From the NCBI GenBank assembly GCA_036834365.1, contig DAITOA010000001.1, positions 15,892 to 79,891 of the forward strand: 64,000 nucleotides of DNA, in the 5' to 3' direction. The notes under the pieces are model-generated. The model searched no databases, was not told where the DNA came from, and saw nothing but the letters and a program-made list of their open reading frames with translations. Both the position numbers and the translations under genes were made by a program. Source of the DNA: Thermodesulfobacteriota bacterium. GTDB lineage: Bacteria; Desulfobacterota; Desulfomonilia; UBA1062. Positions 1 through 64,000 of the stretch are shown here, piece after piece (position 1 is the first letter of the stretch; each line of letters begins with the position of its first letter).

Positions 1-2151
1 GAAGCCGCCCGATCCGTCATCGGCCGGCATGGGTGTGTCGGCGCTCACCTCTTCCCAGAACTCCAGGAGGATGACCGTGAAATCGTCATCCAGTGCATCC
101 CTGCAGTTGAATGAACGCACATCGGTTTCAATGGCATCGATGATCTCGTTTCCCCGCAGAGACTGGACGGCCTTCCTGAAACACTTGATGAGACGCTCCT
201 TGCCGTACTGATTCCCGTCGGCATCTTCTGTTTCAATGAGGCAGTCGGTATACATGAGCAGGGCATCTCCCATCCCGATGCCTGTCTCGGCCTTTTCCTC
301 ATACCCGCCGTCCTCGAAGGAACCAAGGAAGAAACCGTCGGTATCGAGCTCCTTGATTTCGCCGGTCGCCCGCTTAAAGAGGAGGGGGGTGGGGTGGCCG
401 GCATTCGTGTAGGTAATGTTCTTGCCGAACCGGTCCGTCAGGACGAAGAAGGCGGTGATGTAATCCTCGTCGAGGACCGGCTTCAGGTCGCGGTTGAGCA
501 TATGCATGAGGATGGTGGGGCTTGCCACTGTGGCTGCAAGTGCATGAAAGCTCATCTTGAACATCGACGAGATGAGGGCCGCGGCCACGCCGTGTCCCGA
601 TACGTCCGCAATGATGAATCCGGTCTGACCTCCGCCCAGGTCGACTACGTCGTAGAGGTCCCCACCGATATGAATGGAAGGAATGTACTTGCAGGTGAAG
701 CTCACACCGTTGAGGTTTTCGAAGGTATCCGGCAGCAGACTCTTCTGGAGCCGGGCGGCCATTTCCAGCTCGCTGACCATGCGATGGTTCTGCGCCCTGA
801 TGATCTCGTTCTTCTCATCCATTTCTGCCAGGGTTATGGTCAGCCTGGCCGCCTGTTCCTCCATAAGATCCCTGGTCTCGGCGCTCTCCATGAGGAGACG
901 CTCCATATCCTCTTTCCGCCGTATCTCCTCTGTCACATCAGTGAAGAGTACAACGGAATATCTGCCTCCCTCCTTCGGTTCCACCGTGTGCAGGGTCTTC
1001 TCTATGGTATGTACGTTGAGATCTTCGGTCTGCAGGGAAACCTGCCGGCTCTTGTTCGAGAGGAGGTCCCTGACGACTCCGGGGGCCTCTGAGACGGATT
1101 TGCCCATGAGGTCTTTTGACCTCAGGGAGGTTATCTCCTCGGCCTTCCTGTTCCACATGATGATGCGCTCAAGATCCGAGACCAGGAGGAGGCCGGACGG
1201 AAACGTCTTGGTGAGCTGGACGATGAAATCGTCGCGTATCATGGGGGCAGGATACGCCACCCTGCCGGGGGCTGTATCCCTGCGGTAAATGAGTCGCACC
1301 TTGTTGCCGCATCCCTCGTAGATAACCTGGTTGAAGAAGTTCTTGGCGATCTGGATGCCGAGACCGCTTCCGATGTGTGCATGGGGATCGGGATTGAATT
1401 CTTTTCGGTAGTCAAAGCCGTTGCCCTGGTCGGTGACGATATATTCCAGTGTGTCCCTCTCCATATAAACCTGGAGTGTCACGACACGGTTCATATAATC
1501 TGGATTTTTCGCTCTCTGCTTCAGAAGTTCCTCGAAGGATCCCTTTTTCACTGCCCTGGCCTTTTCTTCCAGGGAGATGTTCAGGTTTCCGTGCTCCACG
1601 GCATTGAGGAGGATCTCGCCAAGCGCCATCTTGAGCATCTCCACATCGGGACACACGGCCCTGGCGTTCAAGACCGCCTGGTTGATGAAAAAGGGGAGCT
1701 TGTCTATATCGTTACCGAACCGGAGGGCCTTCTGCTCACTGAGGACGCAGTCGGTATCAGGCATGATGCCGATACACAGGGAACGCTGGTGGTCTTGAAT
1801 CCGTATGATACATTCCAAGAGCTTATCGACGGAGACGGGTCTTATGAGGTAATCCAGGACGCCCATGCGTATGCATTCAAGGGCAAGGAAACCGTCAACC
1901 TTGCCGGCGGCTACGATGAGCAGGGCGCCGGGACAGCTGCCGTGAATCTGTCTGAGGGTCTTCAGCCCCGTGTCGTCCTTGGGATCAAGTGCGACGAGGA
2001 CGAGGTCGGGCTTTTCCTCCATCAGGTGGACAAGACCCTCACCGGGGGAGAAGACGTGCAGTGCACGATATCCTTTCCGGGAGATTCTCTTTGCAAGCTC
2101 TCCGGAGGACTTTTCAGGATCGATGATGAGGATGCTCTGAATGACCTTCAT
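1..2151 (-). CDS. Receiver / GHKL Ser-kinase (RsbW-like HATPase) / PP2C (SpoIIE/RsbU-like) phosphatase fusion protein. ATG at 2151. 3' end (C-terminus) runs off the window start.
   Basis: Hand translation of minus-strand frame from 2151: MKVIQSILIIDPEKSSGELAKRISRKGYRALHVFSPGEGLVHLMEEKPDLVLVALDPKDDTGLKTLRQIH (receiver-like). N-box ALGEILLNAVEHGNLNISLEEK at approx. 1567-1632. PP2C motif GGDLYDVVDLGGGQTGFIIADVSGHGVAAALISSMFK at 556-669. Not in the ORF track because it has no stop inside the window. No listed ORFs in this frame across 2 kb. Confidence 0.75.
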   Translation of the reverse strand, partial: MKVIQSILIIDPEKSSGELAKRISRKGYRALHVFSPGEGLVHLMEEKPDLVLVALDPKDDTGLKTLRQIHGSCPGALLIVAAGKVDGFLALECIRMGVLDYLIRPVSVDKLLECIIRIQDHQRSLCIGIMPDTDCVLSEQKALRFGNDIDKLPFFINQAVLNARAVCPDVEMLKMALGEILLNAVEHGNLNISLEEKARAVKKGSFEELLKQRAKNPDYMNRVVTLQVYMERDTLEYIVTDQGNGFDYRKEFNPDPHAHIGSGLGIQIAKNFFNQVIYEGCGNKVRLIYRRDTAPGRVAYPAPMIRDDFIVQLTKTFPSGLLLVSDLERIIMWNRKAEEITSLRSKDLMGKSVSEAPGVVRDLLSNKSRQVSLQTEDLNVHTIEKTLHTVEPKEGGRYSVVLFTDVTEEIRRKEDMERLLMESAETRDLMEEQAARLTITLAEMDEKNEIIRAQNHRMVSELEMAARLQKSLLPDTFENLNGVSFTCKYIPSIHIGGDLYDVVDLGGGQTGFIIADVSGHGVAAALISSMFKMSFHALAATVASPTILMHMLNRDLKPVLDEDYITAFFVLTDRFGKNITYTNAGHPTPLLFKRATGEIKELDTDGFFLGSFEDGGYEEKAETGIGMGDALLMYTDCLIETEDADGNQYGKERLIKCFRKAVQSLRGNEIIDAIETDVRSFNCRDALDDDFTVILLEFWEEVSADTPMPADDGSGGF

Positions 2152-2202
2152 GGTTGTTCCGGCCCGTATGGCCGCTCAATGCATGGAAACGAAGCGTGAT
2201 TC

Positions 2203-3279
2203 TCAGCACTTCTCATTTCGAACCATGTTCATGATGGTGCCGGCGATGGAATGCAGTGATACGATCTTGGACACCCCGCCCATCTCTATGGCGACCTTGG
2301 GCATACCGAACACCACGCAGCTCTCTTCATCCTGTGCTATGGTGAAGGCGCCTGCATCCTTCATTTCCCGCAGGCCCCTCGCCCCGTCGTCACCCATACC
2401 GGTGAGGATGACCCCCAGGGCATTGGGTCCCAGTGTGTTGGCCGCCGACCTGAAAAGGACATCCACTGAGGGAATATGCCGGTTCACGGGAGGACCTTCC
2501 TTTACCCGCACGTAATATCCCTTGGGACCCTTCTGGACGATCATGTGCCTGCCGCCGGGGGCGATCAGTGCCTGACCCTGCTTCAATTCGTCATTGTCCC
2601 TCGCCTCGATGACATTCATGGCGGAAAGCCCGTTGACCCGTTTTGCAAAGGAGTTGGTGAACACAGGCGGCATGTGCTGTACGATCAGGGTCGGAGGGGC
2701 ATCGGCAGGCATCTTGTTGAGTATCTGTTCGAGGGCGACGGTTCCCCCTGTCGATGCGCCGATTATAAGGATCTTTGATCCATCCCGCACGGAGATCAAT
2801 CTTTCCGATTTGATTACGGCATCCATGCCCAGCTTCGGGGGAACGATGAGATTCGGGGGGGAGACGGCCTTTTTCAGTTTGGCCGAGGATGCCGCCCTGA
2901 CCTTGGAACAGAGATCGATCCGCAGGTCTTCTATTCCTTCACTGATCTTCACCTTCGGCTTGGCCAGGAAATCGATGGCGCCTAGCGACAGGGCCTTTAC
3001 CGTGGCATCTGCACCCTGTTCTGTGAGCGAGGAAAACATGACAACGGGCATGGGTGATGAGCGCATGAGCCGGGAGAGGAAGGTGAGGCCGTCCATCTTG
3101 GGCATCTCGATGTCCAGGGTCAGCACATCGGGTTTGAGTTCCTTGATCTTGCGTATGGCAATGAGTGGATCCGGTGCCGTTCCCACCACCTCGATCCCGG
3201 GGTCGGAGTCGAGGATATCCTTGAGGAGTTTCCTCACCAGGGCGGAGTCATCAATGATCAATACCTTTATTTTTTCCAT
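2203..3279 (-). CDS. cheB: Chemotaxis response regulator protein-glutamate methylesterase CheB (receiver + methylesterase)
   Basis: MEKIKVLIIDDSALVRKLL...TLDIEMPKMDGLTF receiver N-terminus plus CheB catalytic domain (GASTGG, HMPPVFT motifs). 358 aa. Confidence 0.9.
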   Translation of the reverse strand: MEKIKVLIIDDSALVRKLLKDILDSDPGIEVVGTAPDPLIAIRKIKELKPDVLTLDIEMPKMDGLTFLSRLMRSSPMPVVMFSSLTEQGADATVKALSLGAIDFLAKPKVKISEGIEDLRIDLCSKVRAASSAKLKKAVSPPNLIVPPKLGMDAVIKSERLISVRDGSKILIIGASTGGTVALEQILNKMPADAPPTLIVQHMPPVFTNSFAKRVNGLSAMNVIEARDNDELKQGQALIAPGGRHMIVQKGPKGYYVRVKEGPPVNRHIPSVDVLFRSAANTLGPNALGVILTGMGDDGARGLREMKDAGAFTIAQDEESCVVFGMPKVAIEMGGVSKIVSLHSIAGTIMNMVRNEKC

Positions 3280-3286
3280 ATCCGTC

Positions 3287-3883
3287 TCACTCGAAGATGG
3301 TCAGCTCGCCACCTTCCGCATGGAGTTTCTCCTTCTCCTGGAAGAGCTTGGTCTTGTATGCCTGTTCCGCCTCGATGATCCGGGAGTCGACCGTCGATTT
3401 GAGCCTCTTGAGCAGGACCTTTGCGGTATCGGGAAAGTACAGGATCTTCCTGCCCGCGTAACCGCCCACATCCTCCTTCACGATCTCGATCTGTTCCATC
3501 TTCAGGAATGCGCGAACGAAATCGATGTTGGACTCGGGAACATTGCCGTCGGTCTTGCGGAAGTTCAGGACATGTCCGCCTCCGAACACCTTCGCCTGGA
3601 AGTGTTTCTGGGAGCCTCCCTTTTTGATCATCTCATTGATCAGCTGTTCCATGGCGAACATACCGTACTTGGCGGACTCGGAAAGGAACATCTCTTCGGA
3701 ACGCACGTCGCCGGGGAGCATGAAGTGGTTCATGCCGCCAATGCCGGTCTTTGTATCCTTGATGCACACGGATATGCATGAACCCAGGACCGTGGCGATG
3801 ACATCCGAGGAACTCACATAGAACTCGCCAGGATAGATGATCACCATGGTCCGTTTGAATTTATCACTGTGTCTTCTATACAT
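3287..3883 (-). CDS. cheD: Chemoreceptor glutamine deamidase CheD
   Basis: VLGSCISVCIKD...GIGGMNHFMLPG matches the CheD signature. 198 aa (start may be an internal Met at 3847). Confidence 0.8.
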   Translation of the reverse strand: MYRRHSDKFKRTMVIIYPGEFYVSSSDVIATVLGSCISVCIKDTKTGIGGMNHFMLPGDVRSEEMFLSESAKYGMFAMEQLINEMIKKGGSQKHFQAKVFGGGHVLNFRKTDGNVPESNIDFVRAFLKMEQIEIVKEDVGGYAGRKILYFPDTAKVLLKRLKSTVDSRIIEAEQAYKTKLFQEKEKLHAEGGELTIFE

Positions 3884-3884
3884 G

Positions 3885-4730
3885 TTACACCTTCTGATAC
3901 ACCGTGTGTTTCAGGAACTTGAAGAGGTGTTTCATGGACATGAGGGATTCCGAATGGCCGATGAACATGAGCCCCATGTCCTTGAGGTGAAGGTGGAACT
4001 TCTGTACCAGGTCCGACTTCGTCTCTTCGTTGAAGTAGATCATGACGTTTCTGCAGAAGATAACGTCGAAGGATCTCTTCATGGGAAAGAGACGGTCCAT
4101 GAGGTTGAGCTTGCGGAAGGTGATCATGTTTTTGATCTCCTTGCTCGCTTCATACCCTTCGACGGTGCGGACCAGGTACTTCGTGATGTAGTTCACTGGC
4201 ACCGGGGCGATCTGCTGACTGGAATAGACCCCCCGGGCCGCCTTGGAAAGGATTTCGGTATCAAGGTCCGTCGCCAGGATCTTGATGTCCCAGCCTCTTT
4301 CCTCCCGGAGGGCGTCGGACACGGTCATGGCAATGCTATAGGGTTCTTCCCCCGACGAGCATCCTGCTGACCATATCCTCAGACGTCTCTCGCGGCCTTT
4401 TCTGGCCACCTCAATGAGGGTGGGAAGTACCTCGTCATGAAGGAACTCAAAATGATGCTTCTCGCGGAAGAAGTCGGTCTTGTTCGTGGTGACGCGGTTG
4501 ATGAGATTGATGATCTCGTTACCGGCATCGGAACTTTCTTTCAGGTACTGATAGTACTCGGAAAAGTTTTTTAAATTCAAAAATCTGAGTCTTTTAGACA
4601 ATCGTGCGACAACCAGATTTCTCTTCCTGTCGGACATGTGGATGCCCGTCTCCCGGTAGATGATTTCCCGAAAGAGTTGGAACTCCTTGTCGGAGATACT
4701 GTATGATTGCGCGCACAGCGTTGAATTCAT
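3885..4730 (-). CDS. cheR: Chemotaxis protein methyltransferase CheR
   Basis: N-terminal CheR all-alpha domain plus SAM-MTase region (FFREKHHFEFL..., IWSAGCSSGEEPYSIAM). 281 aa. Stop abuts cheD start. Confidence 0.9.
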   Translation of the reverse strand: MNSTLCAQSYSISDKEFQLFREIIYRETGIHMSDRKRNLVVARLSKRLRFLNLKNFSEYYQYLKESSDAGNEIINLINRVTTNKTDFFREKHHFEFLHDEVLPTLIEVARKGRERRLRIWSAGCSSGEEPYSIAMTVSDALREERGWDIKILATDLDTEILSKAARGVYSSQQIAPVPVNYITKYLVRTVEGYEASKEIKNMITFRKLNLMDRLFPMKRSFDVIFCRNVMIYFNEETKSDLVQKFHLHLKDMGLMFIGHSESLMSMKHLFKFLKHTVYQKV

Positions 4731-5218
4731 ACGCCATCGACCATATTAAGCTCCTCATCCGAGAGCAGTCTGTCAACATCGAGGAGGATCACGAACTTGT
4801 TGTCCTTGATGCCCATGCCGAAGATGAATTCGGTGCTTACCCCGGTAGAGAAATGCGGACGAGGCTTGATGTCCTCCTTGTTCAGCGTGATGACATCGCT
4901 TACGGCATCAACCACGAGCCCCATGATCCTCCCCGATACATCCAGGATCATGATGACCGTGAACTGGTCGTATTCCTTGATCTCCATGCCGAAGCGCTCG
5001 CGCAAGTCGATGACCGGGACGACGATTCCCCTGAGGTTGAGCACGCCCTTGATGAACCTCGGCACATTGGGGATCGAGGTGCAGCTCTGATATGCGATGA
5101 TCTCGTTGAGCTTGAGGATGGAGATCCCATAGGTCTCCATCCCCAGTTGGAAGGTCACATACTGGTTTGATAGCGCCTTTGCCGTTTCGTTCTGCTGAGC
5201 CATGGGTGTACTCCCCAT
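4727..5218 (-). CDS. cheW: Chemotaxis coupling protein CheW
   Basis: 163 aa, CheW-like domain (YVTFQLGMETYGISILKLNEII...). ATGA overlap with cheR. TAATG overlap with upstream MCP. Confidence 0.9.
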   Translation of the reverse strand: MGSTPMAQQNETAKALSNQYVTFQLGMETYGISILKLNEIIAYQSCTSIPNVPRFIKGVLNLRGIVVPVIDLRERFGMEIKEYDQFTVIMILDVSGRIMGLVVDAVSDVITLNKEDIKPRPHFSTGVSTEFIFGMGIKDNKFVILLDVDRLLSDEELNMVDGV

Positions 5219-6861
5219 TAGAATTCCTCGAAATCGTCTTCGAATTCGGATACTGTTTCGGTTTTTGCCGGTTCCATGCGTGTTTTGTGCTGGGGCTGTT
5301 TTTTCGTTGGGGATTTCTTTGTCCTGGTTGATTCGGTCTCGCGGGTGACCTTGAAGCGGTCCACGGTATCGGCCAGGTCTTTGGCCTCGTTGCTGAGGCT
5401 GTCCGATGTGCTGGCGAGTTCCTCCACCGTGGAAGCGTTCTGCTGGGTGGTGGTGTCGATCTGGGCGATGGCCCGGTTCAGCTCGTCCACGCCTGAAGCC
5501 TGCTCGCTGGATGCCGCGGCGATCTCCTCCATGACCTGGGAGAGGTCCTGGATGTGCCTGATGATCTGTTCCAGGGACTCCCCGGATTTCTTCACCATGA
5601 TGTCGCCAGCGGCGATCTTGTTCACCGTGTCCTCGATGAGGGCCTTGATCTGGCGGGCGGCCTCCGCCGACCTTTGGGCCAGTGCCCGTACTTCTTCGGC
5701 GACCACGGCGAATCCTTTACCGTGCTCGCCAGCCCGGGCGGCCTCGACGGCGGCGTTGAGGGCCAGGAGGTTGGTCTGGAAGGCCACCTCGTTGACCGTG
5801 ACGATGATGTCGCCGATCTTCTTGGATGCGGCGGAGATCTCGCTCATGCCGAGGACGAGCTCCTGGGCGGCTTCTCCGCTGGAGCCGGCCATGCGCACCA
5901 TCTCCGTGGCCTTCTGGCGGCCGTCGGTGGCGTTCTCGGCGTTGTGTTTGATGGAGGAGGTCATCTCTTCGATGGTGGCCGCCACCTCTTCGATGGCCGA
6001 TGCCTGCTCCTGGGTGGCCTGTGAGAGGCCCTGGGCTCCGGCGGCCACCTCCTTGGTGGCGGAATCCACCTGGAGCGAGGAATCCTTCACCCTGGTGATG
6101 ACCTCTTCGAGGTTCTCCACGAAGGTGTTGAACCAGGATGCGATCTCTCCCACCTCATCGGTGGAGTTCACCGGCAGCCGCTTGGACAGGTCGGCCTCGC
6201 CCTGCGCTATGTCCATCATGCTGGATGATATCTCCCGAGCCCTCCTGGCTATCTTGCCGGCGAAGAGTGCGCCGAGCACGGCCACGACGATGGCGGTGAT
6301 GAGGAGGAAAATCAGGAGCTCCATCTGGAGGCTGCGGACCGCTGCGAGGGCCTCGGATGAGGGGACGGCGGCCCAGACGATCCAGTCCAGGGGTTTGATG
6401 TATGCAAGGTAGCTTATCTTGCTGACCCCGCCGAAGGTGTAGTCCGATCTTCCCTGCTTCTTGTCGACGGCCGCCCTTACCCAGTCGTAGGTCTCGTAAA
6501 GGGTCTTGTTGTTGCGGAGTTCCGCCTTCGGGTGGTAGACACAGGTGCCGTCGGGCTGGAAGATGGCAAGGTACCCGGTGTCGAAATACTTTTCCTTGGC
6601 GGCCTCCTTGATGAGGTCGGCCTTGAGGGACTTCATGAGCTGTTCTTTGATGATGTCCAGGTTACCCTCGATGGAAGCGCTTCTCACCTCGGCCATCCTG
6701 GCGTAGGAATCCACCTTCACCTTGAGATACTCGAATGCCTGGTTCTTCAGATGTCCGCTGATGCTTATGCCTACATAGATGATAACGACAACAAGCGGTA
6801 TCAAGCCTGCGGAAAGGATCAGGGCCGTGAGCTTCTCGCGAAGTTTCCATCGTATGCTCAT
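5218..6861 (-). CDS. Methyl-accepting chemotaxis protein (copy 1 of 2, identical)
   Basis: 547 aa: N-terminal TM helix, periplasmic sensor region, second TM helix, HAMP, and an MA signalling domain with a highly conserved hairpin (ALNAAVEAARAGEHGKGFAVVAEEVRALA). RBS aggag upstream. Confidence 0.9.
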   Translation of the reverse strand: MSIRWKLREKLTALILSAGLIPLVVVIIYVGISISGHLKNQAFEYLKVKVDSYARMAEVRSASIEGNLDIIKEQLMKSLKADLIKEAAKEKYFDTGYLAIFQPDGTCVYHPKAELRNNKTLYETYDWVRAAVDKKQGRSDYTFGGVSKISYLAYIKPLDWIVWAAVPSSEALAAVRSLQMELLIFLLITAIVVAVLGALFAGKIARRAREISSSMMDIAQGEADLSKRLPVNSTDEVGEIASWFNTFVENLEEVITRVKDSSLQVDSATKEVAAGAQGLSQATQEQASAIEEVAATIEEMTSSIKHNAENATDGRQKATEMVRMAGSSGEAAQELVLGMSEISAASKKIGDIIVTVNEVAFQTNLLALNAAVEAARAGEHGKGFAVVAEEVRALAQRSAEAARQIKALIEDTVNKIAAGDIMVKKSGESLEQIIRHIQDLSQVMEEIAAASSEQASGVDELNRAIAQIDTTTQQNASTVEELASTSDSLSNEAKDLADTVDRFKVTRETESTRTKKSPTKKQPQHKTRMEPAKTETVSEFEDDFEEF

Positions 6862-8553
6862 ACTGTGATCTCCTCTGTGTATAGACTCATTCTAGAATTC
6901 CTCGAAATCGTCTTCGAATTCGGATACTGTTTCGGTTTTTGCCGGTTCCATGCGTGTTTTGTGCTGGGGCTGTTTTTTCGTTGGGGATTTCTTTGTCCTG
7001 GTTGATTCGGTCTCGCGGGTGACCTTGAAGCGGTCCACGGTATCGGCCAGGTCTTTGGCCTCGTTGCTGAGGCTGTCCGATGTGCTGGCGAGTTCCTCCA
7101 CCGTGGAAGCGTTCTGCTGGGTGGTGGTGTCGATCTGGGCGATGGCCCGGTTCAGCTCGTCCACGCCTGAAGCCTGCTCGCTGGATGCCGCGGCGATCTC
7201 CTCCATGACCTGGGAGAGGTCCTGGATGTGCCTGATGATCTGTTCCAGGGACTCCCCGGATTTCTTCACCATGATGTCGCCAGCGGCGATCTTGTTCACC
7301 GTGTCCTCGATGAGGGCCTTGATCTGGCGGGCGGCCTCCGCCGACCTTTGGGCCAGTGCCCGTACTTCTTCGGCGACCACGGCGAATCCTTTACCGTGCT
7401 CGCCAGCCCGGGCGGCCTCGACGGCGGCGTTGAGGGCCAGGAGGTTGGTCTGGAAGGCCACCTCGTTGACCGTGACGATGATGTCGCCGATCTTCTTGGA
7501 TGCGGCGGAGATCTCGCTCATGCCGAGGACGAGCTCCTGGGCGGCTTCTCCGCTGGAGCCGGCCATGCGCACCATCTCCGTGGCCTTCTGGCGGCCGTCG
7601 GTGGCGTTCTCGGCGTTGTGTTTGATGGAGGAGGTCATCTCTTCGATGGTGGCCGCCACCTCTTCGATGGCCGATGCCTGCTCCTGGGTGGCCTGTGAGA
7701 GGCCCTGGGCTCCGGCGGCCACCTCCTTGGTGGCGGAATCCACCTGGAGCGAGGAATCCTTCACCCTGGTGATGACCTCTTCGAGGTTCTCCACGAAGGT
7801 GTTGAACCAGGATGCGATCTCTCCCACCTCATCGGTGGAGTTCACCGGCAGCCGCTTGGACAGGTCGGCCTCGCCCTGCGCTATGTCCATCATGCTGGAT
7901 GATATCTCCCGAGCCCTCCTGGCTATCTTGCCGGCGAAGAGTGCGCCGAGCACGGCCACGACGATGGCGGTGATGAGGAGGAAAATCAGGAGCTCCATCT
8001 GGAGGCTGCGGACCGCTGCGAGGGCCTCGGATGAGGGGACGGCGGCCCAGACGATCCAGTCCAGGGGTTTGATGTATGCAAGGTAGCTTATCTTGCTGAC
8101 CCCGCCGAAGGTGTAGTCCGATCTTCCCTGCTTCTTGTCGACGGCCGCCCTTACCCAGTCGTAGGTCTCGTAAAGGGTCTTGTTGTTGCGGAGTTCCGCC
8201 TTCGGGTGGTAGACACAGGTGCCGTCGGGCTGGAAGATGGCAAGGTACCCGGTGTCGAAATACTTTTCCTTGGCGGCCTCCTTGATGAGGTCGGCCTTGA
8301 GGGACTTCATGAGCTGTTCTTTGATGATGTCCAGGTTACCCTCGATGGAAGCGCTTCTCACCTCGGCCATCCTGGCGTAGGAATCCACCTTCACCTTGAG
8401 ATACTCGAATGCCTGGTTCTTCAGATGTCCGCTGATGCTTATGCCTACATAGATGATAACGACAACAAGCGGTATCAAGCCTGCGGAAAGGATCAGGGCC
8501 GTGAGCTTCTCGCGAAGTTTCCATCGTATGCTCATACTGTGATCTCCTCTGTG
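5219..8553. repeat. Perfect tandem direct duplication, 2 x 1661 bp (5219..6879 and 6893..8553) separated by a unique 13-nt junction (6880..6892). Each unit carries RBS plus entire MCP CDS.
   Basis: ORF pairs 5218..6861/6892..8535, 5276..6412/6950..8086, 5554..6024/7228..7698, 6662..6850/8336..8524 have identical translations at a constant +1674 offset. Flanks diverge at TAA vs TAG stop and after the shared 18-nt actgtgatctcctctgtg. Confidence 0.9.
6892..8535 (-). CDS. Methyl-accepting chemotaxis protein (copy 2 of 2, identical)
   Basis: Translation is 100% identical to copy 1 (547 aa). All internal antisense ORFs are also identical at an offset of 1674 nt. Confidence 0.9.
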   Translation of the reverse strand: MSIRWKLREKLTALILSAGLIPLVVVIIYVGISISGHLKNQAFEYLKVKVDSYARMAEVRSASIEGNLDIIKEQLMKSLKADLIKEAAKEKYFDTGYLAIFQPDGTCVYHPKAELRNNKTLYETYDWVRAAVDKKQGRSDYTFGGVSKISYLAYIKPLDWIVWAAVPSSEALAAVRSLQMELLIFLLITAIVVAVLGALFAGKIARRAREISSSMMDIAQGEADLSKRLPVNSTDEVGEIASWFNTFVENLEEVITRVKDSSLQVDSATKEVAAGAQGLSQATQEQASAIEEVAATIEEMTSSIKHNAENATDGRQKATEMVRMAGSSGEAAQELVLGMSEISAASKKIGDIIVTVNEVAFQTNLLALNAAVEAARAGEHGKGFAVVAEEVRALAQRSAEAARQIKALIEDTVNKIAAGDIMVKKSGESLEQIIRHIQDLSQVMEEIAAASSEQASGVDELNRAIAQIDTTTQQNASTVEELASTSDSLSNEAKDLADTVDRFKVTRETESTRTKKSPTKKQPQHKTRMEPAKTETVSEFEDDFEEF

Positions 8554-8714
8554 CGATAATTCATGTCACCCTCGAAGCCATAGGAGAATTTCAAATGTGT
8601 TGACTTGTTGACCTGGATTGCTTCCAAGGACGCAACCGCCAGGTCCTTCAAGATCATGAATGAAAAGCTCATGGGTTCTTCTTTCGCATATGCACTAACA
8701 TCATGGGCGCCTCA

Positions 8715-10808
8715 TCATGCCTGGAACGCCATACGTTCGATGCTGTGTACGTCCAGGATGAGGGATACCCTGCCGTTGCCCAGAATGGTCGCGCCTGAAG
8801 TTCCTTCTATCTTCTTGAAGTTCTTGTCGATGCTCTTGATCACAGCCTGGGTCTGGCCGAGAACATCGTCCACCAGGATGCCGAACCTGCTGTCAGCCCC
8901 ATGGAGCACCACCACAAGAGCCTGGGTGGGATCGGTCTTCTCGGAAGGCAGGTTGAAGAGGTGGTACAGACGGACGAGGGGAAGGTAATCGCCTCTGATG
9001 TCAACGAGTTCCCCTTTGCCTTCAACGGTTTTGACCTCGGTCCGTGAGGGACGCACCGACTTGTCAATGACGGAAAGAGGGATGGTAAGAACCTCATCTC
9101 CAACCTTGACCATCATGCCGTCGATGATTGCCAGCGTGAGCGGAAGCTTCACGCGGAAGATGGAACCTTTCCCGTCTTCCGAAGAGATCTCCACGCTCCC
9201 CCTCAGATCCTCTATGTTCCGCTTCACTACATCCATGCCGACTCCCCTGCCGGAGAGCTCGCTGACCTTCTCGGCAGTGGAGAGCCCAGGAGCGAACAGC
9301 ATATCGAAGATGTCTTTTTCGGAATAAGACCTGCCGGCATCAGCCTGACCTTTTTCGATCGCCTTTGCCAGCACCTTTTTCTTGTCAATGCCCTTGCCGT
9401 CGTCCGATATCTCGATGAAGATGTTGCCTTCGCGCTGGAATGCCTTGAGCCAGATGGTTCCGACCTCAGGTTTGCCGAGGCGGCGCCTTTCATCGGGAGG
9501 TTCGATGCCGTGATCAATGGAGTTCCGGATCATGTGTTTCAAGGGATCGCTGATCTGCTCGATGACGTTCTTGTCCAACTCGGTCTCGGTCCCGCTCATC
9601 TTGATCTCGATCTTCTTTCCCAGTTCAAAGGAAAGGTCCCTGACAACCCTGCGGAAACGGTTGAACGTGCCCTCAACAGGAACCATACGAACTCTCATGA
9701 CCTGTTCCTGCAGATCCCGGGAGATCCGCTCCAAAGAGGAAGTTGCCCCCTGTAGTGAACGGGTCAGGGAGGCATCGGTCACCTCGCTGGCGCACTGGGA
9801 CATGCGGGCTACGGAGATCACCATCTCCCCCACCAGGTTCACGAGCTTGTCAAGCTTGTCGGTGTCGACCCTGATGGTGGACGATTTCGCTATCTTTCTG
9901 CTCTGGGATTGAGCGAGGGCCATCTTCTCCACTGCTTCCTTGGAGACCTTGCCCTTTTCCACCAGAGCCTGACCGGTGGTCTTGTGCTCCCTCAGAGTCT
10001 CCATGACATCGTCTTCCCTGACGAATCCTTTTTCCACGAGGATCTCGCCGATGGGTTTTTCGGCCAGGGTAAGATCGATACCTTCCTTGTATTGTGACGA
10101 TATGTCGACGATCACGATCTCATTTTCATCCATGACAAAGATGAAGATGTTGTTTATGTCGGAAATCGTTCTGGTCGTGCGAAGGATGATCTCCCAGGAT
10201 GTATAACAGGTGGTGGGCACGAGATTGTAGAAGTCGGGGATCGTCCCGGTGAAGGCCCGTGACTCGAGGATCTCTCCGAATTCTCGCAGCTCTTGTATGA
10301 GCATGATGGGATCCTGGCCGGTGGAGAGGATGTCCGCACGGAACTTCATGTTGATGGACAGCACCTTTTCTCCGGTTCTTTCCTGGGGTTTCCTCTGGCT
10401 TTCAAGTGTATCGCCGGTCCCTTGTGCTGTGCCGGAGAATCGCTTCAGAGTCTGGACGGATTCCTCGATCTCCTTGCTGTCGATCTCTTCGCCTTCGCTT
10501 CCCGCGGCTATCATCCTTTTCAGAAAATCCACGGAGGTGAGCAGGGTGGAGATGAGCTTTTTCGTTATGCTCAGTTCCTTTTTACGGATCCTGTCAAGGA
10601 TGTTCTCGATGGTATGGGTGTAATTGCTGACATTCTCGAATCCCACTAGCCCTGCGGAACCCTTTATGGTGTGGGCGGCGCGGAAGACCCTGTTGATGGT
10701 ATCTTCGTCCCCGCGTTCTTCTTCCAGTTTGATGAGGCCGTTTTCGAGCTCCCGGATCTCATCCTCGCTCTCTTCCATGAATACCTTGACGAGTTCATCC
10801 ATTGCCAT
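8715..10808 (-). CDS. cheA: Chemotaxis histidine kinase CheA (Hpt, dimerization, HATPase, C-terminal CheW-like domain)
   Basis: 697 aa. Hpt motif RAAHTIKGSAG, HATPase G-boxes, C-terminal CheW-like region. Confidence 0.9.
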   Translation of the reverse strand: MAMDELVKVFMEESEDEIRELENGLIKLEEERGDEDTINRVFRAAHTIKGSAGLVGFENVSNYTHTIENILDRIRKKELSITKKLISTLLTSVDFLKRMIAAGSEGEEIDSKEIEESVQTLKRFSGTAQGTGDTLESQRKPQERTGEKVLSINMKFRADILSTGQDPIMLIQELREFGEILESRAFTGTIPDFYNLVPTTCYTSWEIILRTTRTISDINNIFIFVMDENEIVIVDISSQYKEGIDLTLAEKPIGEILVEKGFVREDDVMETLREHKTTGQALVEKGKVSKEAVEKMALAQSQSRKIAKSSTIRVDTDKLDKLVNLVGEMVISVARMSQCASEVTDASLTRSLQGATSSLERISRDLQEQVMRVRMVPVEGTFNRFRRVVRDLSFELGKKIEIKMSGTETELDKNVIEQISDPLKHMIRNSIDHGIEPPDERRRLGKPEVGTIWLKAFQREGNIFIEISDDGKGIDKKKVLAKAIEKGQADAGRSYSEKDIFDMLFAPGLSTAEKVSELSGRGVGMDVVKRNIEDLRGSVEISSEDGKGSIFRVKLPLTLAIIDGMMVKVGDEVLTIPLSVIDKSVRPSRTEVKTVEGKGELVDIRGDYLPLVRLYHLFNLPSEKTDPTQALVVVLHGADSRFGILVDDVLGQTQAVIKSIDKNFKKIEGTSGATILGNGRVSLILDVHSIERMAFQA

Positions 10809-10811
10809 GGC

Positions 10812-11192
10812 TTACCTCATGAATTTTTTTGTGACATAGACCAGCTGTTCAGGTTTGAAAGGCTTTACGAGCCATCCTGATGCCCCCGCCTGCTTGCCTT
10901 TGAGCTTCATCTCTTCCTGGGATTCGGTGGTAAGCACCAGGATAGGGAGGTACCTGAACGGTGTTTTCTTCACCTCTTTGATGAAGGTGATGCCATCCAT
11001 GACCGGCATATTGATATCGCTGATGATCATGCCGATCACATCACCGTGTTTGTGGGCATCGGTGAGTTTCTCCAGCCCGTCCGCACCGTTGACCGCATTG
11101 ATCGTTTCAAACCCGGCGGCTTTCAGCGTATAGTTGACGGATGCCCTCAGAGTGGCAGAATCATCCACCACGAGGATCTTTTTCTTGATCAT
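10812..11192 (-). CDS. cheY: CheY-like single-domain response regulator
   Basis: 126 aa, MIKKKILVVDDSATLR...ISDINMPVMDGI...LTTESQ...KPF. Confidence 0.85.
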   Translation of the reverse strand: MIKKKILVVDDSATLRASVNYTLKAAGFETINAVNGADGLEKLTDAHKHGDVIGMIISDINMPVMDGITFIKEVKKTPFRYLPILVLTTESQEEMKLKGKQAGASGWLVKPFKPEQLVYVTKKFMR

Positions 11193-11494
11193 GGGAGGGC
11201 CTCCTTCAAGGCAATGCTGAACCCCGAGATCTCGATGATTTCCCGAATGGCAGGATTGATTGCCCTGATGCGCATGGCACCGTCCGCATCGAATGTTTTC
11301 TTGAGGGAGTACAGAAGCTGGAGTCCTGAAATGTCTATCTCCTCAACCCCATCAAGATCCAGGGTGATGACCTGCGATGAATCTTCCAGGAGCGACTCCA
11401 GAGAAGAATGAATGTTCTCGATGTCCGAAACCACGAGATTGCCCTTGCAAACGATTGCACCCTGCCTGTCTATGATGATTTCCATTGTCATCAC
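11189..11494 (-). CDS. STAS-domain protein (anti-sigma-factor antagonist-like)
   Basis: 101 aa with conserved phospho-Ser context ...VEEIDISGLQLL.... ATGA overlap with cheY. Confidence 0.75.
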   Translation of the reverse strand: MMTMEIIIDRQGAIVCKGNLVVSDIENIHSSLESLLEDSSQVITLDLDGVEEIDISGLQLLYSLKKTFDADGAMRIRAINPAIREIIEISGFSIALKEALP

Positions 11495-11799
11495 CTCATG
11501 GATATGGGGAATAGCTTGTCCAGCTTCACTGCTTTGAAGATGTTGAAGAGATTTTCGTGGATACCCTTGATCTCGAAGCTCGCCTTTGCACTGTCAAGGC
11601 TTTTGAAGAACATGAGGATCTTGCCTATGCCTGAAGAACCCATGGTCGGGACCATGGCGAGATCCATTATGACCTTCTTCGGTTTCTGGCCAGCGATCTT
11701 GTTGAGCTCGGTACGCAGGAGTTCCGCGGCTGGAGTGTCCACAGCTCCTGTGACCTTCACATAGAGGGTGTCTCCCGATGACCTGGTTGTAACATCCAT
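11491..11799 (-). CDS. STAS-domain protein (anti-sigma-factor antagonist-like), second paralogue
   Basis: About 102 aa from internal ATG at 11799, which has an aaggag RBS 8 nt upstream (ORF track extends to 11883). Motif ...PTMGSSGIGKIL... Overlaps the downstream STAS gene by 4 nt. Confidence 0.7.
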   Translation of the reverse strand: MDVTTRSSGDTLYVKVTGAVDTPAAELLRTELNKIAGQKPKKVIMDLAMVPTMGSSGIGKILMFFKSLDSAKASFEIKGIHENLFNIFKAVKLDKLFPISMR

Positions 11800-11897
11800 A
11801 CCATATCTCCTTTGTGGCAGTTGAGCTTGATAGTCCGAGGATGTGCCATCCCTGTTACACCCCATCGGAAATTCAAAAACCAATCTTTATGGAAAGT

Positions 11898-11940
11898 CTT
11901 TGGGTAAGCTGAATACCTTTGGGTGAATGTTTGGGCAAGG
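11898..11940. promoter_or_regulatory. Three direct repeats TTTGGG(T/C)(A/G)A in the divergent che-operon/rapZ promoter region
   Basis: CTTTGGGTAAG (11898), CTTTGGGTGAA (11917), GTTTGGGCAAG (11929). They lie 100-140 nt upstream of the first STAS start codon. Read on the operon strand they are CCCAAA repeats. Confidence 0.35.
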
Positions 11941-12190
11941 TTCGAAGAGAGGAGAGATGTGGTGCATCGGACGCGGTGGATATATTCGGTGCCTGATGAT
12001 GAAGGGGTGTGTAAAAAGAGTGCAGATTGACCATGTGATGGTTCTCATGGAGAGAACATGCGCATTGACAGATACCTAAATGAGTTATATCTAGTACCGA
12101 CGTATGTGATGGTGTGTCTGGAATGATGAATAATAAAAACAATGAGTTAAGTGAGTGTTGTGTGGTTTCGGAAACGGATAGACTGAAGAG

Positions 12191-13060
12191 ATGAAGAACG
12201 CATTCATACTTGTCATCACCGGTCTGTCAGGGTCCGGAAAGTCGACGGCTCTCAAGGCCATTGAGGATGAGGGCTTCTTCTGCATGGACAACATGCCCAT
12301 CGACCTCATGGACAAGTTTCTCGAGCTCTATGAGTCGGCGTCCTTCACTATCCACAAGGTATGTATATGTATGGATGCCAGGGCAGGTGCACCATATTTT
12401 GCCCAGAAGGCCCCCTTGCTCATAGCCCAGCTTCGGAATCTGACGGAGAATGTACGGCTCATCTTCCTGGAGTCAGGCAAGGAAAACCTCCTGAATCGGT
12501 ACAAGGAAACGAGGAGGAGGCATCCGTTGAGCGAGTCGTACCCGAACCTGCTCGATGCCATCGAGGCAGAGGTAGACCTGCTGGCGCCGCTTCGAGGGAT
12601 TGCCGATTTCATCGTGAACACCTCACAGCTCAATGTTCACCAGCTTGCAGCAAGGATCAAGGAGATCATCTCGACGGAAGATCGGTCCAGAGATATGTAC
12701 ATTGAGGTCAGTTCGTTCGGTTTTAAAAAGGGGATCCCCATGGACTCCGACATCGTCATGGACGTCAGGTTCCTCCCGAATCCGTATTTCGTCGACGAAC
12801 TCAAGGATAAAACCGGGTCAGACAGGGAGGTAAAAGACTTCCTGCGGTCGTCAGAAGTCTATGAACAATTCCTCTCGAAATTCAAGGACCTCATCAGTTT
12901 TATCCTTCCGCTCTGCAAGAAGGAAGGCAGGTCCTATCTCAATATCTCCATAGGTTGTACCGGCGGAAGGCACAGGTCTGTAGCCATTGCGGAAGAGATC
13001 AGGCAGGCAATAGAGGATGCCGGGTATCCAAGCAGGCTGAAGCATCGTGACATCGTATGA
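12191..13060 (+). CDS. rapZ: RNase adaptor / nucleotide-binding protein RapZ (YhbJ)
   Basis: 289 aa, P-loop VITGLSGSGKSTALKALED at N-terminus, RapZ-typical length and C-terminal domain. Confidence 0.85.
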   Translation: MKNAFILVITGLSGSGKSTALKAIEDEGFFCMDNMPIDLMDKFLELYESASFTIHKVCICMDARAGAPYFAQKAPLLIAQLRNLTENVRLIFLESGKENLLNRYKETRRRHPLSESYPNLLDAIEAEVDLLAPLRGIADFIVNTSQLNVHQLAARIKEIISTEDRSRDMYIEVSSFGFKKGIPMDSDIVMDVRFLPNPYFVDELKDKTGSDREVKDFLRSSEVYEQFLSKFKDLISFILPLCKKEGRSYLNISIGCTGGRHRSVAIAEEIRQAIEDAGYPSRLKHRDIV

Positions 13061-13074
13061 GGAGGTTTTAATCT

Positions 13075-13488
13075 ATGGTCGGTATCATTGTTGTCGCGCA
13101 CGGTGATCTTGCACGTGCATTCGAGGAAACAGCCCAGATGATCGTGGGGCCGACAGAGGCCTTCAAAGCCTGTTCCTTTGTGCAGGGTACGGACGTAGAT
13201 GACCTGAGAAGGCTGCTGAAGGCATCCATCAAAGAAGTGAACAGGGGTGAAGGTGTCATCATTCTTACTGACATGTTCGGCGGCACCCCGTCCAATATCA
13301 GCCTGTCATTTTTGGAGAATGGGAAGATCGAGGTGATCACCGGGGTTAATCTCCCCATGGTGATTACAGCGCTTACCAAGAGAAAAGGGAAGGAAATATC
13401 TGAACTGGCTCGCTTGTTGAAAGAAGGGGGCTCGAAGAATATCCATATCGCTTCAGAGATCCTCGCAACGAATGTGGCTGAAAAATGA
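13075..13488 (+). CDS. PTS mannose/fructose/sorbose-family EIIA component
   Basis: 137 aa, MVGIIVVAHGDLA... (EIIA-Man fold with active His in VAHG). Confidence 0.8.
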   Translation: MVGIIVVAHGDLARAFEETAQMIVGPTEAFKACSFVQGTDVDDLRRLLKASIKEVNRGEGVIILTDMFGGTPSNISLSFLENGKIEVITGVNLPMVITALTKRKGKEISELARLLKEGGSKNIHIASEILATNVAEK

Positions 13489-13973
13489 ATGTATTGCTCG
13501 TCAGAGTGGATGACAGATTCATTCACGGGCAGATCCTTGAATCATGGATACCTCACCTGAAGGCCCAGGGCGTCATCGTTGCCAATGATGGTCTTGCTGG
13601 CGATCAGTTTCAGAAGACCATCATGTCCATGGCGATCCCCGACAGGATAAAGCTCAGGATCGTATCTCTGGATGAGGCCCTCAGACTGAGGGATGACTGT
13701 GATTTCAATGAAAAACGAATCTTTGTCATCGTGTCCAGCATAAAGGATGCCCACCGTCTGTTTGTGGGGGGTTTTCCATTCACCCGGCTCAACATCGGGA
13801 ACAACAAGTCCACGACTGAATCAAGGCAGATTTCCTATTCTGTTTGGGTCGACCGCGAAGATCTCCGGCTTGTCAGGGAACTCCTGGACAAAGGGCTTGA
13901 GGTGACGCTTCAATCCGTTCCCCGTGAGCGTCTTATTGACATGAGATCTATTCTTGATATGGTAGATCTATGA
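13485..13973 (+). CDS. PTS mannose-family EIIB component
   Basis: 162 aa, LVRVDDRFIHGQIL motif (phospho-His). ATGA overlap with the EIIA gene. Confidence 0.8.
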   Translation: MNVLLVRVDDRFIHGQILESWIPHLKAQGVIVANDGLAGDQFQKTIMSMAIPDRIKLRIVSLDEALRLRDDCDFNEKRIFVIVSSIKDAHRLFVGGFPFTRLNIGNNKSTTESRQISYSVWVDREDLRLVRELLDKGLEVTLQSVPRERLIDMRSILDMVDL

Positions 13974-14644
13974 TCTTGACCGGATTTCTCGGGGTGCTCG
14001 CCGGCGCCCTTCTGTGGATGGACAGGGTCTTCGTGTTTCAATTCATGATCAGCAGGCCCATGATCATGGGTCCCTTGATCGGCCTTGTCATGCATGATCT
14101 GCATGCCGGGCTCTTGGTGGGCCTTTCCCTGGAGCTTCTGTGGCTGAATGCACCACCCGTTGGTGCATATCTCCCCAATGACGAAAGCTTCTGCACCGCC
14201 GTAGGAGTCCCGGCGGCTGTTCTTGCCGGGTCTTGGGCTTCACCGTCTCAGGCGGCGGGATTGGCCATCCTCCTTTGTCTGCCGGCAGCCCTCGTGGGGA
14301 GGACTCTCGACATGCGGCTGCGGACAATGAACGAGGAGCTCTTGGATGTAAACGAACGCATGTCCGAGAAAAAGATATCACAAGCCATGGTCAAGGCGGT
14401 CCTCCGGTCTTTCATTCTTGCCCTTGTGACGCTCTGTGCATGTGTCATGATTGCCGATGTCATGGTCATTCACGTCGGGAAGATTTTCCCTGATGCGGTT
14501 CTCGCCTCGCTCCCTGTCGTTCCTTTCGCTTGCGTGCTGATCGGTCTGGCGGCCCTCGTATCCCGGGAAATGCCCAGGAGGTCGCATGTAGGCATGTTCG
14601 CCCTGGGTCTCAGCCTGGTGCTCCTGCTCACATGGATCGTATAA
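13970..14644 (+). CDS. PTS mannose/sorbose-family EIIC-like membrane component (short)
   Basis: 224 aa polytopic membrane protein resembling ManY/LevF-type IIC. No IID gene follows. Confidence 0.65.
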   Translation: MILTGFLGVLAGALLWMDRVFVFQFMISRPMIMGPLIGLVMHDLHAGLLVGLSLELLWLNAPPVGAYLPNDESFCTAVGVPAAVLAGSWASPSQAAGLAILLCLPAALVGRTLDMRLRTMNEELLDVNERMSEKKISQAMVKAVLRSFILALVTLCACVMIADVMVIHVGKIFPDAVLASLPVVPFACVLIGLAALVSREMPRRSHVGMFALGLSLVLLLTWIV

Positions 14645-15843
14645 TTGTTCGGACGGCGCTCCCTGAGGACATCGCCGATGTCGTTGCCATCGAGCGCAGA
14701 TCCTTCACATCACCGTGGGACGAGGAGACTTTCGCGACGACCCTTGAGGACGGGCGGTCTATTGCAATCCTGGCCATGGATGATGACGTGGTGATCGGAT
14801 ATTGCATTGCGCTGAGGCTGACTTCCATGGTTCATGTTCTGAACCTGGCGGTTCACCCTGATCGCCGGGGAAAGGGGATCGGAAGAAGGCTCATCCAGGA
14901 GATCTTGAGGGAAACAGCAGCACATGGCAAGTTGTGTGCAGTGCTCGAAGTGAGACGGTCCAACGTTCAGGCCCGGTCTCTCTATACATCCATGGGATTC
15001 TCGCATGTGAGCACCTGGCATAGGTACTATTCAGATACTGATGAGGATGCGGCTATTATGGTGAAGGATTTAAGACCACAGACGGCCCATGATGTGACAT
15101 GTGCCATCGCACATAATGTCGAGGTGGCGGATGGCACATTTCATCTCGTGCTTGAGGGTGAGGTTCCTCGAGGGGATCCCGGGCAGTTCGTCATGGTGCA
15201 GGTAAGCCAGGGCAGCGAACCGTTTCTTAGGAGGCCTCTGGCCATACTCGGGCAGAAAAGCTCGGAGATTGAATTACTCTATAAAATTAAAGGTTACGGA
15301 ACTCGACTGCTCTCGCGGAAAAGAGCCGGTGAACTGGTGAGGGTGCTCGGACCCTTGGGAAAGGGGTTCGGCCGGAGAGCTGCAGGACAGATAATCTATA
15401 TGGCTGGAGGAACAGGGCTACCCCCCTTGCTGGCTCTTGCGGAACATGTCCGACAGGGGGTGTTCATCCTCGGGGCAAAGACGAAAGGTGATCTCCCTTT
15501 GTTGGAAAGGATACAATCGATACCGAACACCCGCAATGTCATCACGACTGAAGACGGGTCATTCGGATGCAAGGGGCTGGCGACGTATATCCTGAGAGAT
15601 CTTCTCTCAGATATGCCTGAAGGTGATGATATCATCCTGTATGCATGCGGGCCCGAGGGCATGCTTCGAGAAGGAGCACGGATGGCTGCACAAAAGGGGG
15701 CTTACTGTGAACTGTCCCTTGAAGAGCGCATGTCATGCGGGTTCGGAGCGTGTGCCGGGTGTGTCGTAAGCACAAGAAAGGGAACCAAGAGGGTATGCCG
15801 CGAAGGTCCTGTATTCGCGGCCGATGATATCAACTGGAGCTGA
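14632..15843 (+). CDS. pyrK: Fusion protein: N-terminal GNAT acetyltransferase (RimI-like) + C-terminal dihydroorotate dehydrogenase electron-transfer subunit PyrK
   Basis: One continuous frame. Residues 1-145 carry GNAT motifs (VVAIERRSFTSPWDE... RRGKGIGRRLI). The remainder is the PyrK FAD/NAD-binding fold plus 2Fe-2S cysteines (CGFGACAGCVV). Start taken at ATG 14632 (13-nt overlap with EIIC stop); the ORF track begins at 14530. Confidence 0.7.
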   Translation: MDRIIVRTALPEDIADVVAIERRSFTSPWDEETFATTLEDGRSIAILAMDDDVVIGYCIALRLTSMVHVLNLAVHPDRRGKGIGRRLIQEILRETAAHGKLCAVLEVRRSNVQARSLYTSMGFSHVSTWHRYYSDTDEDAAIMVKDLRPQTAHDVTCAIAHNVEVADGTFHLVLEGEVPRGDPGQFVMVQVSQGSEPFLRRPLAILGQKSSEIELLYKIKGYGTRLLSRKRAGELVRVLGPLGKGFGRRAAGQIIYMAGGTGLPPLLALAEHVRQGVFILGAKTKGDLPLLERIQSIPNTRNVITTEDGSFGCKGLATYILRDLLSDMPEGDDIILYACGPEGMLREGARMAAQKGAYCELSLEERMSCGFGACAGCVVSTRKGTKRVCREGPVFAADDINWS

Positions 15844-15845
15844 AT

Positions 15846-16757
15846 ATGGATACTTCTGCAAGGATTACACCCGACCTCATATTGAAAAACCCTGTCATGA
15901 GCGCATCGGGAACCTTTGCATACGGCGAAGAGTTTGCCGAGTTCTTTGATCTGGCTCTCCTCGGGGCTGTGGTGACCAAGGGATTGTCGCTGGCTCCCAA
16001 GACCGGGAATCCTACGCCGCGCATTGTGGAGACTGCGTGCGGAATGATCAATTCCATAGGCCTTGAAAACATAGGGATACCAGGATTCATCAAGGACAAG
16101 CTCCCCTTCCTGATGCAATTCGATACCTGCGTAATAACCAACTTTTTCGGAAGCACCGAAGATGACTATGTTCGAGCGGCAGAGGCCCTGAATGTGCATG
16201 GTGTCTCGGCTCTGGAGATGAATGTGTCCTGCCCGAATGTGAAACAGGGCGGTATCGAATTCGGACGGGACCCGGATGCACTTCACACCCTCGTGAAGAG
16301 GGTAAGACAGGTATGCGGGAAACCTCTCATCGTGAAGCTCTCCCCCATGGTTACGGATATAAGGATGAACGCATTGGCGGCAGAGGAGGCAGGGGCCGAC
16401 GCACTCACCTGCATCAATACTGTGCCGGCAATGGCCATAGATGAAAAGGTCCGAAGGCCTATGCTCGGAAACATTACCGGTGGACTCTCAGGCCCTGCCA
16501 TCAAGCCCATCGCCCTCAAGATCGTATGGGATGTCTCCAGGGAGGTCTCCATACCCGTCATTGCGTCAGGAGGTGTTCTGACAGCACAGGATGCCATTCA
16601 GTTCATGCTGGCAGGAGCCACTGCCGTACAGGTCGGCAGCGGCGGCTTGAGGGATCCGCTATGCTATCCTGAGATTATCAAAGGTATCAGCACTTATCTT
16701 GATGAGAACCAGATACAGGACATATCAGATCTCATAGGAGGTCTCCTGACGGATTGA
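15846..16757 (+). CDS. pyrD: Dihydroorotate dehydrogenase catalytic subunit (class 1B)
   Basis: 303 aa, ...SASGTFAYGEEF..., NTVPAMAIDE... Start 3 nt after the pyrK stop. Confidence 0.9.
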   Translation: MDTSARITPDLILKNPVMSASGTFAYGEEFAEFFDLALLGAVVTKGLSLAPKTGNPTPRIVETACGMINSIGLENIGIPGFIKDKLPFLMQFDTCVITNFFGSTEDDYVRAAEALNVHGVSALEMNVSCPNVKQGGIEFGRDPDALHTLVKRVRQVCGKPLIVKLSPMVTDIRMNALAAEEAGADALTCINTVPAMAIDEKVRRPMLGNITGGLSGPAIKPIALKIVWDVSREVSIPVIASGGVLTAQDAIQFMLAGATAVQVGSGGLRDPLCYPEIIKGISTYLDENQIQDISDLIGGLLTD

Positions 16758-16843
16758 TCTGGATCCGGTTCATGATTTCATTGTTATGGTATTCTTCCTC
16801 TGATTGCTTTGATCCATACCCTGCCTGAAGGAATTCATCACAT

Positions 16844-19168
16844 GTGAAGCATGGGATTTTTTCCGGGGGGGGGGGATCATACGTGTTGCGTGATATGGGC
16901 AGGAACCATCCTTTTGTTGTTGTCGTTGCAGGTCTGTGCTGCGGAATGCTTGTCAGATGGGCTGATGGGTACGGCATTGCGTTCTGTGGTGTCCTGCTTG
17001 TTCAGCTGGTGTCAAGAGAACGGTTCATCCATGCTCTCATCGGGATATTACTCGGATGTGCCGCGGCATGTTTCGCTCCGGTTTGGATTCAAATCGATGA
17101 TGGTCCCCACCACGTCAGGGGTATTGTGGCTTCTACGGAATTTAGCGGGGGTTCTTTCCGCATGGCCCTCAGGGATGTAGCCGTCGACAGAAGTCACATC
17201 AGAGGCAACGCCTTGATAAGTGTTTATCGGAACCCGCCCATGGTTCAAGCCGGTTCCCGGGTGTCCGGTGTGGTTGACATACGGCAGCCGAGGGGCCTGG
17301 GGAACTTCGGTGAGTTTGATTATAAGAAACATCTCCTTGCAAAGAACATCACACTGAAGGGTTCTGTGGATGATGGTTCTACGCTGACAGTCTCTGGGGG
17401 TAAAGCGGCTGCGGGAGTCAAGAAGAGACTGCTTCTGGTCTTTGATCGTTATGCACGCCCTGAGGCTGAGCTCATCAAGGCGATGATCCTTGGGGACAGG
17501 TCAGGCATCACGAACTCTTTGCAGGACAGGTTTAACTCACTCGGCATCATGCACCTTATAGCAATTTCGGGGCTCAATATAGGTATAGCCATGGCCATAG
17601 GGTATGGTATTTTGTTCAACGTCCTGAGGTTCCTGACTCCCATTTCACTCCGGATAGACGTTCCGCTGGTTTCCGCTATCGGCGGCATGGGTGCAGCGAT
17701 TGCCTATACGGTCTTTGTAGGCCCCGAGGTGCCGACCCTCAGGGCATGCATAATGGCGGTAAGCTGTACGATGGGGATCTTGTTTCTGAGAAGATCAGAC
17801 GTTTTTGATGAGCTTGCCTTAGCAGGGTTGATTATCCTGGTGCTCTGGCCGGGGTCTCTGTATTCGGCGAGCTTTCAGCTCTCTTTCAGTGCAGTGCTCG
17901 GGATTGTCGGTATTGTGGCAAAGACGGGGAATGCCCCAATTTGGTTCAGATTTGCAGTCGTAACACTGGCGGCAGGAGTATTCACGATGCCGCTCGTGGT
18001 CTACCTGTTCGGATTTGTATCTGCTGCGGGACTCCTGGCGAACTGTATCATTGTGCCATTCTTCAGTCTGGTCATCATGCCCCTTTCCTTGATCGGCATG
18101 GCAGCGCATCTTATCTCGGCCCCTCTGGGCAAGATCATTTTTTCATTATGCATGGACGCAACACATCTCCTGATAGAAGCATGCGATCATTTCGGTTCCC
18201 TGCATCCGGTGCCAAGGCCTTGGGTCGTCTGGGTCTATCTCAGTTACATCGGCCTTCTGACAGCGTTCTTTGGCGAGAAAACCCCATGGAGATCGTATGT
18301 GCTCATTGCCTTAAGTGCCGGTGTCATTGCTTTGCCGATCATACAGCACGCCATAAGGAACAATAGTCCCATGTGCTTCGATTTTCTCAGTGTCGGGCAG
18401 GGCGATTGTTCTCTGGTCACTGAGGGGCCTCATGCTGTTCTCATCGATGCAGGACCGGCCTATTCAAGTTTTGATGCAGGCAGGCAAGTCGTCAGTCCTC
18501 ATCTCCTGCGAAGAGGGATCACCTCGCTCGATGCAGTGATCGTTACCCACATGCATCCCGACCACTGCGGTGGCATTCCCTACATCCTTGAGCGGTTCCC
18601 GGTCGGGCAGCTATGGCTCAATGCCCCGCTGGAAAATAATCCCTGTTTCCAAGAAGTAATACGCATCACAAAAGAGAAATCAATCCCATTGAGATATGTT
18701 TGTCGTGGTGATAGTCTCCGGATCGGAGGAATAACCATGGATGTCCTTCATCCGCAGTACAGGCTTGATCATCATGAAGGCGGAATGGATCAAAACTTGC
18801 AATCCATTGTGGTGATGATACATGATAAGCGTATGAAGGGTCTCTTTATGGGTGACGCAGACATGTATGGCGAACTAATACTGGTGCATATGCAGAAGAA
18901 CATAACAGCTGATGTCCTCAAGGTGGCACATCATGGAAGCGAGAAGTCATGCCTCGATCCGTTCCTGGGTGCGGCTTGTCCGGAAAGAGCGATCATAAGC
19001 TGCGGATTCCGGAACAGGTACGGAGACCCATCGAGAGAAGCCCTTGCGAGACTGGAAAGGCACAGCATATATGTCTACCGTACAGATATTCATGGAGAAG
19101 TCATGGTAACATCTCTTCCTTCAGGGCCGGATGTTAAGTCGGTTCGTGAACCTGCCGATATTCAATAG
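16844..19168 (+). CDS. comEC: DNA internalization-related competence protein ComEC/Rec2 (N-terminal DUF4131, central competence channel domain, C-terminal metallo-beta-lactamase)
   Basis: 774 aa polytopic membrane protein. C-terminal MBL motif VTHMHPDHCGG. Start ambiguous (GTG 16844 vs ATG 16895). Confidence 0.8.
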   Translation: MKHGIFSGGGGSYVLRDMGRNHPFVVVVAGLCCGMLVRWADGYGIAFCGVLLVQLVSRERFIHALIGILLGCAAACFAPVWIQIDDGPHHVRGIVASTEFSGGSFRMALRDVAVDRSHIRGNALISVYRNPPMVQAGSRVSGVVDIRQPRGLGNFGEFDYKKHLLAKNITLKGSVDDGSTLTVSGGKAAAGVKKRLLLVFDRYARPEAELIKAMILGDRSGITNSLQDRFNSLGIMHLIAISGLNIGIAMAIGYGILFNVLRFLTPISLRIDVPLVSAIGGMGAAIAYTVFVGPEVPTLRACIMAVSCTMGILFLRRSDVFDELALAGLIILVLWPGSLYSASFQLSFSAVLGIVGIVAKTGNAPIWFRFAVVTLAAGVFTMPLVVYLFGFVSAAGLLANCIIVPFFSLVIMPLSLIGMAAHLISAPLGKIIFSLCMDATHLLIEACDHFGSLHPVPRPWVVWVYLSYIGLLTAFFGEKTPWRSYVLIALSAGVIALPIIQHAIRNNSPMCFDFLSVGQGDCSLVTEGPHAVLIDAGPAYSSFDAGRQVVSPHLLRRGITSLDAVIVTHMHPDHCGGIPYILERFPVGQLWLNAPLENNPCFQEVIRITKEKSIPLRYVCRGDSLRIGGITMDVLHPQYRLDHHEGGMDQNLQSIVVMIHDKRMKGLFMGDADMYGELILVHMQKNITADVLKVAHHGSEKSCLDPFLGAACPERAIISCGFRNRYGDPSREALARLERHSIYVYRTDIHGEVMVTSLPSGPDVKSVREPADIQ
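16865..16875. repeat. Homopolymeric G11 tract at the 5' end of comEC
   Basis: ttcc-GGGGGGGGGGG-atca. Lies in codons 8-11 of the GTG-initiated ORF (MKHGIFSGGGGS...), or 20 nt upstream of the alternative ATG at 16895. Confidence 0.9.
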
Positions 19169-19217
19169 GATGAACAAGGAGATTGGTTTGTATACGGCGT
19201 CGGGCCCTGCAAGGATT

Positions 19218-19661
19218 ATGACCGGAACATCAGGAATGACGCTCATGGAGGTCATGATCGTTGTGGTGATTATCGGCATCCTCGCTGGCGTAGCCATGCC
19301 CGGAATGATCGGGTGGTTCAGCAAGAGAAGCCTGGACTCCGCATCGAGGGAGATGTTCTCCAATTTCCAGAGGGCAAGGAGCGAAGCGATCACCCGCGCC
19401 ACGAACGTTCAGATCCAAATTGATTCTGGCAATGAATGGTACAGGATTCAGGATGCCAACGGCAATGTGATCGTGCCGCAGACAAACATGCCAGAGGGCA
19501 TAGATCTGGAATCCGCAGCCACGACGACGGGGTTTACCTTCCGTGGTTTTTCTACAACGCCGGAAATTACGGTTACCATCACGAGCGAGGATGCGCCTGC
19601 TGCAGACAACTGGAGAAGAATAAGACTCAACCCCGGCGGAACGGTGAGTATAGAGCCATGA
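19218..19661 (+). CDS. Type IV minor (pseudo)pilin, FimT/FimU/GspH-like
   Basis: Prepilin N-terminus GMTLMEVMIVVVIIGILAGVA. About 147 aa from the internal ATG. The ORF track starts at 19131, overlapping the comEC end. Confidence 0.6.
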   Translation: MTGTSGMTLMEVMIVVVIIGILAGVAMPGMIGWFSKRSLDSASREMFSNFQRARSEAITRATNVQIQIDSGNEWYRIQDANGNVIVPQTNMPEGIDLESAATTTGFTFRGFSTTPEITVTITSEDAPAADNWRRIRLNPGGTVSIEP

Positions 19662-20296
19662 AAAGGTTAATGGTACTGGCAAATAGCAAGGGACTTACCC
19701 TCATTGAGCTGATGATAGTCCTGGTTCTGTCCCTTCTGCTCATGGGGGCAGTTTTCATGACCTTCCAGCTCCAACACAACTCGAGCCGTGCCCAGACCCA
19801 GGTGGCCGCCACCCAGCAGGATCTCCGGGCTGCGATGGACGTTATTGCCATGGACATCATGCATGCAGGTCTGTGTCAGAACCCATCAAGTAGTATTCAA
19901 GGCATACCGACAGGAACCAGCGGCACAAACACCCTTCAGCTTCAGATGGATTATAATGATGACGGAGCAACTACCGGAACAGGCGAACTTGTTACCTACC
20001 GGCTGAATAACGGCAACCTGGAACGCGTCGATGTGAATGCAGGGGTTACCCAGGTCATTGCAAGGAATGTGACGGTTTTGACCTTCCAGTATCTGGGCAG
20101 GACGAAAAGCAACAGTACACAACAGATCGACCCGGGCGGTGGAACCCTCTCCCAGGCACAGGCCAAGGCCGTGAGGTTTATCGATGTGACAATCACCAAG
20201 GAAGGCGAGCAGGTGGACTCCCAGACAGGGAATGCAGTGCAGAGGACTCTGTCGCGCTGGGTCTGCAGGAGGAACGGTGCTATCGATGAGCTCTAG
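19658..20296 (+). CDS. pilW: Type IV pilus minor pilin PilW-like
   Basis: KGLTLIELMIVLVLSLLLMGA prepilin motif, plus ...LRAAMDVIAMDIMHAG resembling PilW. ATGA overlap with the previous gene. Confidence 0.6.
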   Translation: MKRLMVLANSKGLTLIELMIVLVLSLLLMGAVFMTFQLQHNSSRAQTQVAATQQDLRAAMDVIAMDIMHAGLCQNPSSSIQGIPTGTSGTNTLQLQMDYNDDGATTGTGELVTYRLNNGNLERVDVNAGVTQVIARNVTVLTFQYLGRTKSNSTQQIDPGGGTLSQAQAKAVRFIDVTITKEGEQVDSQTGNAVQRTLSRWVCRRNGAIDEL

Positions 20297-20717
20297 AATG
20301 ACGGCGGGTATGGATAAAGGACCTGCAGAAGGGTGTCGCTCCGGTGGATTCACCCTCATCGAGTTGGTCGTGGCCATCCTTGTCTTTGCCCTCGGCATCA
20401 TGGGTATCCTGAAGATGCACCAGGCTTCCGTTCAGGCAAACAACTTCAGCATGCAGCTCACCGAGGCAGTCAATGCGGCGGAAGACCAGATGGAATTTCT
20501 GCGGGGCCTGTCGTTCGACCATAACTCTATGAGCATCGGAGCGCACAATACCACCACGACGATTTCGAGGAACATCCCGTATAACGTTTCCTATCAGGTT
20601 GCTACGACGCCCGGTACCGGGGGCAGCGGACGGACGGTCACCATCAGTGTCACCTGGCAGGAGAAGAACTTGAATCATATGTTCACATTGCCTCTGGTGA
20701 TGGACGAGCTGGATTAA
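20286..20717 (+). CDS. pilV: Type IV pilus minor pilin PilV-like
   Basis: GGFTLIELVVAILVFALGIMG prepilin motif. About 143 aa. Confidence 0.6.
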   Translation: MSSRMTAGMDKGPAEGCRSGGFTLIELVVAILVFALGIMGILKMHQASVQANNFSMQLTEAVNAAEDQMEFLRGLSFDHNSMSIGAHNTTTTISRNIPYNVSYQVATTPGTGGSGRTVTISVTWQEKNLNHMFTLPLVMDELD

Positions 20718-21190
20718 TGCCCATTGAAGGCGGCAGGGAGCTTCAAGAGATGAGGATAAAAGAGATTCTGAAGGATAAGGATGGTGCGGTGCTTATCCTG
20801 GTGCTCATCGTTCTGGTGGCTGCCATCATCCTGGGTGTCATGATGACCAGGTCGGCGACCCTTGAATCGAGGATGGCCGGCAACGAACGCCGCTATATAA
20901 CTGATTTCGCAAATCTCGAGACTGCCGTGAACCTTGTCCTCATACAGAATACCGCTGCTCTGGCGGCCGTCGCAACGACCTCGGGCAATTCCTATACATA
21001 TCCCGATGGAACGCTCCCGGATGGCACGAGTGTAACGGTCACCCTTGAAGACATAAGAAAGCCACCCGTGGGTTCCGGATTTGATCCTTCCTACAAGGCA
21101 AGGTACTATCTCTTTGAGGCCACGGACGACGGTGGCAACCAGAACCTTTCAGTAGGTGCATACAAGGTGTTCCCGCCCATCAATGACTAG
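20717..21190 (+). CDS. pilX: Type IV pilus assembly protein PilX-like
   Basis: 157 aa; N-terminus DGAVLILVLIVLVAAIILGVMMTRSATLESRMAGNERRY is typical of PilX. Confidence 0.55.
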   Translation: MPIEGGRELQEMRIKEILKDKDGAVLILVLIVLVAAIILGVMMTRSATLESRMAGNERRYITDFANLETAVNLVLIQNTAALAAVATTSGNSYTYPDGTLPDGTSVTVTLEDIRKPPVGSGFDPSYKARYYLFEATDDGGNQNLSVGAYKVFPPIND

Positions 21191-21228
21191 AAATGCCTGG
21201 GGACAAGATCAGGCAAAGGAGTGGTGAT

Positions 21229-24200
21229 ATGAGCAGGAAGAGTACATTGCTGGCCATGATCATGGTTCTCCTGCACTGGGGTTGTTTCGTTGGGTTATCA
21301 CATGCCGATGATACGGAGATATTCGGAGGGGCTTCCATTAATGTTCCACCCAACGTTCTGATTATTTTTGATAACTCAGGAAGTATGGCGGAGAATGTCT
21401 GGGTTCAGGCCAGTTCCGCCGATTATGATCCCGCTGTCGAATATTCTGGAAGCTACAGCCTGTCAAGGGTTTACAGTCAGGATTGCAGTGGATGGGGATG
21501 GTGGGATAACTTCGCAAATATCGGATCGAACCACATCGTGGATTCCACCGAGATCTCCTGCACGGAAGCCAGGGAAGCGCTCAATACATACGGGCACTGG
21601 CAGGGGCAGATCAGTGGATCGGGAACCCATGCATGCGGGACAAGCTATTCGTGCAGAAATCTGAGGACAGGCAATTATCGGAATTATCTCGCATCGACCT
21701 CGGGTCATTATGAACAAAAGATCTCTGTGGCGAAGACGACCATAAAGAACCTCATCAACACCACAGACGGCGTGCGCTTCGGCATCATGGTCTTTAACGA
21801 CAGTGAGGGCGGACATGTACTCGCACCCATCGCGACCCGCTCCACTGCCACCGAGAAGGCTACCCTGACCACGCTCATCGACTCGCTCTCCGCCCAGACA
21901 TGGACACCTCTGGCCGAGACCCTGTCCGAGGCCGGGCTGTATTATGCGAGGAAGCAGTCGTGGTTCAATACTGGAGTGGACTATGCAACGGCGTATGACC
22001 CGGCGATCCAGTATAGGTGCCAGAAGAATTATATCGTTTTGATGACTGATGGTGAGTCCACGCAGGACAGGAACAGCAAACTCTGGAGCACAAACTATTT
22101 GAACAGTAAAGTCATCGGAGACTACGACAATGATGCCAGCTCCCACGATGAGTACCACAACAGCGAAGGTGATGCTTATGACAGCTACGGCAGCGATTAC
22201 CTCGACGATGTGGCCAAATTTCTCCGCGATGAAGACCTCCTGACGGGGGTTTCCGATCTAAGCGGGGTTTCGTTCGATGCAACGGATTTCCCTTCACAGA
22301 ATATCATAACCTATACCATAGGGTTTGCCATCGATCATGTTCTCCTCACCGAGGCTGCAGATTCAAGCCACGGGCAGGGTGATTACTTCACTACTTCAGG
22401 CGGTGTCAGTCTGCAGGACATCTTCGAGTCCATCATCGGGAGTATCCTGGAGACCAATTCCCAGTTCATCTCCCCCGTGGTGCCCGTGAACAGGCTGAAC
22501 AGGACCTATGCCGACAACGGATTGTACATCGGCATCTTCGCTCCCGACTCGGATACGGATATGCAGGGGTTGTGGAAAGGCAACCTGAAGAAATTCGGGT
22601 ACAGCAAACAGGGGGAGATCCTCGACCGTCACGGCGTGTTAGCCACAAGCAGTACCGGCGCAATCCTCGAGGGTGCACACTCCGTCTGGGGCACAGAAGT
22701 GACAGGCACCGAGGGCATGACTGTTGACGTCGGGGGCGCTGGTGCGGTCCTGTTGACTCAATCATCGAGGAACTTCAAAACGAACAGCAGCACGGGTATG
22801 GTGCCCTTCAACGCTTCGAACGTCACCGCCGCAAACATGGGTTTGAGCACGGATGCACAGAGGAACGACCTCATCGACTTCGTCACGGCCGGAGGCATAT
22901 ACGCACCTACATACACTGGCACGGATGGAAAGAACCGTGTGTGGATTCTCGGGGATATCATCCACTCCCAACCCGCAGTATACTACGACAAGGTAAACAA
23001 CCGGAACATTATCTTCGTCGGGACCAACGACGGTTTTCTGCACTGCTTCCTGGATAACGACAATGGCACGTCCGATTCGCTCACCGACGATTCAGTCCAG
23101 GAATCGTGGGCATTCGTCCCGTGGGACCTCCTCCCGAATCTCCAATACCTGCCACCAGCGGGGTATACCGCTGAAATCGCGGGCAACTCCACTCACGAGT
23201 ACTTTGTGGATGGATCACCGGTGGTCTACAAGAGCGGGAGCAGCACCTACCTAGCCTTCGGCCTGAGGAGGGGCGGGCTTAATATAACCTCCGGAGGTGA
23301 GCTCACGAACCAGTACTTCATACTGAACATTGACAACTATCAATCCCCGAGCTTCACGGCATCGATATCAAAGAGCATCCTGGGTACAAGCTCAGAGCAG
23401 CTCGGCCAGTCCTGGAGCACCCCTTATTTCAGCACCATCAAGACCGGGGCCAGCACAAGCAGCAAACAGGACGTACTGATCCTTACCGGAGGGTATGACA
23501 CGAACCAGGATAATGACGACCCCGGTACTGCAGACACCAAGGGCAGGGCGGTCTTTGCCGTGAACGCCACTACGGGCGCCCTGATGTCCAACCTGAACTT
23601 CAACTACAATAATTATTCAAAGATGCGGTATTCCATGGTGGATCTCAGGGCTTATGACGACAATGACGACGGCTGCACCGACGTGATCTATGCGCCTTCC
23701 GTCGGAGGTGACCTCTTCGTATTCGATGACAGATCAACGGCCACAGGCACGCCATATGACGGCGTATGGACGAAACGTTTGCTCTTCAGCGCTGCAAACC
23801 GGGGCAGCACGGCGAAGCTCAGGAAGTTCTTCTATGCCCCCGGCATCGCCCAGGAGACCTGGGGGGACTGGGTCTACATCGCCAGCGGAGACCGGGAGCA
23901 CCCGACCGATGCGACCGGAGAGGAAACCACCCCTGCGTACAACCGGTTCTATGCTCTCCGCTACACATGGCCTGCTACCTGGAGTGACGAAGACGATGCC
24001 CTGACAGATTCGGACCTTACCGACGTGTCCACGGACACCCTCCAGGGGACCACCTCGACCCCGTCTACATTGACCGAAGCCGAGAAGGCAGCCCTCCGAC
24101 AGGCACTTTCTTCCAGCGGCAACGGATGGTTCTTTGACCTTGACCACTCAGGAGAGAAAGCGGTATCGACCCCCCTCGTGTACAACAAGGTGGTTTACTT

Positions 24201-24516
24201 TACTACCTTTACCCCGAGCACGGCAGTATCTACGAGCAGCACCGATCCGTGCGGAACCACGGGTGCAGGTACGGCGAGGCTCTATGCCGTGGACTACGAA
24301 ACCGGTGAAGCGGTGTTCTCGGATTTCGACGGCAATTCATCCTCACTGACAGAGGAAGACAGGTCAAAGACCATAGGCTCAGGTATCCCCTCGGAACCCA
24401 CCCTGGTGGTGACCGAACAGGGCACGTTCATTGTTGTGGGTACCGAGGAGGGACCCATCTCTGTTGACACGCAGGAAAAACGTAGCCTTAACCGCTATTA
24501 CTGGTTGAAGCAATAG
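21229..24516 (+). CDS. pilY1: PilY1-like type IV pilus tip adhesin (signal peptide, N-terminal vWA domain, C-terminal PilY1/PilC beta-propeller domain)
   Basis: vWA MIDAS VLIIFDNSGSM at 21361-21390 plus IVLMTDGEST. Calcium-site motif AYDDNDDGCTDVIY (DxDxDGxxD) at about 23651-23690. About 1095 aa from the ATG with a ggag RBS. Confidence 0.8.
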   Translation: MSRKSTLLAMIMVLLHWGCFVGLSHADDTEIFGGASINVPPNVLIIFDNSGSMAENVWVQASSADYDPAVEYSGSYSLSRVYSQDCSGWGWWDNFANIGSNHIVDSTEISCTEAREALNTYGHWQGQISGSGTHACGTSYSCRNLRTGNYRNYLASTSGHYEQKISVAKTTIKNLINTTDGVRFGIMVFNDSEGGHVLAPIATRSTATEKATLTTLIDSLSAQTWTPLAETLSEAGLYYARKQSWFNTGVDYATAYDPAIQYRCQKNYIVLMTDGESTQDRNSKLWSTNYLNSKVIGDYDNDASSHDEYHNSEGDAYDSYGSDYLDDVAKFLRDEDLLTGVSDLSGVSFDATDFPSQNIITYTIGFAIDHVLLTEAADSSHGQGDYFTTSGGVSLQDIFESIIGSILETNSQFISPVVPVNRLNRTYADNGLYIGIFAPDSDTDMQGLWKGNLKKFGYSKQGEILDRHGVLATSSTGAILEGAHSVWGTEVTGTEGMTVDVGGAGAVLLTQSSRNFKTNSSTGMVPFNASNVTAANMGLSTDAQRNDLIDFVTAGGIYAPTYTGTDGKNRVWILGDIIHSQPAVYYDKVNNRNIIFVGTNDGFLHCFLDNDNGTSDSLTDDSVQESWAFVPWDLLPNLQYLPPAGYTAEIAGNSTHEYFVDGSPVVYKSGSSTYLAFGLRRGGLNITSGGELTNQYFILNIDNYQSPSFTASISKSILGTSSEQLGQSWSTPYFSTIKTGASTSSKQDVLILTGGYDTNQDNDDPGTADTKGRAVFAVNATTGALMSNLNFNYNNYSKMRYSMVDLRAYDDNDDGCTDVIYAPSVGGDLFVFDDRSTATGTPYDGVWTKRLLFSAANRGSTAKLRKFFYAPGIAQETWGDWVYIASGDREHPTDATGEETTPAYNRFYALRYTWPATWSDEDDALTDSDLTDVSTDTLQGTTSTPSTLTEAEKAALRQALSSSGNGWFFDLDHSGEKAVSTPLVYNKVVYFTTFTPSTAVSTSSTDPCGTTGAGTARLYAVDYETGEAVFSDFDGNSSSLTEEDRSKTIGSGIPSEPTLVVTEQGTFIVVGTEEGPISVDTQEKRSLNRYYWLKQ

Positions 24517-24532
24517 CCACAGGAGGACCCGT

Positions 24533-24973
24533 ATGATTGCAAGACCTAATCACAGAACATGCATGCTGTGGGGATTGAGCATGATTCTTCCCTGTCTCAT
24601 CTCTTTCACCAATGTGCATGCGAGTACTCTTGAAAACGGGTTGAAGGAGTGGTATCCTGTTTCCGTCCAAGGGTCCATCATGGATGTCAAGGGTGATTAT
24701 CTAGTGGTTTCAGAGAGATGGATAGCGATCATGGACACCTCTTACCATGGAAAGGCCATCAAGACCACCATCCATGACGGTAAGGGTGTGGAAAAATCAA
24801 AGAACGCTCTGAAAAAGGGGACCATCGTTTTTGTCAGAGGCGGCCTTGCCCGGGATGAGAAGATAAGCACAGACGTACTCCTTGCAACGGAAGTCGTGGT
24901 TCTGGACAAGCCAATGAACCTGAAGGACGAAAACCAGCTGAAACAATACAACGATCCTGCAAAGCCGTGGTAA
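24533..24973 (+). CDS. Hypothetical small secreted protein (signal peptide), last gene of the pilY1 transcription unit
   Basis: 146 aa, hydrophobic N-terminus MLWGLSMILPCLISFTNVHAS. No recognisable prepilin motif. Followed by a terminator. Confidence 0.4.
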   Translation: MIARPNHRTCMLWGLSMILPCLISFTNVHASTLENGLKEWYPVSVQGSIMDVKGDYLVVSERWIAIMDTSYHGKAIKTTIHDGKGVEKSKNALKKGTIVFVRGGLARDEKISTDVLLATEVVVLDKPMNLKDENQLKQYNDPAKPW

Positions 24974-24996
24974 GTCCTGCAATCGGCAAAGCACAA

Positions 24997-25027
24997 GGCG
25001 CCGGATGTTTCTCGGCGCCTTTTTTTC
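24997..25027 (+). terminator. Rho-independent terminator after the pilus operon
   Basis: GGCGCCG-gatgtttct-CGGCGCC followed by TTTTTTT. Confidence 0.65.
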
Positions 25028-25031
25028 ATTG

Positions 25032-26141
25032 CTAGGGATTCAATATGCGTATGTAAGCGGTGTCTCCCTCGATGGCTATATCGGCAGAGACGACATTCCT
25101 CTGCCTGAGGCTTTCCATGGTATCCTGCAGGTTGCCCTTGAGTTGAACGACATGGCAGATGGTGTGTCCCTGGATACGGGAAACAGTGATCTTCGAAACT
25201 GTGTCCATGGAACGAAGGGCGTTGATGATTATCTGATAGGTATCATTATCGAGGATGCCCTCTATACACAGTGCCTTCTCATTAACTGAGGGGTTTACTG
25301 CAATAACTTTTTTCGCGATCTCCGCCCTGATCTGGACCATGACGGCCGTGATCAGCAGCTCATTCATCATCCGCTGATCCACCGTTCCCTTGAGCGAGAC
25401 CGATTCTGATATGAGATGCTGCCTGGTCTTGGGATCCACCAGGGATATATCGAGGCGTGAATCCAGAGTCGCTGCATCAATAGATTTATGAGTGATCAGC
25501 CCCGATAAGACGAGGTCAATACCTTGGGATCCTCCCAGGATCACTGCTTTATCCGATCCTGAAGGAGGGGGGGTGATTTGCTGGGGGGGGTCTGCAATAT
25601 TTTCACCTACATTCCTGAACATCGTTGCCATCTGTGATTCAAAGGGAGAGTAGCCCTTCGGCGTGCTCGTCGTCCACCACTCGTACCGATCCGACGGCCC
25701 GGGTCCGCGGCATGTTATGACGAGAAGTATTCTAGGTCTCATGGCATACGGTGTCATAAGTGATTGTCCCTGAAGCCAGTTCCTCAGGGGCGTGTCATTG
25801 AGAGTGATGTCAATGGTAATCATCAACAGGGTATCCTGTTGTGACCGTGATACGATCTTGTATTGAATGATATCCTGGATCCCCCGGGAGGATACAAACC
25901 CCTTGAGTTTCTGGGTCAGTTCAAATGATGAACTTCCGGGGACAACCCTGAGGGCAAGCTCGAGATAAACCTTGTATAATGCATCATCAAATGCTGTCTT
26001 CTCGGCCTGGGAGGCATTGTTTGCCACAAGAGAACTGATGCCTGTAGCTGTCAATGATACATCGGCTCGTGCGGGATTCTGGCTGAAGAGTATCAAAAAC
26101 AGCCAGAGAATCCCGCACGTGCATAGGCGGGGTAGATTCAT
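25032..26141 (-). CDS. Hypothetical secreted/periplasmic protein, co-transcribed with hfq
   Basis: 369 aa with N-terminal signal peptide (LWLFLILFSQNPARA). Proline-rich linker PPQQITPPPSG encoded by G7/G8 tracts (25567-25573, 25583-25590). Start overlaps the hfq stop. Confidence 0.5.
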   Translation of the reverse strand: MNLPRLCTCGILWLFLILFSQNPARADVSLTATGISSLVANNASQAEKTAFDDALYKVYLELALRVVPGSSSFELTQKLKGFVSSRGIQDIIQYKIVSRSQQDTLLMITIDITLNDTPLRNWLQGQSLMTPYAMRPRILLVITCRGPGPSDRYEWWTTSTPKGYSPFESQMATMFRNVGENIADPPQQITPPPSGSDKAVILGGSQGIDLVLSGLITHKSIDAATLDSRLDISLVDPKTRQHLISESVSLKGTVDQRMMNELLITAVMVQIRAEIAKKVIAVNPSVNEKALCIEGILDNDTYQIIINALRSMDTVSKITVSRIQGHTICHVVQLKGNLQDTMESLRQRNVVSADIAIEGDTAYIRILNP

Positions 26142-26374
26142 CCTGCAAGAAAATCTTTCAATTTTGAGTTGACCTCGGCTGGTTCGATCCTCCCTACTGC
26201 ATGCTTATAGATAAGGATCGGCTTTTCTGTCTGGATTAATATACAGAAGGGATCGAAGCTTTTTACAAACCCTTCAACCTTGGTGTTGTCTACAAGGGTT
26301 ACGATAATCGGAACTCTTTCCTTCCGTGCCTGATTCAAAAACTGGTCCTGCACGTTAAACACAACTTTGCCCAT
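26138..26374 (-). CDS. hfq: RNA chaperone Hfq
   Basis: QDQFLNQARKERVPIIVTLVDNTKVEGFVKSFDPFCILIQTEKPILIYKHAV (Sm1/Sm2 motifs). Start at the internal Met of the 87-aa ORF. Confidence 0.85.
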   Translation of the reverse strand: MGKVVFNVQDQFLNQARKERVPIIVTLVDNTKVEGFVKSFDPFCILIQTEKPILIYKHAVGRIEPAEVNSKLKDFLAG

Positions 26375-26476
26375 TGCAACCTCCTTGCGGCGAGAACTCA
26401 TTCGGTTATTCCAATCGTCTTTTCTGTTGTGTTATTTTCGCTGCGTTTTCCTAACATTTATGAATATTAATCATAA

Positions 26477-28564
<2,088 letters not shown>

Positions 28565-28568
28565 TGCC

Positions 28569-28844
28569 ATGAAGGCTCTCCATCTGACGATCCATGGCAG
28601 GGTTCAGGGTGTCTGGTTTCGCGCCACTACCCGGGAAATGGCCCAGAAATACAGAATAATGGGATGGGTGAGGAATACCACTGACGGATCTGTCGAAGCC
28701 CATATTCAGGGAGAGGAATCCGCCGTGGACAAGATGTTGTCCTGGTGCCGGCAGGGGCCACCCGGTGCACGGGTTGATGATGTGGATGTGAGGGATGTTG
28801 ATCTCATGGACGATTACAAGGCGTTCAATATAAGGTATTATTGA
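28569..28844 (+). CDS. acyP: Acylphosphatase
   Basis: 91 aa, IHGRVQGVWFRATTRE...GWVRNTTDGSVE signature. Confidence 0.8.
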   Translation: MKALHLTIHGRVQGVWFRATTREMAQKYRIMGWVRNTTDGSVEAHIQGEESAVDKMLSWCRQGPPGARVDDVDVRDVDLMDDYKAFNIRYY

Positions 28845-28960
28845 AACGATCCGGACATCTGCGGCACATCCATTTCATGCTTGCATAACAAAACATGATG
28901 GGATATGGAATGTTCGCTCCTTGCTCCAAGAGTGGGGCTATAAACCATAAGGAGGGTTTA

Positions 28961-29332
28961 ATGAATCTCTATGAGATCATGTTCATCCTCAACCCTGACA
29001 TGGGGGACGATGAGCGGGAAAAAATGATTACACGCCTCAAAGGTACCATCTCCAAGAACAAGGGAGACGTCATCCGTTTCGATGATCTGGGATTCAAGAC
29101 GCTCACCTACAAGATCAAGAAGAAGTCGCGAGGACAGTACTTCCTCATGTATCTTGACGGACCGGGGTCCATGGTCGCAGAGATAGAGCGTTTTCTGCGT
29201 ATCGATGAGAATGTCATCCGGTTCGTGGTGGTGAAGCTGGACAAGCATGTCACCAGGGAATCCCTTGAGCCGAAGGCTGAACCCCAGCCCGAAGAAGCAC
29301 CAGCAGCTCAACAAGAAGAAACAGGAGCCTAA
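28961..29332 (+). CDS. rpsF: 30S ribosomal protein S6
   Basis: [20 protein letters not shown]... RBS aaggaggg. Confidence 0.9.
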
Positions 29333-29333
29333 C

Positions 29334-29594
29334 ATGCAGGACAGACCGCCGAGATCCCATTCGAATCCTAAGCAGAAGCCGTATTATAAGAGGAAGACAT
29401 GCAGGTTCTGTGAGGAAAAGACACTGCCCATCGACTACAAGGCTCCGCATGTGCTCAAGGACTTCATCACCGAACGGGGCAAGATCCTGCCCAGGAGAAT
29501 CACCGGGACCTGCTCGTTCCATCAGAAGAAGCTGGCGACCGAGATCAAGCGGGCCAGGATCATGGCCCTGATTCCCTTTACGGTGCACGACTAG
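29334..29594 (+). CDS. rpsR: 30S ribosomal protein S18
   Basis: ...[65 protein letters not shown]. Confidence 0.9.
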
Positions 29595-29597
29595 CGC

Positions 29598-30518
29598 ATG
29601 TTCCTCGTGAGCGGAGGCGGGAGGACCCGATGGATTGCAACGGGGGTCTTTCTGCTCTACTCTGTTCTGATCGTCATGGCATCGGACGTAATTCTGCCTG
29701 CGGCAATGCTGTATCCGGGAGCCTACTGCCTCTACGCGAGGAGGATGCCATTGAAATGGGCCTTGCTCGTGGCGAGCTCACCCCTGGTGCTGGGCGTTAT
29801 TCCGGCCTTTACCATGGGTGCCTTTCTCTATTGCGTCCTGTTCGTGTCGGCCATGACCTTGCACATGTTTCTCAGGAGGGGCAGTGTCGGACTCGCCATC
29901 GGTGTTCCGGCCATGCTCATATTCGGATTTGTCATGGCAAGTCTTTTTTCCCTCGCACGGGAGAATGCAATATCTGTCCAGGGGGTGATCTCCCGCTGGG
30001 CCGATACAGTGGCGGGAGAATCGCTGAGGGCATCTGAGACTATGCTCTCCGGTGCGGAGTTGAACGAGTTCAAGGACATGATCTCAGTGATGAAGGAACG
30101 GATCATCATGCTCTTCCCTTCGATAGTCCTGACGGGTTCGGCCTTCTTTTTATGGCTTAACCTGGTTGTCGTATCCGTCTGGACGCACGGACTGTCCCTG
30201 AGAGAATGGAAAAGCCCGGACTGGCTGATCGGAGGATTCATCATTGCCGGGGCTTTTACGGTCATACCCCTGGGCAGCCTGCCGGTCATAGGGATCAATC
30301 TCCTCATCATCGTCTGTGTAGTGTACTTTTTCCAGGGTCTTGCCATTATGTCGGTCTTCATGGGAGAAAGGGGATGGCCTGCCTTTATCCGCTGGCCTAT
30401 TTACATTTTAATCTTGATCCAGATATATATGATGGTTATTGTAGCCGGGCTCGGATTATTCGATGCCTGGTTTGATTTTCGTACAAGGATACGAACACCA
30501 AAAGGAGATAAAGAATGA
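29598..30518 (+). CDS. DUF2232/YybS-like polytopic membrane protein
   Basis: 306 aa with several TM segments. Sits in the conserved rpsR to rplI position. Confidence 0.5.
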   Translation: MFLVSGGGRTRWIATGVFLLYSVLIVMASDVILPAAMLYPGAYCLYARRMPLKWALLVASSPLVLGVIPAFTMGAFLYCVLFVSAMTLHMFLRRGSVGLAIGVPAMLIFGFVMASLFSLARENAISVQGVISRWADTVAGESLRASETMLSGAELNEFKDMISVMKERIIMLFPSIVLTGSAFFLWLNLVVVSVWTHGLSLREWKSPDWLIGGFIIAGAFTVIPLGSLPVIGINLLIIVCVVYFFQGLAIMSVFMGERGWPAFIRWPIYILILIQIYMMVIVAGLGLFDAWFDFRTRIRTPKGDKE

Positions 30519-30970
30519 AGGTAGTACTTTTGGAGACAATCGAAGGCCTGGGCAGTGTAGGCCAAGAGGTGAAGGTAAAGGACGGCTATGCCCGGAACTT
30601 TCTTGTTCCGAAGGGGCTGGCTCTTCTGGCGACAGATAGAAACCTGAACGCATTCAAGGACAAGATACAGGCGCGCATCCGTTCAGAGGCAAAATCCCGC
30701 GAGCATGCCATGAAGCTTTCGGAAGAGATCTCGTCCGTGTCCCTGAAATTCGCCGTGAAAACGGGGCAGGAGGGTAAGCTTTTCGGTTCCGTCACTGCAA
30801 CGGACATCTTCGACGCCCTCAATGGGAAGGGGTTCGATGTAGACAAGAAGAAAATCCACCTGCAGGAGCCCATCAGGCATGTGGGGACCCACGAGGTTGC
30901 CGTCAGGCTCTTTCCCGAGGTGACGGCGCACATCAAGGTGGAGGTTGTTCCAGAATCACAGGGCGAGTAG
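30515..30970 (+). CDS. rplI: 50S ribosomal protein L9
   Basis: MKVVLLETIEGLGSVGQEVKVKDGYARNFLVPKGLA... Confidence 0.9.
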   Translation: MKVVLLETIEGLGSVGQEVKVKDGYARNFLVPKGLALLATDRNLNAFKDKIQARIRSEAKSREHAMKLSEEISSVSLKFAVKTGQEGKLFGSVTATDIFDALNGKGFDVDKKKIHLQEPIRHVGTHEVAVRLFPEVTAHIKVEVVPESQGE

Positions 30971-30971
30971 A

Positions 30972-32321
30972 ATGGAAACTCCGCCGGTATCCCTTCCCCA
31001 CAATCGGGAAGCGGAAGAGTACATACTCGGCGGCATCCTGATGGATAATGCATCCCTGGATGCCGTAACTGAAATCATCTCTCCCGAAGACTTCTACGCC
31101 GAGCGCAACCGGATCCTTTTCGATGAGATGCTGCACCTCATGGATAGAGGTCTGCCCATAGACCTCGTCTCGCTCACCGAGGCAGTGGAGGGGAAGGGCC
31201 GGCTCGAGAAGGTGGGGGGGGCTTCCTACATATCCCAGCTTGCCGACAATATTCCCACCTCCGCAAACATCGAGTACTATGCCAGGCTTGTCAGGGACAA
31301 GGCGGTTCTGCGATCATTGATCAGCGGCGCCGGTGACATCATACGCAACGCCAGGACTCCGGCTGGAGAGGTTGCAGACGTGCTGGAGTCGGCGGAACAG
31401 ATCATCTATGCCATCAACAAACAGGTCAAGGACAGGAAAGGCGGTCTTACAAAAATAGGAGTCCCGCTCCACGACCTGTATCACAACCTCAGCCGCATGG
31501 CAAAGGGCGAGGTCGACCAGGGCATTGTACCCACCGGATTCGGCGACCTCGATAACCAGCTTCTTGGCGGGCTCCATAAATCGGACCTCGTCATCGTTGC
31601 AGGCAGGCCGTCCATGGGGAAGACCTCCCTGGCCATGAACATCGCGCAGTATGTCTCCGTCGTAGAGCAGCTCCCTGTTGCGGTGTTCTCGCTGGAGATG
31701 GGCATCGATCAGCTCGCCTTGCGCATGCTGGCCTCGGAGGCATGGATCAACCAGAGCTATGTAAGGTCTGCAACGTCTCTTTCCATGCTCAAGAAGGAAG
31801 ACTGGAGCAAGCTCCTTGAGGCATCGGGAAAGCTCAATGATGCACCCCTCTACATTGATGACACGGCCGGTATTTCACCCATGGAGATCAGGGCAAAGAT
31901 GCGCAGGCTCATTTCCCAGGCGGATGTGAGGATGGTGGTCGTGGACTATCTCCAGCTCATGGCGTTAAAGACGCGCACCGACTCGCGGGAACAGGAGATA
32001 TCAGAGATTTCCAGGACGCTCAAGGCTATTGCGAAGGAATTCAATATCCCGGTCATAGCCATCAGTCAGCTCAACCGCAGGGTAGAAGAGCGCGGCGACA
32101 AGAGACCCATGATGTCCGACCTCAGAGAATCGGGGGCGATAGAGCAGGATGCCGATGTCATCTGCTTTATCTACCGGGACGACGTCTACAACTCCGACAG
32201 CCCGGAAAAAGGAATAGCGGAGATCATTATCGCCAAGCACAGAAACGGCCCCACGGGCACCATAAAGCTCAAATGGCTGCCCGAATACACCAAATTCTGG
32301 GAGCTGGACGCCCAACACTAG
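30972..32321 (+). CDS. dnaB: Replicative DNA helicase DnaB
   Basis: PHNREAEEYILGGIL... Walker A GRPSMGKTSLAMNIA. About 449 aa. Confidence 0.9.
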   Translation: METPPVSLPHNREAEEYILGGILMDNASLDAVTEIISPEDFYAERNRILFDEMLHLMDRGLPIDLVSLTEAVEGKGRLEKVGGASYISQLADNIPTSANIEYYARLVRDKAVLRSLISGAGDIIRNARTPAGEVADVLESAEQIIYAINKQVKDRKGGLTKIGVPLHDLYHNLSRMAKGEVDQGIVPTGFGDLDNQLLGGLHKSDLVIVAGRPSMGKTSLAMNIAQYVSVVEQLPVAVFSLEMGIDQLALRMLASEAWINQSYVRSATSLSMLKKEDWSKLLEASGKLNDAPLYIDDTAGISPMEIRAKMRRLISQADVRMVVVDYLQLMALKTRTDSREQEISEISRTLKAIAKEFNIPVIAISQLNRRVEERGDKRPMMSDLRESGAIEQDADVICFIYRDDVYNSDSPEKGIAEIIIAKHRNGPTGTIKLKWLPEYTKFWELDAQH

Positions 32322-32342
32322 GTCCCGAGTGGGCCACTTTTC

Positions 32343-33101
32343 CTAGAACCTTCTCCTTCGCATTGGGTACTCATGCCCTATATGGAGGTCCTCTGCCAGG
32401 ATGGAACGCTGTTTCTCAATGGCCTCGCGGATCCTCTGCAGGGACCGCATCTCGATCTGGCGGACACGCTCCCTGGTAACCCCGATCTGAGTTGCGATAT
32501 CCTTCAAGGTCGCCGGGGGATCGCTGAAAAACCTCTTTTCGATGATGAAGACCTCCCGTTTGCTCAGGATGGGGGGGTCGCATCTCAGGAGGTTCACCAG
32601 GTAGGCGTGTCTCTCTTTGTATGAGTAGAAATCGTCCTGGTCGGGGCCCTCGTACAGAAGATGGTCCAGAAGACTCTCTTCATGGTCCGTCTCGCTGGGT
32701 ATGGTGCTGTCCAGGGAGACGAGACCTTTGGCATGGGTGAGTCTCCCGGTATGGACCTGGTAGCTCTTATGGATGAAGTTCTTGATGTATGCCTTGATCC
32801 ACCAGATTGCATAGCAGATGAAACGTACCCCCATGTCAGGATCAAAGCGCGTAAGGGCTTTGACCAGCCCCATGTTACCCTCCTGGACGATTTCCAACGG
32901 CCCGTAACCCAGATGGAAGTAAGGCTGGGCGATCTTTACGACAAAACGCAGGTTCGAGGTGATGATCCTTTTCCCTGCACTGATGTCGCCCTGCTTGTAC
33001 TTGCGCGCCAGATCGAGCTCTTCTTCAGGTGTGAGGAGGGAGTAGTCCTTGATTTTTCGGGTATAGTTCTCGAAATCCGATGACGGATATCTGCTCCCCA
33101 T
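32343..33101 (-). CDS. Sigma-70 family RNA polymerase sigma factor, RpoH (sigma-32)-like
   Basis: Regions 2-4 present. LRFVVKIAQPY...IVQEGNMGLVKALTRFDPDMGVRFICYAIWWIKAYI parallels E. coli RpoH LRFVVHIARNY...[36 protein letters not shown]. The RpoH-box QRKLFFNLR is not obvious. Confidence 0.6.
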   Translation of the reverse strand: MGSRYPSSDFENYTRKIKDYSLLTPEEELDLARKYKQGDISAGKRIITSNLRFVVKIAQPYFHLGYGPLEIVQEGNMGLVKALTRFDPDMGVRFICYAIWWIKAYIKNFIHKSYQVHTGRLTHAKGLVSLDSTIPSETDHEESLLDHLLYEGPDQDDFYSYKERHAYLVNLLRCDPPILSKREVFIIEKRFFSDPPATLKDIATQIGVTRERVRQIEMRSLQRIREAIEKQRSILAEDLHIGHEYPMRRRRF

Positions 33102-33253
33102 AGACCCTCCCGAAAATGGGAATAGTATATCTTACCCTATAACTTTCACATTAGTCAAGGTGTTATCCATGAAAAATTTGAATAAATAAAAATGCAGTGA
33201 TAATGAAGGGTAACACGATACTAAATGTAACTCATTGATATTATATTTCACAC

Positions 33254-33267
33254 AATGAGATCTCATT
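33254..33267. promoter_or_regulatory. Perfect 14-bp palindrome AATGAGATCTCATT between dedA stop and the sigma-factor promoter region
   Basis: Read directly. Lies in an AT-rich (about 70% AT) 187-bp intergenic region, unusual against about 58% GC. Confidence 0.3.
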
Positions 33268-33288
33268 CAGTAAGATTGCGGAATTACT

Positions 33289-33927
33289 CTAATGTCTTGA
33301 TAAGATATTCTTTCTGTACTGGCGGATATAGATGATGAAAACGACTGCCATGACGGCCAGCACCGCCATGAGAGCCTGCTGCGAGTATTGCCTGACCAAC
33401 TCCAGATTGTCTCCCACAAGCTTTCCGATATAGGCAAGGATGGTCACCCAAAGGGCGGACCCCAGGGCGGTATACAGGCAGAAGCGCATGAGTTTCATGT
33501 GGGCCAGCCCGGCGGGAAATGAAATGAAATGGCGCAGCCCGGGTATGAGCCTGCCGGTAAAGGTGCTGATTTCTCCGTGGCTGAGGAAGAAGGAGTTCAC
33601 ACGCTCAAAACGCTCGGGGGGGAAGAGGATGTATTTGCCGTATTTCAGGAGGATAGGTCTTCCTAACCACACGGCGAGCATATAGTTGAAGAGTGCTCCC
33701 AGGATGCTTCCCGTGATGCCGCAGACGATGACCAAAACCATGTTCATATCCCCTTTGGCAACCAGATACCCTGCAGGGGGGACGATCACTTCGCTGGGGA
33801 TCGGCACAAAGGTGCTCTCCAGAAACATGAGGAACAGGATGCCGGCATAACCCAGCTGCCCTATCTTATCGACGAGCCAGAGGATGATTTCTTCCATGAT
33901 GCGATCATATAGGAGCTGTGAGTCCAT
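33289..33927 (-). CDS. dedA: DedA/SNARE-associated family inner-membrane protein
   Basis: 212 aa, ...FLESTFVPIPSEVIVPPAGYLVAKG... typical DedA core. Confidence 0.8.
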   Translation of the reverse strand: MDSQLLYDRIMEEIILWLVDKIGQLGYAGILFLMFLESTFVPIPSEVIVPPAGYLVAKGDMNMVLVIVCGITGSILGALFNYMLAVWLGRPILLKYGKYILFPPERFERVNSFFLSHGEISTFTGRLIPGLRHFISFPAGLAHMKLMRFCLYTALGSALWVTILAYIGKLVGDNLELVRQYSQQALMAVLAVMAVVFIIYIRQYRKNILSRH

Positions 33928-33994
33928 TGCAATAATTCATGGGAAGGATTACATAGGATGGGATTCCATCTGTTATCAGGAAAGATCGTGAGAA

Positions 33995-35284
33995 ATGAAC
34001 CCTGAAGAATGTATCATTCATATCGATTCCATGTCCTACGGGGGCAGGGGGATCGGCAGGCGAGGAGACGGTAAGGTGGTGTTCGTTCCCCTGGTCATTC
34101 CTGGGGAGAAAGTCCGGGTATCCGTCCAGAGAGATCACAAAGGGTACATCGAAGGTGAAGCCGTCGAGTTCCTTGAGACGTCGCCATGGCGAGTGGTACC
34201 ACCCTGTCCTTATTTTTCGAGGTGCGGCGGATGCGACTGGCAGCATATCCTCTATGAGACGCAGATGAAGCTGAAGGATGCCATCCTGAAAGAGCAGCTG
34301 AAAGGAAAGGGAATCGAGGTTTCCGAGGTGGGTGAGTCCCTGCCTTCGCCGAGAGAGACCGGTTACCGGTGCCATACGACCCTCAGGTGTTCCCATGACG
34401 ATGGTTTACTGATCGGTTTTTACAGGAGGAAATCAAATGATCTTGTCCCGATCGACGGGTGTCTGATCCTCAATGAAGCATGCCGTGATATCCTGGAGAG
34501 AATTGGGAGAACTCTCCAGGATGACCCGATCGTCGGTCTGGATGCCATCGACATCCATGCACCCTCTGATGAGATCCTGGTAAGGTTTGTCCAGCGGGGC
34601 AAGATCGACAGAGAGAGTCTGGAACGCATGAACCATATTTACCGGGCCCTCGGTCTGAGGGGGCTTTCCGTTGTCTTCCCGGATTCGGGGAGGCAGGAAT
34701 ACATTCTCGGCGAGACATTCTGCTCATATGGGATGCCACTTCATGGACGCAGGATCACCCTTGCAGGTAGCTTCGGCGGATTCATCCAGGCCAACCTGGA
34801 GGTGAACCGGGAGATGGTGATGGAAGTCCTTGAGAAGGCATCGGGATCGAAAACTATCCTCGACCTATATGGCGGGGCCGGTAACTTCGGCATCCCCCTT
34901 GCCCTGAATGCTGAACGTGTTACGGCAGTGGAGCAGGACAGGTCACTGGTGAAAACCGGGATCATGCTCGCCCGCAAGAACGGATGCAAGGGAATCCGTT
35001 TCGAGAATGAAGATGCAGCCCGCTTTGTGAAAAATCTCCAACGGGGTGATGCCCGTTTCGATACAGTGGTTCTCGATCCTCCCCGGGAGGGGGCAAGGGA
35101 GGTCGTTCAGTCACTGACCCGAATGAGGTCGGGCAGGGTCATATATATCTCCTGCAATCCCTCCACCCTTGCCAGGGACCTGGCGGTTCTCGTCGACGGA
35201 GGCTTCGCGGTGAAGTCGGTCCGGCTTTTCGACATGTTTCCCCAGACCTACCATATCGAGTCCGTGACGGTACTTGAGAGGTGA
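33995..35284 (+). CDS. rlmD: 23S rRNA (uracil-C5)-methyltransferase RlmD/RumA family (TRAM + 4Fe-4S + SAM-MTase)
   Basis: Cys cluster CPYFSRCGGCDWQH, MTase motif DLYGGAGNFGIPLA, catalytic ...ISCNPSTLARD. Confidence 0.85.
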   Translation: MNPEECIIHIDSMSYGGRGIGRRGDGKVVFVPLVIPGEKVRVSVQRDHKGYIEGEAVEFLETSPWRVVPPCPYFSRCGGCDWQHILYETQMKLKDAILKEQLKGKGIEVSEVGESLPSPRETGYRCHTTLRCSHDDGLLIGFYRRKSNDLVPIDGCLILNEACRDILERIGRTLQDDPIVGLDAIDIHAPSDEILVRFVQRGKIDRESLERMNHIYRALGLRGLSVVFPDSGRQEYILGETFCSYGMPLHGRRITLAGSFGGFIQANLEVNREMVMEVLEKASGSKTILDLYGGAGNFGIPLALNAERVTAVEQDRSLVKTGIMLARKNGCKGIRFENEDAARFVKNLQRGDARFDTVVLDPPREGAREVVQSLTRMRSGRVIYISCNPSTLARDLAVLVDGGFAVKSVRLFDMFPQTYHIESVTVLER

Positions 35285-35399
35285 AGAATATCTCCAGACC
35301 GTGCAGGATGGTTTCTTCCCCATCGTTCATGAAACCTTGCAGCATGTGTCCCCTTTTTCATCTGGACAAAGGACGAATGCGGCTTGTATATGTTGCTTG

Positions 35400-36248
35400 A
35401 TGATCGTCGGGGTCATATGCAAAGAGGATAATCCTGAAGCCCTAGCCCTTTCCAGAAGGGTGACCCAGTGGATCAGGGACAATGAGCTGCCCTGCCTCAC
35501 CGAAGATCATATCTCAGACTTTCTCGGCACAGAGCGGACGAATGACGTCTGGTTGAATTCCGACATCCTCGTGGTGCTCGGCGGCGATGGGACCATCCTG
35601 AGGGCAATCCGTACGTCAATGCCCAGGAAGGTCCCCATTCTAGGCATTCATATGGGATATCTTGGCTTCCTCACCGAGGTCACCGAAGACGAGGTCATCA
35701 AGGCGCTGGAGGACATGAAAACAGGCAGGTATGTCCTCGATGAGAGGACCATGTTGGATGTCAGGCTTCTCAGAGGGGATACCGTCGTTGCGTCCCAGCA
35801 CGTGCTGAACGACATGGTCATCAACAAGGGTGCGTTGGCGAGGATCATCGATATGGAGGTCTGGACCAACGACGTCTTCATTACCAGCTACTGGGCCGAC
35901 GGGCTTATCATATCCACCCCCACCGGTTCAACTGCCTACAATCTTGCAGCGGGAGGACCCATCGTTCATCCCCATGTGAGCGCCGTTGTCCTGAATCCCA
36001 TCTGTCCTCATGTACTCTCCAACAGGAGCATCGTACTGCCCGACTCCCAGGAAGTGACCATTGTGGTGAAATCGGGGAAGGCCTCGGACAACATCTACCT
36101 GACCCTGGATGGCCAGAAGGGATACCCTCTCCTGGCCGATGACAGGATCCGGGTCAGGCGAGGCTCCCTGAAGGCGGTCATGGTGAGGTTCCCCGAGAGG
36201 AACTATTTCGAGATTCTGCGCAGTAAACTGAAGTGGCAGGAGAGATGA
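35400..36248 (+). CDS. nadK: NAD+ kinase
   Basis: GGDGTILRA... and NDMVINKG...DGLIISTPTGSTAYNLAAGGPI motifs. Start chosen at internal ATG 35400 (ORF track starts at 35274, overlapping rlmD). Confidence 0.8.
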   Translation: MIVGVICKEDNPEALALSRRVTQWIRDNELPCLTEDHISDFLGTERTNDVWLNSDILVVLGGDGTILRAIRTSMPRKVPILGIHMGYLGFLTEVTEDEVIKALEDMKTGRYVLDERTMLDVRLLRGDTVVASQHVLNDMVINKGALARIIDMEVWTNDVFITSYWADGLIISTPTGSTAYNLAAGGPIVHPHVSAVVLNPICPHVLSNRSIVLPDSQEVTIVVKSGKASDNIYLTLDGQKGYPLLADDRIRVRRGSLKAVMVRFPERNYFEILRSKLKWQER

Positions 36249-37903
36249 TCGAATTTCTCAAGATCTCTTCCATGGCGATCTTCGACGAGATCGAGATTGA
36301 ATTCACAGGAGGACTTAACTGCATCACCGGCGAGACCGGGGCCGGAAAGTCCCTCATCCTTGATGCGCTCACCCTGCTCATGGGTGCCAGAGCCGGACGT
36401 GATCTGGTCCGTCCCGGTGGTGCGAAGGCCGTCATCGAGGCCCTGATGAATGTGTCCGGCCGGGAGATGGTCCTGCGCAGGGAGATATCTCCTACCGGCA
36501 GCAGTCGGTGCTATGTCGACGGCAAACTGTCCACGGTGTCGTCCCTGGCCGAGGTATCTTCCGGTCTCATCAATATCTACGGCCAGCACGATTACCAGGA
36601 TCTCCTGAATCCGAGGCAGCATATGCGGATTCTGGAAGATCATGCGGGCCTGAGCAGGCAGGACGTCGAGGCGGCATATGCCGCATACATCGAGGCTCAT
36701 TCTGCGCTGACCAAGATCGAGCAGGATGTCCGCGCATATACCCAGGATCGCGAATACCTGGAACACTGTCTGCATGAGCTGAAGTCGACCCGGATTGAAG
36801 AGGGGCTCGAAGAACGCCTCCATCAGGATCTCCAGACGGCGTTGAAGGCCACCGATCTCAGGGAATCCTCCCAGGCCGTACAGGACCTCATCTATACCGG
36901 CAGTCCCTCCGTCATGGACCTTGGCGCCCAGGCCCGGCAGCTGATCGGCCGGATGGCACACCATGATCCTTCCATGGAGAACCTCATCCAGGACATGGAT
37001 GACATCCTGGCCCGTCTGGAAGACGTCCACGGCAAGCTCAGGGGCAGGATGGATGCCTACGAGGACGATCCCGAGCGTCTCGGCCGGATCGAGGAACAGC
37101 TCAATACAATCAGGGAACTGAAGAGGAAGCACCACACCGACGAGGCCGGCCTTATGGGGCTCGCCGGGGAGATGGGCCGGAAGCTCCTGCTCCTCGATGA
37201 ATCGGGGCAGAGCACCCGGGAGGCAAAGCGGGCTCTTGACCATGCCATGGAACGGTACCGTAGCGCGGTGAAGGATTTTCTTGAAAAGAGGAGAAGTTCG
37301 GCGCTCAGACTCAGCAGGAAGATCAACAGGGATCTCGGAGATCTCGGCATGCCCGGCACCGATTTCAGGGTGGCCCAGATGGAGCCGGGTGATCTCGATG
37401 CAACGTTCTTCGATGCCCAGGGAGGAGGTTCCTCTCCTGCTGTCCTGCTCAGGGGGGAATTTCTCGTATCCACCAATGTGGGGCAGCATGTGCTGCCGCT
37501 CACCCGAATCGCATCAGGAGGGGAGCTGAGCCGTATCATGCTTGCCATCAAGGGGCAGCAGAACACATCCACAGATGCGACCATGGTCTTTGACGAGGTG
37601 GACTCGGGCATCAGCGGCCAGACCGCCTTTGCCATTGCCAGGAAGCTCAAGGAGATATCAGGCCGGGCGCAGTCCATTGTGGTGACCCACCTGCACCAGG
37701 TCGCATCAGTGGCGGACACCCATCTCGTCATAACGAAGGCTGTTCATGGCAAGACCACCTCGTCGACCCTTGAACGCTGCACGGGGTCAAAAAGGGTAGG
37801 GGAACTCGCACGGATGATGGGCGGAGACGATCCGAGCCGCACGGTGATCGAACATGCACGAGAACTGGTCTCGGCTCATGAGGGCAAAGGGACCGCATCA
37901 TAA
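36245..37903 (+). CDS. recN: DNA repair protein RecN
   Basis: MIEFLKISSMAIFDEIEIEFTGGLNCITGETGAGKSLILDAL (SMC-like Walker A). About 552 aa. ATGA overlap with nadK. Confidence 0.9.
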   Translation: MIEFLKISSMAIFDEIEIEFTGGLNCITGETGAGKSLILDALTLLMGARAGRDLVRPGGAKAVIEALMNVSGREMVLRREISPTGSSRCYVDGKLSTVSSLAEVSSGLINIYGQHDYQDLLNPRQHMRILEDHAGLSRQDVEAAYAAYIEAHSALTKIEQDVRAYTQDREYLEHCLHELKSTRIEEGLEERLHQDLQTALKATDLRESSQAVQDLIYTGSPSVMDLGAQARQLIGRMAHHDPSMENLIQDMDDILARLEDVHGKLRGRMDAYEDDPERLGRIEEQLNTIRELKRKHHTDEAGLMGLAGEMGRKLLLLDESGQSTREAKRALDHAMERYRSAVKDFLEKRRSSALRLSRKINRDLGDLGMPGTDFRVAQMEPGDLDATFFDAQGGGSSPAVLLRGEFLVSTNVGQHVLPLTRIASGGELSRIMLAIKGQQNTSTDATMVFDEVDSGISGQTAFAIARKLKEISGRAQSIVVTHLHQVASVADTHLVITKAVHGKTTSSTLERCTGSKRVGELARMMGGDDPSRTVIEHARELVSAHEGKGTAS

Positions 37904-38022
37904 TAACTGCGTCAGGGAAAAGACTTACAAGGCATAGGTCTACCCTCTGCAGTGATTTTCATTTGACTTTTGAAGAGGTTCAATGGTCTATGGAGTGAAA
38001 CTCACCAGGAAGCTGCGAGGTC

Positions 38023-38481
38023 ATGATACGTAAACCAGCTATAGCCGAGGCGGACCAGATCAAGAGTCTCATCGACCCCTTCGTGAAGGAGGGGCTTATC
38101 CTGCCGAGGTCTCTCCATTCGCTGTATACGACCATCAGGGATTTCTGGGTGGACGCCGGGGAAGAAGATCCCGGGTTCATCACAGGCTGCTGTGCGCTCC
38201 ACATATCCTGGAACGACCTTGCGGAAATAAGGACCCTGGCCGTTCGGAGGGAATTCCAGGGGAAGGGGGACGGCATCGCCCTGGTGGAGGCCTGCCTTCG
38301 GGAGGCCCGGGCCCTCGGCGTCAGGAAGGTGTTTACGCTCACGTATGTACCTGAATTCTTTAAGAAAGTAGGGTTTTTCGAGGTGGACAAGTCCAAGCTT
38401 CCGAACAAAATCTGGGCCGACTGCATCCACTGCCAGTATTTCCCGGACTGCAGGGAAATAGCACTGGTCTATGACCTGTAG
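38023..38481 (+). CDS. GNAT-family N-acetyltransferase (short ArgA-like)
   Basis: 152 aa, ...LAVRREFQGKGDGIALVEA... acetyl-CoA binding motif. Confidence 0.65.
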   Translation: MIRKPAIAEADQIKSLIDPFVKEGLILPRSLHSLYTTIRDFWVDAGEEDPGFITGCCALHISWNDLAEIRTLAVRREFQGKGDGIALVEACLREARALGVRKVFTLTYVPEFFKKVGFFEVDKSKLPNKIWADCIHCQYFPDCREIALVYDL

Positions 38482-38483
38482 AG

Positions 38484-39815
38484 GTGTCCATGGATCTTTC
38501 AGAGACTATGGAAAGGGCGCTCACGCTCCTGAAAAAGAAATCAATCAGTGATTTCGAAGTGTTCGGTATTGCGTCCGATACCATTCGTGCCGAGGCCAAG
38601 AAGGGAGAGGTGGACTTCCTCACCAGGTCCAGTGAAACGGGCATCAGCCTCAGGGTGCTCACGGAAGGAGGGATGGGCTTTTCCTATGGGAGAGAGGCGG
38701 ACGAGGGGCTCATCGATGCAGCCGTCACCTCGGCGAGATATCAGTTCAAGGATGAGCACAATCTTTTCCCCGTTCCCCAGGGACAATATCCTGCTTCCGA
38801 TGCCTTTGACCCCGTCATAGCAGCCCTGGACCCCGATGGATGCAATCAACGGGCCGTGCTGCTCGAGCAAGCCGCCCGGGATGCGGACCCGAGGGTGGAG
38901 CATATCAGGAAGGCTTCCTTCTCACGATCGTGTTCTCAGGTGCGCATCCTCAACTCACACGGCATAAGCTCGCGGTTCGATGTCTCCTCGGTATCCGCGT
39001 CGCTCATGGTGACCGTCAGGCAGGAGGGCGATGTGCAATCGGGATACGACTTCGACTTCAGCCATGACCTGGCCGCATTCGACGTGGAGAGGGTGGGAAG
39101 ATCCGCCGTAGAGCATGCCGCAAGGCTCCTGGGAGCCAGGCAGCTCAGGACGGGCAGGGTGCCCGTGCTCTTTGACAGGGAAACCACGGCCGAGATCATG
39201 GAATTCATCGCAGACTCCTTCCTGGGAGAGAACGTTATCAAGGGAAAGTCGGCATTAAAGGACAAAATGGGAAAAACCTGCTTCTCGGATTGCATCACCA
39301 TATCGGACAACCCCATGGACAGGAGGGCTGCGGATGCATGTCCCTTCGACGGGGAGGGAGTTCCATCGAGTAGGACGGACCTGGTCAAAGACGGAACGGT
39401 CCTCGCCTATCTTTATGATTCCTACTGGGCACACCGGGCCGGTACGGTCTCCACCGGCAATTCGGTGCGGGGAGGGTACCGTTCATGGCCTTCCCTGGGC
39501 ATCAGGCATCTCTGCCTTGAGTCTTCCTGCAGGCCCGTATCCGAAATCATGGCAGACCTGCCCGTGGTCCTGAAGGTCACGGACATTATGGGCATGCATA
39601 CGGCGAACCCCATCACGGGAGAGATCTCCGTCGGGATAAACGGTATTCTGCTGAAAAACGGCGAGCAGGCGTTTCCCGTCCGAGAGGCCGCCCTGTCGGG
39701 CAACGTCTATGAGATGCTCGGGCGCGTGCTGGCCGTGGGGGACGAACCCAGGGGATTCGGGCATGTGCTCTGTCCGTCGATGCTTGTCGATGCAGTGGAT
39801 ATCAGTTCCCAGTGA
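38484..39815 (+). CDS. TldD/PmbA-family metalloprotease
   Basis: 443 aa, PmbA/TldD fold. Starts 3 nt after the GNAT stop. Confidence 0.8.
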   Translation: MSMDLSETMERALTLLKKKSISDFEVFGIASDTIRAEAKKGEVDFLTRSSETGISLRVLTEGGMGFSYGREADEGLIDAAVTSARYQFKDEHNLFPVPQGQYPASDAFDPVIAALDPDGCNQRAVLLEQAARDADPRVEHIRKASFSRSCSQVRILNSHGISSRFDVSSVSASLMVTVRQEGDVQSGYDFDFSHDLAAFDVERVGRSAVEHAARLLGARQLRTGRVPVLFDRETTAEIMEFIADSFLGENVIKGKSALKDKMGKTCFSDCITISDNPMDRRAADACPFDGEGVPSSRTDLVKDGTVLAYLYDSYWAHRAGTVSTGNSVRGGYRSWPSLGIRHLCLESSCRPVSEIMADLPVVLKVTDIMGMHTANPITGEISVGINGILLKNGEQAFPVREAALSGNVYEMLGRVLAVGDEPRGFGHVLCPSMLVDAVDISSQ

Positions 39816-39925
39816 TCCTCCCCTCTATCCCGGTGACGGGGCAAGATACCTGTTGAAATGGAGCGGATGCTATTCTATGTATCTAGCCTGGACATGTTTC
39901 ACTAGAAAGGCAGAGGCCCTTACCT

Positions 39926-42556
39926 ATGTTTGAATGGCTGATCAAGATATTCGGCAGTAGGAACGAACGCGAGCTCAAGCTTCTCAGTCCGCTGGTGGAC
40001 AAGGTGAATTCCTTTGAGGATGCCATGCGGGCCCGGACCGATGCAGATCTCAAGGCCATGACGCCATATTTCAAGGAAAAGCTCGATGCGGGCGCGAGCC
40101 TTGACGACATCCTTCCCGAGGCCTTTGCCACGGTCAGGGAGGTTTCCCGGCGGACGCTGAGTATGAGGCCCTTTGACGTACAGCTCCTGGGCGGCATGGT
40201 GCTCCACCAGGGCAAGGTCTCGGAGATGAAGACCGGCGAAGGAAAGACCCTGGTCGCCACCATGCCCGTGTACCTGAATGCCCTGGCCGGCAGGGGAGTG
40301 CACGTGGTGACGGTGAACGATTACCTCGCCAGGCGCGATGCCGAATGGATGGGCACCATCTATCGTTTCCTCGGACTTGACGTGGGCATCATCATCCATG
40401 GCCTGGACGATGCCCAGCGCAAGAAAAATTATCAGGCAGACATCACGTATGGAACCAACAACGAATTCGGTTTCGACTTCCTGCGGGACAACATGAAGTT
40501 CGCATTTGCCGATTACGTGCAGAGGGACTTCTACTATGCCATCGTGGACGAGGTGGACTCCATCCTCATCGACGAGGCGAGGACCCCGCTCATCATTTCG
40601 GGACCTGCCGAGGAATCCACGTCGAAATACTATGATGCCAACAATGCCGTCATAGACCTCCTGCGCCGGAGCAATGCGGAGGATATGTACACAAAGGACG
40701 AGAAGGCGAACAGCGTGATGCTCACCGAGGAGGGGGTAGAATTCCTCCAGAGGCGGCTCGGCAAGGACAACCTCTACGACCCCGGCGAATTCGAGACCGT
40801 CCACCATCTCAATCAGGCGCTGCGGGCCCACCTGCTCTTCTCCCGGGATGTCCATTACGTGGTCAAGGAGGGCGAGGTGGTCATCGTGGACGAGTTCACC
40901 GGCAGGCTCATGCCGGGGAGGCGCTATTCCGAAGGTCTCCACCAGGCTCTCGAGGCCAAGGAGGGCGTGAAGGTCGCCAACGAGAATCAGACCCTGGCAT
41001 CCATCACCTTCCAGAACTATTTCCGCATGTATGAAAAGCTTGCCGGTATGACCGGAACCGCCGAGACCGAGGCACTGGAATTGAAGAACATCTACGGTCT
41101 CGATGTCATGGTGATACCGACCAACCTGAACATGATCAGGAAAGACCACCCGGATGTGATCTACAAGACCGAGAAGGAGAAGTACAAGGCTGTGGTCAGC
41201 CAGATCGCCGCTTGTCATGAGAAGGGCCAGCCCGTGCTGGTGGGCACGAGCTCCATCGAGAACTCCGAGAAGGTGTCGAGCCTGCTCAAGCGCAAGGGCG
41301 TACCGCACAATGTCCTCAATGCCAAACATCACGAGCGTGAGGCCGAGATCGTGGCCCAGGCCGGCAGGAAAGGGGCGGTCACCATTGCCACCAACATGGC
41401 GGGCAGGGGCACCGACATCAAACTCGGTGGAAACCCCGAGTTTCTCACCAGGCAGCGCATGACTCCCGAAGACGAGGGATATGGAGAAACCCTGAATAAA
41501 TTCAGCGTTCAATGTGATAAAGAGCACCAGGAGGTGGTGGATGCCGGCGGCCTGTTCATCCTGGGAACTGAGCGGCATGAGAGCAGGCGTATCGACAACC
41601 AGCTCAGGGGGAGGTCGGGAAGACAGGGCGACCCCGGTGAATCACGTTTCTACCTGAGCCTTGAGGACAACCTCATGCGGATCTTCGGCTCCGAGCGCAT
41701 CGCTACGATCATGGACAAACTCGGCGTCCAGGAAGACGAACCCATCGAGCACAACCTCATCAGCAAGAGCATCGAAGGGGCCCAGAAAAAGGTCGAAGGA
41801 AGGAACTTCGAAATACGCAAGCACCTCCTCGAATACGACGACGTCATGAACAAGCAGCGGGAGGTGGTCTATACCGAGCGACGGAGAATCCTGTCCGAAG
41901 AGGATCTCAAGAGCGTGGTGGAAGAGATGCTCGACGAGGTGCTCAACGAGGCCGTCGAGACCTATATCCCCCGGAAGGGTTCCACTGATGCATGGGATGT
42001 CGAAGGGTTCAAGGCCTGGGTGAAGAACACCTTCGACCTGGGCATCGAAGTATCCGTGGATAAGGGCTCCGACCGGGAGGAACTCTACCGCAAGATTCGT
42101 ACGAACGTCATGGATTACTACAACATGAGGGAGAATGAGTTCTCTTCCGAGGTGATGCGCATGGTGGAGCGACATTTTCTCCTGCTCACCCTGGACACCC
42201 TCTGGAAGGACCACCTCCTCTCCATGGACCACCTCAAGGACGGCATCGGACTTCGCGGCTACGGCCAGAAGAATCCCCTGCGGGAGTACCAACGGGAGGG
42301 ATTCGACATGTTCCTGAACACCCTTGCCCGCGTGCGGGAGCTTTCCCTGGAGAGGCTCTTCAAAGTACAGATCCAGCGCCAGGAGGACGTGGAGAAGGTC
42401 TCCCAGCAGGAGCGCAAGCAACGCATGCACATGGGCAGGGGGCCTGCCGACAAGGCTCCCACGGTCAAGAGGGAAGGCAAGAAGGTCGGCAGGAACGACC
42501 CGTGCCCCTGCGGATCGGGCAAGAAATACAAGCAGTGCTGCGGGGCAGGGGCATGA
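39926..42556 (+). CDS. secA: Preprotein translocase ATPase SecA
   Basis: 876 aa. DEAD-like motor domain. C-terminal Zn finger [14 protein letters not shown]. Confidence 0.95.
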
Positions 42557-43701
42557 TACCCAAAGGTTTTTCCTTTTCCGCCATCAATGCAGGGATCAAA
42601 TCTCCCGACTACACCGGCCTCGATCTTGGGCTCATCGCAAGCTCCTCGGAGTGCGTGCTGTCGGGAGTCTTCACGCGGAACCTGGTGAAGGCTGCACCGG
42701 TGGTGATCGGCATGGAGCAGGTAAAGCGCGGAAGCGTCCGGGCCGTTCTCGCCAATGCCGGCAACGCCAATGCCTGCACCGGCAATGTCGGGCTGGCCCA
42801 CGCCAGGGCTATGATGGAGGCTGTGGCAAAGGAGCTCGGGATCGAGCCCGGTGATGTCGTTCCCATGTCCACGGGAACCATCGGCGTGTCCATGCCGACG
42901 GAGCGCATTATTCCCGAGATGCCCCGACTCGTCAAAGGCCTGTCGCAGGATGCAGAATCCTTTGCCCGGGCCATCATGACCACCGACACCTTCCCGAAGA
43001 TGGTATCAAGACGGGTAGGGGAGGCATGCGTCCTTGGCTTTGCCAAGGGTGCCGGCATGATCGCTCCGAACATGGCGACAACCCTGGCCGTGGTCCTCAC
43101 CGATGCAATAATTACCAAACAACAACTTGATATTATTATAAAAAAAACCATAACATACACCTTCAATGCCATCACCATCGATGGGGACATGTCCACCAAC
43201 GACACCTTGCTGGCACTGTCTTCGGGGCTCGTCAAGGCAGACGCATACGAGCTCGACCGTGCAATGGACGAAGTCATAGGAGAACTCGCCCGGATGATCG
43301 TAAAGGACGGTGAAGGCGCCACCAAATTCGTTACCATAAAGGTTGCAGGCACGGAAAACGATCGGGATGCCAGGACCGTCGCCATGGCGGTGGCCAACTC
43401 TCCGCTCGTCAAGACGGCGCTCTTCGGAGCTGACCCGAACTGGGGAAGGATCGTGGCCGCCGTCGGATATGCGGGTGTCGATATTGATCCTCGTGAGATC
43501 GCGGTGAAGATCCAGGGGTTGGATGTGGTGGACAGCGGTCTCCAGGCAAAGGCATTCACTGAGGATTCCCTGCACCGGGCACTGCTGGAAAACGAGATCA
43601 CCATGGAAATTACCGTGGGACCGGGACAGGGGTGTTTCACTGTCTGGACCACGGACCTGTCCTATAAATACGTGGAGATCAACGCCCAGTACCGGACCTG
43701 A
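42553..43701 (+). CDS. argJ: Bifunctional ornithine acetyltransferase / N-acetylglutamate synthase ArgJ
   Basis: Autoproteolytic site context ...[11 protein letters not shown]. About 382 aa from Met 42553 (ATGA overlap with secA). Confidence 0.9.
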
Positions 43702-44086
43702 CGGATATATCATATTGCCTTTGTAATTCAATCGGAAATGGCGGAGCATTAATAAGGCCGATAATATATGTTATGTTAAATAATAAATCCGGCGATCTGC
43801 CCCTCCATTCGCTTTCGATATAAAACCTTGGACGCTGAGGGCGGACAATATCCATGTCCCCCATGTCCGACCATAACGGAATGTTCTGCATAAACGATCC
43901 GACATTCCCTCCCCCCTTGTCGAAAACCCGGAAATCACCATTGGAGCTGTTATATGACATTCCGGGGATGATGGAACACCTTGCCTCCTCCCAGGGAATG
44001 CATTGTGGGCCAAATAGCGAAGAAAACCTGTGAGACGGCTACTGAAGCCAATATACGGGTATCTGGAGTGAAAGAGACGAAAAAAG

Positions 44087-45178
44087 TCAGATGCTCCCTG
44101 AAATGGAACGGTCAATGATCTCGTCCACAAGGGCCTGAACCTTCGGCGGCAGACCCTGGATCTTGATGTCGAGAAAACCCCGGATGATCAGAGAGCGTGC
44201 CTGGTCCTCCGTGAGGCCCCTGGTCATGAGGTAGCTGAGTTCCTCATCCGAAATCCTCCCGATGGCGGCCTCGTGGGACAGGTTAATGTCGGGGTGTTCG
44301 CCCCGCAACTCGGGGACAGAGTGGATGACGCCCTTTTCATTGAGAAGCAGACCGCTGCATTCCATATGGCCGATAGATCCTTTCGTGTTTCCTGAGATCA
44401 TCTGGCGGGAGATAACGGTGCCGCCCTCGGACACTACCCGGCTGATGATCTCACCGCCCGCACCGTCCCCCTCGAGCACAGTCTTTGCACCGGTGTCGAA
44501 ACAGGATGCCTCTCGAGCATAAATAATAGAATAAAAACGAGCTGTTGCATGGGGCTTAACAAAGGCCGTGGGGTAGGAAACGATTTTCTTTACCGAGGTC
44601 ATGGCAACATAGTTCGAAAGGTATTGAGCACCCTCTTCCACCATGGCCGCACCGACCGGGAATACCTCCATGTCCTTTCCCCAGTTGTGGAGCATGGTGT
44701 AACCGAGGCTGGAATCCCTGCACAGGTATGTCTCGGTGATTCCGATATGCCTTCCCGTGTGACATCCTGATGCCGTCGTGCATCCGTTCACGATGTTGAG
44801 CATCGCGCCAGGCCTGAGCTCGATGATGTTATGGATGATCTGCACAGGATCGGTGCCACCGAAGAGGAAGGCCGCCTGCATCGGTTCCTCGATCCGGACC
44901 CCTTCGTCCACGAGCACATAGTATCCCACCGGCTCGGAGCTGGCGGCCAGCCGGGTGAATTCGTTCCTTTCCCTATCCACGAGGTGAAAGAAGAGCCGGT
45001 CTTTTACATGGGGATACCGTTCAAAGGCCTCGTCCAGGGGGATGACATGCAATCCTTTTATTTTGCTGGTCTTCTCAAGGATCGTATGGTCGAGAACCAT
45101 GAAGGTGCCGCAGCTCGCAGCGCAGGAGTCGTAACCGATGGTGAGCAGTCTGTCGGAGTCAATGGCCTGCATGTTCAT
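44087..45178 (-). CDS. sufD: Fe-S cluster assembly protein SufD/SufB family
   Basis: About 363 aa from MNMQAID (ATGA overlap with sufC stop). SufBD beta-helix family. Confidence 0.7.
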   Translation of the reverse strand: MNMQAIDSDRLLTIGYDSCAASCGTFMVLDHTILEKTSKIKGLHVIPLDEAFERYPHVKDRLFFHLVDRERNEFTRLAASSEPVGYYVLVDEGVRIEEPMQAAFLFGGTDPVQIIHNIIELRPGAMLNIVNGCTTASGCHTGRHIGITETYLCRDSSLGYTMLHNWGKDMEVFPVGAAMVEEGAQYLSNYVAMTSVKKIVSYPTAFVKPHATARFYSIIYAREASCFDTGAKTVLEGDGAGGEIISRVVSEGGTVISRQMISGNTKGSIGHMECSGLLLNEKGVIHSVPELRGEHPDINLSHEAAIGRISDEELSYLMTRGLTEDQARSLIIRGFLDIKIQGLPPKVQALVDEIIDRSISGSI

Positions 45179-45939
45179 AGATCCTCCACGCACATGTCGC
45201 GATACTTCTCGGCGAAGCAGGTTCCGCACTGTTTGTAGCCATGAGTCTTGATCTCGTCGAAGATATCACCGGGAGCCCCGCATCCGAGGACATGTCCGTC
45301 CATGATGACAAAGGCGATGTCTGCCTTGATGTAGTCGAGGATGAAACCGGTATGGGTTATCATGATGGCCGAACGGCCCCTTTTGGAGATGGGCTTTTCT
45401 TTTTCAAGCAAAATGCGCAGGGCGTGGGCAATGACCGAGATGTTCTCGATATCCACGCCGGATTCAGGCTCATCCAGAAGCAGTAGGTCGGGCATCTGGA
45501 TCATGAGCTGAAGGATCTCCGAGCGCTTCCGTTCTCCCCCGGAGAAGCCCACGTTGATGTCCCGGCCGAGGTAGCTCGTCATATTGAGGAGATCCGCATG
45601 ACTCCGGACAAGGTCTTGGTCGCCGCTCAGATTTTTCAAAAGGGTCTCGAGCCGCACACCCTTGACGGCTGGCGGATACTGGAATGCCATGCCGATTCCC
45701 ATCCGGGAGCGTTCATCAACAGGCATGTCCTTGATACTCATGCCCTTGAACAGGATGTCGCCCTGGGTGATGATGAAGCCGGGGAGGCCTGCAATAGCTC
45801 CGAGGAGCGTACTTTTTCCCGATCCGTTGGGTCCGAAGATGATGGCCGTCCTTCCCGTCTCAACCGTGAGGTCCACCCCCTTGAGGATTTCCTTTCCGCC
45901 GGCGGACACATGAAGATCGCGTATCTCCAAGAAATTCAT
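45175..45939 (-). CDS. sufC: Fe-S cluster assembly ATPase SufC
   Basis: 254 aa, Walker A GPNGSGKSTL, ABC signature FSGGERKR, Walker B LLLDEPESG. Confidence 0.9.
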   Translation of the reverse strand: MNFLEIRDLHVSAGGKEILKGVDLTVETGRTAIIFGPNGSGKSTLLGAIAGLPGFIITQGDILFKGMSIKDMPVDERSRMGIGMAFQYPPAVKGVRLETLLKNLSGDQDLVRSHADLLNMTSYLGRDINVGFSGGERKRSEILQLMIQMPDLLLLDEPESGVDIENISVIAHALRILLEKEKPISKRGRSAIMITHTGFILDYIKADIAFVIMDGHVLGCGAPGDIFDEIKTHGYKQCGTCFAEKYRDMCVEDL

Positions 45940-46148
45940 ACCGTATCTCCAGGTGATGTGATATGTTCACGAATCAGGTCCTTGTTATTGATGATGAACT
46001 TCGAGAAGTCAAGGAGTTCATGGTATTGAATCATGACGGAAGGATGTGTTCGGCACCCTGTGAACTCCCCTCCCCTTGTCCTTCACCGTTGCGGGGGAGA
46101 TCTTCCAGTGGTGGCAGGTGCAGGAACGGGCAACCGGATTGACACGAT

Positions 46149-47321
46149 ATGGATACCTATGACGTGATCATAGCAGGATGTGGACCGGCAGGTGCCACTG
46201 CAGGGTTCATTCTCGCAAGGGCCGGCCTTTCCGTGGCCATCGTCGACCGACACGTCTTCCCCCGGACCAAACTCTGCGGCGGGATGCTGCCGCTCAAGAC
46301 CATGGGCCTGGTTGAAAGGATCTTCGGTGTGAACCGGGAAACCCTCCTTGAGCACGGGATCGTAAACTACACCTCATACGGGTACAAGATCTTTTTCAGG
46401 AAGAACCTGCTCGTTCACAGGACCGCTCACTACCCGTTCTCGTTTGTGAACAGGGATGACTACGATCATTTTCTGATGGATCAAGCCCGATCACAGGGTG
46501 CCCATATCCGCCAGGGGGACAGGGTGAACCGCGTCGATCCCGCAGGAGGGGTGCTGCAGACCGAATCGGGCAGGCGTTACAGTGCGCGGTTCATCATCGG
46601 AGCAGACGGCGTCAACAGTGTAGTCAGGAGGTGTTTCCCCACAGAGAGGGCCAAGCACTGGGTGCATGACCTCGCAGCTGCCCTGGAGGTTTTCGTTCCC
46701 CGTTCGGTTGCCTCCCGGGATGTCGAGTTCCCCATGGTCCACCTCGGTTATGTGAACTGGGGTTATGGGTGGGTATTCCCGAACAGGGATCGGATCATCA
46801 TCGGACTGGGTGGGCTCCCCGAGAAGAACGGCAAGAGGTTCAAGCAATTGTTGCATGGCTACCTGTCGAACCTCGACCTCGTCGAACCTGACGTGATGGG
46901 AGAGTTCAATGTCCATGGACACGCTATCCCCTATGGCAATCTGATCAGAAGGCCGGTGTACCATAAGGTAGTCCTGGTGGGAGATGCGGCAGGGCTTGCG
47001 GACCCCATCACCGGCGAAGGAATCTACTATGCCCATAGGAGTGCGGAGATAGCGGCGGTGAGCATTCTTCACGCACTGAGGGAGGGGGTCTCCCTTGAAG
47101 AGACATGTTTGAAGCTCCTGCGGCGGATCATCTTCCCCGACCTTCTCTGTGCCCGGTGGCTGCGCTTACCGGTTTTCCACGCCCTGAGGATATGCCCCCC
47201 TTCGCTGATCAGGCGGTTCGTGGATCGGGGAGACACGAGGGCCCTGCAGGTCATTCATGGGCTCAGGCCGTACCCGTTCAACTTCAGGTCCCGGGAAATG
47301 CATGGGGATATTCAAGTATAA
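46149..47321 (+). CDS. Geranylgeranyl reductase family FAD-dependent oxidoreductase
   Basis: MDTYDVIIAGCGPAGATAGFILARAGLSVAIVDR (Rossmann GxGxxG) plus GDAAG motif. Confidence 0.7.
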   Translation: MDTYDVIIAGCGPAGATAGFILARAGLSVAIVDRHVFPRTKLCGGMLPLKTMGLVERIFGVNRETLLEHGIVNYTSYGYKIFFRKNLLVHRTAHYPFSFVNRDDYDHFLMDQARSQGAHIRQGDRVNRVDPAGGVLQTESGRRYSARFIIGADGVNSVVRRCFPTERAKHWVHDLAAALEVFVPRSVASRDVEFPMVHLGYVNWGYGWVFPNRDRIIIGLGGLPEKNGKRFKQLLHGYLSNLDLVEPDVMGEFNVHGHAIPYGNLIRRPVYHKVVLVGDAAGLADPITGEGIYYAHRSAEIAAVSILHALREGVSLEETCLKLLRRIIFPDLLCARWLRLPVFHALRICPPSLIRRFVDRGDTRALQVIHGLRPYPFNFRSREMHGDIQV

Positions 47322-47353
47322 GGGCAGTGGCTTCTGGACCCAGGGAGGTATTC

Positions 47354-47929
47354 ATGAGGATTGTTGAGAGCATGCTTTTTGAAAGACCCGGCCGGCAAAA
47401 CACGGACGACTGCATCGAAGCGGTGAGGCAGTATGTGGAAGGGCATGGTGAGACCCATGTGGTGGTGGCCTCCACCACAGGTACCACTGCCATGGCTTTC
47501 TGCCGGGCTCTCAGCGCCACCAGGGTAAGGCTCGTGGTAGTTACCCACAGTGTGGGGTTCAAGGAGCCGAACAGGGACGAGTTCGACCCGGAGGCGCGGA
47601 GGTTTCTGGCAGCCGAGGACATTCCCATCCATACCGGAACCATCCTGACCCATGCGCTGGAGAAATCCTTTATGGACGACTTCCACGGAGTCTATCCCGG
47701 TGCCATCATCGCAACTACCCTGCGCCGGTTCGGTGAGGGCACCAAGGTGGCCCTGGAGATCGTCATGGAGGCATGCGATGCGGGCCTTGTCCCCGAGGAT
47801 GGTGAGGTGCTCGCCGCGGCAGGCACCGGTTACGGCGCTGACACGGTGCTGCTCGTCAAGGCCAAACCGTCCAAGCGCTTCGGCAAGCTCGAGGTCCTGG
47901 AGATCCTTGCACGCCCCCGGGGGAGATGA
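47354..47929 (+). CDS. Hypothetical protein (possibly pyruvate-kinase C-terminal alpha/beta-domain-like)
   Basis: About 191 aa from internal ATG 47354. No strong motif recognised. Confidence 0.35.
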   Translation: MRIVESMLFERPGRQNTDDCIEAVRQYVEGHGETHVVVASTTGTTAMAFCRALSATRVRLVVVTHSVGFKEPNRDEFDPEARRFLAAEDIPIHTGTILTHALEKSFMDDFHGVYPGAIIATTLRRFGEGTKVALEIVMEACDAGLVPEDGEVLAAAGTGYGADTVLLVKAKPSKRFGKLEVLEILARPRGR

Positions 47930-47972
47930 TATCACCCTGGCCGGTATAAAGCAGAGGGTGCCTTGATCCGGA

Positions 47973-50456
47973 TCATGGGGGTGTCCTTCCCGGGCCTTCA
48001 TGAGGGGGATCCGGCGAGGTCCCGGAGGTCTGAATGACCGTCACTATCACCTGCCCGGTGGTGGCCCTGCCGCCGTTTCCCGTGGCTGTTATGGTATAGG
48101 TCGTGGTCTCCGACGGGCAGACCTCGATGGAACCGCTGGGTGCGACCGCCCCGATTTCATTGTCCAGGAACGCTCCGTCGGCATTTCTTGATGTCCATGA
48201 GAGCATGCATGGCCTCCCTGCCTCAACGGTATTCGGAAAGACGGCGATGATCACCTCCGGGGTCTCAGGCACGGTCACCGTGACGCTGGCGGTTGCGATG
48301 CCGCCTTCACCCTGGATCGTCAGGGTATAGGTGGTCGTCTCGCTCGGGGCGAGCACGATGGTGCCGTCCAGGTTCACCTCACCAATCCCGTTATCCAGAA
48401 ATGCCTTATATGCGTTTTGAGATGTCCAGCGCATGGTGGATGTCTGTCCCGGTTCCACCACGGACGGTTCCGCAAGGATGCATACCTCGGGTGGAGGGTG
48501 CACGATAATGGTTACCATGTCCGTTGTCGTTCCCGACGGCCCCTCGGCTGTCAGGGTATAGGTGGTGGTCGACTGCGGGGAGACCTCCAGGGAGCCGGAG
48601 GGATCCACCGGACCGATGTCCTGGTCGATCCAGAGATGCTGATCTCCAGAGGAGGTCCACCTGAGGACGGAGACCTGACCTCGGGCAATGGTCGAAGGGG
48701 ATGCCTCGATGTCGGCGAAGGTTCCGGGCAGGACTTCTATGGTTTCGGTCCTGGCCGATGATCCTCCCGGTCCACGGGCGGTGATGGTGTACCTCGTCGA
48801 TTTGTCCGGTGCGACCGTGATCGTCCCTTCCGGCATTACGTCACCGACGCCCTGATCGATGGTGACGGTCTCGGCACGGGAACTGGTCCATGCGATCGCC
48901 GCCGTTTCCCCCTGGCGGATGGCATGGGCAGTGACGGTGACATCAAGAACGGGAGGTTCGTGCACCATGGCCACGACCGTAGTGTCAGTGGTGCCGCACC
49001 TGCCTCTTGCCGTCAGGGTGACGGTCGTGGTCTTTTCGGGATAGATCATCAGCGTTCCCGATGTCCCCACCTCGCCGATGCCCTGATCCATGGTGAGGGT
49101 ATCCGCCTTCTCGGAGGTCCATACCAGCAGACAGGGTTCGCCCGGCTGAACCGCTGAGGGGTTTATGGACAGGTTGATCTCCGGTGCCAGGCATTCACCG
49201 ACAGCCACGGTGGTGGACACCGTGGATATCCCTCCGTTGCCGTCGATCACCGTGAGCACCACGGGGTACGTCCCCGACGCGGCATAGGTATGGATGGGAA
49301 GTGCACCGGTGCCCTGCTCGCCGTCCCCAAAGGCCCACACGTAGGAAAGGTGCGTGCTGTCCGGGTCATACGACCCGGACCCATTGAATGAGACCGGCTG
49401 GTTTACCTCTGCCGTGTAGGGACCGCCGGCATGGGCCTGGGGCAGCTTGTTCGGATCAACAGGATCCTCCACCTCCAGGATGAAGGTCTGGGTAGTTTCA
49501 TCTCCCTTGCCGTCCGTTACCCTGACCGTGATGTGATGGTCGCCGGCCATCTCGGGAAGCCATTCGATCAGACCTGTCCGCGGATCGATGGACATCTCCT
49601 CCTGGGGGTTGTCCAGGGAGTAGGTCAGTTCATCCTCCTGCGGATCGACTGCCAGGATGTCATAGGTGTACGGCAACCCGGCCTGTGCGGTGGCAACAGG
49701 CAGAGAGCAGATCACCGGCGGATCGTTCCACCGGGGAAGCATGCCGTATGGGTGAGCGGCCCTGATGGTGGAAAACGACCACTGCCCGTCTTGCAGGACG
49801 GCGACGGCATAGAGGTATACGGTGTCGTTCACGGCGCTGTCCGTGTAGGTCAGGGTGTCGGGGGGGAGCTGCGCTATTCTCCTCATTTCTTCAGGCTCGG
49901 CTGCCGGTGCTCGATAGATATCCAGGCGCTGGGCCTCTTCCGTGCGGGGCAGATCGAGGATGACCTTCCCCCTTTTCGCGTGGAGGCTGAAAGAGACGGT
50001 TGGCTCCACCCGGACATAACAGGTGAGGGGCGTTGGATGGCCCGTTCCGTCGATGGCCAATAGTGAAACCGCATGTGTTCCTTCGGGGATGACCGCATCC
50101 GGGTTAGGCCCCGATGCAGGAGTGAACGGCCCGTACCACTCATAGGCGACCGGATCCCCTTCGATGTCCTCGAAAAGGGTTGTATCCAGAGTCGTATCAC
50201 ATCCGATCGGGAGGTTCTTCGCCAGGACGAGGCAGTCCTCCTCATCCCGGGGAGAGGCCGATGCCATGGATCCCAGGGACAGAAAGGCGGTGCCCATCAT
50301 GATGAGCACATAACAGCACACGACCACACCGGTGAACGCCATGCCGAACAAGGCATAGAGCGGTAGCCGCGAATAATCTTTTCTTTCGAGAATATCCTCC
50401 TCCAATGCTCCCGGACAACGTGAGGGTGTGAAATCAACCCCACGAATCCGATGCAA
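47973..50456 (-). CDS. Large cell-surface protein: N-terminal signal/anchor, PKD domain, five tandem ~78-aa Ig-like repeats, Pro-rich C-terminus
   Basis: PKD signature YVWAFGDGEQGTGALPIHTYAASGTYPVVLTVIDGNGG. Repeats (aa ~418-815, nt ~48011-49205) share W-T-S...D-x-G-I-G-x-V...TTTYT(L/I)TA. Confidence 0.6.
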   Translation of the reverse strand: MHRIRGVDFTPSRCPGALEEDILERKDYSRLPLYALFGMAFTGVVVCCYVLIMMGTAFLSLGSMASASPRDEEDCLVLAKNLPIGCDTTLDTTLFEDIEGDPVAYEWYGPFTPASGPNPDAVIPEGTHAVSLLAIDGTGHPTPLTCYVRVEPTVSFSLHAKRGKVILDLPRTEEAQRLDIYRAPAAEPEEMRRIAQLPPDTLTYTDSAVNDTVYLYAVAVLQDGQWSFSTIRAAHPYGMLPRWNDPPVICSLPVATAQAGLPYTYDILAVDPQEDELTYSLDNPQEEMSIDPRTGLIEWLPEMAGDHHITVRVTDGKGDETTQTFILEVEDPVDPNKLPQAHAGGPYTAEVNQPVSFNGSGSYDPDSTHLSYVWAFGDGEQGTGALPIHTYAASGTYPVVLTVIDGNGGISTVSTTVAVGECLAPEINLSINPSAVQPGEPCLLVWTSEKADTLTMDQGIGEVGTSGTLMIYPEKTTTVTLTARGRCGTTDTTVVAMVHEPPVLDVTVTAHAIRQGETAAIAWTSSRAETVTIDQGVGDVMPEGTITVAPDKSTRYTITARGPGGSSARTETIEVLPGTFADIEASPSTIARGQVSVLRWTSSGDQHLWIDQDIGPVDPSGSLEVSPQSTTTYTLTAEGPSGTTTDMVTIIVHPPPEVCILAEPSVVEPGQTSTMRWTSQNAYKAFLDNGIGEVNLDGTIVLAPSETTTYTLTIQGEGGIATASVTVTVPETPEVIIAVFPNTVEAGRPCMLSWTSRNADGAFLDNEIGAVAPSGSIEVCPSETTTYTITATGNGGRATTGQVIVTVIQTSGTSPDPPHEGPGRTPP

Positions 50457-50961
50457 AAAACATACGAACAGACCGGATGCAGGATTTCAAAGGGTTACCA
50501 GAAGGCCCTGGGCGATGCTGCAATTTTGAGGGGAAATCTTTTTCTCGAACAGGGAAGCCCTATTCCATTCTGACCCGTTTCGACAGGGGCCGGCACCTTG
50601 TCTCACTGTCGAAAGAGTCCCCTGTTCGAGGATATCCCTTAACCGGTATGCAGGGTTATCCGGTAAGGAAAAGGGATGGGTGTAGGAGGGTGGGCATCTT
50701 ACATCCAGGACACGAAGATCAGGAGGGAAAAAACCAATATGCTGATGGTGAATACTGCTCTCATCTCTTTCTCCAGCGTGAGCTGCGTTTCAATCTGGCG
50801 CTCACATATACTACTGTTTTGAAGGTTGCAAGAAGATTTTTCGGCAGAATAACAGAGAAGATTAAGGACGAACAGCGAGGTTTCCGGAATGTATCAGAGG
50901 GAATTCAAGGCCTTTGATAGGACATCATTATTAATTAGAAATAACAGCTGGTTGCACATGG

Positions 50962-51423
50962 TCAGTCATTCTGTGACCAGTGCTGCAGTTCGATGATGTT
51001 GCCCTCTGGGTCCCTGGCATAGGCGAAGGTGATGGTCCCTGCCTCCGGGATTTCATGGGACACCACCCTGCCCAGAATCTTTCCCCCCTGTGCGAGCACC
51101 TCCTGTAATGACTCCCGCACATCGTCCACCACAAAGGCGAGGTGTCCCAGGCCGGGCCGGTTGATGGCAGGGGCAGGCCCGGGTTCCACCGTATTGTACT
51201 GGAAGATCTCCAGGGTCGGACCATCCTGGCCGTGACCGGGCATGCGCAGGTGCGCCCCGCATATCCTGGCGCCCTTGACGCCTGTGCCCTCTTCGATCCA
51301 GGTGCCCGACAGGTCCCTCTCCGGCGGTACGGGCGTGCAGCCGAAAACCCTCTCATAGAAGCCGGAAAGCAGCTTCCAGTCGCGTGCGACGATGTTCGTA
51401 TGTGCGTACCTGGCCTTCAGCAT
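50962..51423 (-). CDS. VOC/glyoxalase-family protein
   Basis: 153 aa, two beta-alpha-beta-beta-beta modules (HTNIVARDWKLLSGFY..., GLGHLAFVVDDVRESL...). Confidence 0.8.
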   Translation of the reverse strand: MLKARYAHTNIVARDWKLLSGFYERVFGCTPVPPERDLSGTWIEEGTGVKGARICGAHLRMPGHGQDGPTLEIFQYNTVEPGPAPAINRPGLGHLAFVVDDVRESLQEVLAQGGKILGRVVSHEIPEAGTITFAYARDPEGNIIELQHWSQND

Positions 51424-51430
51424 GCCGCGG

Positions 51431-51841
51431 TTATTTCCCGCCCTTGTTTTTCAAGAGAGTTCCCAGCTTCGCGAAGGGGTTGTGGGTCATGGTGTCGGTC
51501 CGTTCCTCGGGGAACTCTACGTAGTCTCCCGTTTCCTCGTCGTACCTGCCGTGCTCCGCGTCGTGGCAGTATATGCACAGGTGTTCCCAATTGCTCCCGT
51601 CCGGAGGGTTGTTGTCGTGGTTGTGGTCCTTGTGGTGCACGGTGAGCTCCTTGAGGTTCTTCAGGGTGAACTGCCTGCCGCACCGCGCGCACACCCAGGG
51701 ATGGATCCTGAGCGACTGCTCGCGGTAGCCCTTCATACGCTCTTCGTTGAGCTGCCTCGCCTTGGCAAGGAATTGATCCATTTCTTCCTTGCTGAGCTTT
51801 GCCGGACCTGCGTTCGGAGGTTTTGTTCCCTGGGAAGCCAT
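51431..51841 (-). CDS. yajD: YajD-family HNH nuclease-like protein
   Basis: 136 aa, CARCGRQ...HHKDHNHDNNPPDGSNWEHLCIYCH (HNH). Confidence 0.7.
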   Translation of the reverse strand: MASQGTKPPNAGPAKLSKEEMDQFLAKARQLNEERMKGYREQSLRIHPWVCARCGRQFTLKNLKELTVHHKDHNHDNNPPDGSNWEHLCIYCHDAEHGRYDEETGDYVEFPEERTDTMTHNPFAKLGTLLKNKGGK

Positions 51842-51851
51842 GGTTTTCCTT

Positions 51852-52166
51852 TCAGTGAGGGTCGATGCCGGGAGGCGTCGTGCCTTTGCCGAAGCTTCGT
51901 ATCAGTTCCAGTGCCTTTTCCCGGTCTTCGGGACGGACCACGTGCAGGGACGGGTTCACGAGGTCGTAGGCGGTTTCGTGGAGGCGCTGCATACCCATGC
52001 CCTTGATATACACCTCGATGCCGTTGTCCTCAAGGAGGCGCTTCATATGACGGATCTCTTCTTCGGAGGCCGATGTGAAGACGAGGTCGGACTTGGGGGC
52101 GAAGAAGAATACGTAGCAGAGGAAAAAGCAGAGAACCAGCATGAAGGCAAGAATACCGAGTTCCAT
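51852..52166 (-). CDS. Hypothetical small membrane-anchored protein (DUF2007-like)
   Basis: 104 aa with N-terminal TM helix. No clear motif. Confidence 0.35.
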   Translation of the reverse strand: MELGILAFMLVLCFFLCYVFFFAPKSDLVFTSASEEEIRHMKRLLEDNGIEVYIKGMGMQRLHETAYDLVNPSLHVVRPEDREKALELIRSFGKGTTPPGIDPH

Positions 52167-52311
52167 TCGGACAGCAGATTATCAGATAGGCCTGAGCTTG
52201 TCCATATGCCGGTGTGGTTCGGCTGCAGGTTTCGACGCGTGCACAGGGTGTCATTGGTATGTGCGGACAGGCGTCCGGGGAGGTTCTCGAGAAGTCTTGC
52301 CCGGGTCCGGC

Positions 52312-53616
52312 TTACTTCAGGCACTGGAACACATCCATGCACCACAGGCATGCGGCGCATGGCTCGGTGTTGATGTAGCAGTCCTGCTCGAAGGATTCGC
52401 CTTGTACATAATCGCACAGGGCAAAGCTGCAGTTGAAGCAGAAGGGGTAGTCGTATCTCAGGACATTCTTCCGGAACGTCGCGTAGGCGGGGTCGTTCCA
52501 GATTTGGAGCACCCCGCTGTCTTTGAGGTTCCCGAACCTTTTCGGTCCCACCGCTTTCTCCAGGCCGTTGACGTAACACCGGTACCGGTGCCACAGGAAA
52601 TAGCAGGGGTGCACCCAGCCGTCCACGGAAACGAAGGCGCAGCCCTCTTCCACGAACTCGCACCTGCGAGTGCTCCTGGGCATCACGCCTGGGAGCCTGA
52701 GGTCGATGCCCCACCTTCCTGCCGCGTCCCGGGCCTCTTCGAAGACGGACGCCGTCTTTTCCTGCAAGGAAAGGTCCATGGCGAAGAGCTTCTCGAGGTT
52801 GAGCGTCACTCCCCTGGCAAGGGCTTCGGCCACCATGGCGTCCACCAGGTTCCTGACTCTCTCGTCGCTGTCCGTGGTGAGATAGCGCGTATAGGCGTTG
52901 CGATAGCGCCCGAGGACCAGGTTTTCCCGTTGTGCCATGTTTGAGTATTTCCGGTAGACGTTCACCGATTCATCCAGGTTCGCGTCATACACGGCCTGTT
53001 CCGCGAGGTCCGGGTGGTAGGGGAAGAGCTGGGTCACCACGGCGAAGTCCGCGCCGTTTTGGCCTGCCCAGTGGATCGTCGAGGGCAGGTCCGCGAGGTT
53101 GTCCCGGCGGAGGACGAATTCGATGCCGATCTGAAGTGGGGCGTGGAGCCTGATCCGCGCGGTCCTCAGTGCCGAGAGCGCCCTTTGAACGCCTGCGAGC
53201 TCGCCGCCGGTGCGGATGAGGCGGAATCCTTCCGGGTCCACCGCGTCGATGGACAGGCAGATGCGGTCGAGCCCAGCCCCGATGAGCCGCTCCGCCCTTG
53301 CGGCATCGATCAGGTGGCCGTTGCTCTGGAACCCCACCCATCCGTGTGCGGGCATGCTCTTCCTGGCGGAGCCTATGAATTCCTCCAGCTGCGGATGCAT
53401 GAGCGGTTCGCCGATGCCGTTGAGCACGAGGGCTTCGATGGAGGGGAACGCCTCCCGCAGGGCGTCGTAGGTCCCCGTGGTCATGTCCGCCTCATGGAAG
53501 TCATGGCCGCAGACATTCTTCATGCACATGGCGCACTGCAGGTTGCAGCGGGTCGTGGTCTCCACGATGAGCTTGGATGGGTATGGCTTCAGGGCGACCG
53601 GATCCCCCGATGACAT
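52312..53616 (-). CDS. Radical SAM enzyme with C-terminal Cys-rich SPASM/twitch-like domain
   Basis: CNLQCAMC (CxxxCxxC) at N-terminus. C-terminal cysteines CEFVEEGC...CYFLWHRYRC...CFNCSFALC...CAACLWC. 434 aa. Confidence 0.8.
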   Translation of the reverse strand: MSSGDPVALKPYPSKLIVETTTRCNLQCAMCMKNVCGHDFHEADMTTGTYDALREAFPSIEALVLNGIGEPLMHPQLEEFIGSARKSMPAHGWVGFQSNGHLIDAARAERLIGAGLDRICLSIDAVDPEGFRLIRTGGELAGVQRALSALRTARIRLHAPLQIGIEFVLRRDNLADLPSTIHWAGQNGADFAVVTQLFPYHPDLAEQAVYDANLDESVNVYRKYSNMAQRENLVLGRYRNAYTRYLTTDSDERVRNLVDAMVAEALARGVTLNLEKLFAMDLSLQEKTASVFEEARDAAGRWGIDLRLPGVMPRSTRRCEFVEEGCAFVSVDGWVHPCYFLWHRYRCYVNGLEKAVGPKRFGNLKDSGVLQIWNDPAYATFRKNVLRYDYPFCFNCSFALCDYVQGESFEQDCYINTEPCAACLWCMDVFQCLK

Positions 53617-53622
53617 CGCTCG

Positions 53623-54447
53623 CTATTCCTTGATGGGGATGTCCGCAAACTCCATGTCCAGGAGATTCACGGACAGGAGCCTGCAGCGCAGCGGTGTGCC
53701 CTCGCCGAGCAGCACCTTGACCGTCTCTGCCGCCTCCATGCTCGCCACCAGCGGCGGGAGGAAGGAAGGGTTTCCCAGGGTCTCTTCGATGCCCGTCTCG
53801 GATGAGTAGCCGGAGAACATCTTCTGCAGGGTGCGGTCACCGGGGTACTGGGTGGTCAACTGTCCGTACCAGCCGGCGATGCTCCCGTGCACGAGGGGTA
53901 TGTCCAGAGCTTCACACACCTCCGCCAGGACCATGCGGGAGGGTATGCCGTCCAGGCCGTCCACCGCCACCTGGGCACCGTCCATGAGATCCGGGCCGTT
54001 CTCCCTGGAAAGGGCGCACTGGTGGGCTATCACCGTGACCGCGGGATTGATCGCCGCGACCCTGCGCTCAGCCGCGGCCACCTTCGGTTCGTGGATCGAC
54101 TCCAGGGTGGCCAGGAGCTGCCGGTTCAGGTTGTGCTCCTCGAAGGTGTCCGGGTCGATGAGCGTGAGGGTGCCGATGCCGGTCCGCGCGAGCTCCTCGA
54201 TGACGTACCCGCCGATGCCTCCGCAGCCGATGACCGCAACGTGGCTCTGCAGGAGCCTGAGCTGCTTCTCCGTGGTGATGGTCTGCCGGTTTCGCAGGTA
54301 GCGCTCCGGCATGAGACCGAGCTTCAGGATCTCCTCCTCCACCCGGGCGAAGGCGCAGCGGAACCGGTTCGCCGCCCCCTTCTGGATGGCCAGGGGAATG
54401 CAGTCCCCGCGGGAATGGGCACGGAGGAAGGATGCAAGGGTGTCCAT
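53623..54447 (-). CDS. ThiF/MoeB/HesA-family E1-like adenylyltransferase
   Basis: VAVIGCGGIGGYVIEELARTGIGTLTLIDPDTFEEHNLNRQ. Start set at MDTLASF (ATG 54447), 1 nt after the moaD stop. The ORF track has an S/P/T-rich 55-aa extension that overlaps moaD. Confidence 0.8.
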   Translation of the reverse strand: MDTLASFLRAHSRGDCIPLAIQKGAANRFRCAFARVEEEILKLGLMPERYLRNRQTITTEKQLRLLQSHVAVIGCGGIGGYVIEELARTGIGTLTLIDPDTFEEHNLNRQLLATLESIHEPKVAAAERRVAAINPAVTVIAHQCALSRENGPDLMDGAQVAVDGLDGIPSRMVLAEVCEALDIPLVHGSIAGWYGQLTTQYPGDRTLQKMFSGYSSETGIEETLGNPSFLPPLVASMEAAETVKVLLGEGTPLRCRLLSVNLLDMEFADIPIKE

Positions 54448-54448
54448 G

Positions 54449-54673
54449 TCAGCCGCCGCCCACAGGGGGGAAGAGGGCCAGGGTGTCCCCCTCGTGGAGC
54501 TCGGTGTCGAGCCCGCCGTGGCGGCTGTTGATGAAGATGATGGCCGCCTGCTTCTCGGGGATGGCGAGCCTTGTGACGATGTCGAGGACCTTCGTCGATC
54601 CGGGGCAGTCAAGGATCTCCCGGTCGAAGCGTCCCCGGCGCAGCGTGGCGAAGAGTTTTACCGTTATGTGCAT
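54449..54673 (-). CDS. MoaD/ThiS-family sulfur-carrier (ubiquitin-like) protein ending in Gly-Gly
   Basis: 74-aa reading MHITVKLFATLRR...LHEGDTLALFPPVGGG-stop, embedded at the end of a longer ORF-track entry (54449..55099). Confidence 0.7.
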   Translation of the reverse strand: MHITVKLFATLRRGRFDREILDCPGSTKVLDIVTRLAIPEKQAAIIFINSRHGGLDTELHEGDTLALFPPVGGG

Positions 54674-54735
54674 GGATGTCGTTGCGGCGATGGTCGGGAC
54701 GGGGGGCGTGTCCCGGCACGCCCCCCGTCGCATGC

Positions 54736-56472
54736 TCACCAGTTGAACACCGAATCGAGCTCCGCATCCTTGACCTGGAAGGTGATGTTGTGCGGGCCCA
54801 CCTTCTCGGTGGTGAAGAAACGCGGCAGGCGGTCCTGCTCCTTGGTGAACCCGGCCTTGGCGTTGAAGTCGCGCTCCATCTTGAGCACTTTCTTGCCCAG
54901 GGCCGTCACGTCGTCGCCCGTGAGGTTCCATCCGTAGAAGGCGTTGAGCAGGTTGATGAGCGCCTGATTGGTCTCGGGCTGGTCCAGGATGGCGAAGGCA
55001 ATGAACAGGCACATGCCGGTGGAGTCGATGGCGGCTGTGGCGATCTGGAGGTTGCGGGACAGCTCCACCTGACCTTCGGGCTTGAGGGGATCCACCCATC
55101 CGCCGTTCTTCAGGATATTGGTTGCGATGGCGTATCCTGCGGTATGGTCGGCTCCCATGGGACTGGTGGCGTACGTCACGCCGATGCCCTGGATGGCCCG
55201 GGGGTCATAGGCAGGCAATGCCTGGTTCTTGACCACGGGCACCTTTTCCACGCCGAAGACTTTCCCGGTCACCGCCGCGCCGCTCCCGAGGATCTTACCC
55301 AATGGGGTGCCCTTCCCCACCTCCTTGATGAGCCCGATGGCTGCAGCCGCATCGCCGAACTTGACGAGGCCGGCCTGCATGGCGACACCTATGGTCGCTC
55401 CCATCTCGATGGTGTCCAGGCCGATGTTGTCGTCCAGGAAGTCGATCTGCGCGATGGCGTCAGGGTCGTCGATGCCGCAGTCGCCGCCGTGGGCCCATAC
55501 GGTTTCGTACTCGGGCTGCTTCGATACGAAGTGTCCGTCCTTGTCGACATACGTGCCCGAGCACCGGATCACGCAGCCGCGGTGGCAGGGGTGGGTGGCG
55601 TTGCCGCCGCGCTTGGTCTCGATGTCGGCAAAGGTCTCGCCGCTGATCTTGGATGCGCCGGCGAACTGTCCATCCTTGAAGTTGTAGGAGGGATAACCGC
55701 CTGCCTCGTTGATGATGTTCGTGAGCACGTTGGTGCCGTAGGCCGGCAGGGCCTGGCCTGTTACCGCGTGGGTGGTGAGCCCTTCCACGAACTTCTTGTT
55801 GGCCGCCCTGAACTTCTCCGCGTCCTTGGGTTCGCGGTTCTTCAGCCCGGTATCGTCGAGCACGATGACCTTGACCCCCTTGGAGCCCATGACCGCCCCT
55901 ACCCCGCCGCGTCCCGCATGGCGGGTCGGCCGACCCTCGATGTCCGTGATGGCCACTGACGCGGCGCCGAGCTTCATCTCGCCCGCCGGGCCGATGGAGA
56001 TGCAGGTGATCTTGTCACCGTAGACGCCCTTCATTTTGTCCACGAGGTCGTAGTTGGGCAACATCTTCAGGCTGTTGTCCTTCTCGACCTTGACCCCGTC
56101 CCTGTTGATGAAGACCTTGTAGAGGTCGTCCCCTTCGGGCTTGCCCTCAAGGATGACGGCGGCATAGCCGAGGCGCGCCAGGACCTGTGCCCCCTGCCCC
56201 CCCGAGTTGGCCTCCTTGATCCCTCCGGTGAGCGGGCTCTTGCACCCTACGGAGATGCGGCCCGACATCGATGCGCTCGATCCGCTGAGCAGGCCGGGCG
56301 CTATGACGAGCTTGTTCTCCGCACCCAGGGGATGGCACAGCGGCGGAACCTCCTTGAAGACCACGGATGAGGTCATGGCCCTTCCTCCGAGGCCGGCATA
56401 CTCGCCGAGCCCTTCCACCTTGACCTGTGGACCGCCTTTTGCGCCCATGTCTATCCTGAGTATCTTGTCCAT
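54736..56472 (-). CDS. aor: Tungsten-containing aldehyde:ferredoxin oxidoreductase (AOR family)
   Basis: MDKILRIDMGAKGGPQVKVEGLGEYAGLGGRAMTS... AOR N-terminal and C-terminal domains throughout. aggagggg RBS. About 578 aa. Confidence 0.9.
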   Translation of the reverse strand: MDKILRIDMGAKGGPQVKVEGLGEYAGLGGRAMTSSVVFKEVPPLCHPLGAENKLVIAPGLLSGSSASMSGRISVGCKSPLTGGIKEANSGGQGAQVLARLGYAAVILEGKPEGDDLYKVFINRDGVKVEKDNSLKMLPNYDLVDKMKGVYGDKITCISIGPAGEMKLGAASVAITDIEGRPTRHAGRGGVGAVMGSKGVKVIVLDDTGLKNREPKDAEKFRAANKKFVEGLTTHAVTGQALPAYGTNVLTNIINEAGGYPSYNFKDGQFAGASKISGETFADIETKRGGNATHPCHRGCVIRCSGTYVDKDGHFVSKQPEYETVWAHGGDCGIDDPDAIAQIDFLDDNIGLDTIEMGATIGVAMQAGLVKFGDAAAAIGLIKEVGKGTPLGKILGSGAAVTGKVFGVEKVPVVKNQALPAYDPRAIQGIGVTYATSPMGADHTAGYAIATNILKNGGWVDPLKPEGQVELSRNLQIATAAIDSTGMCLFIAFAILDQPETNQALINLLNAFYGWNLTGDDVTALGKKVLKMERDFNAKAGFTKEQDRLPRFFTTEKVGPHNITFQVKDAELDSVFNW

Positions 56473-56711
56473 GCACCCCTCCTTAATTATAGTTCCTGAC
56501 AGCATAAATAATAAGGGGAAGGCACGCGAAGTCAATGGGTGCCATGGGACATAACTATCGGGAAATATTAATAATATGCTCAGCAGTGCCGAATAAAAAC
56601 AAGCATACTTTCAGACAGTTGAACGAGGTCCCGATGCGGGACATTCAGGGGAGTACCTACGCCCCGGAATGACGGCATAATCGTACTGCCTGCCCTTCAC
56701 CGGGGAGGGGA

Positions 56712-57842
56712 TCACCCCTTCAACGCCGTCTCCAGGTCCGCCACGAGGTCGTCCGCATGTTCGATGCCCACAGACAGCCTGAACAGCGAGCCGGTTATGC
56801 CGATGCGTTCCCGTTCTTCAGGGGACATGGGGGCGTGCGAGGTCACTGCCGGCGAGGTGATGGTGGTCTCCACCCCGCCCAGGCTCACCGCGGGGCTGAC
56901 GAGCTTCAGCAGGCGAACGAAGCGGTCCGGTTCGATCTGCCGTTCGTCGATGTCGAAGGAGAGCATGCCGCCGAAGCCCTTCATCTGGGATGCGGCGACG
57001 GCATGGCCCGGGAAGCCCGGCAGGCCGGGATAGTAGACCCGCTTCACCCTGGGGTGCCTGTCCAGGAAGGCTGCTAAGATCCGGGCGTTCTCCGACTGCC
57101 TTTCCACCCGCAGCGCCAGGGTCTTGAGGCTCCGCTCCAGCAAGTAGCACTCGGTGGCGTTCAGGCTGCCGCCCAAGTGCCTCGCCAGGGCGCGGACACG
57201 CTCCGCATTCTTTCTCGAAGCGACCACGACCCCGCAGCAGAGGTCGCTGTGGCCTCCCATGTACTTGGTGCCGCTGTGCACCACGATATCGATGCCCAGG
57301 AGGTACGGGTTCTGGTTCACGGGCGAGGCGAAGGTGTTGTCGATGATGGTGGTGATGCCCCTGGCCTTGGCGAAATCGGCCACCTTCCTGATGTCGATCA
57401 CGCTGAGCAGCGGGTTGGTGGGCGTCTCGATGACAATGACCGAGGTCCTGTCGGTCACGGCATCGCATACGGCTCCGGCATTGGTGGCTGCGAACGAGTA
57501 CGCGATGCTCAGGTGGTCGAAGTCACTGGTGGCGAATGAGTGCGTGCCCCCGTAGAGCTCGTCCATGAGGACCACATGGTCGCCCGACCCGGCAAAGGCC
57601 AGGATGGCGGTGCTCATGGCTGCCATGCCCGAGCTGAACAGGATGCCGTCCTCGGCCCCTTCCAGGGCGCAGAGCTTGGCCGTCACGGCCTCCTGGTTGG
57701 GGGTGTTGAAGTAGCGCGGGTAGGCCGCCCTGTCCCGATCGAGGTAGGAGGTGGCCGAGGAGGTGAAGATGGGGGTGTTGATGCCTCCCGTGGCGCTGTC
57801 GTGGTAGGTTCCGCCGTGTACGCAGATGGTCTCCCTTTTCAT
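56712..57842 (-). CDS. PLP-dependent transsulfuration enzyme (cystathionine gamma-synthase/beta-lyase/methionine gamma-lyase family)
   Basis: 376 aa, PLP lysine context VVHSGTKYMGGHSD. Confidence 0.85.
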   Translation of the reverse strand: MKRETICVHGGTYHDSATGGINTPIFTSSATSYLDRDRAAYPRYFNTPNQEAVTAKLCALEGAEDGILFSSGMAAMSTAILAFAGSGDHVVLMDELYGGTHSFATSDFDHLSIAYSFAATNAGAVCDAVTDRTSVIVIETPTNPLLSVIDIRKVADFAKARGITTIIDNTFASPVNQNPYLLGIDIVVHSGTKYMGGHSDLCCGVVVASRKNAERVRALARHLGGSLNATECYLLERSLKTLALRVERQSENARILAAFLDRHPRVKRVYYPGLPGFPGHAVAASQMKGFGGMLSFDIDERQIEPDRFVRLLKLVSPAVSLGGVETTITSPAVTSHAPMSPEERERIGITGSLFRLSVGIEHADDLVADLETALKG

Positions 57843-58207
57843 GGGTCATGTCCTCCTGTGGAGGTACGATACATGAAGCCGGTGATGATTTCCATGCACA
57901 GTAGGGGTGGAAAAAGCGTGCAGACTGTTATTCCAGAGTCTATGGAAGACCGGGTCACCGCCAAGTCCAGGAAGATAAGGATAATCGATGAAGGCAATCT
58001 GGATCTGGCCATCCAGTATTAGGTGAAGGCGCAGAATCATTGGGTTCTCATGCCCCGAAAGACCTGATGGTTCTCGCAGTGATCTCTAGTCCTGGTCGCG
58101 CGAGATGCCTGCTATCTTCAGGGCTGGTTATTAGGTATACTTCAGGCAAAGGCAGGATGCTCGGGCACCGAGAAGTCTGATTCGAGGGCAAGAGAAGGAG
58201 AATCCCC

Positions 58208-60106
58208 ATGGAAATCATGAAGAGGTTAGCAATACTGGTAGTTTTCGCCACGCTGATGATTTCTTGTGGAGGAGGGGGAGGCGGTACATCTTCTGGGAAC
58301 AATGGCTTGACTGCTCCGACTGGTGTTGCCGTCTCAGAAGGAAATGGCTATATAACTATTACCTGGACAGATGCTCCAGGTGCAGTATCCTATAACATTT
58401 ACTGGTCTATTATCCCAGGTGTGACGCTGGCCAGCGGTACCAAGATATCCGGTGCGACCTCTCCCTACATCCATACGGGCCTCACCAACGGCACAACCTA
58501 CTACTATGTGGTCACGGCTGTTTATACCGCCGGTGAATCTGCCGCATCAACTCCACAGAGTGCAACGCCTTCAGTGACTCCACCGCCGGCAGCACCGACC
58601 GGGGTTACCGCTGCAGCCGGGAATCGTCGTGTAACCATTGCCTGGACGGAAGTCCCGGGAGCTACCTCCTACAACATGTACTGGTCTACCACTGCCGGCG
58701 TTACACCCGCTGCCGGCACCAAGATAGCCGGTGTGAGTAACCCCTACCTACATACGGGGCTTACGAATGGAACAACCTACTATTATGTTGTCACAGCAGA
58801 GAATGACCAAGGTGAATCGGTCCCATCATCACAGGTCAGCTGTACGCCGTCCGGACCAATAGCTCCGACAGGAGTTACCATCACACCCAAAGATGGCCAG
58901 ATAACCGTTTCATGGACAGCTATATCAAGTGCACTGTATTACAATCTGTACTGGTCCACTACGAGTGGTGTTACTCCGTCAAACGGCACAAAGATCACCC
59001 ATGCGAACTCTCCCTATACCCTGACAGGACTGACAAACGGAACAACCTACTACTTCGTTGTTACGGCAGTATATTCCTCCGGCGAATCAGCGGCATCGAC
59101 CCAGGTGAGCTCAATTCCTGAAGTGACACTGCCGTCGGATGATCCGCCAATCACATTTGATCTCCCCTCATACCTGGGCCTCATCGAGCGATGCAGCTAT
59201 TTCAGCTACCAGATACAAAACCTGGCCGGGGGAGCCGGATATCCTTATACCTTCAATCTCGGCACCATGGGAGGATCTCCGCCCTTAGGTATCTTTGTCA
59301 ATGCCGGTGGTCTGATCGAGGGCGCTACTTCTTCCCCTGAGGGTCTCTATACATTCGATGTTTGTGTCACCGATGCGGCATTCACCCAGAAATGCCAGTC
59401 GACCTCCATAACGGTCATTTCCCCTGCTACTCCCGGGATACCATCCGATCCTTCACCGACTGACGGAGCGACAGGTGTTTCAACGAGTACTGTACTGACC
59501 TGGACAGCGACCTCGGAAACCAACTCCTACAACGTTTATTTCGGGACAGAGTATCCGCCTCCCTTGGTGGCGGAAGTCACCGTTTCCTCCTATACTCCTT
59601 CTGCGTTAAGCCAGAATACCACCTACTACTGGCAGATCATCTCTAAACACACCATGTGCGACCTCTTACCCCCAACAGTCTCCGGAGGTCCGGTCTGGTC
59701 CTTCACAACGGGAACATCGAGCGAGGGGTTGTCCATAAGCATAACGTCTGCATCCTGTGCGCAGACATGGGGAAATTGTGATCCTGATGCATTCTGCTAC
59801 TGCACGGCCCAATACACGATGTCGTGGGCCGGCACTGTATGCGGACCTGTGGGATCATATTTGACCTTGCCACAGGGAGAAGACCTGAATTGCGGCTTGT
59901 GGCATTCTGATGGCAGATCTTGTGTACGAGAATCTTCGGATCCCAGTTGCTCATCCTGGTCAGTGTCCGTTCTCAACTCAAGCGGCTCAGCCCCTGGCAG
60001 TACCTATAGCGGGGACCTTGCGGTTTACGATCTCTCAGGTAATTCTGCGACTAGATCCTATTCTTTCATCTGTCCATATTGTCAATGCCCCACTCCATGT
60101 CCTTAG
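58208..60106 (+). CDS. Lipoprotein with three or four fibronectin-III-like repeats and a Cys-rich C-terminal module
   Basis: Lipobox LMISCGGG. Three ~93-aa repeats (PTGV...W...SYN.YWS...TNGTTYYYVVTA). Sixteen Cys in the last ~120 aa. Confidence 0.6.
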   Translation: MEIMKRLAILVVFATLMISCGGGGGGTSSGNNGLTAPTGVAVSEGNGYITITWTDAPGAVSYNIYWSIIPGVTLASGTKISGATSPYIHTGLTNGTTYYYVVTAVYTAGESAASTPQSATPSVTPPPAAPTGVTAAAGNRRVTIAWTEVPGATSYNMYWSTTAGVTPAAGTKIAGVSNPYLHTGLTNGTTYYYVVTAENDQGESVPSSQVSCTPSGPIAPTGVTITPKDGQITVSWTAISSALYYNLYWSTTSGVTPSNGTKITHANSPYTLTGLTNGTTYYFVVTAVYSSGESAASTQVSSIPEVTLPSDDPPITFDLPSYLGLIERCSYFSYQIQNLAGGAGYPYTFNLGTMGGSPPLGIFVNAGGLIEGATSSPEGLYTFDVCVTDAAFTQKCQSTSITVISPATPGIPSDPSPTDGATGVSTSTVLTWTATSETNSYNVYFGTEYPPPLVAEVTVSSYTPSALSQNTTYYWQIISKHTMCDLLPPTVSGGPVWSFTTGTSSEGLSISITSASCAQTWGNCDPDAFCYCTAQYTMSWAGTVCGPVGSYLTLPQGEDLNCGLWHSDGRSCVRESSDPSCSSWSVSVLNSSGSAPGSTYSGDLAVYDLSGNSATRSYSFICPYCQCPTPCP

Positions 60107-60261
60107 TGAGCTGATATGGCATAGATGGAAAGGAGACAGTTATTTTTATACACTGACCCCTTGTCGATAAAGTATTGGCGGGTATTCGTTCAATCTTTCA
60201 GCTGGGGATACTGTCATTCAAGGAAGTAGCTTCTCTGAAGCTGTCATGCCATGCTGCACGT

Positions 60262-61065
60262 TCACGTTTGACCGGCCCTGCCGGTATCAAGAAAGTCAAG
60301 AAGGGTGGCATTAAAGATACCGGCCTGCTCCATGTTCAGGAAATGGGCGGCACCAGGGATTACCTTGAGCGATGACGATGCGATCCGTTCATGAATGAAT
60401 TCAGCTGCAGATACCGGAGTGCCCTGATCCTCCTCGCCGACCATAATCATCGTCCGGGTCGTAATGTTGCGGATGGCTTCCCGCAGGTCCATATCGCGGA
60501 TTGCTGCGCAGCATCCGCAGTATCCCTCGATGGAAGTGGTTACGATGGTTCTTCTCACTTCCTCGACGTCTCCCCTGAGACGCTCTTGACCGGCCTTTGT
60601 AAACCACCGGTCAATCGTGGCATCCGCCAGCGGCTCTATGCCGCTTGACCGGGCCGTTGTGATTCGCTCTTCCCACAGTTCGGGCGGGGGCATGTACGAT
60701 CCCGTGGCACAGAGGGTCAAGGAAGCCAGGCGATCGCCGTGGAAGGCCCCGAGCGTCTGCCCGGTCATGCCTCCCAGGGACAGGCCGCAGAAATGGACTT
60801 TCTCAAGTCCGAGATGATCCATCAGCTCGAGGGCATCCCCGGCAAGCATCTCCACGGAATAAGGTCCGGGAGGTGATGCGGAACGACCATGGCCCCGATT
60901 GTCATAGCGAAGAACGCGATAGCCCGCTTCGACCAGGCAGGGGACCTGATACCTCCACATAGAATGATCGGAGGCCAGGGAATTCGAGAGCATGACCACC
61001 TCGCCGACCTCAGGCCCGTCGCAGAGATATTCCAGCATGGTTCCGTTTATATTCGCCTGCAGCAT
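60262..61065 (-). CDS. Alpha/beta hydrolase (enol-lactonase-like)
   Basis: 267 aa. Nucleophile elbow FCGLSLGG. HGxP-like region. Confidence 0.8.
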   Translation of the reverse strand: MLQANINGTMLEYLCDGPEVGEVVMLSNSLASDHSMWRYQVPCLVEAGYRVLRYDNRGHGRSASPPGPYSVEMLAGDALELMDHLGLEKVHFCGLSLGGMTGQTLGAFHGDRLASLTLCATGSYMPPPELWEERITTARSSGIEPLADATIDRWFTKAGQERLRGDVEEVRRTIVTTSIEGYCGCCAAIRDMDLREAIRNITTRTMIMVGEEDQGTPVSAAEFIHERIASSSLKVIPGAAHFLNMEQAGIFNATLLDFLDTGRAGQT

Positions 61066-61325
61066 GGACGGCTCACATCATCTCGGACACGTGACCGAGT
61101 TCTCCTTTGCACAATCGATTTGCTGTATGTATACAGGATACCTTCAAACATCCTCTGAGTCCAGAACCGAGAAATTTTTCAGAGGCACCTTTCGGAAACC
61201 CCGCTGAGGTATGCAGGCCCATGGACAACTTCGATCCTGATGATATACACTGGGAGAAGTGGGGACAGACCTGAAAACAGTAGCTTGTTTCCCGCCACTC
61301 ATGCGAAAAAAACAGGACGTAAGCT

Positions 61326-61673
61326 ATGAGCGATCACGAATGGATCAAGGAATTTCCCGGTGCAGTCACCGTATGCGACGACAAGGGGGTCATCCTCGAG
61401 ATGAACGACCGCGCGGCGCGGATGTTCGACGAACAGGGCGGGATGGGCCTGCTGGGGACCAACCTGCTGAACTGCCACCCGGGCCCTGCCCGGGATAAGC
61501 TCGAGCGCATCATGGAGGCGCGGCAGACGAACGTCTACACCATCGAGAAGAACGGGAAGTGGAAATTCATCTACCAGTCCCCCTGGTATGTCGACGGTGC
61601 CTACCGCGGGTTCGTGGAGTTGGTGATGGAGATCCCGCAGGACATGCCGCATTTTATCCGTACCGGTTCGTAG
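61326..61673 (+). CDS. Stand-alone PAS-domain protein
   Basis: 115 aa, PAS-like fold (AVTVCDDKGVILEMNDRAARMF...). Confidence 0.45.
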   Translation: MSDHEWIKEFPGAVTVCDDKGVILEMNDRAARMFDEQGGMGLLGTNLLNCHPGPARDKLERIMEARQTNVYTIEKNGKWKFIYQSPWYVDGAYRGFVELVMEIPQDMPHFIRTGS

Positions 61674-61722
61674 ACAAAGCATGGAAGGAAGGGGGTTACC
61701 CCCCTTCCCTGCTCTGTGTGTC

Positions 61723-62544
61723 TCACTTCCCCCGCGCCAGGGCCTTGTTGAACGCGTTCGTCAGGCCCAGCTCGTACATGAGCTTTCTTCCCACCGCCTC
61801 GGTGGGGGCGAAGCGGCGGACGAAGTCGATCTCCTCATCCGTGGGCCGGTCGGTCTCGGACAGGTCGTCGGCCACCTTCAGGTCCCAGGGCACATCCTTC
61901 CTGATGCTGTCCACGCTCACCCCGGGGTGGACCTTGGCCAGGTAGAGCTCCTTGGTCTTTTCGTCGAACCGAAACACCCCCTTGGTGGTCAGCAGCATGA
62001 CCGGCCCCGACCCCTTGGGGAAGAGTCCCGAGGCGTCCCGGCTGTCGCCGCCGTCCAGGTATCCCGGAGAGGTGAAGTAATCGAGCTTGTTCACGAACTC
62101 GCCGCCCCGCATGGTGAGGATGGTCTTCTTTGCGTACGAGAGGAAATCGGCTGCGCCGCCGGAGCCGGGGAGCCGCATCTTCGGCGCGAAGTAGTCACCG
62201 ATGACCGTGGTGTTGATGTTGCCGAACCGGTCGATCTGCGCCACACCGAGGAAGCAGACGTCCACGTATCCCCGGTAGGTCATGGTAAACATGGAGAACA
62301 GGTCCGTGGCATAGGAAAAGCCCCGGCACGAGTGGGCGTCCGCGATGTGGTTCGGCGGGACCAGGGGCTGGATGTCCAGGATCCCGGATTCCATCATGAG
62401 GGTGGCGTTGGGGGCGTGGAGGGCCTTGGCCATGGCCCCGGCGGTGGTGGGAAGCCCCACCCCGAGGATGATGTTCTCGCCGTCCTTGATCTCGCGGGCG
62501 GCCGTGATGATGAGCAGTTCGTCCAGCGTATACCGTTTAGCCAT
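61723..62544 (-). CDS. gctB: CoA-transferase subunit B (glutaconate CoA-transferase GctB-like size)
   Basis: 273 aa, family I CoA-transferase beta subunit. Confidence 0.7.
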   Translation of the reverse strand: MAKRYTLDELLIITAAREIKDGENIILGVGLPTTAGAMAKALHAPNATLMMESGILDIQPLVPPNHIADAHSCRGFSYATDLFSMFTMTYRGYVDVCFLGVAQIDRFGNINTTVIGDYFAPKMRLPGSGGAADFLSYAKKTILTMRGGEFVNKLDYFTSPGYLDGGDSRDASGLFPKGSGPVMLLTTKGVFRFDEKTKELYLAKVHPGVSVDSIRKDVPWDLKVADDLSETDRPTDEEIDFVRRFAPTEAVGRKLMYELGLTNAFNKALARGK

Positions 62545-63583
62545 TGAGCAGCCCCCTTTCCTCCATGATCTTCTCCATCTCCGCGAGCGTGACGCCCATG
62601 GTGCGCTCCTTGCCCTCGTTGTCCCAGCACGAGGTGAAGGCCGCCCCGTAGTTCGCCGGGGCCGAGTAGTACGATTTCACGCGTATGGCATCCAGCAGCT
62701 CGGCGCCGTGCTTGGCCATGTAGTGGTCCAGGTAGGCATGGCGGTCCCTGCACCCGTAGATCCACTCGTCCATCCACGCATTCAGGCCGTCGCCCGTCAT
62801 GTCGGCCATGAAGAACAGGGCATACATGACACGGTCGAGATTGTAATAACCCAGCACCTCGGTGGGGTGTGCGCCGAAGGGTATCTCCACCACCGCATCC
62901 ACCCGGTAGCCGGGGATCACGGTGAGGTGAGGGCTCGACTGGATGATGTCGTGCTCCACGATCTCCTCGCAGGACACGATGATCCTCTTGCTGGCGAGAG
63001 ATGCCGAGGCAACGCTTCCCAGGGCGCCCCAGTACTGGGCGTTGCCGAATCGGTCGGCCCGCTGCACGTGCACGATGCACACGTCCGGGTTCGCCGCTGG
63101 AACGGTGAGGATCTGTTTTCCCGTGTAGGGGCAGGATATGACCTTGTACTTGTCCTCCCCCATGAAGGAGCGTTTCTTGAAGAGATCGGTCACCATGGCG
63201 CCCTCCAGGACCTGCATGAAGGAGAACCCGTGCATGCCGGCCACCATCCGGGCGTTGTACTGGAAGTTGGTGTAGTCCTCCATCTGCAGGGTTCCCGCCC
63301 TCATCGCCCTCTCCACCGCCGAGCCGCCCTCCTTGCCGCCGGCGCGGTACACGTAGGTGGTCACGAGCCTGTCCACGCACCCGCCAGCCACGAGCACCTC
63401 CACGTCGAAGACCCCTGACTGGGAATACAGGGTCAAGCCCTTCTTCTGCTGCCTGATGACCTCGAACACGAGCTCCGCGCAGGTCCCCACCGTGTAGTTG
63501 CCGATGACCAGGTGGTCGTTGTCGTGCACGAACCGGCGGATGGCTTCTTGGGCAGTCATCACCTTGTTCTGCGATTGAGACAT
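62537..63583 (-). CDS. gctA: CoA-transferase subunit A (glutaconate CoA-transferase GctA-like size)
   Basis: About 348 aa from Met with aaggagg RBS. Overlaps subunit B by 8 nt. Confidence 0.7.
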   Translation of the reverse strand: MSQSQNKVMTAQEAIRRFVHDNDHLVIGNYTVGTCAELVFEVIRQQKKGLTLYSQSGVFDVEVLVAGGCVDRLVTTYVYRAGGKEGGSAVERAMRAGTLQMEDYTNFQYNARMVAGMHGFSFMQVLEGAMVTDLFKKRSFMGEDKYKVISCPYTGKQILTVPAANPDVCIVHVQRADRFGNAQYWGALGSVASASLASKRIIVSCEEIVEHDIIQSSPHLTVIPGYRVDAVVEIPFGAHPTEVLGYYNLDRVMYALFFMADMTGDGLNAWMDEWIYGCRDRHAYLDHYMAKHGAELLDAIRVKSYYSAPANYGAAFTSCWDNEGKERTMGVTLAEMEKIMEERGLLNG

Positions 63584-63753
63584 ATCCCCTCCTTGAAGTA
63601 TTGACTGCATGTATGACACCATATGATACCGGTCACGGATATCCCGGGCAATCGGAAAAATGAGTTATGACTCATGTTTCTTGGCGATGAAGTCCCGTCG
63701 ACTTGACGCCATGACGGCTCCGGGATACGCTTGACAAAGGAGGGGACGAACGC

Positions 63754-64000
63754 ATGGCCACGGCACAGGATATCAGTCGGTACCGGGAGAACCTTCTCTC
63801 AGAGCTCGAGGCAAGGACCCTCTACGAGTGCCTCGCCTCCCTCGAGGAGACCCCCGCCCTTGCAGAGGTCTACCGAAGGCTCGCAGAGACGGAGGCCGGG
63901 CATGCGGCAACCTGGGAGGCGAAGCTCCGCCGGGCGGGTGCGGAGGTGCCGGCCTTCCGTCCCGGCTGGCGTACCCGCATCCTGTGCATGCTGGCGGCCC
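63754..64000 (+). CDS. Ferritin-like/erythrin-domain protein (MbfA/VIT1-like N-terminus?), 5' partial, runs off window end
   Basis: aaggagggg RBS then MATAQDISRYRENLLSELEARTLYECLASLEETPALAEVYRRLAETEAGHAATWEAKL... (E...H ferritin-like pattern). Confidence 0.4.
   Translation, partial: MATAQDISRYRENLLSELEARTLYECLASLEETPALAEVYRRLAETEAGHAATWEAKLRRAGAEVPAFRPGWRTRILCMLAA

Follow-up and report, generated by a model that had tools for sequence, protein, structure and literature searches.

A chemosensory operon with conserved linkage to a partner-switching module, and a receptor-like C-terminal tail on its putative switch enzyme, in an uncultured Desulfobacterota bacterium

The window analyzed here, a stretch of 64,000 nucleotides from an uncultured, sulfate-reducer-like Desulfobacterota bacterium resembling Desulfomonilia/Syntrophaceae, opens with eleven co-directional minus-strand genes (1-11799) that combine a complete Che operon, including CheB, CheR and CheD, with the parts of a partner switch: a putative STAS substrate, an RsbW-type serine kinase and a PP2C phosphatase. 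The best explanation, to which we give a probability of roughly 55%, is an F7-type che operon permanently coupled, probably through docking, to the partner-switching module. A link between Che and a partner switch is already a published idea, for F7 "stage 1/2" clusters (PMC7184735) and for CrsR/CrsA in Shewanella che1 (PMC9855816, PMC6482189). New here are a Cache receptor of the 36H class and, in the switch enzyme, another order of domains, a pseudo-receiver and a conserved xFxEF tail at the C-terminus. Common to the switch enzyme and the receptors, this tail is a testable clue to their connection. On the minus strand the genes run in the order STAS1, STAS2, cheY, cheA, MCP, MCP, cheW, cheR, cheD, cheB, and the gene for the 720-aa enzyme:

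11491..11799, minus: STAS1, 102 aa, single-domain STAS with phosphorylatable Ser (TMGSSGIG); Pfam STAS 1e-13
11189..11494, minus: STAS2, 98-101 aa, EIDISGLQ, immediately ahead of cheY; Pfam STAS 7e-12, STAS_2
10812..11192, minus: cheY, canonical single-domain response regulator; Response_reg 6e-24
8715..10808, minus: cheA, P1 to P5; Hpt, H-kinase_dim, HATPase_c and CheW domains
8536..8714, minus: cheA-MCP spacer, 179 nt, holding an ORF of 41-46 aa at about 8532-8657
6892..8535, minus: MCP copy a, transmembrane single-Cache, HAMP, 36H signalling domain, linker, C-terminal DFEEF (Pfam)
5218..6861, minus: MCP copy b, identical to copy a, a tandem duplication
4727..5218, minus: cheW; CheW 5e-39
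3885..4730, minus: cheR; CheR 7e-70
3287..3883, minus: cheD; CheD 1e-29, NCBIfam CheD 3e-60
2203..3279, minus: cheB; CheB_methylest 1e-65 and Response_reg 2e-24
1777..2151, minus: enzyme, degenerate (pseudo-)receiver, aa 1-125; Response_reg 32.8 bits against a cut-off of 30.2
1276..1749, minus: enzyme, RsbW/SpoIIAB-type GHKL Ser-kinase (anti-sigma-like) domain, aa about 135-292; HATPase_c_2 1e-10
742..1239, minus: enzyme, PAS (aa about 305-405) and conserved coiled-coil linker (aa about 407-470)
58..729, minus: enzyme, PP2C/SpoIIE phosphatase domain, aa about 475-698; SpoIIE 1e-40
1..57, minus: enzyme, acidic, Gly/Ser/Pro-rich flexible linker up to the C-terminal GGFVEF

The original prediction described a tightly packed unit with overlapping genes and a gap of 51 nt ahead of the last one. 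Its gene order and positions stand, Pfam searches verify the STAS, receiver, GHKL kinase, PP2C and Che domains of all products in the cluster, and the recomputed spacing before the enzyme gene is +51 nt. Not every junction is an overlap, however: cheA and the first MCP gene are 179 nt apart and the MCP genes 30 nt apart (the remaining spacings are -4, three times, then -1, +1, +3 and +7 nt). The ORF in the cheA-MCP spacer is probably not a gene, since this spacer is 10-117 nt long in relatives and the ORF is missing from locus L007. These spacings, and the finding of no terminator-like sites on the minus strand within the cluster, suggest a single transcript. Translation of STAS1 likely starts at ATG 11799, which has AAGGAG ahead of it and gives the 102-aa protein called in six metagenome contigs; a TTG start at 11883 is less likely in view of that Shine-Dalgarno sequence and the six independent gene calls. 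The flanking genes are rapZ/PTS upstream and radical SAM downstream. The original prediction placed the final target, a sigma factor among the possibilities, outside the window. A sigma-70-family gene (RpoH/RpoS-like, 252 aa) does lie in it, at 32343-33101; nothing was found that ties it to the che cluster, and no sigma factor or GGDEF gene was found adjoining the operon.

The association of che operon and partner switch is conserved, which clearly contradicts the possibility, raised with the original prediction, that homologous clusters in relatives are always devoid of these genes. The enzyme follows cheB in all 11 related Desulfobacterota loci that include upstream DNA, and STAS1-STAS2-cheY-cheA open the cluster in 8/8 loci reaching far enough 5'. 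The enzyme itself occurs as the fused 720-aa form, as REC-kinase plus PAS-PP2C, as kinase plus REC-PAS-PP2C, and as kinase-PAS-PP2C without a receiver. The association persists across three fusion/fission arrangements, in relatives with as little as about 40% identity, and in locus L010, where the genomic surroundings are different. These observations bear on the proposal that the STAS and kinase/phosphatase genes are mere neighbors of a conventional chemotaxis operon, functionally unlinked to it. The 51-nt and 179-nt gaps could hold promoters, and the rapZ/PTS and radical SAM genes are also syntenic among close relatives, as the proposal would allow. It is nonetheless very improbable, given the persistence of the linkage, the recurrence of the same parts list in gammaproteobacterial F7 clusters (PMC7184735), and a C-terminal motif that the enzyme has in common with the receptors and that non-che relatives lack.

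By receptor class and gene order the operon is F7-like. The receptors (Cache-HAMP-MCPsignal in Pfam) align with Tsr without gaps from HAMP through the end of the signalling domain, which makes them 36H, and in NCBIfam they match the signalling domain of Vibrio Aer2 best (7e-87); CheA and CheR are closest to enteric F7 proteins. The original prediction suggested an alternative-cellular-function system; on receptor class and gene order the operon does not fall in the phylogenomic class of that name. The receptor gene is duplicated in tandem (5219-6879 equals 6893-8553, 1661 nt at 100% identity, period 1674), and among assemblies of the same population four contain both copies, whereas two contain a single one. 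CheY retains the complete set of DD, D, T and K. CheA, with E. coli-type CheA as its top NCBIfam match (542 bits), contains an MshEN-like segment that separates P2 from P3 and is conserved (aa 250-300; 30 bits against NF053729, under the cut-off of 38). CheR finds Salmonella CheR as its top PDB match (5e-54), but the loop of its beta-subdomain is reduced by 4 aa, with G194-R197 deleted in 9/9 CheRs of the family, and it lacks the Gly-rich insertion by which pentapeptide-dependent CheRs are recognized in this subdomain.

The full-length enzyme has 720 aa and ends in GGFVEF. The window edge cuts its gene such that only the first F of the motif lies inside, and the final 3 codons and the stop codon fall immediately beyond it; the full sequence was taken from L001/P0001. 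Its kinase motifs (N-box EILLNAVEHGN, G1 DQGNGF, G2 GSGLG) and PP2C metal-binding Asp residues (D498, D516, D636, D689/D690) are intact and unvaried across 50 relatives. The receiver and kinase together match PDB 9qih, Leptospira LvrC (2e-14), and Foldseek matches of the phosphatase domain include the PP2C of P. aeruginosa RssB, Rv1364c, SiaA and SpoIIE. Absent from the original prediction is the PAS domain, which scores just under the Pfam cut-off (E 1.6e-4, 22.1 bits against 22.6), as does its NCBIfam sensory_box match, and which AF2 models with confidence. The coiled-coil linker after it (ETKDLMEEQAA...LQKSLLP) is nearly invariant.

The enzyme ends, unexpectedly, in a tail that matches the [D/G]FEEF pentapeptide of the operon's own receptors, a motif that terminates every cluster MCP examined (18 genes, 13 related loci). 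The tail, xF[V/I/E][E/D]F, is present in 81/81 members of the enzyme family after 71 distinct linkers, with E at position 4 in 80 of them; residues 705-720 are predicted to be disordered (pLDDT < 50). None of 39 other PP2C matches has it, nor do the stand-alone modules L025 and L090, and among 148 newly returned best cluster representatives it occurs in only 3, all family members. Since receptors and enzyme have this tail in common, they probably also have in common a partner specific to the pathway. The receptor pentapeptide is bound by CheR2 as well as CheB2 in the F7 pathway of P. aeruginosa, and a pentapeptide-binding CheB has no sequence signature (PMC7698151). Because CheR here has no Gly-rich insertion and no signature exists by which to judge CheB (PMC7698151), the partner of the tail can be named only as a candidate, a point against the best explanation.

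A second route from array to enzyme was implied by the original prediction: CheA would phosphorylate the N-terminal receiver, flipping the enzyme from kinase to phosphatase mode or back, in the way HptB acts on HsbR. The receiver of the window protein does keep Asp11 and the acceptor D56, with a predicted receiver fold (AF2, pLDDT 84-91), so phosphotransfer may be possible in this species, which counts against docking as the sole link; HsbR and CrsR are regulated via their receivers (PMC6482189), and the phosphatase of the split form in L010 bears a canonical receiver. Yet it has Ala and Arg where Thr and Lys are expected, the Pfam score is marginal, 11/31 family members (including relatives 70-77% identical) carry E, G, N, H or S instead of the acceptor Asp, and the enzyme of locus L023 has no receiver at all while operon and tail are kept. 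Phosphorylation by CheA is thus doubtful, and we consider this route unlikely. Coupling to the array by docking is favored, although unproven, because much of the enzyme family has a degenerate receiver.

Both STAS proteins had been credited with a phosphorylatable serine. STAS1 bears this out: its GSSGIG Ser is kept in 9/9 relatives and falls, in alignments, on the serine that is phosphorylated in TM1442, RsbV and SpoIIAA (its score against the NCBIfam anti-sigma factor antagonist family, 49.2 bits, is just under the cut-off of 53.45). STAS2 does not, as the DISGLQ motif aligns Ile with Ser58 of SpoIIAA, a position occupied by I, L or T in 8 relatives. Of the two, only STAS1 is a plausible kinase substrate, and it is proposed as the switch protein on which kinase and phosphatase act. 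Paralogs of STAS1 with the same GSSGIG site are found outside che clusters, one adjoining a PAS-GGDEF gene. STAS2 occupies the place before cheY-cheA held by the first STAS of F7 stage 1 (PMC7184735) and by CheS of S. meliloti (PMC12654446).

From gene content, intact catalytic motifs, conserved synteny and the conserved tail we infer every functional step of the following scheme. The Cache-type 36H receptor, with CheA, CheW, CheY, CheR, CheD and CheB, would sense a periplasmic ligand and adapt by methylation. The bifunctional enzyme would phosphorylate and dephosphorylate the STAS1 serine, and the phosphorylation state would determine which partner STAS1 binds. Its tail, on a flexible linker, probably binds CheB (perhaps in phosphorylated form) and/or CheR; CheY-P may serve as an alternative messenger. 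For STAS2, not phosphorylatable at the canonical site, an action on CheA or CheY, or a role as a decoy, is more likely because it is placed like CheS and the first F7 stage-1 STAS. The final target would lie outside the operon, with two candidates: the kinase domain may hold a sigma factor, on the pattern of CrsR and RpoS, or STAS1 may bind a diguanylate cyclase, on that of HsbA and HsbD.

The flow of information might instead be reversed, the module serving as an input to, or modulator of, the chemosensory pathway. The PAS-regulated kinase/phosphatase would set the state of STAS1, STAS1 and/or STAS2 would tune phosphotransfer by binding to CheA, to CheY or to the receptor, and the output would be CheY acting on motility. 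CheS binds CheA and speeds CheY1 dephosphorylation in S. meliloti (PMC12654446), and STAS2 resembles it in position only; the enzyme has a PAS sensor of its own; Campylobacterota REC-PP2C-kinase proteins are proposed to act on a chemoreceptor via STAS (PMC9239204); and tail docking at the array fits equally well. The operon's canonical CheY, moreover, could simply drive flagella, a point against the best explanation. The STAS1 paralogs outside che clusters argue for targets beyond the array, however, and CrsA and HsbA act on sigma/anti-sigma factors and a diguanylate cyclase (PMC6482189). We regard this direction as possible but distinctly less probable than coupling of the array to a switch with an outside target.

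Linkage of Che to a partner switch is known from Vibrio and Shewanella clusters (PMC7184735). The stage 1/2 F7 clusters are V. cholerae cluster III, S. oneidensis che1 and that of M. alcaliphilum (Ortega et al. 2020), and stage 1 comprises two STAS, Y, A, W, MCP, R, D, B and a Ser phosphatase (PMC7184735). The operon resembles them in its STAS before cheY-cheA, CheW, 36H receptor with a signalling domain nearest Aer2, cheR-cheD-cheB, second STAS and serine phosphatase. It differs in that both STAS genes are 5', CheW is single, the receptor is a transmembrane Cache protein rather than cytoplasmic PAS-HAMP Aer2 (with no McpA-like receptor), the enzyme has another domain order, a PAS, a pseudo-receiver and the pentapeptide-like tail, and the host belongs to the Desulfobacterota, not the gammaproteobacteria.

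In S. oneidensis, crsR and crsA sit within the che1 locus (PMC9855816), and CrsR/CrsA control RpoS (PMC9855816, PMC6482189). Like CrsR-CrsA and the HptB-HsbR-HsbA system of P. aeruginosa, the enzyme carries a receiver, PP2C and RsbW-type kinase/anti-sigma domain on one polypeptide (PMC9855816, PMC6482189) and has a single-domain STAS as its (here predicted) target. The order in CrsR and HsbR is REC-PP2C-kinase, against REC-kinase-PAS-PP2C here, their receivers are functional phospho-acceptors whereas this one is degenerate, and HsbR/CrsR-like representatives among the best 150 matches have no aromatic C-terminal tail. V. fischeri SypE-SypA also joins a bifunctional protein of RsbW-like kinase, receiver and PP2C phosphatase with a STAS target, in the order kinase-REC-PP2C seen in the split arrangement of L010 and L024; it lies outside a che operon, has neither PAS nor tail, and controls syp polysaccharide and biofilm (PMC10120452). 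CheS of Sinorhizobium meliloti and Agrobacterium is a single-domain STAS from a gene immediately upstream of cheY-cheA in an F7-type operon, with no accompanying kinase or phosphatase (PMC12654446); STAS2 is a candidate analogue by position only. Leptospira LvrC and the modules L090 and L025 share the unit of REC and HATPase_c_2 with the extended N-box NAxEHGNLxIxxEEK, and L090 also shares the order REC-kinase-PP2C and adjoins a STAS gene, but in all three the receiver is canonical, and che genes and the tail are absent.

Receptor pentapeptides such as NWETF (E. coli), GWEEF (P. aeruginosa McpB) and EFEKF (Geobacter) are the closest parallel for the tail (PMC7390727, PMC2577667, PMC7698151), which is likewise aromatic at positions 2 and 5, acidic elsewhere, and placed after a variable unstructured linker. 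The tether of chemoreceptors is pathway-specific, as the tail would be here. The xFxxF form is described as typical of 34H receptors (PMC7390727, PMC2577667, PMC7698151), whereas the receptors here are 36H, and the cognate CheR is without the canonical beta-subdomain insertion. Unlike the known cases, the motif here stands also on a non-receptor protein, the kinase/phosphatase.

Eleven minus-strand ORFs run in one direction at window 1-11883, and Pfam confirms every assignment made for them in the original prediction. They encode two STAS proteins of a single domain each, CheY, CheA with five domains, two receptors (MCPs) of the type Cache-HAMP-MCPsignal, CheW, CheR, CheD, CheB, and a multidomain enzyme, in the gene order STAS-STAS-Y-A-M(-M)-W-R-D-B-enzyme. 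The genes are tightly packed, but not by uniform overlaps; the spacings, read 5' to 3', are -4, -4, +3, +179, +30, -1, -4, +1, +7, and +51 nt. The enzyme ORF crosses the window edge, and identical metagenome contigs give a protein of 720 aa with the C-terminus GGFVEF. On these contigs a convergent radical-SAM gene comes after the enzyme gene, so the unit ends there. Digester samples ERZ795048 and JGI 3300010350 contain the contig. For STAS1, the first gene (102 aa), we prefer the ATG at 11799 as the better placed start; it has AAGGAG in front of it and was called independently in six assemblies. No terminator-like site was found on the minus strand inside the cluster, and no promoter match for the cluster, including a sigma-70-like one upstream of STAS1, rose above chance. 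A TGGCAC 50 nt upstream of STAS1 has no properly spaced -12 GC, so no claim of a sigma-54 promoter is made. An ORF of 41-46 aa in the 179-nt cheA-MCP spacer (window 8532-8657, minus strand) has an ATGA overlap with the MCP start and is called as a gene by metagenome pipelines. It is not conserved and was rejected; since the spacer is just 10-29 nt in some relatives (L007, L010, and L023), it is probably no gene.

The enzyme belongs to a small family, well apart from other PP2C proteins, with 81 clusters at 90% identity that reach down to about 40% identity; among 1.84 billion proteins, clustering at 50% identity leaves only some five or six representatives of it. It occurs in about 14 species of the genome collection, all uncultured Desulfobacterota (labelled Desulfomonilia, Syntrophaceae, or "Deltaproteobacteria"). 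The original prediction would have been refuted if Che clusters of relatives never carried these genes, but they do: the enzyme gene lies directly 3' of cheB in 11 of 11 loci with upstream DNA, and all eight loci reaching far enough 5' start with STAS1-STAS2-cheY-cheA, after which come one or two MCPs and then cheW-cheR-cheD-cheB. The enzyme takes four arrangements (fused; REC-kinase plus PAS-PP2C; kinase plus REC-PAS-PP2C; and kinase-PAS-PP2C without REC), and L010 keeps the association in a different genomic neighbourhood. Because it persists through the four arrangements and in this foreign neighbourhood, the pattern strongly supports a functional association of Che operon and enzyme. Adjacency as such would also fit mere neighbourhood with no functional link, a reading that such persistence leaves hardly credible. 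In one long-read MAG (L014:10001-12170) a frameshift appears to break the enzyme gene into two ORFs (201 and 561 aa) that overlap, probably an assembly error and not an additional arrangement.

The components of a partner switch claimed in the original prediction are present: a Ser at the conserved phospho-site of STAS1, the GHKL kinase motifs EILLNAVEHGN (N-box), DQGNGF (G1), and GSGLG (G2), which are intact here and conserved in the enzyme family, and the PP2C metal-binding residues D498, D516, D636, and D689/690, which are invariant in an alignment of 50 sequences. Pfam matches the enzyme to SpoIIE/PP2C (1e-40), HATPase_c_2 (1e-10), and Response_reg, the last barely above threshold at 32.8 bits; the PAS match is weak (E 1.6e-4, 22.1 bits vs. 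a cut-off of 22.6). An AlphaFold2 model using 50 homologues is confident for REC, GHKL, PAS, and PP2C and disordered from residue 705. By fold and sequence, neighbours of the PP2C domain include that of P. aeruginosa RssB, Rv1364c, SiaA, and SpoIIE. The REC-kinase half has as its neighbour Leptospira LvrC (PDB 9qih), a name given by Foldseek; the "SenB" label on that entry led to unrelated selenoneine papers, and a literature search for 9qih found no paper.

The receiver is where the enzyme is weakest. In the window it has Asp56, with Ala at the Thr position and Arg at the Lys position; 11 of 31 family members have E, G, N, H, or S in place of the acceptor Asp, and L023 has kept the operon with an enzyme that lacks any receiver. 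Domains that stay together across the fusion and fission variants are the kinase, the PAS-PP2C, STAS1, and the C-terminal tail, while the acceptor Asp is often lost and the whole receiver is missing in one relative. Classical phosphotransfer from CheA to the enzyme receiver, for which the retained Asp56 would serve, is improbable beside these losses.

Both STAS proteins had been credited with a phosphorylatable Ser, which stands for only one of them. In STAS1 the first Ser of TMGSSGIG aligns with the phospho-Ser of TM1442, RsbV, and SpoIIAA, and the motif is invariant in nine relatives; STAS2 (EIDISGLQ) has Ile at this position, and its relatives have I, L, or T. Of the two, STAS1 alone is a credible candidate for the kinase substrate. 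Paralogs of STAS1, 61-68% identical, occur elsewhere in related genomes (L091:10001-10306; L092:1021-1332 and 1524-1832), as one orphan copy and one pair, of which one member lies immediately 3' of a gene for a PAS-GGDEF diguanylate cyclase, and all keep the (G/D)SSG(I/M)GKIL site. STAS2 overlaps the cheY start by 4 nt, and the order STAS2-cheY-cheA is common to all eight relatives. It resembles CheS in position, as a STAS gene immediately 5' of cheY-cheA; CheS is reported to bind CheA and modulate CheY dephosphorylation (PMC12654446). A CheS-like STAS2 would also suit the alternative that the module modulates the array rather than reading it, which we regard as less likely than the model favoured below.

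How the array might reach the enzyme is suggested by the enzyme's C-terminus. All 81 family enzymes end in xF[V/I/E][E/D]F (GFVEF in 54, EFEEF in 15, GFIEF in 8, plus four other variants), with both Phe residues invariant and Glu at position 4 in all except one member, which has Asp. The linker before this tail is 16-24 residues long, acidic, and rich in Gly, Ser, and Pro; it occurs in 71 different sequences, and its entropy is about 3 bits per position. The tail of the enzyme is predicted to be disordered (pLDDT below 50 in AlphaFold2); it lies at window 1-57 and just past the window edge, and at L001:13226-13291 in an assembly of the same population. Every cluster MCP examined ends in [D/G]FEEF, behind a variable linker of its own. 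Chemoreceptors with a pentapeptide tether have x-[W/F/Y]-x-x-[F/Y/W] as their very last residues, after a variable unstructured linker. Judged from sequence, the enzyme tail has this format, that of the pentapeptide tethering CheR and CheB. The binding determinants of the pentapeptide are the aromatics at positions 2 and 5 (PMC7390727), Geobacter has xFxxF variants (PMC2577667), and in the P. aeruginosa F7 pathway the pentapeptide is bound by CheR2 and also by CheB2 (PMC7698151). No such tail was seen in 39 other PP2C hits, in the stand-alone STAS-linked modules L025 and L090, or in the non-family proteins among 148 newly returned best representatives of the whole protein library, HsbR/CrsR-like proteins included. 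Two of those representatives end aromatic-xx-aromatic, but within the last PP2C strand and with no tail.

Pentapeptide-dependent CheRs carry a Gly-rich beta-subdomain insertion with residues Q182, R187, G188, G190, G194, and R197. This trait of the tether is not matched by the operon CheR: in all nine CheRs of the family, 4 aa are deleted at G194-R197 and positions 188 and 190 are not Gly, and their loop has the length of that in the pentapeptide-independent P. aeruginosa CheR1. CheB has no known sequence signature of pentapeptide binding (PMC7698151). As an intramolecular element the tail is unsupported, being disordered in the AlphaFold2 monomer model. We tentatively suggest, at somewhat less than even odds, that the enzyme is recruited by receptor mimicry, the tail occupying the docking site of the receptors' DFEEF on CheB (possibly CheB-P), on CheR, or on both, so that array activity or adaptation state would be reported as a change in STAS1 phosphorylation without receiver phosphotransfer. 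If true, the pentapeptide tether would have its first client other than a receptor, and the output of ancestral F7 systems would gain a concrete mechanism.

The two MCP genes arose by a tandem duplication of 1661 nt (5219-6879 and 6893-8553, period 1674) whose copies are 100% identical and take in 18 nt before the ATG. In other assemblies of this population there are two copies (L001, L003, L004, and L006) or one (L002 and L005), and relatives further away carry a single MCP or a pair of unlike ones; either the copy number is polymorphic or assembly resolves it poorly. The receptor is membrane-spanning, with two TM segments, and its Cache domain is periplasmic. It aligns to E. coli Tsr (query 226-505) with no gap between HAMP and the last residues of the signalling domain, which places it in heptad class 36H, and its hits to 40H and 44H receptors are far weaker and of other lengths.

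The class of the Che system (scheme of Wuichet & Zhulin; F7 stage 1/2 sensu Ortega 2020) was read in part from best curated or solved matches. For CheA this is the E. coli-type model (NCBIfam, 542 bits), for CheR the Salmonella protein (5e-54), and for the receptor the signalling domain of Vibrio Aer2. The 36H receptor, the Aer2 match, and the enteric-like CheA and CheR, together with CheD and the Y-A-...-R-D-B order, mark the system by these comparisons as F7-like. The alternative-cellular-function (ACF) class of the original prediction is rejected on the Tsr alignment and the NCBIfam matches. The F7 gene order, STAS-cheY-cheA-cheW-MCP-cheR-cheD-cheB plus a STAS and a Ser phosphatase, is matched overall, but here MCP and CheW have changed places and the two STAS genes lie together at the 5' end. 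The Aer2-like cytoplasmic PAS-HAMP receptor of F7 stage 1/2 is absent, with a transmembrane Cache receptor instead. Between P2 and P3 of CheA (aa about 250-300, window 9909-10058) lies a conserved PIGEILVEKGFV...TTGQALVEKGKV...ALAQSQ with a likeness to the tandem MshEN c-di-GMP-binding motif; it scores 30 bits with NCBIfam NF053729 vs. a cut-off of 38, recurs in 8 of 8 relatives, and finds no match in Pfam.

Upstream and divergent are rapZ and mannose-type PTS genes for EIIA, EIIB, and EIIC (window 12191-14644, plus strand), conserved in L001, L002, L005, and L007; the more distant L010 has a different upstream gene and has PTS genes (EIID, HPr, and enzyme I) downstream of its cluster. Downstream (L001:13292-19699) are the convergent radical-SAM gene, a Cache-HAMP histidine kinase, a sigma-54 activator response regulator, a single receiver, and a REC-histidine kinase, a block syntenic in L001, L007, L008, and L009 but not in L010. 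Two further long ORFs, at 21193-24516 (plus strand, 1107 aa) and 25032-26141 (minus strand, 369 aa), have no Pfam or NCBIfam match and adjoin ComEC-like and pseudopilin-like genes (16844-20296).

The model we favour, with a probability of about 0.55, is one in which the Che core would sense a periplasmic ligand via the Cache domain and the bifunctional enzyme would set STAS1 phosphorylation. Array and enzyme would be coupled by docking, with the tail binding CheB or CheR, or else by way of CheY-P, and not by phosphorylation of the degenerate receiver; STAS2 may have a CheS-like or decoy role, and the final target would lie elsewhere in the genome. No partner-exchanging target gene adjoins the operon. 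The original prediction that the window holds no final target, a sigma factor included, overlooked one gene:

32343-33101, minus strand, sigma-70-family gene, 252 aa; best matches are to RpoH and RpoS models, below their cut-offs

At 20 kb from the cluster it is a weak target candidate. The PAS-GGDEF gene beside a STAS1 paralog in another genome, by analogy with HsbA-HsbD, which it recalls, is likewise a weak candidate.

The central idea of the original prediction, a link between a Che system and a partner switch, is already known, as Ortega et al. 2020, the che1 CrsR/CrsA system, and HsbR- and SypE-type proteins are published, and the association by itself will not surprise specialists. The most ancient F7 form comprises STAS, cheY, cheA, two cheW, aer2, cheR, cheD, cheB, mcpA, a second STAS, and a serine phosphatase, and Ortega et al. 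2020 call its function unclear (PMC7184735). The S. oneidensis che1 locus includes crsR and crsA, a partner switch controlling RpoS (PMC9855816, PMC6482189). The bifunctional proteins HsbR and CrsR have the order REC-PP2C-kinase, and SypE the order kinase-REC-PP2C (PMC10120452). The enzyme here, REC-HATPase_c_2-PAS-PP2C, does not match the HsbR/CrsR order, nor does its receiver match their phosphorylatable one (Asp, Thr/Ser, and Lys). The REC-kinase-PP2C order recurs in the stand-alone module L090, and L025 is a comparable stand-alone module with a split REC-kinase and PAS-PP2C pair.

Both the output and the mode of control of ancestral F7 systems are still open (among them those of V. cholerae cluster III, P. 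aeruginosa Che2, and S. oneidensis Che1), and the receptor-like enzyme tail together with a naturally degenerate receiver provides a testable hypothesis for their output coupling. The published link between F7 systems and partner switches comes from gammaproteobacterial gene neighbourhood and CrsR/CrsA biochemistry. The locus described here is a distinct variant from another phylum, and finding the same association in an unrelated phylum argues for an ancient, functional link.

Follow-up and report, generated by a model that had tools for sequence, protein, structure and literature searches.

A predicted STAS kinase/phosphatase built from two neighboring genes at the end of an F7-like chemosensory operon

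To our knowledge, the output of non-motility F7-type pathways is poorly understood, and the only worked example is the partner switch formed by CrsR/CrsA and HsbR/HsbA. HsbR of Pseudomonas aeruginosa and CrsR of Shewanella oneidensis, which have a link to RpoS, carry a receiver fold, a PP2C domain and an RsbW-type kinase/anti-sigma domain in one chain and act on the adjacent STAS protein HsbA or CrsA. In Bacillus subtilis, the energy-stress phosphatase RsbP is composed of PAS, coiled-coil and PP2C regions and dephosphorylates the STAS protein RsbV-P. CrsR and CrsA are encoded in the che1 locus of Shewanella (PMC9855816). In Vibrio fischeri, SypE, which is encoded outside any che operon, bears a Ser kinase N-terminal to a PP2C domain with a functional receiver between the two enzymes, and controls the phosphorylation of the STAS protein SypA (PMC10120452). 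LvrC of Leptospira is a stand-alone protein with a canonical receiver, phosphorylated at D53 by LvrB, followed by a Bergerat-fold RsbW-like domain; it has been proposed to be an anti-sigma factor (PMC13269768).

The gene analyzed here lies on the minus strand at the edge of the window, that is, the whole stretch of 64,000 nucleotides examined (contig DAITOA010000001.1 of assembly GCA_036834365.1, positions 15,892 to 79,891, from a Thermodesulfobacteriota bacterium, an uncultured relative of sulfate reducers). Its product unites the three kinds of domain of HsbR and CrsR in one chain, and a STAS protein with a phospho-Ser is encoded nearby. However, the order is REC–kinase–PAS–PP2C instead of the REC–PP2C–kinase order of HsbR (PMC6482189), a difference correctly recognized in an earlier note on this DNA, and kinase and phosphatase are separated by a PAS domain and long helices. 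Furthermore, the receiver is degenerate, the operon begins with two STAS genes, the C-terminus resembles a receptor pentapeptide, and no link to RpoS is known. The kinase precedes the phosphatase as in SypE, but the receiver is N-terminal and degenerate, the PAS domain takes the central place, and the gene belongs to a che operon.

Domain organization of the fused protein

The gene is a single open reading frame running from position 2151 to position 1 with 717 codons and no stop, and the frameshift or stop that the earlier note had considered as possibly splitting it does not exist. A database protein (P0001) is 100% identical over the 717 residues and ends in GGFVEF at residue 720, so the window edge removes only three residues and no domain is missing; the C-terminal truncation previously pointed out is real but trivial. 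An extra domain past the edge, such as the STAS domain of Rv1364c, was ruled out because the full protein ends three residues beyond. The order given by Pfam-A is receiver, HATPase_c_2 kinase, PAS, a coiled coil and SpoIIE/PP2C. From the full-length AlphaFold model (pTM 0.35, weak in the PP2C region), only the folds of the domains and the disordered stretches were read; the geometry between domains was left out of account. The protein is divided as follows.

1792..2139, minus strand: degenerate (pseudo-)receiver, residues ~5-120 (Pfam Response_reg, AlphaFold fold)
1282..1737, minus strand: RsbW/SpoIIAB-type Ser kinase of Bergerat fold (HATPase_c_2), residues ~139-290 (Pfam PF13581)
1222..1281, minus strand: variable inter-module linker, the fusion junction, residues 291-310 (pLDDT <50 for 293-310)
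934..1221, minus strand: PAS domain, residues ~311-406 (Pfam, AlphaFold, Foldseek)
739..933, minus strand: two long helices, a coiled-coil-like regulatory linker, residues ~407-471 (AlphaFold helices 407-438 and 448-471)
58..726, minus strand: PP2C (SpoIIE-family) Ser phosphatase, residues ~476-698 (Pfam SpoIIE)
1..57, minus strand: variable acidic linker and conserved pentapeptide-like tail (...GGFVEF), residues 699-720, the last three outside the window (alignment, pLDDT <50)

The succession of receiver, GHKL kinase and PP2C in one polypeptide, read earlier from the translation, agrees with the Pfam-A coordinates (7-115, 169-288 and 507-698); what had been overlooked is the PAS domain (313-407) and the stretch of ~65 residues after it that forms long helices. 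The kinase matched HATPase_c_2 (E 1.2e-10), and its N-box falls, as predicted, within residues 173-195 (E179..N183..H187-G188-N189). The N-box, the G1 box (D241xGxG) and the G2 box (G261SGLG) are invariant in 28 homologues that are 49-100% identical. The SpoIIE/PP2C match was the strongest (E 1.3e-40). Its metal motifs were found where they had been placed, within residues 495-535 (GGD498, AD516VSGHG), and D498, D516, D636 and D689/D690 are invariant in the same 28 homologues. AlphaFold confidence is low in this part; Foldseek matched it to the PP2C domains of RssB, Rv1364c, RsbX, SiaA and SpoIIE.

The PAS assignment combines several observations. The Pfam score (PAS 313-355 / PAS_9 319-407) of 22.1 bits is just below the cut-off of 22.6, PF00989 is precomputed on several orthologues, and the AlphaFold model has PAS-like strands with a pLDDT of about 85 that Foldseek matched to the PAS domain of FixL. 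The sequence of the following helices is strongly conserved (LLME.AE.KDLMEEQAA). In layout, the C-terminal 420 residues with PAS, long helices and PP2C are like RsbP, from which the protein differs by its fusion to a kinase and by its tail. Among the genes of the cluster there was no alpha/beta-hydrolase, and no RsbQ-like partner was apparent.

The N-terminal half is related to LvrC. Residues 7-287 align with LvrC from end to end (phmmer E 6.8e-14), and the receiver-plus-kinase half matched its structure (PDB 9qih; Foldseek E 1.2e-15). The molecule name in entry 9qih is "SenB"; the entry was identified as LvrC via the Foldseek description. Relatives with the REC-HATPase_c_2 arrangement form 1,848 representative clusters at E<=1e-10, mostly of 295-310 residues and matched over ~7-290. 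The previous statement that RsbW-type proteins lack a receiver was hence overstated, LvrC being a solved and characterized member of this group. In contrast to LvrC, the module studied here is fused to PAS-PP2C and its receiver is degenerate.

Fused and split forms of the gene

The che cluster is also present in related genomes, where the last position is taken in some by the fused gene and in others by a pair of neighboring genes, the first for an LvrC-like REC–kinase and the second for a PAS–PP2C protein. The products of the split genes in the sister genomes are a REC-kinase protein of 298 residues and a stand-alone PAS-PP2C protein of 420 residues. A census of the cluster endings gave 16 fused forms (counted as species-level genomes), about 12 split PAS-PP2C forms, 3-4 REC-PAS-PP2C forms and one kinase-PAS-PP2C form. 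All the genomes carrying the fused protein are uncultured MAGs.

The presence of two genes at this position in sister genomes could also mean that the long reading frame is an artefact of assembly or a frameshift that joins two real genes. However, the identical 720-residue protein occurs on eight independent contigs from different samples; the fused form is spread over 34 clusters (at 90% identity) of 49-100% identical homologues that keep a length of ~720 residues, and over the 16 species-level genomes; and the junction is a translated linker of varying length. On these grounds an artefact was rejected as having next to no probability.

The linker at the junction has insertions of 25-35 residues in five homologues (P0019-23), and it matches the stop/start gap between the split genes of one locus (L009). 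In a neighbor-joining tree, the fused and split forms interleave. Comparison of these sequences indicates that the fused gene is the joining of two neighboring genes, one for an LvrC-type module and one for an RsbP-like module, and the odd domain order results from this fusion of adjacent genes. The architecture had been called uncommon: its frequency is indeed low, but it is explained by a two-gene fusion, and the receiver-kinase-PP2C order recurs in unrelated lineages.

Operon, STAS proteins and receiver

The fused gene, 51 nt downstream of cheB and hence directly after it as the earlier note had stated, is the last of an operon of 11 genes and is followed by a convergent radical-SAM gene. 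The order is STAS1, STAS2, cheY, cheA, two mcp genes, cheW, cheR, cheD, cheB and the kinase/phosphatase gene. Neighboring genes overlap at four of the junctions, by 4 nt in three cases and by 1 nt in the fourth.

11491..11799, minus strand: STAS1, anti-sigma-antagonist type, phospho-site Ser55 (G-S-S-G-I-G) (Pfam STAS E 9.7e-14)
11189..11494, minus strand: STAS2, second STAS protein, Ile55 at the phospho-site position (D-I-S-G) (Pfam STAS E 7.3e-12)
10812..11192, minus strand: CheY, canonical receiver residues
8715..10808, minus strand: CheA (Hpt, dimerisation, HATPase_c, CheW-like)
6892..8535, minus strand: MCP copy a (Cache-HAMP-36H signalling domain), ending in DDFEEF
5218..6861, minus strand: MCP copy b, of the same sequence as copy a (an apparent perfect tandem duplication in the assembly)
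4727..5218, minus strand: CheW
3885..4730, minus strand: CheR
3287..3883, minus strand: CheD
2203..3279, minus strand: CheB, canonical receiver plus methylesterase

The flanks contain rapZ and PTS genes upstream, and the radical-SAM gene, a Cache histidine kinase gene and a sigma-54 response regulator gene downstream.

The MCP aligned without gaps to E. coli Tsr over 254-258 columns (E 7e-58), which assigns it to the 36-heptad class; the longer Thermotoga receptor 2ch7 gave no equal-length alignment. We take 36H receptors to be linked with the F7 class. The ancestral stage-1 F7 system has the order antagonist, cheY, cheA, cheW, MCP, cheR, cheD, cheB, antagonist and serine phosphatase (PMC7184735). 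The present cluster deviates from it in that both STAS genes lie 5′ of cheY, cheW is single, and no mcpA-like receptor is present. By its gene order and its 36H receptors, the cluster resembles this stage-1 system, which carries partner switching of the CrsR/CrsA type.

Ser55 of STAS1 aligns with the phospho-Ser of TM1442 and RsbV and is kept in all five clusters compared. STAS2 has an Ile opposite Ser58 of SpoIIAA, and its orthologues carry I, L, I, T and T there. The view that one protein acts as kinase and phosphatase on the STAS partners is consistent with the intact catalytic motifs and with two STAS genes in the operon, but its plural does not hold, as a phosphorylatable Ser is present in one STAS protein only.

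The lack of a phospho-Ser in STAS2 and the proposal that LvrC is an anti-sigma factor (PMC13269768) would also fit a GHKL domain that acts solely as an anti-sigma or ATP-binding regulator. In that case STAS phosphorylation would be absent or have another source, and the protein would in essence be an RsbP-like phosphatase to which a module sequestering a sigma factor is fused. This we consider improbable. The N-box, G1 and G2 of the kinase are invariant, the phospho-site Ser of STAS1 is found in every cluster examined, and the fused-type clusters contain no other HATPase_c_2 gene. Moreover, the cluster also encodes a PP2C domain whose metal ligands are invariant, which implies that a phosphorylated substrate exists.

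We favor the reading that the protein is a bifunctional partner-switching enzyme at the end of an F7-like operon, built from LvrC-type and RsbP-like genes, which appears probable from the sequence comparisons. The kinase domain would phosphorylate Ser55 of STAS1 and the PP2C domain would remove this phosphate; the fused protein would thus set the phosphorylation state of STAS1, as HsbR/CrsR do for HsbA/CrsA and SypE for SypA. Possible targets downstream are a sigma factor bound to the kinase domain and a protein that interacts with STAS1 or STAS2 in the unphosphorylated form. No sigma-factor gene or other obvious target was found within the surrounding 10 kb.

The Response_reg match of the N-terminal domain (7-115) scored 32.8 bits, barely above the cut-off of 30.2, and the AlphaFold model has the (beta-alpha)5 fold with a pLDDT of 80-90. 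These two observations, the location of the gene in a cheA operon and the fact that HsbR is controlled in that manner (PMC6482189) would suit a conventional response regulator of the HsbR/CrsR kind, in which CheA-P or an Hpt domain phosphorylates the receiver, perhaps at D56, and toggles kinase against phosphatase. However, the positions of D12/D13/D57/T87/K109 of CheY are occupied by D11/P12/A54/A82/R104. Ala54 stands at the acceptor position in gapless alignments to RssB, LvrC (opposite its acceptor Asp), CheY and CheB. In the family, only 4 of 28 members have Asp at the acceptor position, the D13 equivalent is Asp in 1/28, the T87 equivalent is never Thr (0/28), and the K109 equivalent is Lys in 15/28 (Arg here). 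One sister form (L011/P0074) has no receiver at all, and another (L010/P0063) has Glu at the acceptor position, as seen by manual inspection. CheY and CheB of the same cluster are fully canonical in their receiver residues.

By these residues, the N-terminal domain is a degenerate receiver that is predicted to have lost phospho-acceptor chemistry. "Receiver control", as formulated in the earlier note, finds no support: of the canonical residues, the acceptor Asp and three of the remaining four are missing, and the positions are not conserved in the family. Some acidic residues persist, namely D11 (Asp in 24/28), an acidic residue that often follows P12, and D56, two residues past the canonical acceptor position (Asp in 20/28, Glu in 3/28); neither position 54 nor position 56 is invariant. 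The D11/E13 pair together with D56 may still permit an atypical phosphorylation of this protein, but control by phosphorylation of the conventional kind seems unlikely. The pseudo-receiver would probably give the kinase a surface for dimerisation or regulation, like the receiver in the LvrC dimer.

The C-terminal tail

With the phosphorylation chemistry of the receiver lost, the signal would have to be coupled by another route. The balance between kinase and phosphatase would probably be set by a PAS/coiled-coil switch rather than by phosphorylation of an N-terminal Asp, and it may also depend on a physical coupling to the che machinery via the x-F-x-E-F tail. At the extreme C-terminus, G716, F717, E719 and F720 are invariant and are preceded by about 15 variable residues. 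The motif x-F-x-(E/D)-F was present in all 81 family members and in none of 188 controls (0/39 and 0/149), and in 33/33 intact genome loci. GFVEF also fits the pattern x-[FWYH]-x-x-[FWYH] after a flexible linker.

Such a pentapeptide is known as the C-terminal tether for CheR/CheB on chemoreceptors, NWETF in Tar/Tsr (PMC7390727), and that of McpB/Aer2 in the P. aeruginosa Che2 pathway binds CheB2 (PMC7698151). The tail shares with it the extreme C-terminal x-aromatic-x-x-aromatic motif, the acidic residues and the flexible variable linker, and differs by being borne by a kinase/phosphatase and by having Phe at position 2, where Trp is usual. The receptors of these clusters all end in (D/G)FEEF. 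A literature search for a pentapeptide on a PP2C protein found no relevant report.

Which enzyme could bind the tail was considered from CheR. In the CheR of the cluster, a deletion makes the Gly-rich loop of the beta-subdomain four residues shorter than in Salmonella CheR and nearly equal in length to those of B. subtilis CheR and P. aeruginosa CheR1. Perez and Stock in 2007 and Garcia-Fontana in 2014 are said to have dealt with the diagnostic value of this loop and with the status of these two enzymes. Pentapeptide-dependent CheR enzymes have distinguishing features (PMC7390727), and the loop being shorter than in the pentapeptide-dependent Salmonella enzyme weakens the case for CheR as the receptor of the tail.

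We tentatively propose that the tail may be a receptor-mimicking tether. It would either bring the STAS kinase/phosphatase to the adaptation enzyme that recognizes the (D/G)FEEF tails of the receptors, which could be CheB or a CheR of atypical kind, or rival these tails for binding. Tethering, instead of Asp phosphorylation, would in that case link partner switching to the chemosensory array, and the receiver, having become redundant, would have decayed.

The coexistence of fused and split genes shows, in a clear natural case, how "unusual" domain orders arise in multidomain signalling proteins. In both states, the partner-switch logic of CrsR and HsbR appears to have been rebuilt from other parts, an LvrC-like kinase and an RsbP-like phosphatase. 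The tail offers a concrete candidate for the coupling route: if the proposal is true, the chemoreceptor pentapeptide would for the first time be documented in use by a protein other than a receptor, and confirmation would extend the role of the tether beyond receptors.

Domain layout and operon of the kinase/phosphatase

The kinase/phosphatase is encoded on the minus strand, from 2151 to 1, by one open reading frame of 717 codons without any stop. It is thus a single polypeptide, as an earlier note had proposed, and no frameshift or stop splitting the gene was seen. Comparison with Pfam-A gave the following domains.

Domains of the kinase/phosphatase
Residues 7-115, Response_reg, 32.8 bits, just above the cut-off of 30.2
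Residues 169-288, HATPase_c_2, E 1.2e-10
Residues 313-407, PAS, 22.1 bits, below the cut-off of 22.6
Residues 507-698, SpoIIE/PP2C, E 1.3e-40

These coordinates bear out the order receiver, GHKL kinase, PP2C, and the note had placed the kinase and PP2C motifs at the correct residues. Its layout overlooked the PAS domain and the long helices, of about 65 residues, that together separate the kinase from the phosphatase. Because the full-length database protein P0001 (720 aa) is 100% identical to the window ORF across all 717 residues, the cut reported at the window edge is real and costs the protein just its three C-terminal residues (VEF), so that no domain is hidden. Identical copies were found on eight contigs from different samples. 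The catalytic motifs are invariant across 28 aligned full-length homologues of 49-100% identity: the N-box (E179, N183, H187, G188, N189), G1 (D241-x-G243-x-G245) and G2 (G261-S-G-L-G265) of the kinase, and the PP2C metal ligands D498, D516, D636, D689 and D690.

The gene is the final one of a tightly packed operon.

Genes of the che operon, in order, minus strand
STAS1
11189-11494, STAS2
10812-11192, cheY
cheA
6892-8535 and 5218-6861, two identical 547-aa Cache-HAMP MCP genes
cheW
3885-4730, cheR
cheD
cheB
2151-1, kinase/phosphatase

Neighbouring genes overlap at four junctions, by 4 nt at three of them and by 1 nt at the other; a gap of 51 nt separates cheB from the kinase/phosphatase gene, and a convergent radical-SAM gene follows the operon end. 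Relatives with identities as low as about 50% keep the whole arrangement, all carriers being uncultured MAGs assigned to Desulfomonilia, 'Syntrophaceae UBA' or Thermodesulfobacteriota.

Both STAS proteins had been taken as substrates, which the sequence supports for STAS1. Its Ser55 aligns with the phospho-Ser of TM1442 and RsbV, and the motif G-S-S-G-I-G is kept in all five clusters compared. In STAS2, Ile55 (D-I-S-G) lies opposite Ser58 of SpoIIAA, and this position reads I, L, I, T and T in the orthologues. STAS1 alone is the clear predicted substrate, and STAS2 may act beside it as a STAS protein that cannot be phosphorylated.

Several other features of the locus were observed. The MCP tandem duplication is perfect over 1,661 nt with a period of 1,674 nt (5219-6879 and 6893-8553); other assemblies of the same organism carry two copies (L002, L004) or one (L001), and a very recent duplication or a polymorphism in copy number could explain the repeat, as could collapse or expansion during assembly. 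The C-terminal 30 residues of CheY (...GASGWLVKPFKPEQL[VI]YVTKKF[MV]R) are nearly identical in the che loci of relatives (L005, L007, L009-L011) despite divergence of the other proteins there to about 50% identity, which suggests an unusually constrained interaction surface. Directly upstream of the operon and divergent from it lie rapZ and the mannose/sorbose-family PTS genes EIIA, EIIB and EIIC (12191-14644, plus strand), neighbours also present in L001, L005, L007 and L011. Most relatives also conserve, a few kb downstream of the operon and thus just past the left end of the window, genes for a Cache-HAMP histidine kinase, a sigma-54-dependent response regulator, a receiver of one domain and a hybrid kinase (REC-HisKA-HATPase) (L001 13535-18571, and the equivalent in L005-L007 and L009); all four are possible signalling partners.

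Gene fusion and the degenerate receiver

Across sister genomes, the position of the kinase/phosphatase in the cluster holds one of four arrangements.

Arrangements at the kinase/phosphatase position
1: single fused 720-aa gene
2: 298-aa REC-HATPase_c_2 gene, 13 nt, then 421-aa PAS-PP2C gene (L009)
3: 180-aa HATPase_c_2 gene, then 552-aa REC-PAS-PP2C gene (L010)
4: 598-aa HATPase_c_2-PAS-PP2C gene, without receiver (L011)

Among GTDB species representatives, 16 are fused, about 12 have a split PAS-PP2C, three to four a REC-PAS-PP2C and one a kinase-PAS-PP2C. The split point corresponds to residues 291-310 of the fused protein, its sole poorly conserved, low-confidence linker. A rough NJ tree built from the C-terminal 410 residues that they have in common interleaves fused and split forms, a pattern that implies a minimum of two fusion or fission events. 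Gene fusion therefore explains the architecture: the kinase precedes the phosphatase in the protein as it does among the separate genes.

The C-terminal half has the layout PAS, coiled-coil, PP2C of B. subtilis RsbP. The N-terminal half matches Leptospira LvrC (PDB 9qih) end to end (phmmer E 6.8e-14, residues 7-287; Foldseek E 1e-15). LvrC, composed of a receiver and an RsbW-like Bergerat domain, was crystallised with ADP-Mg and proposed as a receiver-controlled anti-sigma factor (PMC13269768). A search with residues 1-300 against 1.84 billion representatives returned 1,848 clusters at E<=1e-10, nearly all of them 295-310 aa long and aligned over about residues 7-290. The REC-RsbW module is therefore common, and the view that RsbW-type proteins lack a receiver was overstated. 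The complete architecture is uncommon, as the note had it, and not unique: same-order fusions reappear elsewhere at 23-28% identity, as REC-kinase-PP2C (P0107/P0117, adjoining a STAS gene and no che genes; P0207), REC-kinase-REC-PP2C (P0190, P0197, P0213) and REC-kinase-STAS (P0193). The last, a 404-aa REC-HATPase_c_2-STAS fusion from an unrelated lineage, carries the kinase together with its substrate on a single polypeptide, a further rearrangement of partner-switch components.

The key receiver positions were read from gapless alignments to RssB and LvrC, and from a MAFFT alignment with E. coli CheY, the window CheY and CheB, and P0107. All alignments concur that D12/D13/D57/T87/K109 of CheY correspond to D11/P12/A54/A82/R104. 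The alignment is not at fault, because the window's own CheY and CheB come out canonical. Of the 28 homologues, 4 have Asp as the acceptor, one has Asp as the second acidic residue, none has Thr at the Thr position (seven have Ser), and 15 keep the Lys. P0063, of the L010 architecture, has Glu at the acceptor position (sequence inspected manually), and the L011 architecture has no receiver at all. The best-conserved residues, R95, G97, D100 and P105, form the alpha4-beta5 face, which in LvrC touches the Bergerat domain of the partner protomer (PMC13269768). Given this face and the degenerate acceptor chemistry, we read the N-terminal domain as a putative structural or regulatory pseudo-receiver. 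Asp at D56, two residues past the canonical position, in 20/28 homologues leaves atypical phosphorylation as a formal possibility. Receiver control, which the note had assumed, is unlikely.

A receptor-like C-terminal tail

The protein ends in G716-F717-V-E719-F720 (GGFVEF), of which G716, F717, E719 and F720 are invariant in the 28-homologue alignment; the roughly 15 acidic residues that precede it are variable and predicted to be disordered. Each of the 81 proteins in the che-linked PP2C family, whatever its architecture, ends x-F-x-(E/D)-F (GFVEF, GFIEF, EFEEF), and the motif is present in 33/33 intact genome loci. It was found in none of 188 controls (39 more distant SpoIIE proteins and 149 REC-HATPase_c_2 proteins). 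All MCPs of the seven clusters examined carry (D/G)FEEF at their end, behind a long linker, and none of the remaining cluster proteins ends in this way. Among the 231 window ORFs of at least 100 aa, F-x-[ED]-F ends only the two MCP copies, the VEF of the kinase/phosphatase lying beyond the edge.

Pentapeptide-like tails, minus strand
1-57, kinase/phosphatase, GGFVEF
6892-6910, MCP, DDFEEF
5218-5236, MCP, DDFEEF

In form, this tail matches the pentapeptide with which chemoreceptors tether CheR/CheB: positions 2 and 5 are aromatic and the rest is acidic (PMC7390727). CheB2 of the P. aeruginosa Che2 pathway binds the McpB pentapeptide (PMC7698151) and, according to work cited within PMC7390727, so does CheR2. 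A literature search found no report of a pentapeptide-like tail on a non-receptor protein. The beta-subdomain loop of the window CheR is four residues shorter than in the pentapeptide-binding Salmonella CheR and nearly equals in length those of B. subtilis CheR and P. aeruginosa CheR1, neither of which is known to depend on the pentapeptide; this speaks against CheR as the tail partner. The MCPs carry their pentapeptide-like tails alongside a CheR with this loop deletion.

Known systems and proposed mode of action

The window MCP aligns with E. coli Tsr without gaps over 254-258 columns and is therefore a 36-heptad receptor, the F7 type. The ancestral 'stage-1' F7 order begins with antagonist, cheY, cheA, two cheW, receptor, cheR, cheD and cheB, and after cheB come a receptor, an antagonist and a serine phosphatase (Ortega et al., PMC7184735). 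CrsR/CrsA are encoded in the Shewanella che1 locus (PMC9855816). These likenesses, together with the 36-heptad MCP, argue for a system of known kind, predicted from sequence to belong to F7-like chemosensory clusters with a partner-switching module. The domain order is REC-PP2C-kinase in HsbR/CrsR (PMC6482189) and kinase-REC-PP2C in SypE (PMC10120452); the kinase/phosphatase differs from both in its order, inserted PAS, dead receiver and receptor-like tail. It lacks two defining features of HsbR/CrsR, the phosphorylatable receiver and the domain order. Its action on STAS phosphorylation most plausibly resembles theirs.

The kinase domain would phosphorylate Ser55 of STAS1 and the PP2C domain would take the phosphate off, the balance between the two being set by the PAS and coiled-coil region. 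The pseudo-receiver may modulate or dimerise the kinase, and the tail would physically couple the enzyme to the che adaptation machinery or array. Possible outputs are a sigma factor that the kinase domain sequesters and a protein that pairs with unphosphorylated STAS1 or STAS2; the surroundings of the che operon showed no gene for either. Among the leads from this kinase/phosphatase, the receptor-like tail stands out as both the newest and the easiest to test.

Follow-up and report, generated by a model that had tools for sequence, protein, structure and literature searches.

The 64-kb window (the whole 64,000-nt stretch of DNA analyzed), from an uncultured bacterium of anaerobic digesters, contains two apparently identical head-to-tail copies of a chemoreceptor gene within a chemosensory (che) operon. 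The repeat has a single junction and occurs in several independent data sets, while other contigs of the same species have one copy and the nearest relatives are single-copy. We consider it likely that a receptor gene embedded in the operon underwent a genuine head-to-tail duplication once in this lineage, after its split from the nearest relatives, and that the duplicated form now exists beside the single-copy form; the event would be a recent one.

Anatomy of the repeat and its junction

Features of the repeat and the surrounding operon are listed in Table 1. As the sequence-only reading had stated, the two 1661-nt units are 100% identical, this being the longest run of identity at an offset of 1674, and the +1674 offset is constant across three pairs of open reading frames, sense and antisense. 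Identity at this offset drops immediately to 14–28% beyond the unit ends, and the region contains no Ns. No other repeat of at least 40 nt exists in the window, which excludes chance as its origin. That reading was also right that a complete receptor gene is duplicated head to tail together with its ribosome-binding site (RBS): the 18 nt preceding each ATG (CACAGAGGAGATCACAGT), with the Shine-Dalgarno (SD) motif GAGGAG, lie within the unit. The stop codons differ, again as described, with TAG in the upstream copy and TAA in the downstream copy, as the unit includes only the first two bases of the stop on the gene strand. From the downstream stop the sequence passes directly into the conserved 14-nt MCP-cheW spacer (TGGGGAGTACACCC). 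Near the repeat we found no mobile element, other repeat, terminator or RNA family, and on the gene strand in and around it no structured RNA, promoter or terminator.

Table 1 Coordinates of the repeat units, receptor genes and neighboring che operon features in the window.
Feature	Position	Strand	Details
CrsR-like output protein	1..2151	-	REC, HATPase_c_2, PAS, SpoIIE/PP2C; 720 aa; last 3 codons beyond window edge
cheB	2203-3279	-	
cheD	3287-3883	-	
cheR	3885-4730	-	
cheW, downstream neighbor	4727..5203	-	158 aa from ATG 5203, SD GGGGAG; longer 163-aa ORF from 5218
Receptor CDS, downstream copy	5218..6861	-	547 aa; TAA stop 5218-5220
Repeat unit, downstream (cheW-proximal) copy	5219..6879	-	SD at 6870-6875
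Unique 13-nt junction between units	6880..6892	-	gene strand GAATGAGTCTATA; + strand tatagactcattc
Receptor CDS, upstream copy	6892..8535	-	547 aa; TAG stop 6892-6894
Repeat unit, upstream (cheA-proximal) copy	6893..8553	-	18-nt leader, SD GAGGAG at 8544-8549, CDS to second stop-codon base
cheA-MCP intergenic region up to unit	8554..8714	-	
cheA, upstream neighbor	8715..10808	-	Hpt, dimerization, HATPase, CheW-like domains
cheY	10812-11192	-	near operon start
Two STAS anti-sigma-antagonist-like genes	11189-11485 and 11491-11799	-	operon start
Receptor layout			TM1, periplasmic single Cache-like sensor, TM2, HAMP, 36H-like MCP signaling domain, long linker, C-terminal DFEEF

The 13-nt junction, previously called unique, indeed has no second copy in the window. 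It is the same in every two-copy assembly and forms, with the next 17–18 nt, a 30-nt in-frame spacer separating the two receptor coding sequences. This shared frame raised the idea of a fused double receptor made by stop-codon readthrough, for which we saw no evidence. It is not the simple join of downstream flank to upstream flank expected of a fresh duplication: comparison with both present flanks rejected their concatenation, and the rest of the window offered no template in the form of a shared k-mer of at least 10 nt. By eye the junction had a weak likeness, of about the same degree, to the upstream flank, to the start of the gene and to that of cheW, and none was accepted as a source. 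A junction with neither a flank derivation nor a template in the window implies either that filler was inserted or that time has passed.

Recurrence of the duplication in independent assemblies

We found the same 13-nt junction in four further independent assemblies of the same near-clonal species, each 3–9 SNPs from the window: a SPAdes assembly (L001, ERZ795048), two JGI metagenomes (L003 and L004) and an NCBI assembly (L006, GCA_035397145.1). Adjacent identical proteins are annotated in two NCBI MAGs (HPI93634.1/35.1 and HPR53507.1/08.1). Two Logan contigs (L007 and L008) consist of exactly the 1661-nt unit, which means that there are branch points in the read graph at either end of the unit. 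Source samples of the species include ERZ795048, JGI 3300010350 and 3300025702, SRR5007222 and SRR5007228, and the MEGAHIT samples ERZ27264001 and ERZ27257475. Searches for Logan contigs of the unit flanks returned none, an exact DNA scan of the metagenome contig collection with the 3′ end of the gene gave no match, and a scan of metagenome contigs with the receptor protein found other species only.

The copies therefore have the form of a tandem duplication, in the same orientation, head to tail, and with one junction reproducible in independent data, rather than that of an artefact with a junction absent elsewhere and a duplication confined to one assembly. We regard the duplication as confirmed to be genuine and not invented by an assembler. 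Perfect identity is what doubling of one genomic copy by an assembler would yield, and some contigs of the same species do carry one copy. However, a 13-nt sequence joining the end of a unit to its start is not something that an assembler makes up, and the same junction came from different samples and, to judge by the contig names, through more than one assembly pipeline. Two additional read sets also yielded the unit as a separate contig with the repeat ends as its exact limits; a pure assembly artefact is thus highly improbable. Among the origins proposed earlier, namely recent duplication, gene conversion or artefact, the recurring junction and the unit-length Logan contigs largely exclude the last and leave the first two to be weighed.

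Identity of the copies and copy number

The claim of zero divergence did not survive as a measurement, because short-read graph assemblers collapse a repeat that exceeds the read length into one node and pass through it twice, making the copies identical by construction. No two-copy assembly shows a difference between its own copies, although the assemblies differ from one another. Variants between assemblies are an A/G difference at unit position 234, which is synonymous, and Q362E in L085. In L001 and L006 both copies carry the position-234 variant; unless this is an effect of assembly, it would require exchange between the copies. Four-gamete conflicts arise between the alleles and flanking SNPs, and also among the flanking sites, where SNPs are few; such conflicts fit consensus sequences built from mixtures.

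These observations bear on whether the array is real but misstated by assembly, with copies that differ at a few bubble-merged positions or with at least three copies in some or all cells. This reading would be consistent with a unit too long for short reads to span and seen as one node in L007 and L008, with copies that never differ within an assembly although position 234 and Q362E differ between assemblies, and with the four-gamete conflicts; moreover, the assembly-graph loop does not fix copy number. Yet there was no positive sign of differences between copies or of a third copy, and two copies were present in every assembly that resolved the loop, such that we consider a misstated array possible but not the probable state. 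For short-read MAGs in general, a perfect repeat of this size comes out identical by construction, and the choice of assembler may decide whether one copy or two are reported.

The expectation that such a repeat would be prone to copy-number change was apparently correct, as near-identical populations (~99.95% identity) give both two-copy and one-copy through-contigs (approximate contig counts 6 vs 4 and 4 vs 3). A further three or four through-contigs from this species have one copy (L002 and L085, of 69 and 96 kb, both MEGAHIT; L005, of 18 kb, JGI). Receptor copy number is thus probably polymorphic between populations, although collapse during assembly could, in principle, also have produced the single-copy contigs. 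If the two forms truly coexist, receptor dosage varies between otherwise near-clonal digester populations in a partner-switch pathway that would control a sigma factor.

Relatives and the age of the pair

The nearest sampled relatives (80–85% amino acid identity) are single-copy, and in trees the window protein falls among the single-copy orthologues of nine assemblies (L016, L030, L047, L019, L046, L068, L010, L048 and L051), which include MEGAHIT through-contigs. This indicates that the duplication is specific to the window lineage. More distant relatives have old, diverged tandem pairs at the same cheA/cheW site, and the independent or old pairs in L018, L057 and the L022/23/24/58/61-64 clade indicate that the locus is prone to duplication. 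In the older pairs the sensor is ~50% identical at the amino acid level and the signaling domain ~80%. The pair in L058 contains a 689-nt perfect block inside genes that are 43–65% identical elsewhere, which indicates gene conversion; it shows the greater likeness within the genome than to orthologues, and the mosaic tracts, that conversion leaves. The window pair is not surrounded by older divergence that would reveal a conversion tract, and its position-234 variant is perhaps an assembly effect. At both ends of the unit, 100% identity gives way to background in a single step. Breakpoints should look like this, whereas the converted L058 pair shows a graded mosaic.

Alternatively, an old tandem pair, similar to the pairs of more distant relatives, could have been kept identical by concerted evolution, with gene conversion or recurrent unequal crossing-over overwriting the whole of one paralogue. 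The conserved RBS region and the conserved C-terminal DDFEEF-stop sequence would then anchor the exchange, and the junction would be the surviving spacer between the old paralogues. The junction is indeed not derivable from the flanks, and identity extends from the RBS to precisely the stop codon; these two sites hold the only short sequences conserved in every paralogue. The spacer between copies A and B in L018 is also 30 nt long, with an AATG start after the stop, and matches at 19/30 positions by eye. Gene conversion between tandem paralogues is documented at this locus in L058, the position-234 variant occurs in both copies, and a tandem paralogue is easily lost, so single-copy relatives are weak counter-evidence. 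Even so, all nine of the nearest sampled assemblies are single-copy, conversion across a ~50% identical sensor domain would lack the homology it needs, and there is no graded transition zone of the L058 kind. Likeness of the 13-nt junction to any candidate source is statistically indistinguishable from chance, and alignments gave no sign of an older copy in the cheA-MCP spacer. We consider an old pair unlikely. It also seems quite unlikely to us that the pair is a long-lived array of variable copy number, homogenized over its full length by continual exchange and selected as a control of gain or stoichiometry in a non-motility partner-switch (sigma-factor) pathway. If it were, copies would repeatedly arise, convert, diverge and be lost at the conserved cheA|cheW slot throughout a Desulfomonilia-like clade, and the window would show the youngest or most homogenized stage of this cycle.

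Under the preferred reading of a single duplication, the event would have occurred in an uncultured Desulfomonilia/'Deltaproteobacteria' species after its split from the nearest sampled relatives, and the two-copy form would now segregate alongside the single-copy form. The copies may be nearly identical because they are young, because homologous exchange takes place between perfect repeats of 1.66 kb and because of how short-read assemblers handle such a repeat; unequal crossing-over between the repeats could also yield the one-copy form.

We also considered whether L027 is a circular loop contig derived from another perfect whole-gene duplicate. A MEGAHIT loop contig is expected to have an overlap of k=141, which the 92-nt identical ends of L027 do not match, and these ends are more likely a conserved core block common to two copies. 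A pair and a single-copy relative may also occur together in another lineage (L018/L021/L055), on broken contigs.

Receptor and operon context

The receptor was classified by its domains as a transmembrane Cache-class methyl-accepting chemotaxis protein (MCP), with matches to MCPsignal (2e-46) and HAMP (3e-12), partial matches to dCache_2 and Cache_3-Cache_2 at residues 40–178, and hydrophobic stretches at approximately residues 10–32 and 180–203 as read from its sequence. Alignment with Escherichia coli Tsr gave one stretch (query 150-524 vs chain 166-537; 375 vs 372 residues), suggesting a cytoplasmic domain of essentially the length of a 36H receptor. The 36H class has 36 heptads in this domain, and assignment to the F7 type of system goes by the phylogeny of CheA/CheW/CheB. 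In pentapeptide-bearing chemoreceptors the tether for CheR/CheB is a C-terminal pentapeptide, xZxxF, whose second and fifth residues are aromatic and which follows a flexible linker. The receptor ends in ...EFEDDFEEF after a low-complexity linker of ~45 aa, and the DFEEF tail, conserved in all relatives and paralogues, is by its motif a putative CheR/CheB tether. The receptor had been described as the single one feeding the pathway, a view that is not supported: in related MAGs, additional paralogues with this signaling domain and C-terminal DFEEF tail are encoded at other sites.

The Che operon carries the partner-switch genes attributed to it earlier, encoding STAS and REC-HATPase-PP2C proteins. 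Between the cheA stop side and the receptor ATG lies a gap of 179 nt with 46% GC. The distance from the cheA stop to the cheW ATG is ~3.51 kb with two receptor copies and would be ~1.84 kb with one and ~5.19 kb with three. Within this cheA-MCP spacer gene callers report an ORF of 41/46 aa that matches no family, and no promoter or terminator consensus was found there on the gene strand. Local nucleotide and protein alignments compared with shuffles (p = 0.1–0.8) did not support the spacer and its 46-aa ORF as a remnant of an older, deleted receptor copy.

Both receptor copies, each with its own SD site, would be part of one cheY-cheA-mcp-mcp-cheW-cheR-cheD-cheB transcript, such that approximately twice as much receptor synthesis per transcript would be expected relative to CheA and CheW. 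The duplication would thereby probably double receptor dosage in a partner-switch pathway like Shewanella Che1/CrsR, supplying more receptor for a 36H/F7-like array with the STAS / REC-kinase-PP2C partner switch as its predicted output.

Comparison with known systems

Gene duplication is a major and frequent driver of chemoreceptor evolution and is followed by sensor divergence or loss (PMC6974571). The older pairs at the che locus fit the pattern of duplication and subsequent sensor divergence of known receptor families, and the window pair resembles Pseudomonas aeruginosa PctA/PctB/PctC in that receptor genes were duplicated in the same genomic neighborhood. Unlike PctA/PctB/PctC, the window copies are undiverged in the assembly, strictly adjacent (30-nt spacer) and inside the che operon between cheA and cheW. 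As they are undiverged, no new specificity has arisen yet and any effect would be on dosage only. In Campylobacter jejuni Tlp2/Tlp3/Tlp4 the signaling domains are identical and the sensor domains ~30% identical (PMC9769880), a pattern shared by the L058 relative with its 689-nt block, whereas identity in the window spans the whole gene and its RBS rather than the signaling domain alone. The receptor duplication is an ordinary kind of event, of which this is a new example, and it leaves the current understanding of chemosensory systems unchanged. As an undiverged whole-gene duplicate in a che operon, it shows cleanly, in nature, how the expansion of a chemoreceptor family begins, and later stages (diverged sensors, a converted signaling domain and loss) are sampled at the same slot in the clade.

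The che1 locus of Shewanella oneidensis encodes CheA, CheY, CheW, CheR, CheD, CheB, two MCPs, a kinase/anti-sigma and PP2C response regulator and STAS antagonist(s) (PMC9855816). The gene content of the window matches this CrsR/CrsA locus, suggesting a CrsR-like function for the window output protein, and the Tsr-like (36H) cytoplasmic length of the receptor would be a further likeness. The two che1 MCPs are, however, different proteins (Aer2 and McpA), whereas those of the window are identical copies, and the two STAS genes of the window were counted as a difference from che1. CrsR and HsbR, the latter from the P. aeruginosa HsbR/HsbA partner switch, have the order REC-PP2C-kinase (PMC6482189), while the window protein has the order REC (7–115), HATPase_c_2 (169–288), PAS and SpoIIE (507–698). 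The CrsR/CrsA type is further defined by its sequestration of RpoS. Because of this difference in domain order we treat the window output protein as one that would work like the CrsR system and do not file it as an orthologue.

In classical RecA-dependent tandem duplication and segregation in Salmonella and E. coli, a kb-scale direct repeat is expected to be unstable and to coexist with the single-copy form in a population. The window duplication differs in its very small, one-gene unit and in having 13 nt of unexplained junction sequence instead of a clean join. It is also widespread across samples, whereas the classical duplications are transient in culture.

Anatomy of the tandem receptor repeat

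Comparison of the window with itself showed that two copies of a chemoreceptor gene, both on the minus strand between cheA and cheW, match without a break over 1661 bases when compared 1674 nt apart, and that identity at this offset falls immediately to 14–28% on either side. The window contains no Ns and no other repeat of at least 40 nt, and open reading frames recur at +1674 in both sense and antisense orientation. On the gene strand, the unit starts 18 nt ahead of the ATG (CACAGAGGAGATCACAGT, Shine-Dalgarno GAGGAG) and extends only to the second stop-codon base, such that the stops of the upstream, cheA-proximal copy (TAG) and the downstream, cheW-proximal copy (TAA) differ. The 13-nt junction between the units (GAATGAGTCTATA on the gene strand) occurs once in the window. 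All that a sequence-only reading had stated as fact about the repeat (1661-nt identity, 1674-nt offset, unique 13-nt junction, TAG and TAA stops) was correct.

The period is exactly 558 codons and the coding sequences lie 30 nt apart, so the copies share a reading frame across the spacer; hypothetically, readthrough of the upstream TAG would yield a fused double receptor. Each receptor start is also overlapped by the stop (ATGA) of a 10-codon mini-ORF starting 29 nt upstream, which encodes MSLYTEEITV in the junction and MNYRTEEITV ahead of the first copy. A spacer between tandem receptors in the related contig L018 (7012–7047) is likewise 30 nt and matches this layout (MFIMIEEISI). The overlap may reflect translational coupling or merely follow from the GAGGAG ribosome-binding site, and is not kept in relatives whose receptor gene starts with ATGG.

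Coordinates of the receptor repeat and neighboring features in the window
Feature	Position	Strand
Downstream unit	5219–6879	minus
Junction	6880–6892	
Upstream unit	6893–8553	minus
Both receptor coding sequences	5218–8535	minus
Stop codon, downstream copy	5218–5220	minus
Stop codon, upstream copy	6892–6894	minus
Mini-ORF in junction	6862–6894	minus
Mini-ORF ahead of first copy	8533–8566	minus
Sites equivalent to unit position 1102	5778 and 7452	
ORF in cheA-MCP spacer	8532–8672	minus
Output protein	1–2151	minus
RapZ and PTS genes	12191–14644	plus
GNAT/PyrK-like fusion	14530–15843	plus
Dihydroorotate dehydrogenase	15846–16757	plus

The duplication in independent assemblies

We gathered contigs of the same species from independent assemblies by exact-protein look-up, and found it in many of them at 99.94–99.98% identity across about 17 kb. 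Two copies with exactly the same junction were present in four other assemblies: L001 (SPAdes, ERZ795048), L003 and L004 (two JGI metagenomes) and L006 (NCBI GCA_035397145.1). Each is a few SNPs away from the window, which makes the window a further independent assembly, and adjacent identical receptor proteins are annotated in two NCBI MAGs. In addition, two Logan contigs (L007, L008), each built from a different sequencing run, correspond exactly to the 1661-nt unit, the outcome of a de Bruijn graph when reads give a segment two left and two right contexts. It is highly improbable that the genome holds one copy and the assembler made up the second, as a junction sequence cannot be an assembler's invention, least of all the same one repeatedly. 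The duplication is real, and the artefact option raised by the sequence-only reading is considered excluded by the recurring junction and the unit-length Logan contigs.

Other contigs of the species run from cheA to cheW through a single unit (L002 and L085, MEGAHIT, 69 and 96 kb; L005, JGI); the two kinds stood at roughly 6 versus 4 in a CheW look-up and 4 versus 3 in a look-up of the small upstream ORF. Because MEGAHIT makes no use of read pairs to resolve repeats, its single-copy through-contigs suggest that the junction path is absent or rare in those samples, which points to a copy number that is probably truly polymorphic between populations. Such polymorphism is the expected behavior of a 1.66-kb perfect direct repeat, and the proneness to copy-number change proposed from sequence alone appears to be borne out.

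A repeat longer than the reads forms one node in the assembly graph, which a loop-resolving assembler writes twice, merging small differences as bubbles. Assemblies differ among themselves at unit position 234 (K72, AAA/AAG, synonymous), and the single-copy contig L085 carries Q362E at unit position 1102, yet within every two-copy assembly the copies are identical to each other, which fits a single node written twice. Consequently, the earlier 'zero divergence' does not stand as a measurement. It is possible that assembly misstates a real array, with small between-copy differences merged or more than two copies present; exact identity and exact copy number are beyond the reach of short-read assemblies. 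Four-gamete conflicts arise between unit alleles and the SNPs on either side, and also among those flanking SNPs, leaving strain markers and between-copy differences indistinguishable at the unit variants. The Q362E change, in the highly conserved AFQTN motif beside the signaling hairpin, may be either strain variation or a concealed difference between copies.

Relatives and age of the pair

Scans of genome and metagenome collections yielded about 75 related loci. The window protein falls within a group of orthologues 80–85% identical to it in amino acids; nine assemblies (L016, L030, L047, L019, L046, L068, L010, L048, L051), some of them MEGAHIT through-contigs, have one copy of this orthologue between cheA and cheW. 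The duplication is thus specific to the window's lineage. The slot itself is duplication-prone. An old pair of tandem paralogues occurs in one clade (L022, L023, L024, L058, L061–L064), with sensors 44–53% and signaling domains about 80% identical in amino acids, and L057 and L018 have pairs of their own. In L058, the paralogues (2965–4593 and 4645–6294) share 689 nt of perfect nucleotide identity in the signaling domain, flanked by a zone of 82–91%, and are diverged elsewhere (sensor region 43–65%). This block looks like a clear gene-conversion mosaic, or alternatively a collapsed repeat, and parallels the identical signaling domains of Campylobacter jejuni Tlp2/3/4 (PMC9769880).

Given single-copy nearest relatives and abrupt breakpoints that lack a graded zone, the window pair is probably a young duplication, a reading favored over an old tandem pair that was overwritten from end to end. 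The latter is unlikely, though several observations agree with it: the junction is not a join of the present flanks, as a fresh duplication should give; identity starts in the ribosome-binding site and stops at the stop codon, the only short stretches kept among all paralogues; the L018 spacer has the same length and a similar look; and L058 provides a documented case of gene conversion at this locus. We treat the 13 nt as filler of unexplained source, being too short to establish any.

Copy number also seems to differ between L018 (cheA-MCP-MCP') and its 94–96% identical relative L055 (cheA-MCP-cheW); L021, from the same MAG as L018, does not continue the second receptor copy. Four short MAG contigs (L027, 1773 nt, with termini identical over 92 nt; L032, L034, L035) each contain little more than a receptor 3' end separated by about 50 nt from the receptor 5' end that follows. 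These contigs are bridges between tandem copies whose conserved cores broke assembly, and tandem pairs are therefore probably under-reported in this clade.

Predicted consequences of the second copy

Both copies have the same Shine-Dalgarno sequence; the downstream copy retains the conserved 14-nt MCP-cheW spacer and the upstream copy its cheA-proximal context. The simplest consequence, with both in one transcript, would be that receptor synthesis roughly doubles relative to that of CheA and CheW. Since array architecture needs receptors in several-fold excess over both, a dosage benefit is plausible. New ligand specificity cannot exist yet, as the copies are identical; judging from older pairs in relatives, the sensor usually diverges later, with the signaling domain conserved or converted. 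Sensor divergence in those pairs agrees with the published view of duplication as one of the main forces in the evolution of receptors (PMC6974571), and the window pair is a further instance of well-known local chemoreceptor duplication in an interesting evolutionary setting. The window holds no MCP besides the two copies, but the claim of a single receptor feeding the pathway is unsupported, as related MAGs hold paralogues elsewhere with the same signaling domain and DFEEF tail (L028, L029, L031).

Receptor, operon and output protein

In the 547-residue product, two hydrophobic segments enclose a periplasmic Cache-type sensor, and HAMP and MCP signaling domains are also present. Its cytoplasmic part aligns with Escherichia coli Tsr as one block, the two being essentially the same length, which is suggestive of the 36-heptad class. 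The C-terminus is a low-complexity linker followed by DFEEF, a tail kept in all relatives, and we take this tail to fit the xZxxF pattern of CheR/CheB tethering pentapeptides.

The operon reads STAS, STAS, cheY, cheA, mcp, mcp, cheW, cheR, cheD, cheB and the output gene on the minus strand, with no terminator-like or promoter-like site on the gene strand and no Rfam match inside it. In gene content the operon corresponds to the che1 locus of Shewanella oneidensis, which encodes six Che proteins along with two MCPs, CrsR and CrsA (PMC9855816). The domain order of the partner-switch output protein (REC, HATPase_c_2, PAS, SpoIIE/PP2C) is permuted relative to the receiver-phosphatase-kinase order of CrsR and HsbR (PMC6482189), with an extra PAS domain. 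The system is predicted to operate like the CrsR system, but is not classed as its orthologue because of this domain order.

The cheA-MCP spacer is unusually long (179 nt, 46% GC). Gene finders called a 41/46-residue ORF there in several assemblies, but it matches no Pfam family and is not significantly similar to the receptor; this spacer also tested negative for the decayed remains of an earlier receptor copy. Divergent from the operon, in all same-species contigs, lie genes for RapZ and mannose/sorbose-type PTS EIIA, EIIB and EIIC. An unusual fusion of a GNAT acetyltransferase domain to a PyrK-like module (NAD_binding_1 and DHODB Fe-S binding domain) is followed directly by a dihydroorotate dehydrogenase gene.

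Follow-up and report, generated by a model that had tools for sequence, protein, structure and literature searches.

Does a run of 11 G residues at the 5' end of comEC switch DNA uptake on and off? This question was raised by an earlier note on a 64-kb stretch of DNA (the window hereafter), which belongs to an uncultured anaerobe known from MAGs. There, the tract was placed inside the GTG-initiated reading frame of comEC, where it would encode GGGG and where a change of one G would frameshift the protein and thereby switch transformability. The G11 homopolymer is indeed found at 16865-16875 on the forward strand, exactly as described, and it is the longest homopolymer of the window and its sole run of more than eight nucleotides (the next longest being G8 at 25583, G8 at 31214, and A8 at 43140). 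With 11 residues, it also exceeds the length of approximately G7-8 from which contingency loci are expected to slip at a high rate. Judged by composition alone, the occurrence of such a tract is unremarkable: 100 dinucleotide-preserving shuffles contained a mean of 0.79 G10 matches, and two or more matches were present in 20 of them. What goes beyond chance is its position, which is that of the Shine-Dalgarno (SD) element of orthologous comEC genes, and its length polymorphism between assemblies.

The identification of the gene as comEC is confirmed by both Pfam and TIGR00361. The CDS (16883-19168, forward strand, GTG start) encodes 761 amino acids, and its product displays, in order, an N-terminal, OB-like DUF4131 domain (PF13567; 7e-16), a polytopic Competence domain (PF03772; 5e-50), and a C-terminal metallo-beta-lactamase domain (PF00753; 1e-17), which together represent the complete three-part ComEC/Rec2 architecture. 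The score against the ComEC_Rec2 equivalog model TIGR00361 is 298.8 bits, well above the cutoff of 190.05. The metal-binding motif HxHxDH of the metallo-beta-lactamase domain is present in the translation as THMHPDHCGG, and H556, D560, and H561 are invariant in an alignment of 16 sequences. A protein annotated by NCBI (P0001; 761 aa) is 100% identical to the ComEC of the window. On the basis of these domain and model matches, the gene is a full comEC/rec2. It is preceded by pyrD (15846-16757, forward strand), identified by Pfam and a TIGR-type model as encoding the catalytic subunit of dihydroorotate dehydrogenase 1B, and by an intergenic region of 125 nt (16758-16882). Downstream, co-oriented genes extend across 19170-24516, the first of which begins 2 nt past the comEC stop; according to Pfam they encode GspH/FimT-like, PpdB-like, and N_methyl minor pilins, followed by a PilX_N protein, and among them a protein of approximately 1,100 aa has no Pfam match. 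Orthologous loci have a matching downstream gene order, with conservation of the pyrK-pyrD-comEC-minor pilins synteny. Judging from this arrangement, comEC and the downstream pilin genes probably form one operon with the poly-G SD at its head, and the proximity of comEC to type IV minor pilin genes in the genome supports a putative role of this ComEC in natural transformation.

Proximity to a competence gene does not by itself make a long G run a contingency locus; what decides is where the run lies with respect to the true start codon. NCBI's identical protein, P0001, starts at GTG 16883, and approximately 17 orthologues (41-57% identity) start with M/V-L-R-x-x-G at the equivalent codon. Sixteen orthologues of 757-776 aa begin with ML(R/H/S/L)xxG (e.g. 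MLRHVG...), collinear with GTG-TTG-CGT-GAT-ATG-GGC in the window. By homology, then, GTG 16883 is the true start of comEC, with TTG 16886, the pick of some gene callers (P0122/P0124), as a possible alternative at a spacing of 10 nt from the tract. Two further candidates were rejected. ATG 16895 is replaced by ATT in the sister lineage L096, and the SD would sit 19 nt away from it; GTG 16844 would add an extension that is found in no orthologue and is out of frame both in L096 and in the G10 and G9 alleles described below. The main value of the present analysis lies in this correction, namely that the longest-ORF start GTG 16844 and ATG 16895 are both wrong. The tract does lie at the 5' end of comEC, as had been stated, at a distance of 7 nt upstream of GTG 16883, the layout being TTTTTTCC-GGGGGGGGGGG-ATCATAC-GTG with the spacer ATCATAC at 16876-16882 (forward strand). 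The earlier note had also considered that the tract might be upstream of the gene and alter initiation: the upstream location is borne out, yet the start concerned is GTG 16883 rather than ATG 16895, and the distance is 7 nt rather than 20 nt.

A distance of 7 nt is within the usual SD spacing of approximately 5-10 nt. In eight orthologous lineages, an SD-type motif occupies the site equivalent to the tract, 5-8 nt ahead of the start: GGGGAGG in L083/L084, AAGGAG in L085-L087, GAGGAGG in L088-L090 and again in L099/L100, AGGAGGA in L091, GGGGGG in L003, and GGGGGAG in the sister lineage L096. A search of genome contigs with generic patterns for related loci had contributed one useful relative, L003, among the matches listed, and that of metagenome contigs added L099 and L100 only. 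Assuming the canonical anti-SD ACCUCCUUA (the window is devoid of a 16S gene), the tract is predicted to form a duplex of 7 bp, including G-U pairs, with an energy of -10.9 kcal/mol. Under the same assumption, the predicted pairing is equal for G9 to G13 (-10.9 kcal/mol, saturated at G9), and the orthologous motifs bracket it with values of -8.2 to -13.0 kcal/mol. The start-proximal pairing registers are retained at every tract length, while the number of registers reaching -10.9 kcal/mol rises with length. The G tract is thus predicted to be the SD of comEC, and comparison with the orthologous motifs identifies it as a lineage-specific expansion of an SD G-run. The resemblance to the orthologous SDs of Desulfomonilia/Syntrophales-type MAGs is close, as these are likewise G-rich, complementary to CCUCC, and located 5-8 nt before the M-L-R-x-x-G start. 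The present element differs in having, in place of the GGAGG-type motif, an unbroken run of 9-11 G, which requires G-U wobbles, offers several registers, and is polymorphic in length.

The tract length as assembled varies within the species. Among same-species consensus contigs, G11 was found four times (the window, L001/L092, L093, and the contig behind the 774-aa protein P0121), G10 three times (L002, L094, and L095), and G9 once (L097). Contigs with the same neighbouring proteins were collapsed, in one case six of seven, and the tract-length sample is a lower bound (at least seven contigs). Assemblies of the species thus show the tract in three lengths, and the orthologous lineages possess shorter SD motifs in its place. 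An intact ComEC ORF of 761 aa is present in G11, G10, and G9 alleles alike, contrary to the claim that a change of one G would frameshift ComEC. That claim assumed translation from GTG 16844, and the longest ORF (16844-19168; GTG start, 774 aa) does contain the tract in frame, where it codes for GGGG, with ATG 16895 in the same frame; for this ORF the earlier description is correct, and for the real CDS, which starts at GTG 16883, it is not. In favour of GTG 16844, an AAGGA motif is located 11 nt upstream of it, and it was chosen in one Prodigal call (P0121, 774 aa). If this codon were used, the gain or loss of a single G would turn transformability on or off. In the G11 allele the frame indeed reads through the tract. 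However, all orthologues start at the equivalent of GTG 16883, each with its own SD directly upstream; the equivalent of GTG 16844 in L096 is out of frame; and the G10 and G9 alleles, which make up half of the contigs, would be OFF, yet they possess the complete 761-aa ORF and an SD. The 13-codon N-terminal extension (16844-16882, forward strand), in frame with comEC in the G11 allele only, is accordingly regarded as spurious. Hence, this model is highly improbable, and on the alignments and alleles at hand a frameshift switch within the CDS is refuted: contingency tracts of that kind lie inside the CDS, and here the conserved start is downstream of the tract.

The variation is concentrated on the tract. 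Across approximately 3 kb of seven contigs, the only differences are the tract and one SNP, so that no other site in the locus is as variable as the tract; across 12.3 kb of three assemblies, nine SNPs are accompanied by a sole indel, again the tract. A 22.3-kb comparison of the window with L098 revealed nine SNPs, no indels, and an unchanged G8 at 25583. A metagenome contig collection was scanned for the locus by exact pattern, a variable gap being allowed, and returned no matches, which implies that this collection does not contain the species; JGI samples do contain it. The earlier note had allowed for a homopolymer-calling problem, and rightly so: the tract lengths are those of consensus contigs of metagenome assemblies, in which real slippage is indistinguishable from miscalling. 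It may therefore be asked whether the tract is real and of one fixed length in vivo, with G9, G10, and G11 arising from slippage during PCR or Illumina sequencing and from the calling of a consensus. Several of the contigs probably share a study or even reads (the JGI identifiers 3300009772 and 3300009775 are close, and some assemblies are third-party re-assemblies), and the only indel in 12-22 kb falls on the longest homopolymer, where errors concentrate. Furthermore, poly-G templates give specific Illumina failures, and tract lengths in databases can be unreliable, with G11/G12 mixtures having been observed in clonal cultures (PMC9187656). Against this explanation, the three lengths recur over at least seven distinct contigs, with roughly equal counts of G10 and G11, and a consensus at approximately 14x (the figure in the contig name) usually gives the majority length. 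For tracts of at least G9 in C. jejuni, Neisseria, and Bifidobacterium, the in vivo mutation rate is approximately 1e-4 to 1e-3 per division, and some real heterogeneity is therefore to be expected here. We thus consider a purely artefactual origin of the length variants unlikely. Whichever applies, the assignment of the tract as an SD is unaffected.

How, then, would a variable SD behave? We favour, with some reserve, the explanation that the tract is an expanded SD whose length variation is neutral or weakly quantitative and does not constitute an on/off switch. From an ancestral SD of the GGGGGAG or GGGGAGG type, the G-run would have grown in this lineage to a homopolymer of 9-11 nt. Such a long G homopolymer is both intrinsically slippage-prone and hard to sequence, which would explain why G9, G10, and G11 are reported for one species; slippage in vivo is predicted. 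Any gain or loss of a G would fall on the distal side of the homopolymer, so that its 3' edge and the 7-nt spacer stay fixed and the SD-to-start geometry is preserved. Every allele would retain at least seven pairable Gs at 7 nt from the start codon, with the reading frame untouched, and we would therefore anticipate a neutral effect on ComEC expression or, at most, a weak quantitative one. With geometry and frame constant over the observed lengths, the proposed on/off switch of transformability finds no support and is unlikely; the G tract is probably mutable and harmless, and not a frameshift switch.

Known systems are instructive in this respect. The phase-variable genes of Campylobacter jejuni, the pilus genes bbr_0113 and bbr_1889 of Bifidobacterium breve, and pilC of Neisseria are surface- or pilus-related and resemble comEC of the window in that they possess G9-G12 at their 5' ends, with slippage leading to mixed lengths. 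In those genes, however, the tract is within the CDS and sets the frame ON or OFF, whereas here it is outside the CDS and the ORF is intact in all alleles. For SSRs located in a promoter or an SD, the effects anticipated are quantitative rather than ON/OFF (PMC13317227). The closest counterpart is the poly-G tract of Moraxella catarrhalis uspA1, which is 8-12 nt long, precedes the ORF without being part of the CDS, varies in length in populations, and exerts graded control instead of switching by frameshift (Lafontaine 2001, PMC95038, via PMC7302503). A change of about 20-fold in uspA1 mRNA between G10 and G12 is given there, which argues against neutrality in that a tract in the 5' region can have a large effect that is difficult to foresee (PMC7302503). 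The two cases differ in that the uspA1 effect is on the mRNA level and the tract is not described as an SD in that literature, while the present tract occupies the SD of an environmental anaerobe known from sequence alone.

The uspA1 precedent also lends weight to an explanation in which the tract, as an SD or another 5'-UTR element, tunes or gates comEC and the coupled minor-pilin genes through its length, at the level of translation or of transcription. In bacterial 5'UTRs, RNA G-quadruplexes (G4s) near the ribosome-binding site (RBS) can alter translation, as in E. coli (PMC11087576), and one possible route is that at G11 or longer a self-contained two-tetrad G4 might occlude the SD. G11 is the shortest run that allows such a fold: GG-G-GG-G-GG-G-GG is exactly 11 nt, with four G-columns of at least two and loops of at least 1 nt. 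ViennaRNA with G-quadruplex energies gave a UTR MFE of -56.1 kcal/mol, as against -51.3 kcal/mol without them, for G11 or longer, with ++.++.++.++ spanning the tract, and no G-quadruplex was possible at G9 or G10. The observed alleles straddle this predicted threshold, a point that also counts against neutrality. On the other hand, the two-layer G4 energy of ViennaRNA is extrapolated and probably too stable, and the RNA fold of the pyrD-comEC UTR is no better than that of shuffles (z = -0.5). RBS-masking G4 reporters are said to have been described by Wieland and Hartig in 2007 and by Holder and Hartig in 2014; published 5'UTR cases are engineered three-tetrad structures, mostly upstream of the RBS, and differ from the predicted two-tetrad homopolymer fold considered here. 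Guo and Bartel reportedly found in 2016 that bacterial transcriptomes are depleted of folded rG4s, which counts against this route. It is also possible that a longer tract, with its growing number of isoenergetic distal SD registers, would dilute productive initiation. A graded effect of tract length on expression is therefore possible in terms of these models. A contingency tract may also act from a -35/-10 spacer or an operator, where its length alters promoter geometry. Scans of 16600-17000 detected no sigma-70-like promoter (the one promoter type sought) and no terminator, and no Rfam family was found across the 64-kb window.

We regard such tuning or gating as rather unlikely. The organism is an uncultured anaerobe and not a host-adapted pathogen, and the tract is the single one of its kind in 64 kb, which gives no sign of a contingency-locus lifestyle. 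Its strongest form, a selected, slippage-driven translational rheostat heading the comEC and type IV minor-pilin operon, in which G10 or shorter would expose a strong SD and G11 or longer would fold it into a two-tetrad G4 or dilute initiation on distal registers, is distinctly improbable. We did not find described in the literature either the location and mechanism of such an SD-embedded homopolymer switch on translation initiation, or phase variation of comEC or of a homopolymeric SD. Should translation be tuned by the tract, this would represent a rare case of slippage acting via the ribosome-binding site and, in an environmental, non-pathogenic anaerobe, of DNA uptake with a heterogeneity resembling phase variation, and populations of this anaerobe would contain subpopulations of differing DNA-uptake capacity.

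Finally, a possible third route would have the tract length set the frame of ATG 16851 or GTG 16844, generating a short uORF, a long overlapping ORF, or an N-terminal extension; a precedent is the repeat-dependent leader-peptide switch reported for the Pil1 pilus (PMC3894217). As derived from the sequence, the frame of ATG 16851 does vary with the tract: with G11 it opens a 109-codon ORF (16851-17180, forward strand) that overlaps comEC out of frame, with G10 a 13-codon uORF that stops at TGA 16891-16893, and with G9 or G12 it is in the comEC frame. This ORF is a candidate only, and ATG 16851 has no good SD at a usable distance. Initiation at GTG 16844 would be expected to yield the peptide MKHGIFSGGGGSY. 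Gene callers assign five N-termini to the one ComEC protein (757, 760, 761, 770, and 774 aa), because the homopolymer length alters which upstream codons are in frame, and the 770-aa form called by Prodigal starts at the L096 equivalent of ATG 16851.

The G11 run spans exactly 16865-16875, and no other homopolymer in the 64 kb of the window (G+C 55.9%) exceeds 8 nt; the runners-up are G8 at 25583, G8 at 31214 and A8 at 43140. Composition alone does not make it significant: across 100 shuffles that preserved dinucleotides, G10 matches averaged 0.79 per shuffle, and 20 of the shuffled sequences had two or more. The earlier note had placed the tract within a GTG-initiated frame, and this mechanical part of the observation holds: the longest ORF crossing it (16844-19168, 774 aa) starts at GTG 16844, and the tract codes GGGG there. 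The gene is a complete ComEC/Rec2, with DUF4131, Competence and metallo-beta-lactamase domains, an HxHxDH motif in its translation and a TIGR00361 score of 298.8 bits (cutoff 190). Of the two G8 runs, 25583-25590 lies inside a long minus-strand ORF (25032-26141) and is the same in L098, a second assembly; 31214-31221 lies inside a long plus-strand ORF (30945-32321).

The orthologue comparison indicates that comEC most probably starts downstream of the tract, at GTG 16883, with TTG 16886 as a residual alternative. The identical NCBI protein P0001 (761 aa) starts at GTG 16883. Furthermore, all 16 orthologues (757-776 aa) start with ML(R/H/S/L)xxG, which aligns codon-for-codon with GTG-TTG-CGT-GAT-ATG-GGC of the window. 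The nearest other lineage, L096, whose ComEC (P0126) falls in the same 90% identity cluster, has the counterpart of GTG 16844 out of frame and an ATT at the codon aligned with ATG 16895. Neither of the starts proposed earlier is therefore conserved, and both were rejected. Five N-termini have been called for this one ComEC (757, 760, 761, 770 and 774 aa), because the homopolymer length sets which upstream codons share its frame. The gap between pyrD and comEC also contains a minimal start-stop ORF, ATG-TGA (16842-16847, plus strand), with an AAGGA 9 nt ahead of it (16828-16847 in all); L096 has the identical element.

The window reads TTTTTTCC GGGGGGGGGGG ATCATAC GTG at 16857-16885, which leaves 7 nt between the tract and the start codon. 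Orthologues display textbook Shine-Dalgarno (SD) motifs at this position, namely (motif and spacer before the start) cccGGGGAGGtgtcagcATG in L083/L084, gaAAGGAGtcagagcATG in L085-L087, atGAGGAGGtcatgccATG in L088-L090, tcAGGAGGAgtcgagccATG in L091, tcGGGGGGtcacggaaATG in L003, atGAGGAGGtcttgtcATG in L099/L100 and CCCCCCGGGGGAGcatacGTG in the sister lineage L096, and this positional correspondence suggests that the tract is the G-run of the SD, expanded in this lineage. Against an anti-SD assumed to be canonical (ACCUCCUUA), the tract is predicted to form a duplex of -10.9 kcal/mol with 7 pairs, including G-U wobbles, a value inside the span seen for the orthologues (-8.2 to -13.0). The predicted energy saturates at G9 and above, and start-proximal registers are present at all lengths. 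Complementarity, spacing and positional homology thus all point to a tract that would work like an SD. In L096, C6 abuts G5 (2246-2260, CCCCCCGGGGGAG) where the window has T6-CC-G11; this self-complementary block overlaps the SD of L096 and brings an upstream ATG into frame, leading to the 770-aa gene call.

Relatives were compared for the tract, with lengths read from consensus contigs of the same species, some of which may share samples. G11 occurs in the window, L001/L092 (GCA_035593585 / ERZ795048), L093 (JGI 3300009772) and the Logan contig behind the 774-aa protein P0121; G10 in L002 (GCA_035396385), L094 (SRR5007222) and L095 (JGI 3300009775); and G9 in L097 (JGI 3300025611). Seven contigs compared over ~3 kb differ only by the tract and one SNP, three assemblies over 12.3 kb by 9 SNPs and the tract as the single indel, and the window and L098 over 22.3 kb by 9 SNPs and no indels. 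No other site of the locus thus varies nearly as much as the tract. These differences between consensus contigs reflect either in vivo slippage or homopolymer miscalling; clonal cultures hold real G11/G12 mixtures, and Illumina failures on G tracts are documented as well (PMC9187656).

Classic ON/OFF phase variation proceeds by a frameshift within the coding sequence or by altered -35/-10 spacing. The former had been proposed here, with a change of one G frameshifting ComEC; with the start at GTG 16883, however, every length allele encodes the intact 761-aa ORF, which refutes this route. Gain or loss of a G leaves the 3' boundary of the homopolymer and the spacer behind it in place, so that in every allele the frame of comEC and the distance from SD to start codon stay the same. 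The spacing route is unsupported, since a promoter scan of 16600-17000 returned no sigma-70-like promoter. The suggestion of a contingency locus switching transformability likewise falls, because the defining location was tested and the tract lies outside the coding sequence. The finding is chiefly of value as a correction, both of the start site and of the frameshift reading.

Tract length might instead tune or gate expression by any of three routes, a G-quadruplex (G4), distal SD registers or the upstream ATG 16851; taken together, we consider these unlikely. When G-quadruplex energies are included, ViennaRNA predicts a two-tetrad G4 made of the tract alone, and only from G11 upwards (GG-G-GG-G-GG-G-GG, 11 nt). 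This fold covers the SD, and with it the minimum free energy of the UTR drops from -51.3 to -56.1 kcal/mol; G9 and G10 cannot form it, and the observed alleles fall on both sides of this threshold. The two-tetrad energies are, however, extrapolated, and bacteria are reported to disfavour folded RNA G4s. Lengthening of the tract also adds equal-energy SD registers farther from the start and shifts the frame of ATG 16851, which shares the comEC frame at G9 or G12 but opens a 13-codon uORF at G10 and, at G11, an overlapping ORF of 109 codons. This ATG lacks a usable SD. Precedents are G4s in bacterial 5'UTRs, which can alter translation (PMC11087576), and the G(n) tract upstream of M. catarrhalis uspA1, which shows that tracts of this sort can affect mRNA about 20-fold (PMC7302503). 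That selection maintains a slippage-driven translational rheostat at the head of a comEC/minor-pilin operon appears more doubtful still.

The best explanation, and a reasonably probable one, is an expanded, hypermutable and functionally near-neutral SD. This fits the C. jejuni literature, where simple sequence repeats in an SD or promoter context are viewed as acting quantitatively rather than discretely (PMC13317227), and the tract belongs with the known intergenic hypervariable homopolymers. Our literature search, of limited coverage and hence weak evidence of absence, found neither comEC tied to poly-G phase variation nor an SD-embedded homopolymer switch.

The window derives from a Desulfomonilia/Syntrophales-type "Deltaproteobacteria bacterium" that is uncultured and known through MAGs. 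Upstream of comEC lie, in order, a RapZ-like gene, PTS EIIA/EIIB/EIIC(man) genes, a RimI-PyrK fusion and pyrD, the last separated from comEC by 125 nt. The RapZ-like, EIIA(man), EIIB(sorbose) and EIIC(sorbose) genes (12191-14644, plus strand), beside which no EIID was called, directly precede the pyrK/pyrD-comEC block and are kept in relatives. The unusual 403-aa fusion (14632-15843, plus strand) joins a GNAT/RimI-type acetyltransferase domain to PyrK, the electron-transfer subunit of dihydroorotate dehydrogenase B, and is present in every orthologous locus examined. Downstream, beginning 2 nt past the comEC stop, are four type IV minor-pilin/pseudopilin genes (GspH/FimT-like, PpdB-like, N_methyl and PilX_N) and a ~1,100-aa protein (19170-24516, plus strand). 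This protein, which gave no Pfam hit, is possibly PilY1-like; its start varies by gene caller (929, 1095 or 1107 aa). Orthologous loci whose ComEC is 41-57% identical keep this gene order, and the linkage of comEC to minor pilins is conserved across the family. Elsewhere in the window, two tandem minus-strand genes (5218-6861 and 6892-8535) encode 547-aa methyl-accepting chemotaxis proteins (dCache_2, HAMP and MCPsignal in L098) that are 100% identical in protein and 99.9% in DNA, with a repeat period of 1,674 bp and an exact match between 5219-6879 and 6893-8553; either the gene was duplicated in tandem very recently or the assembly is at fault here.
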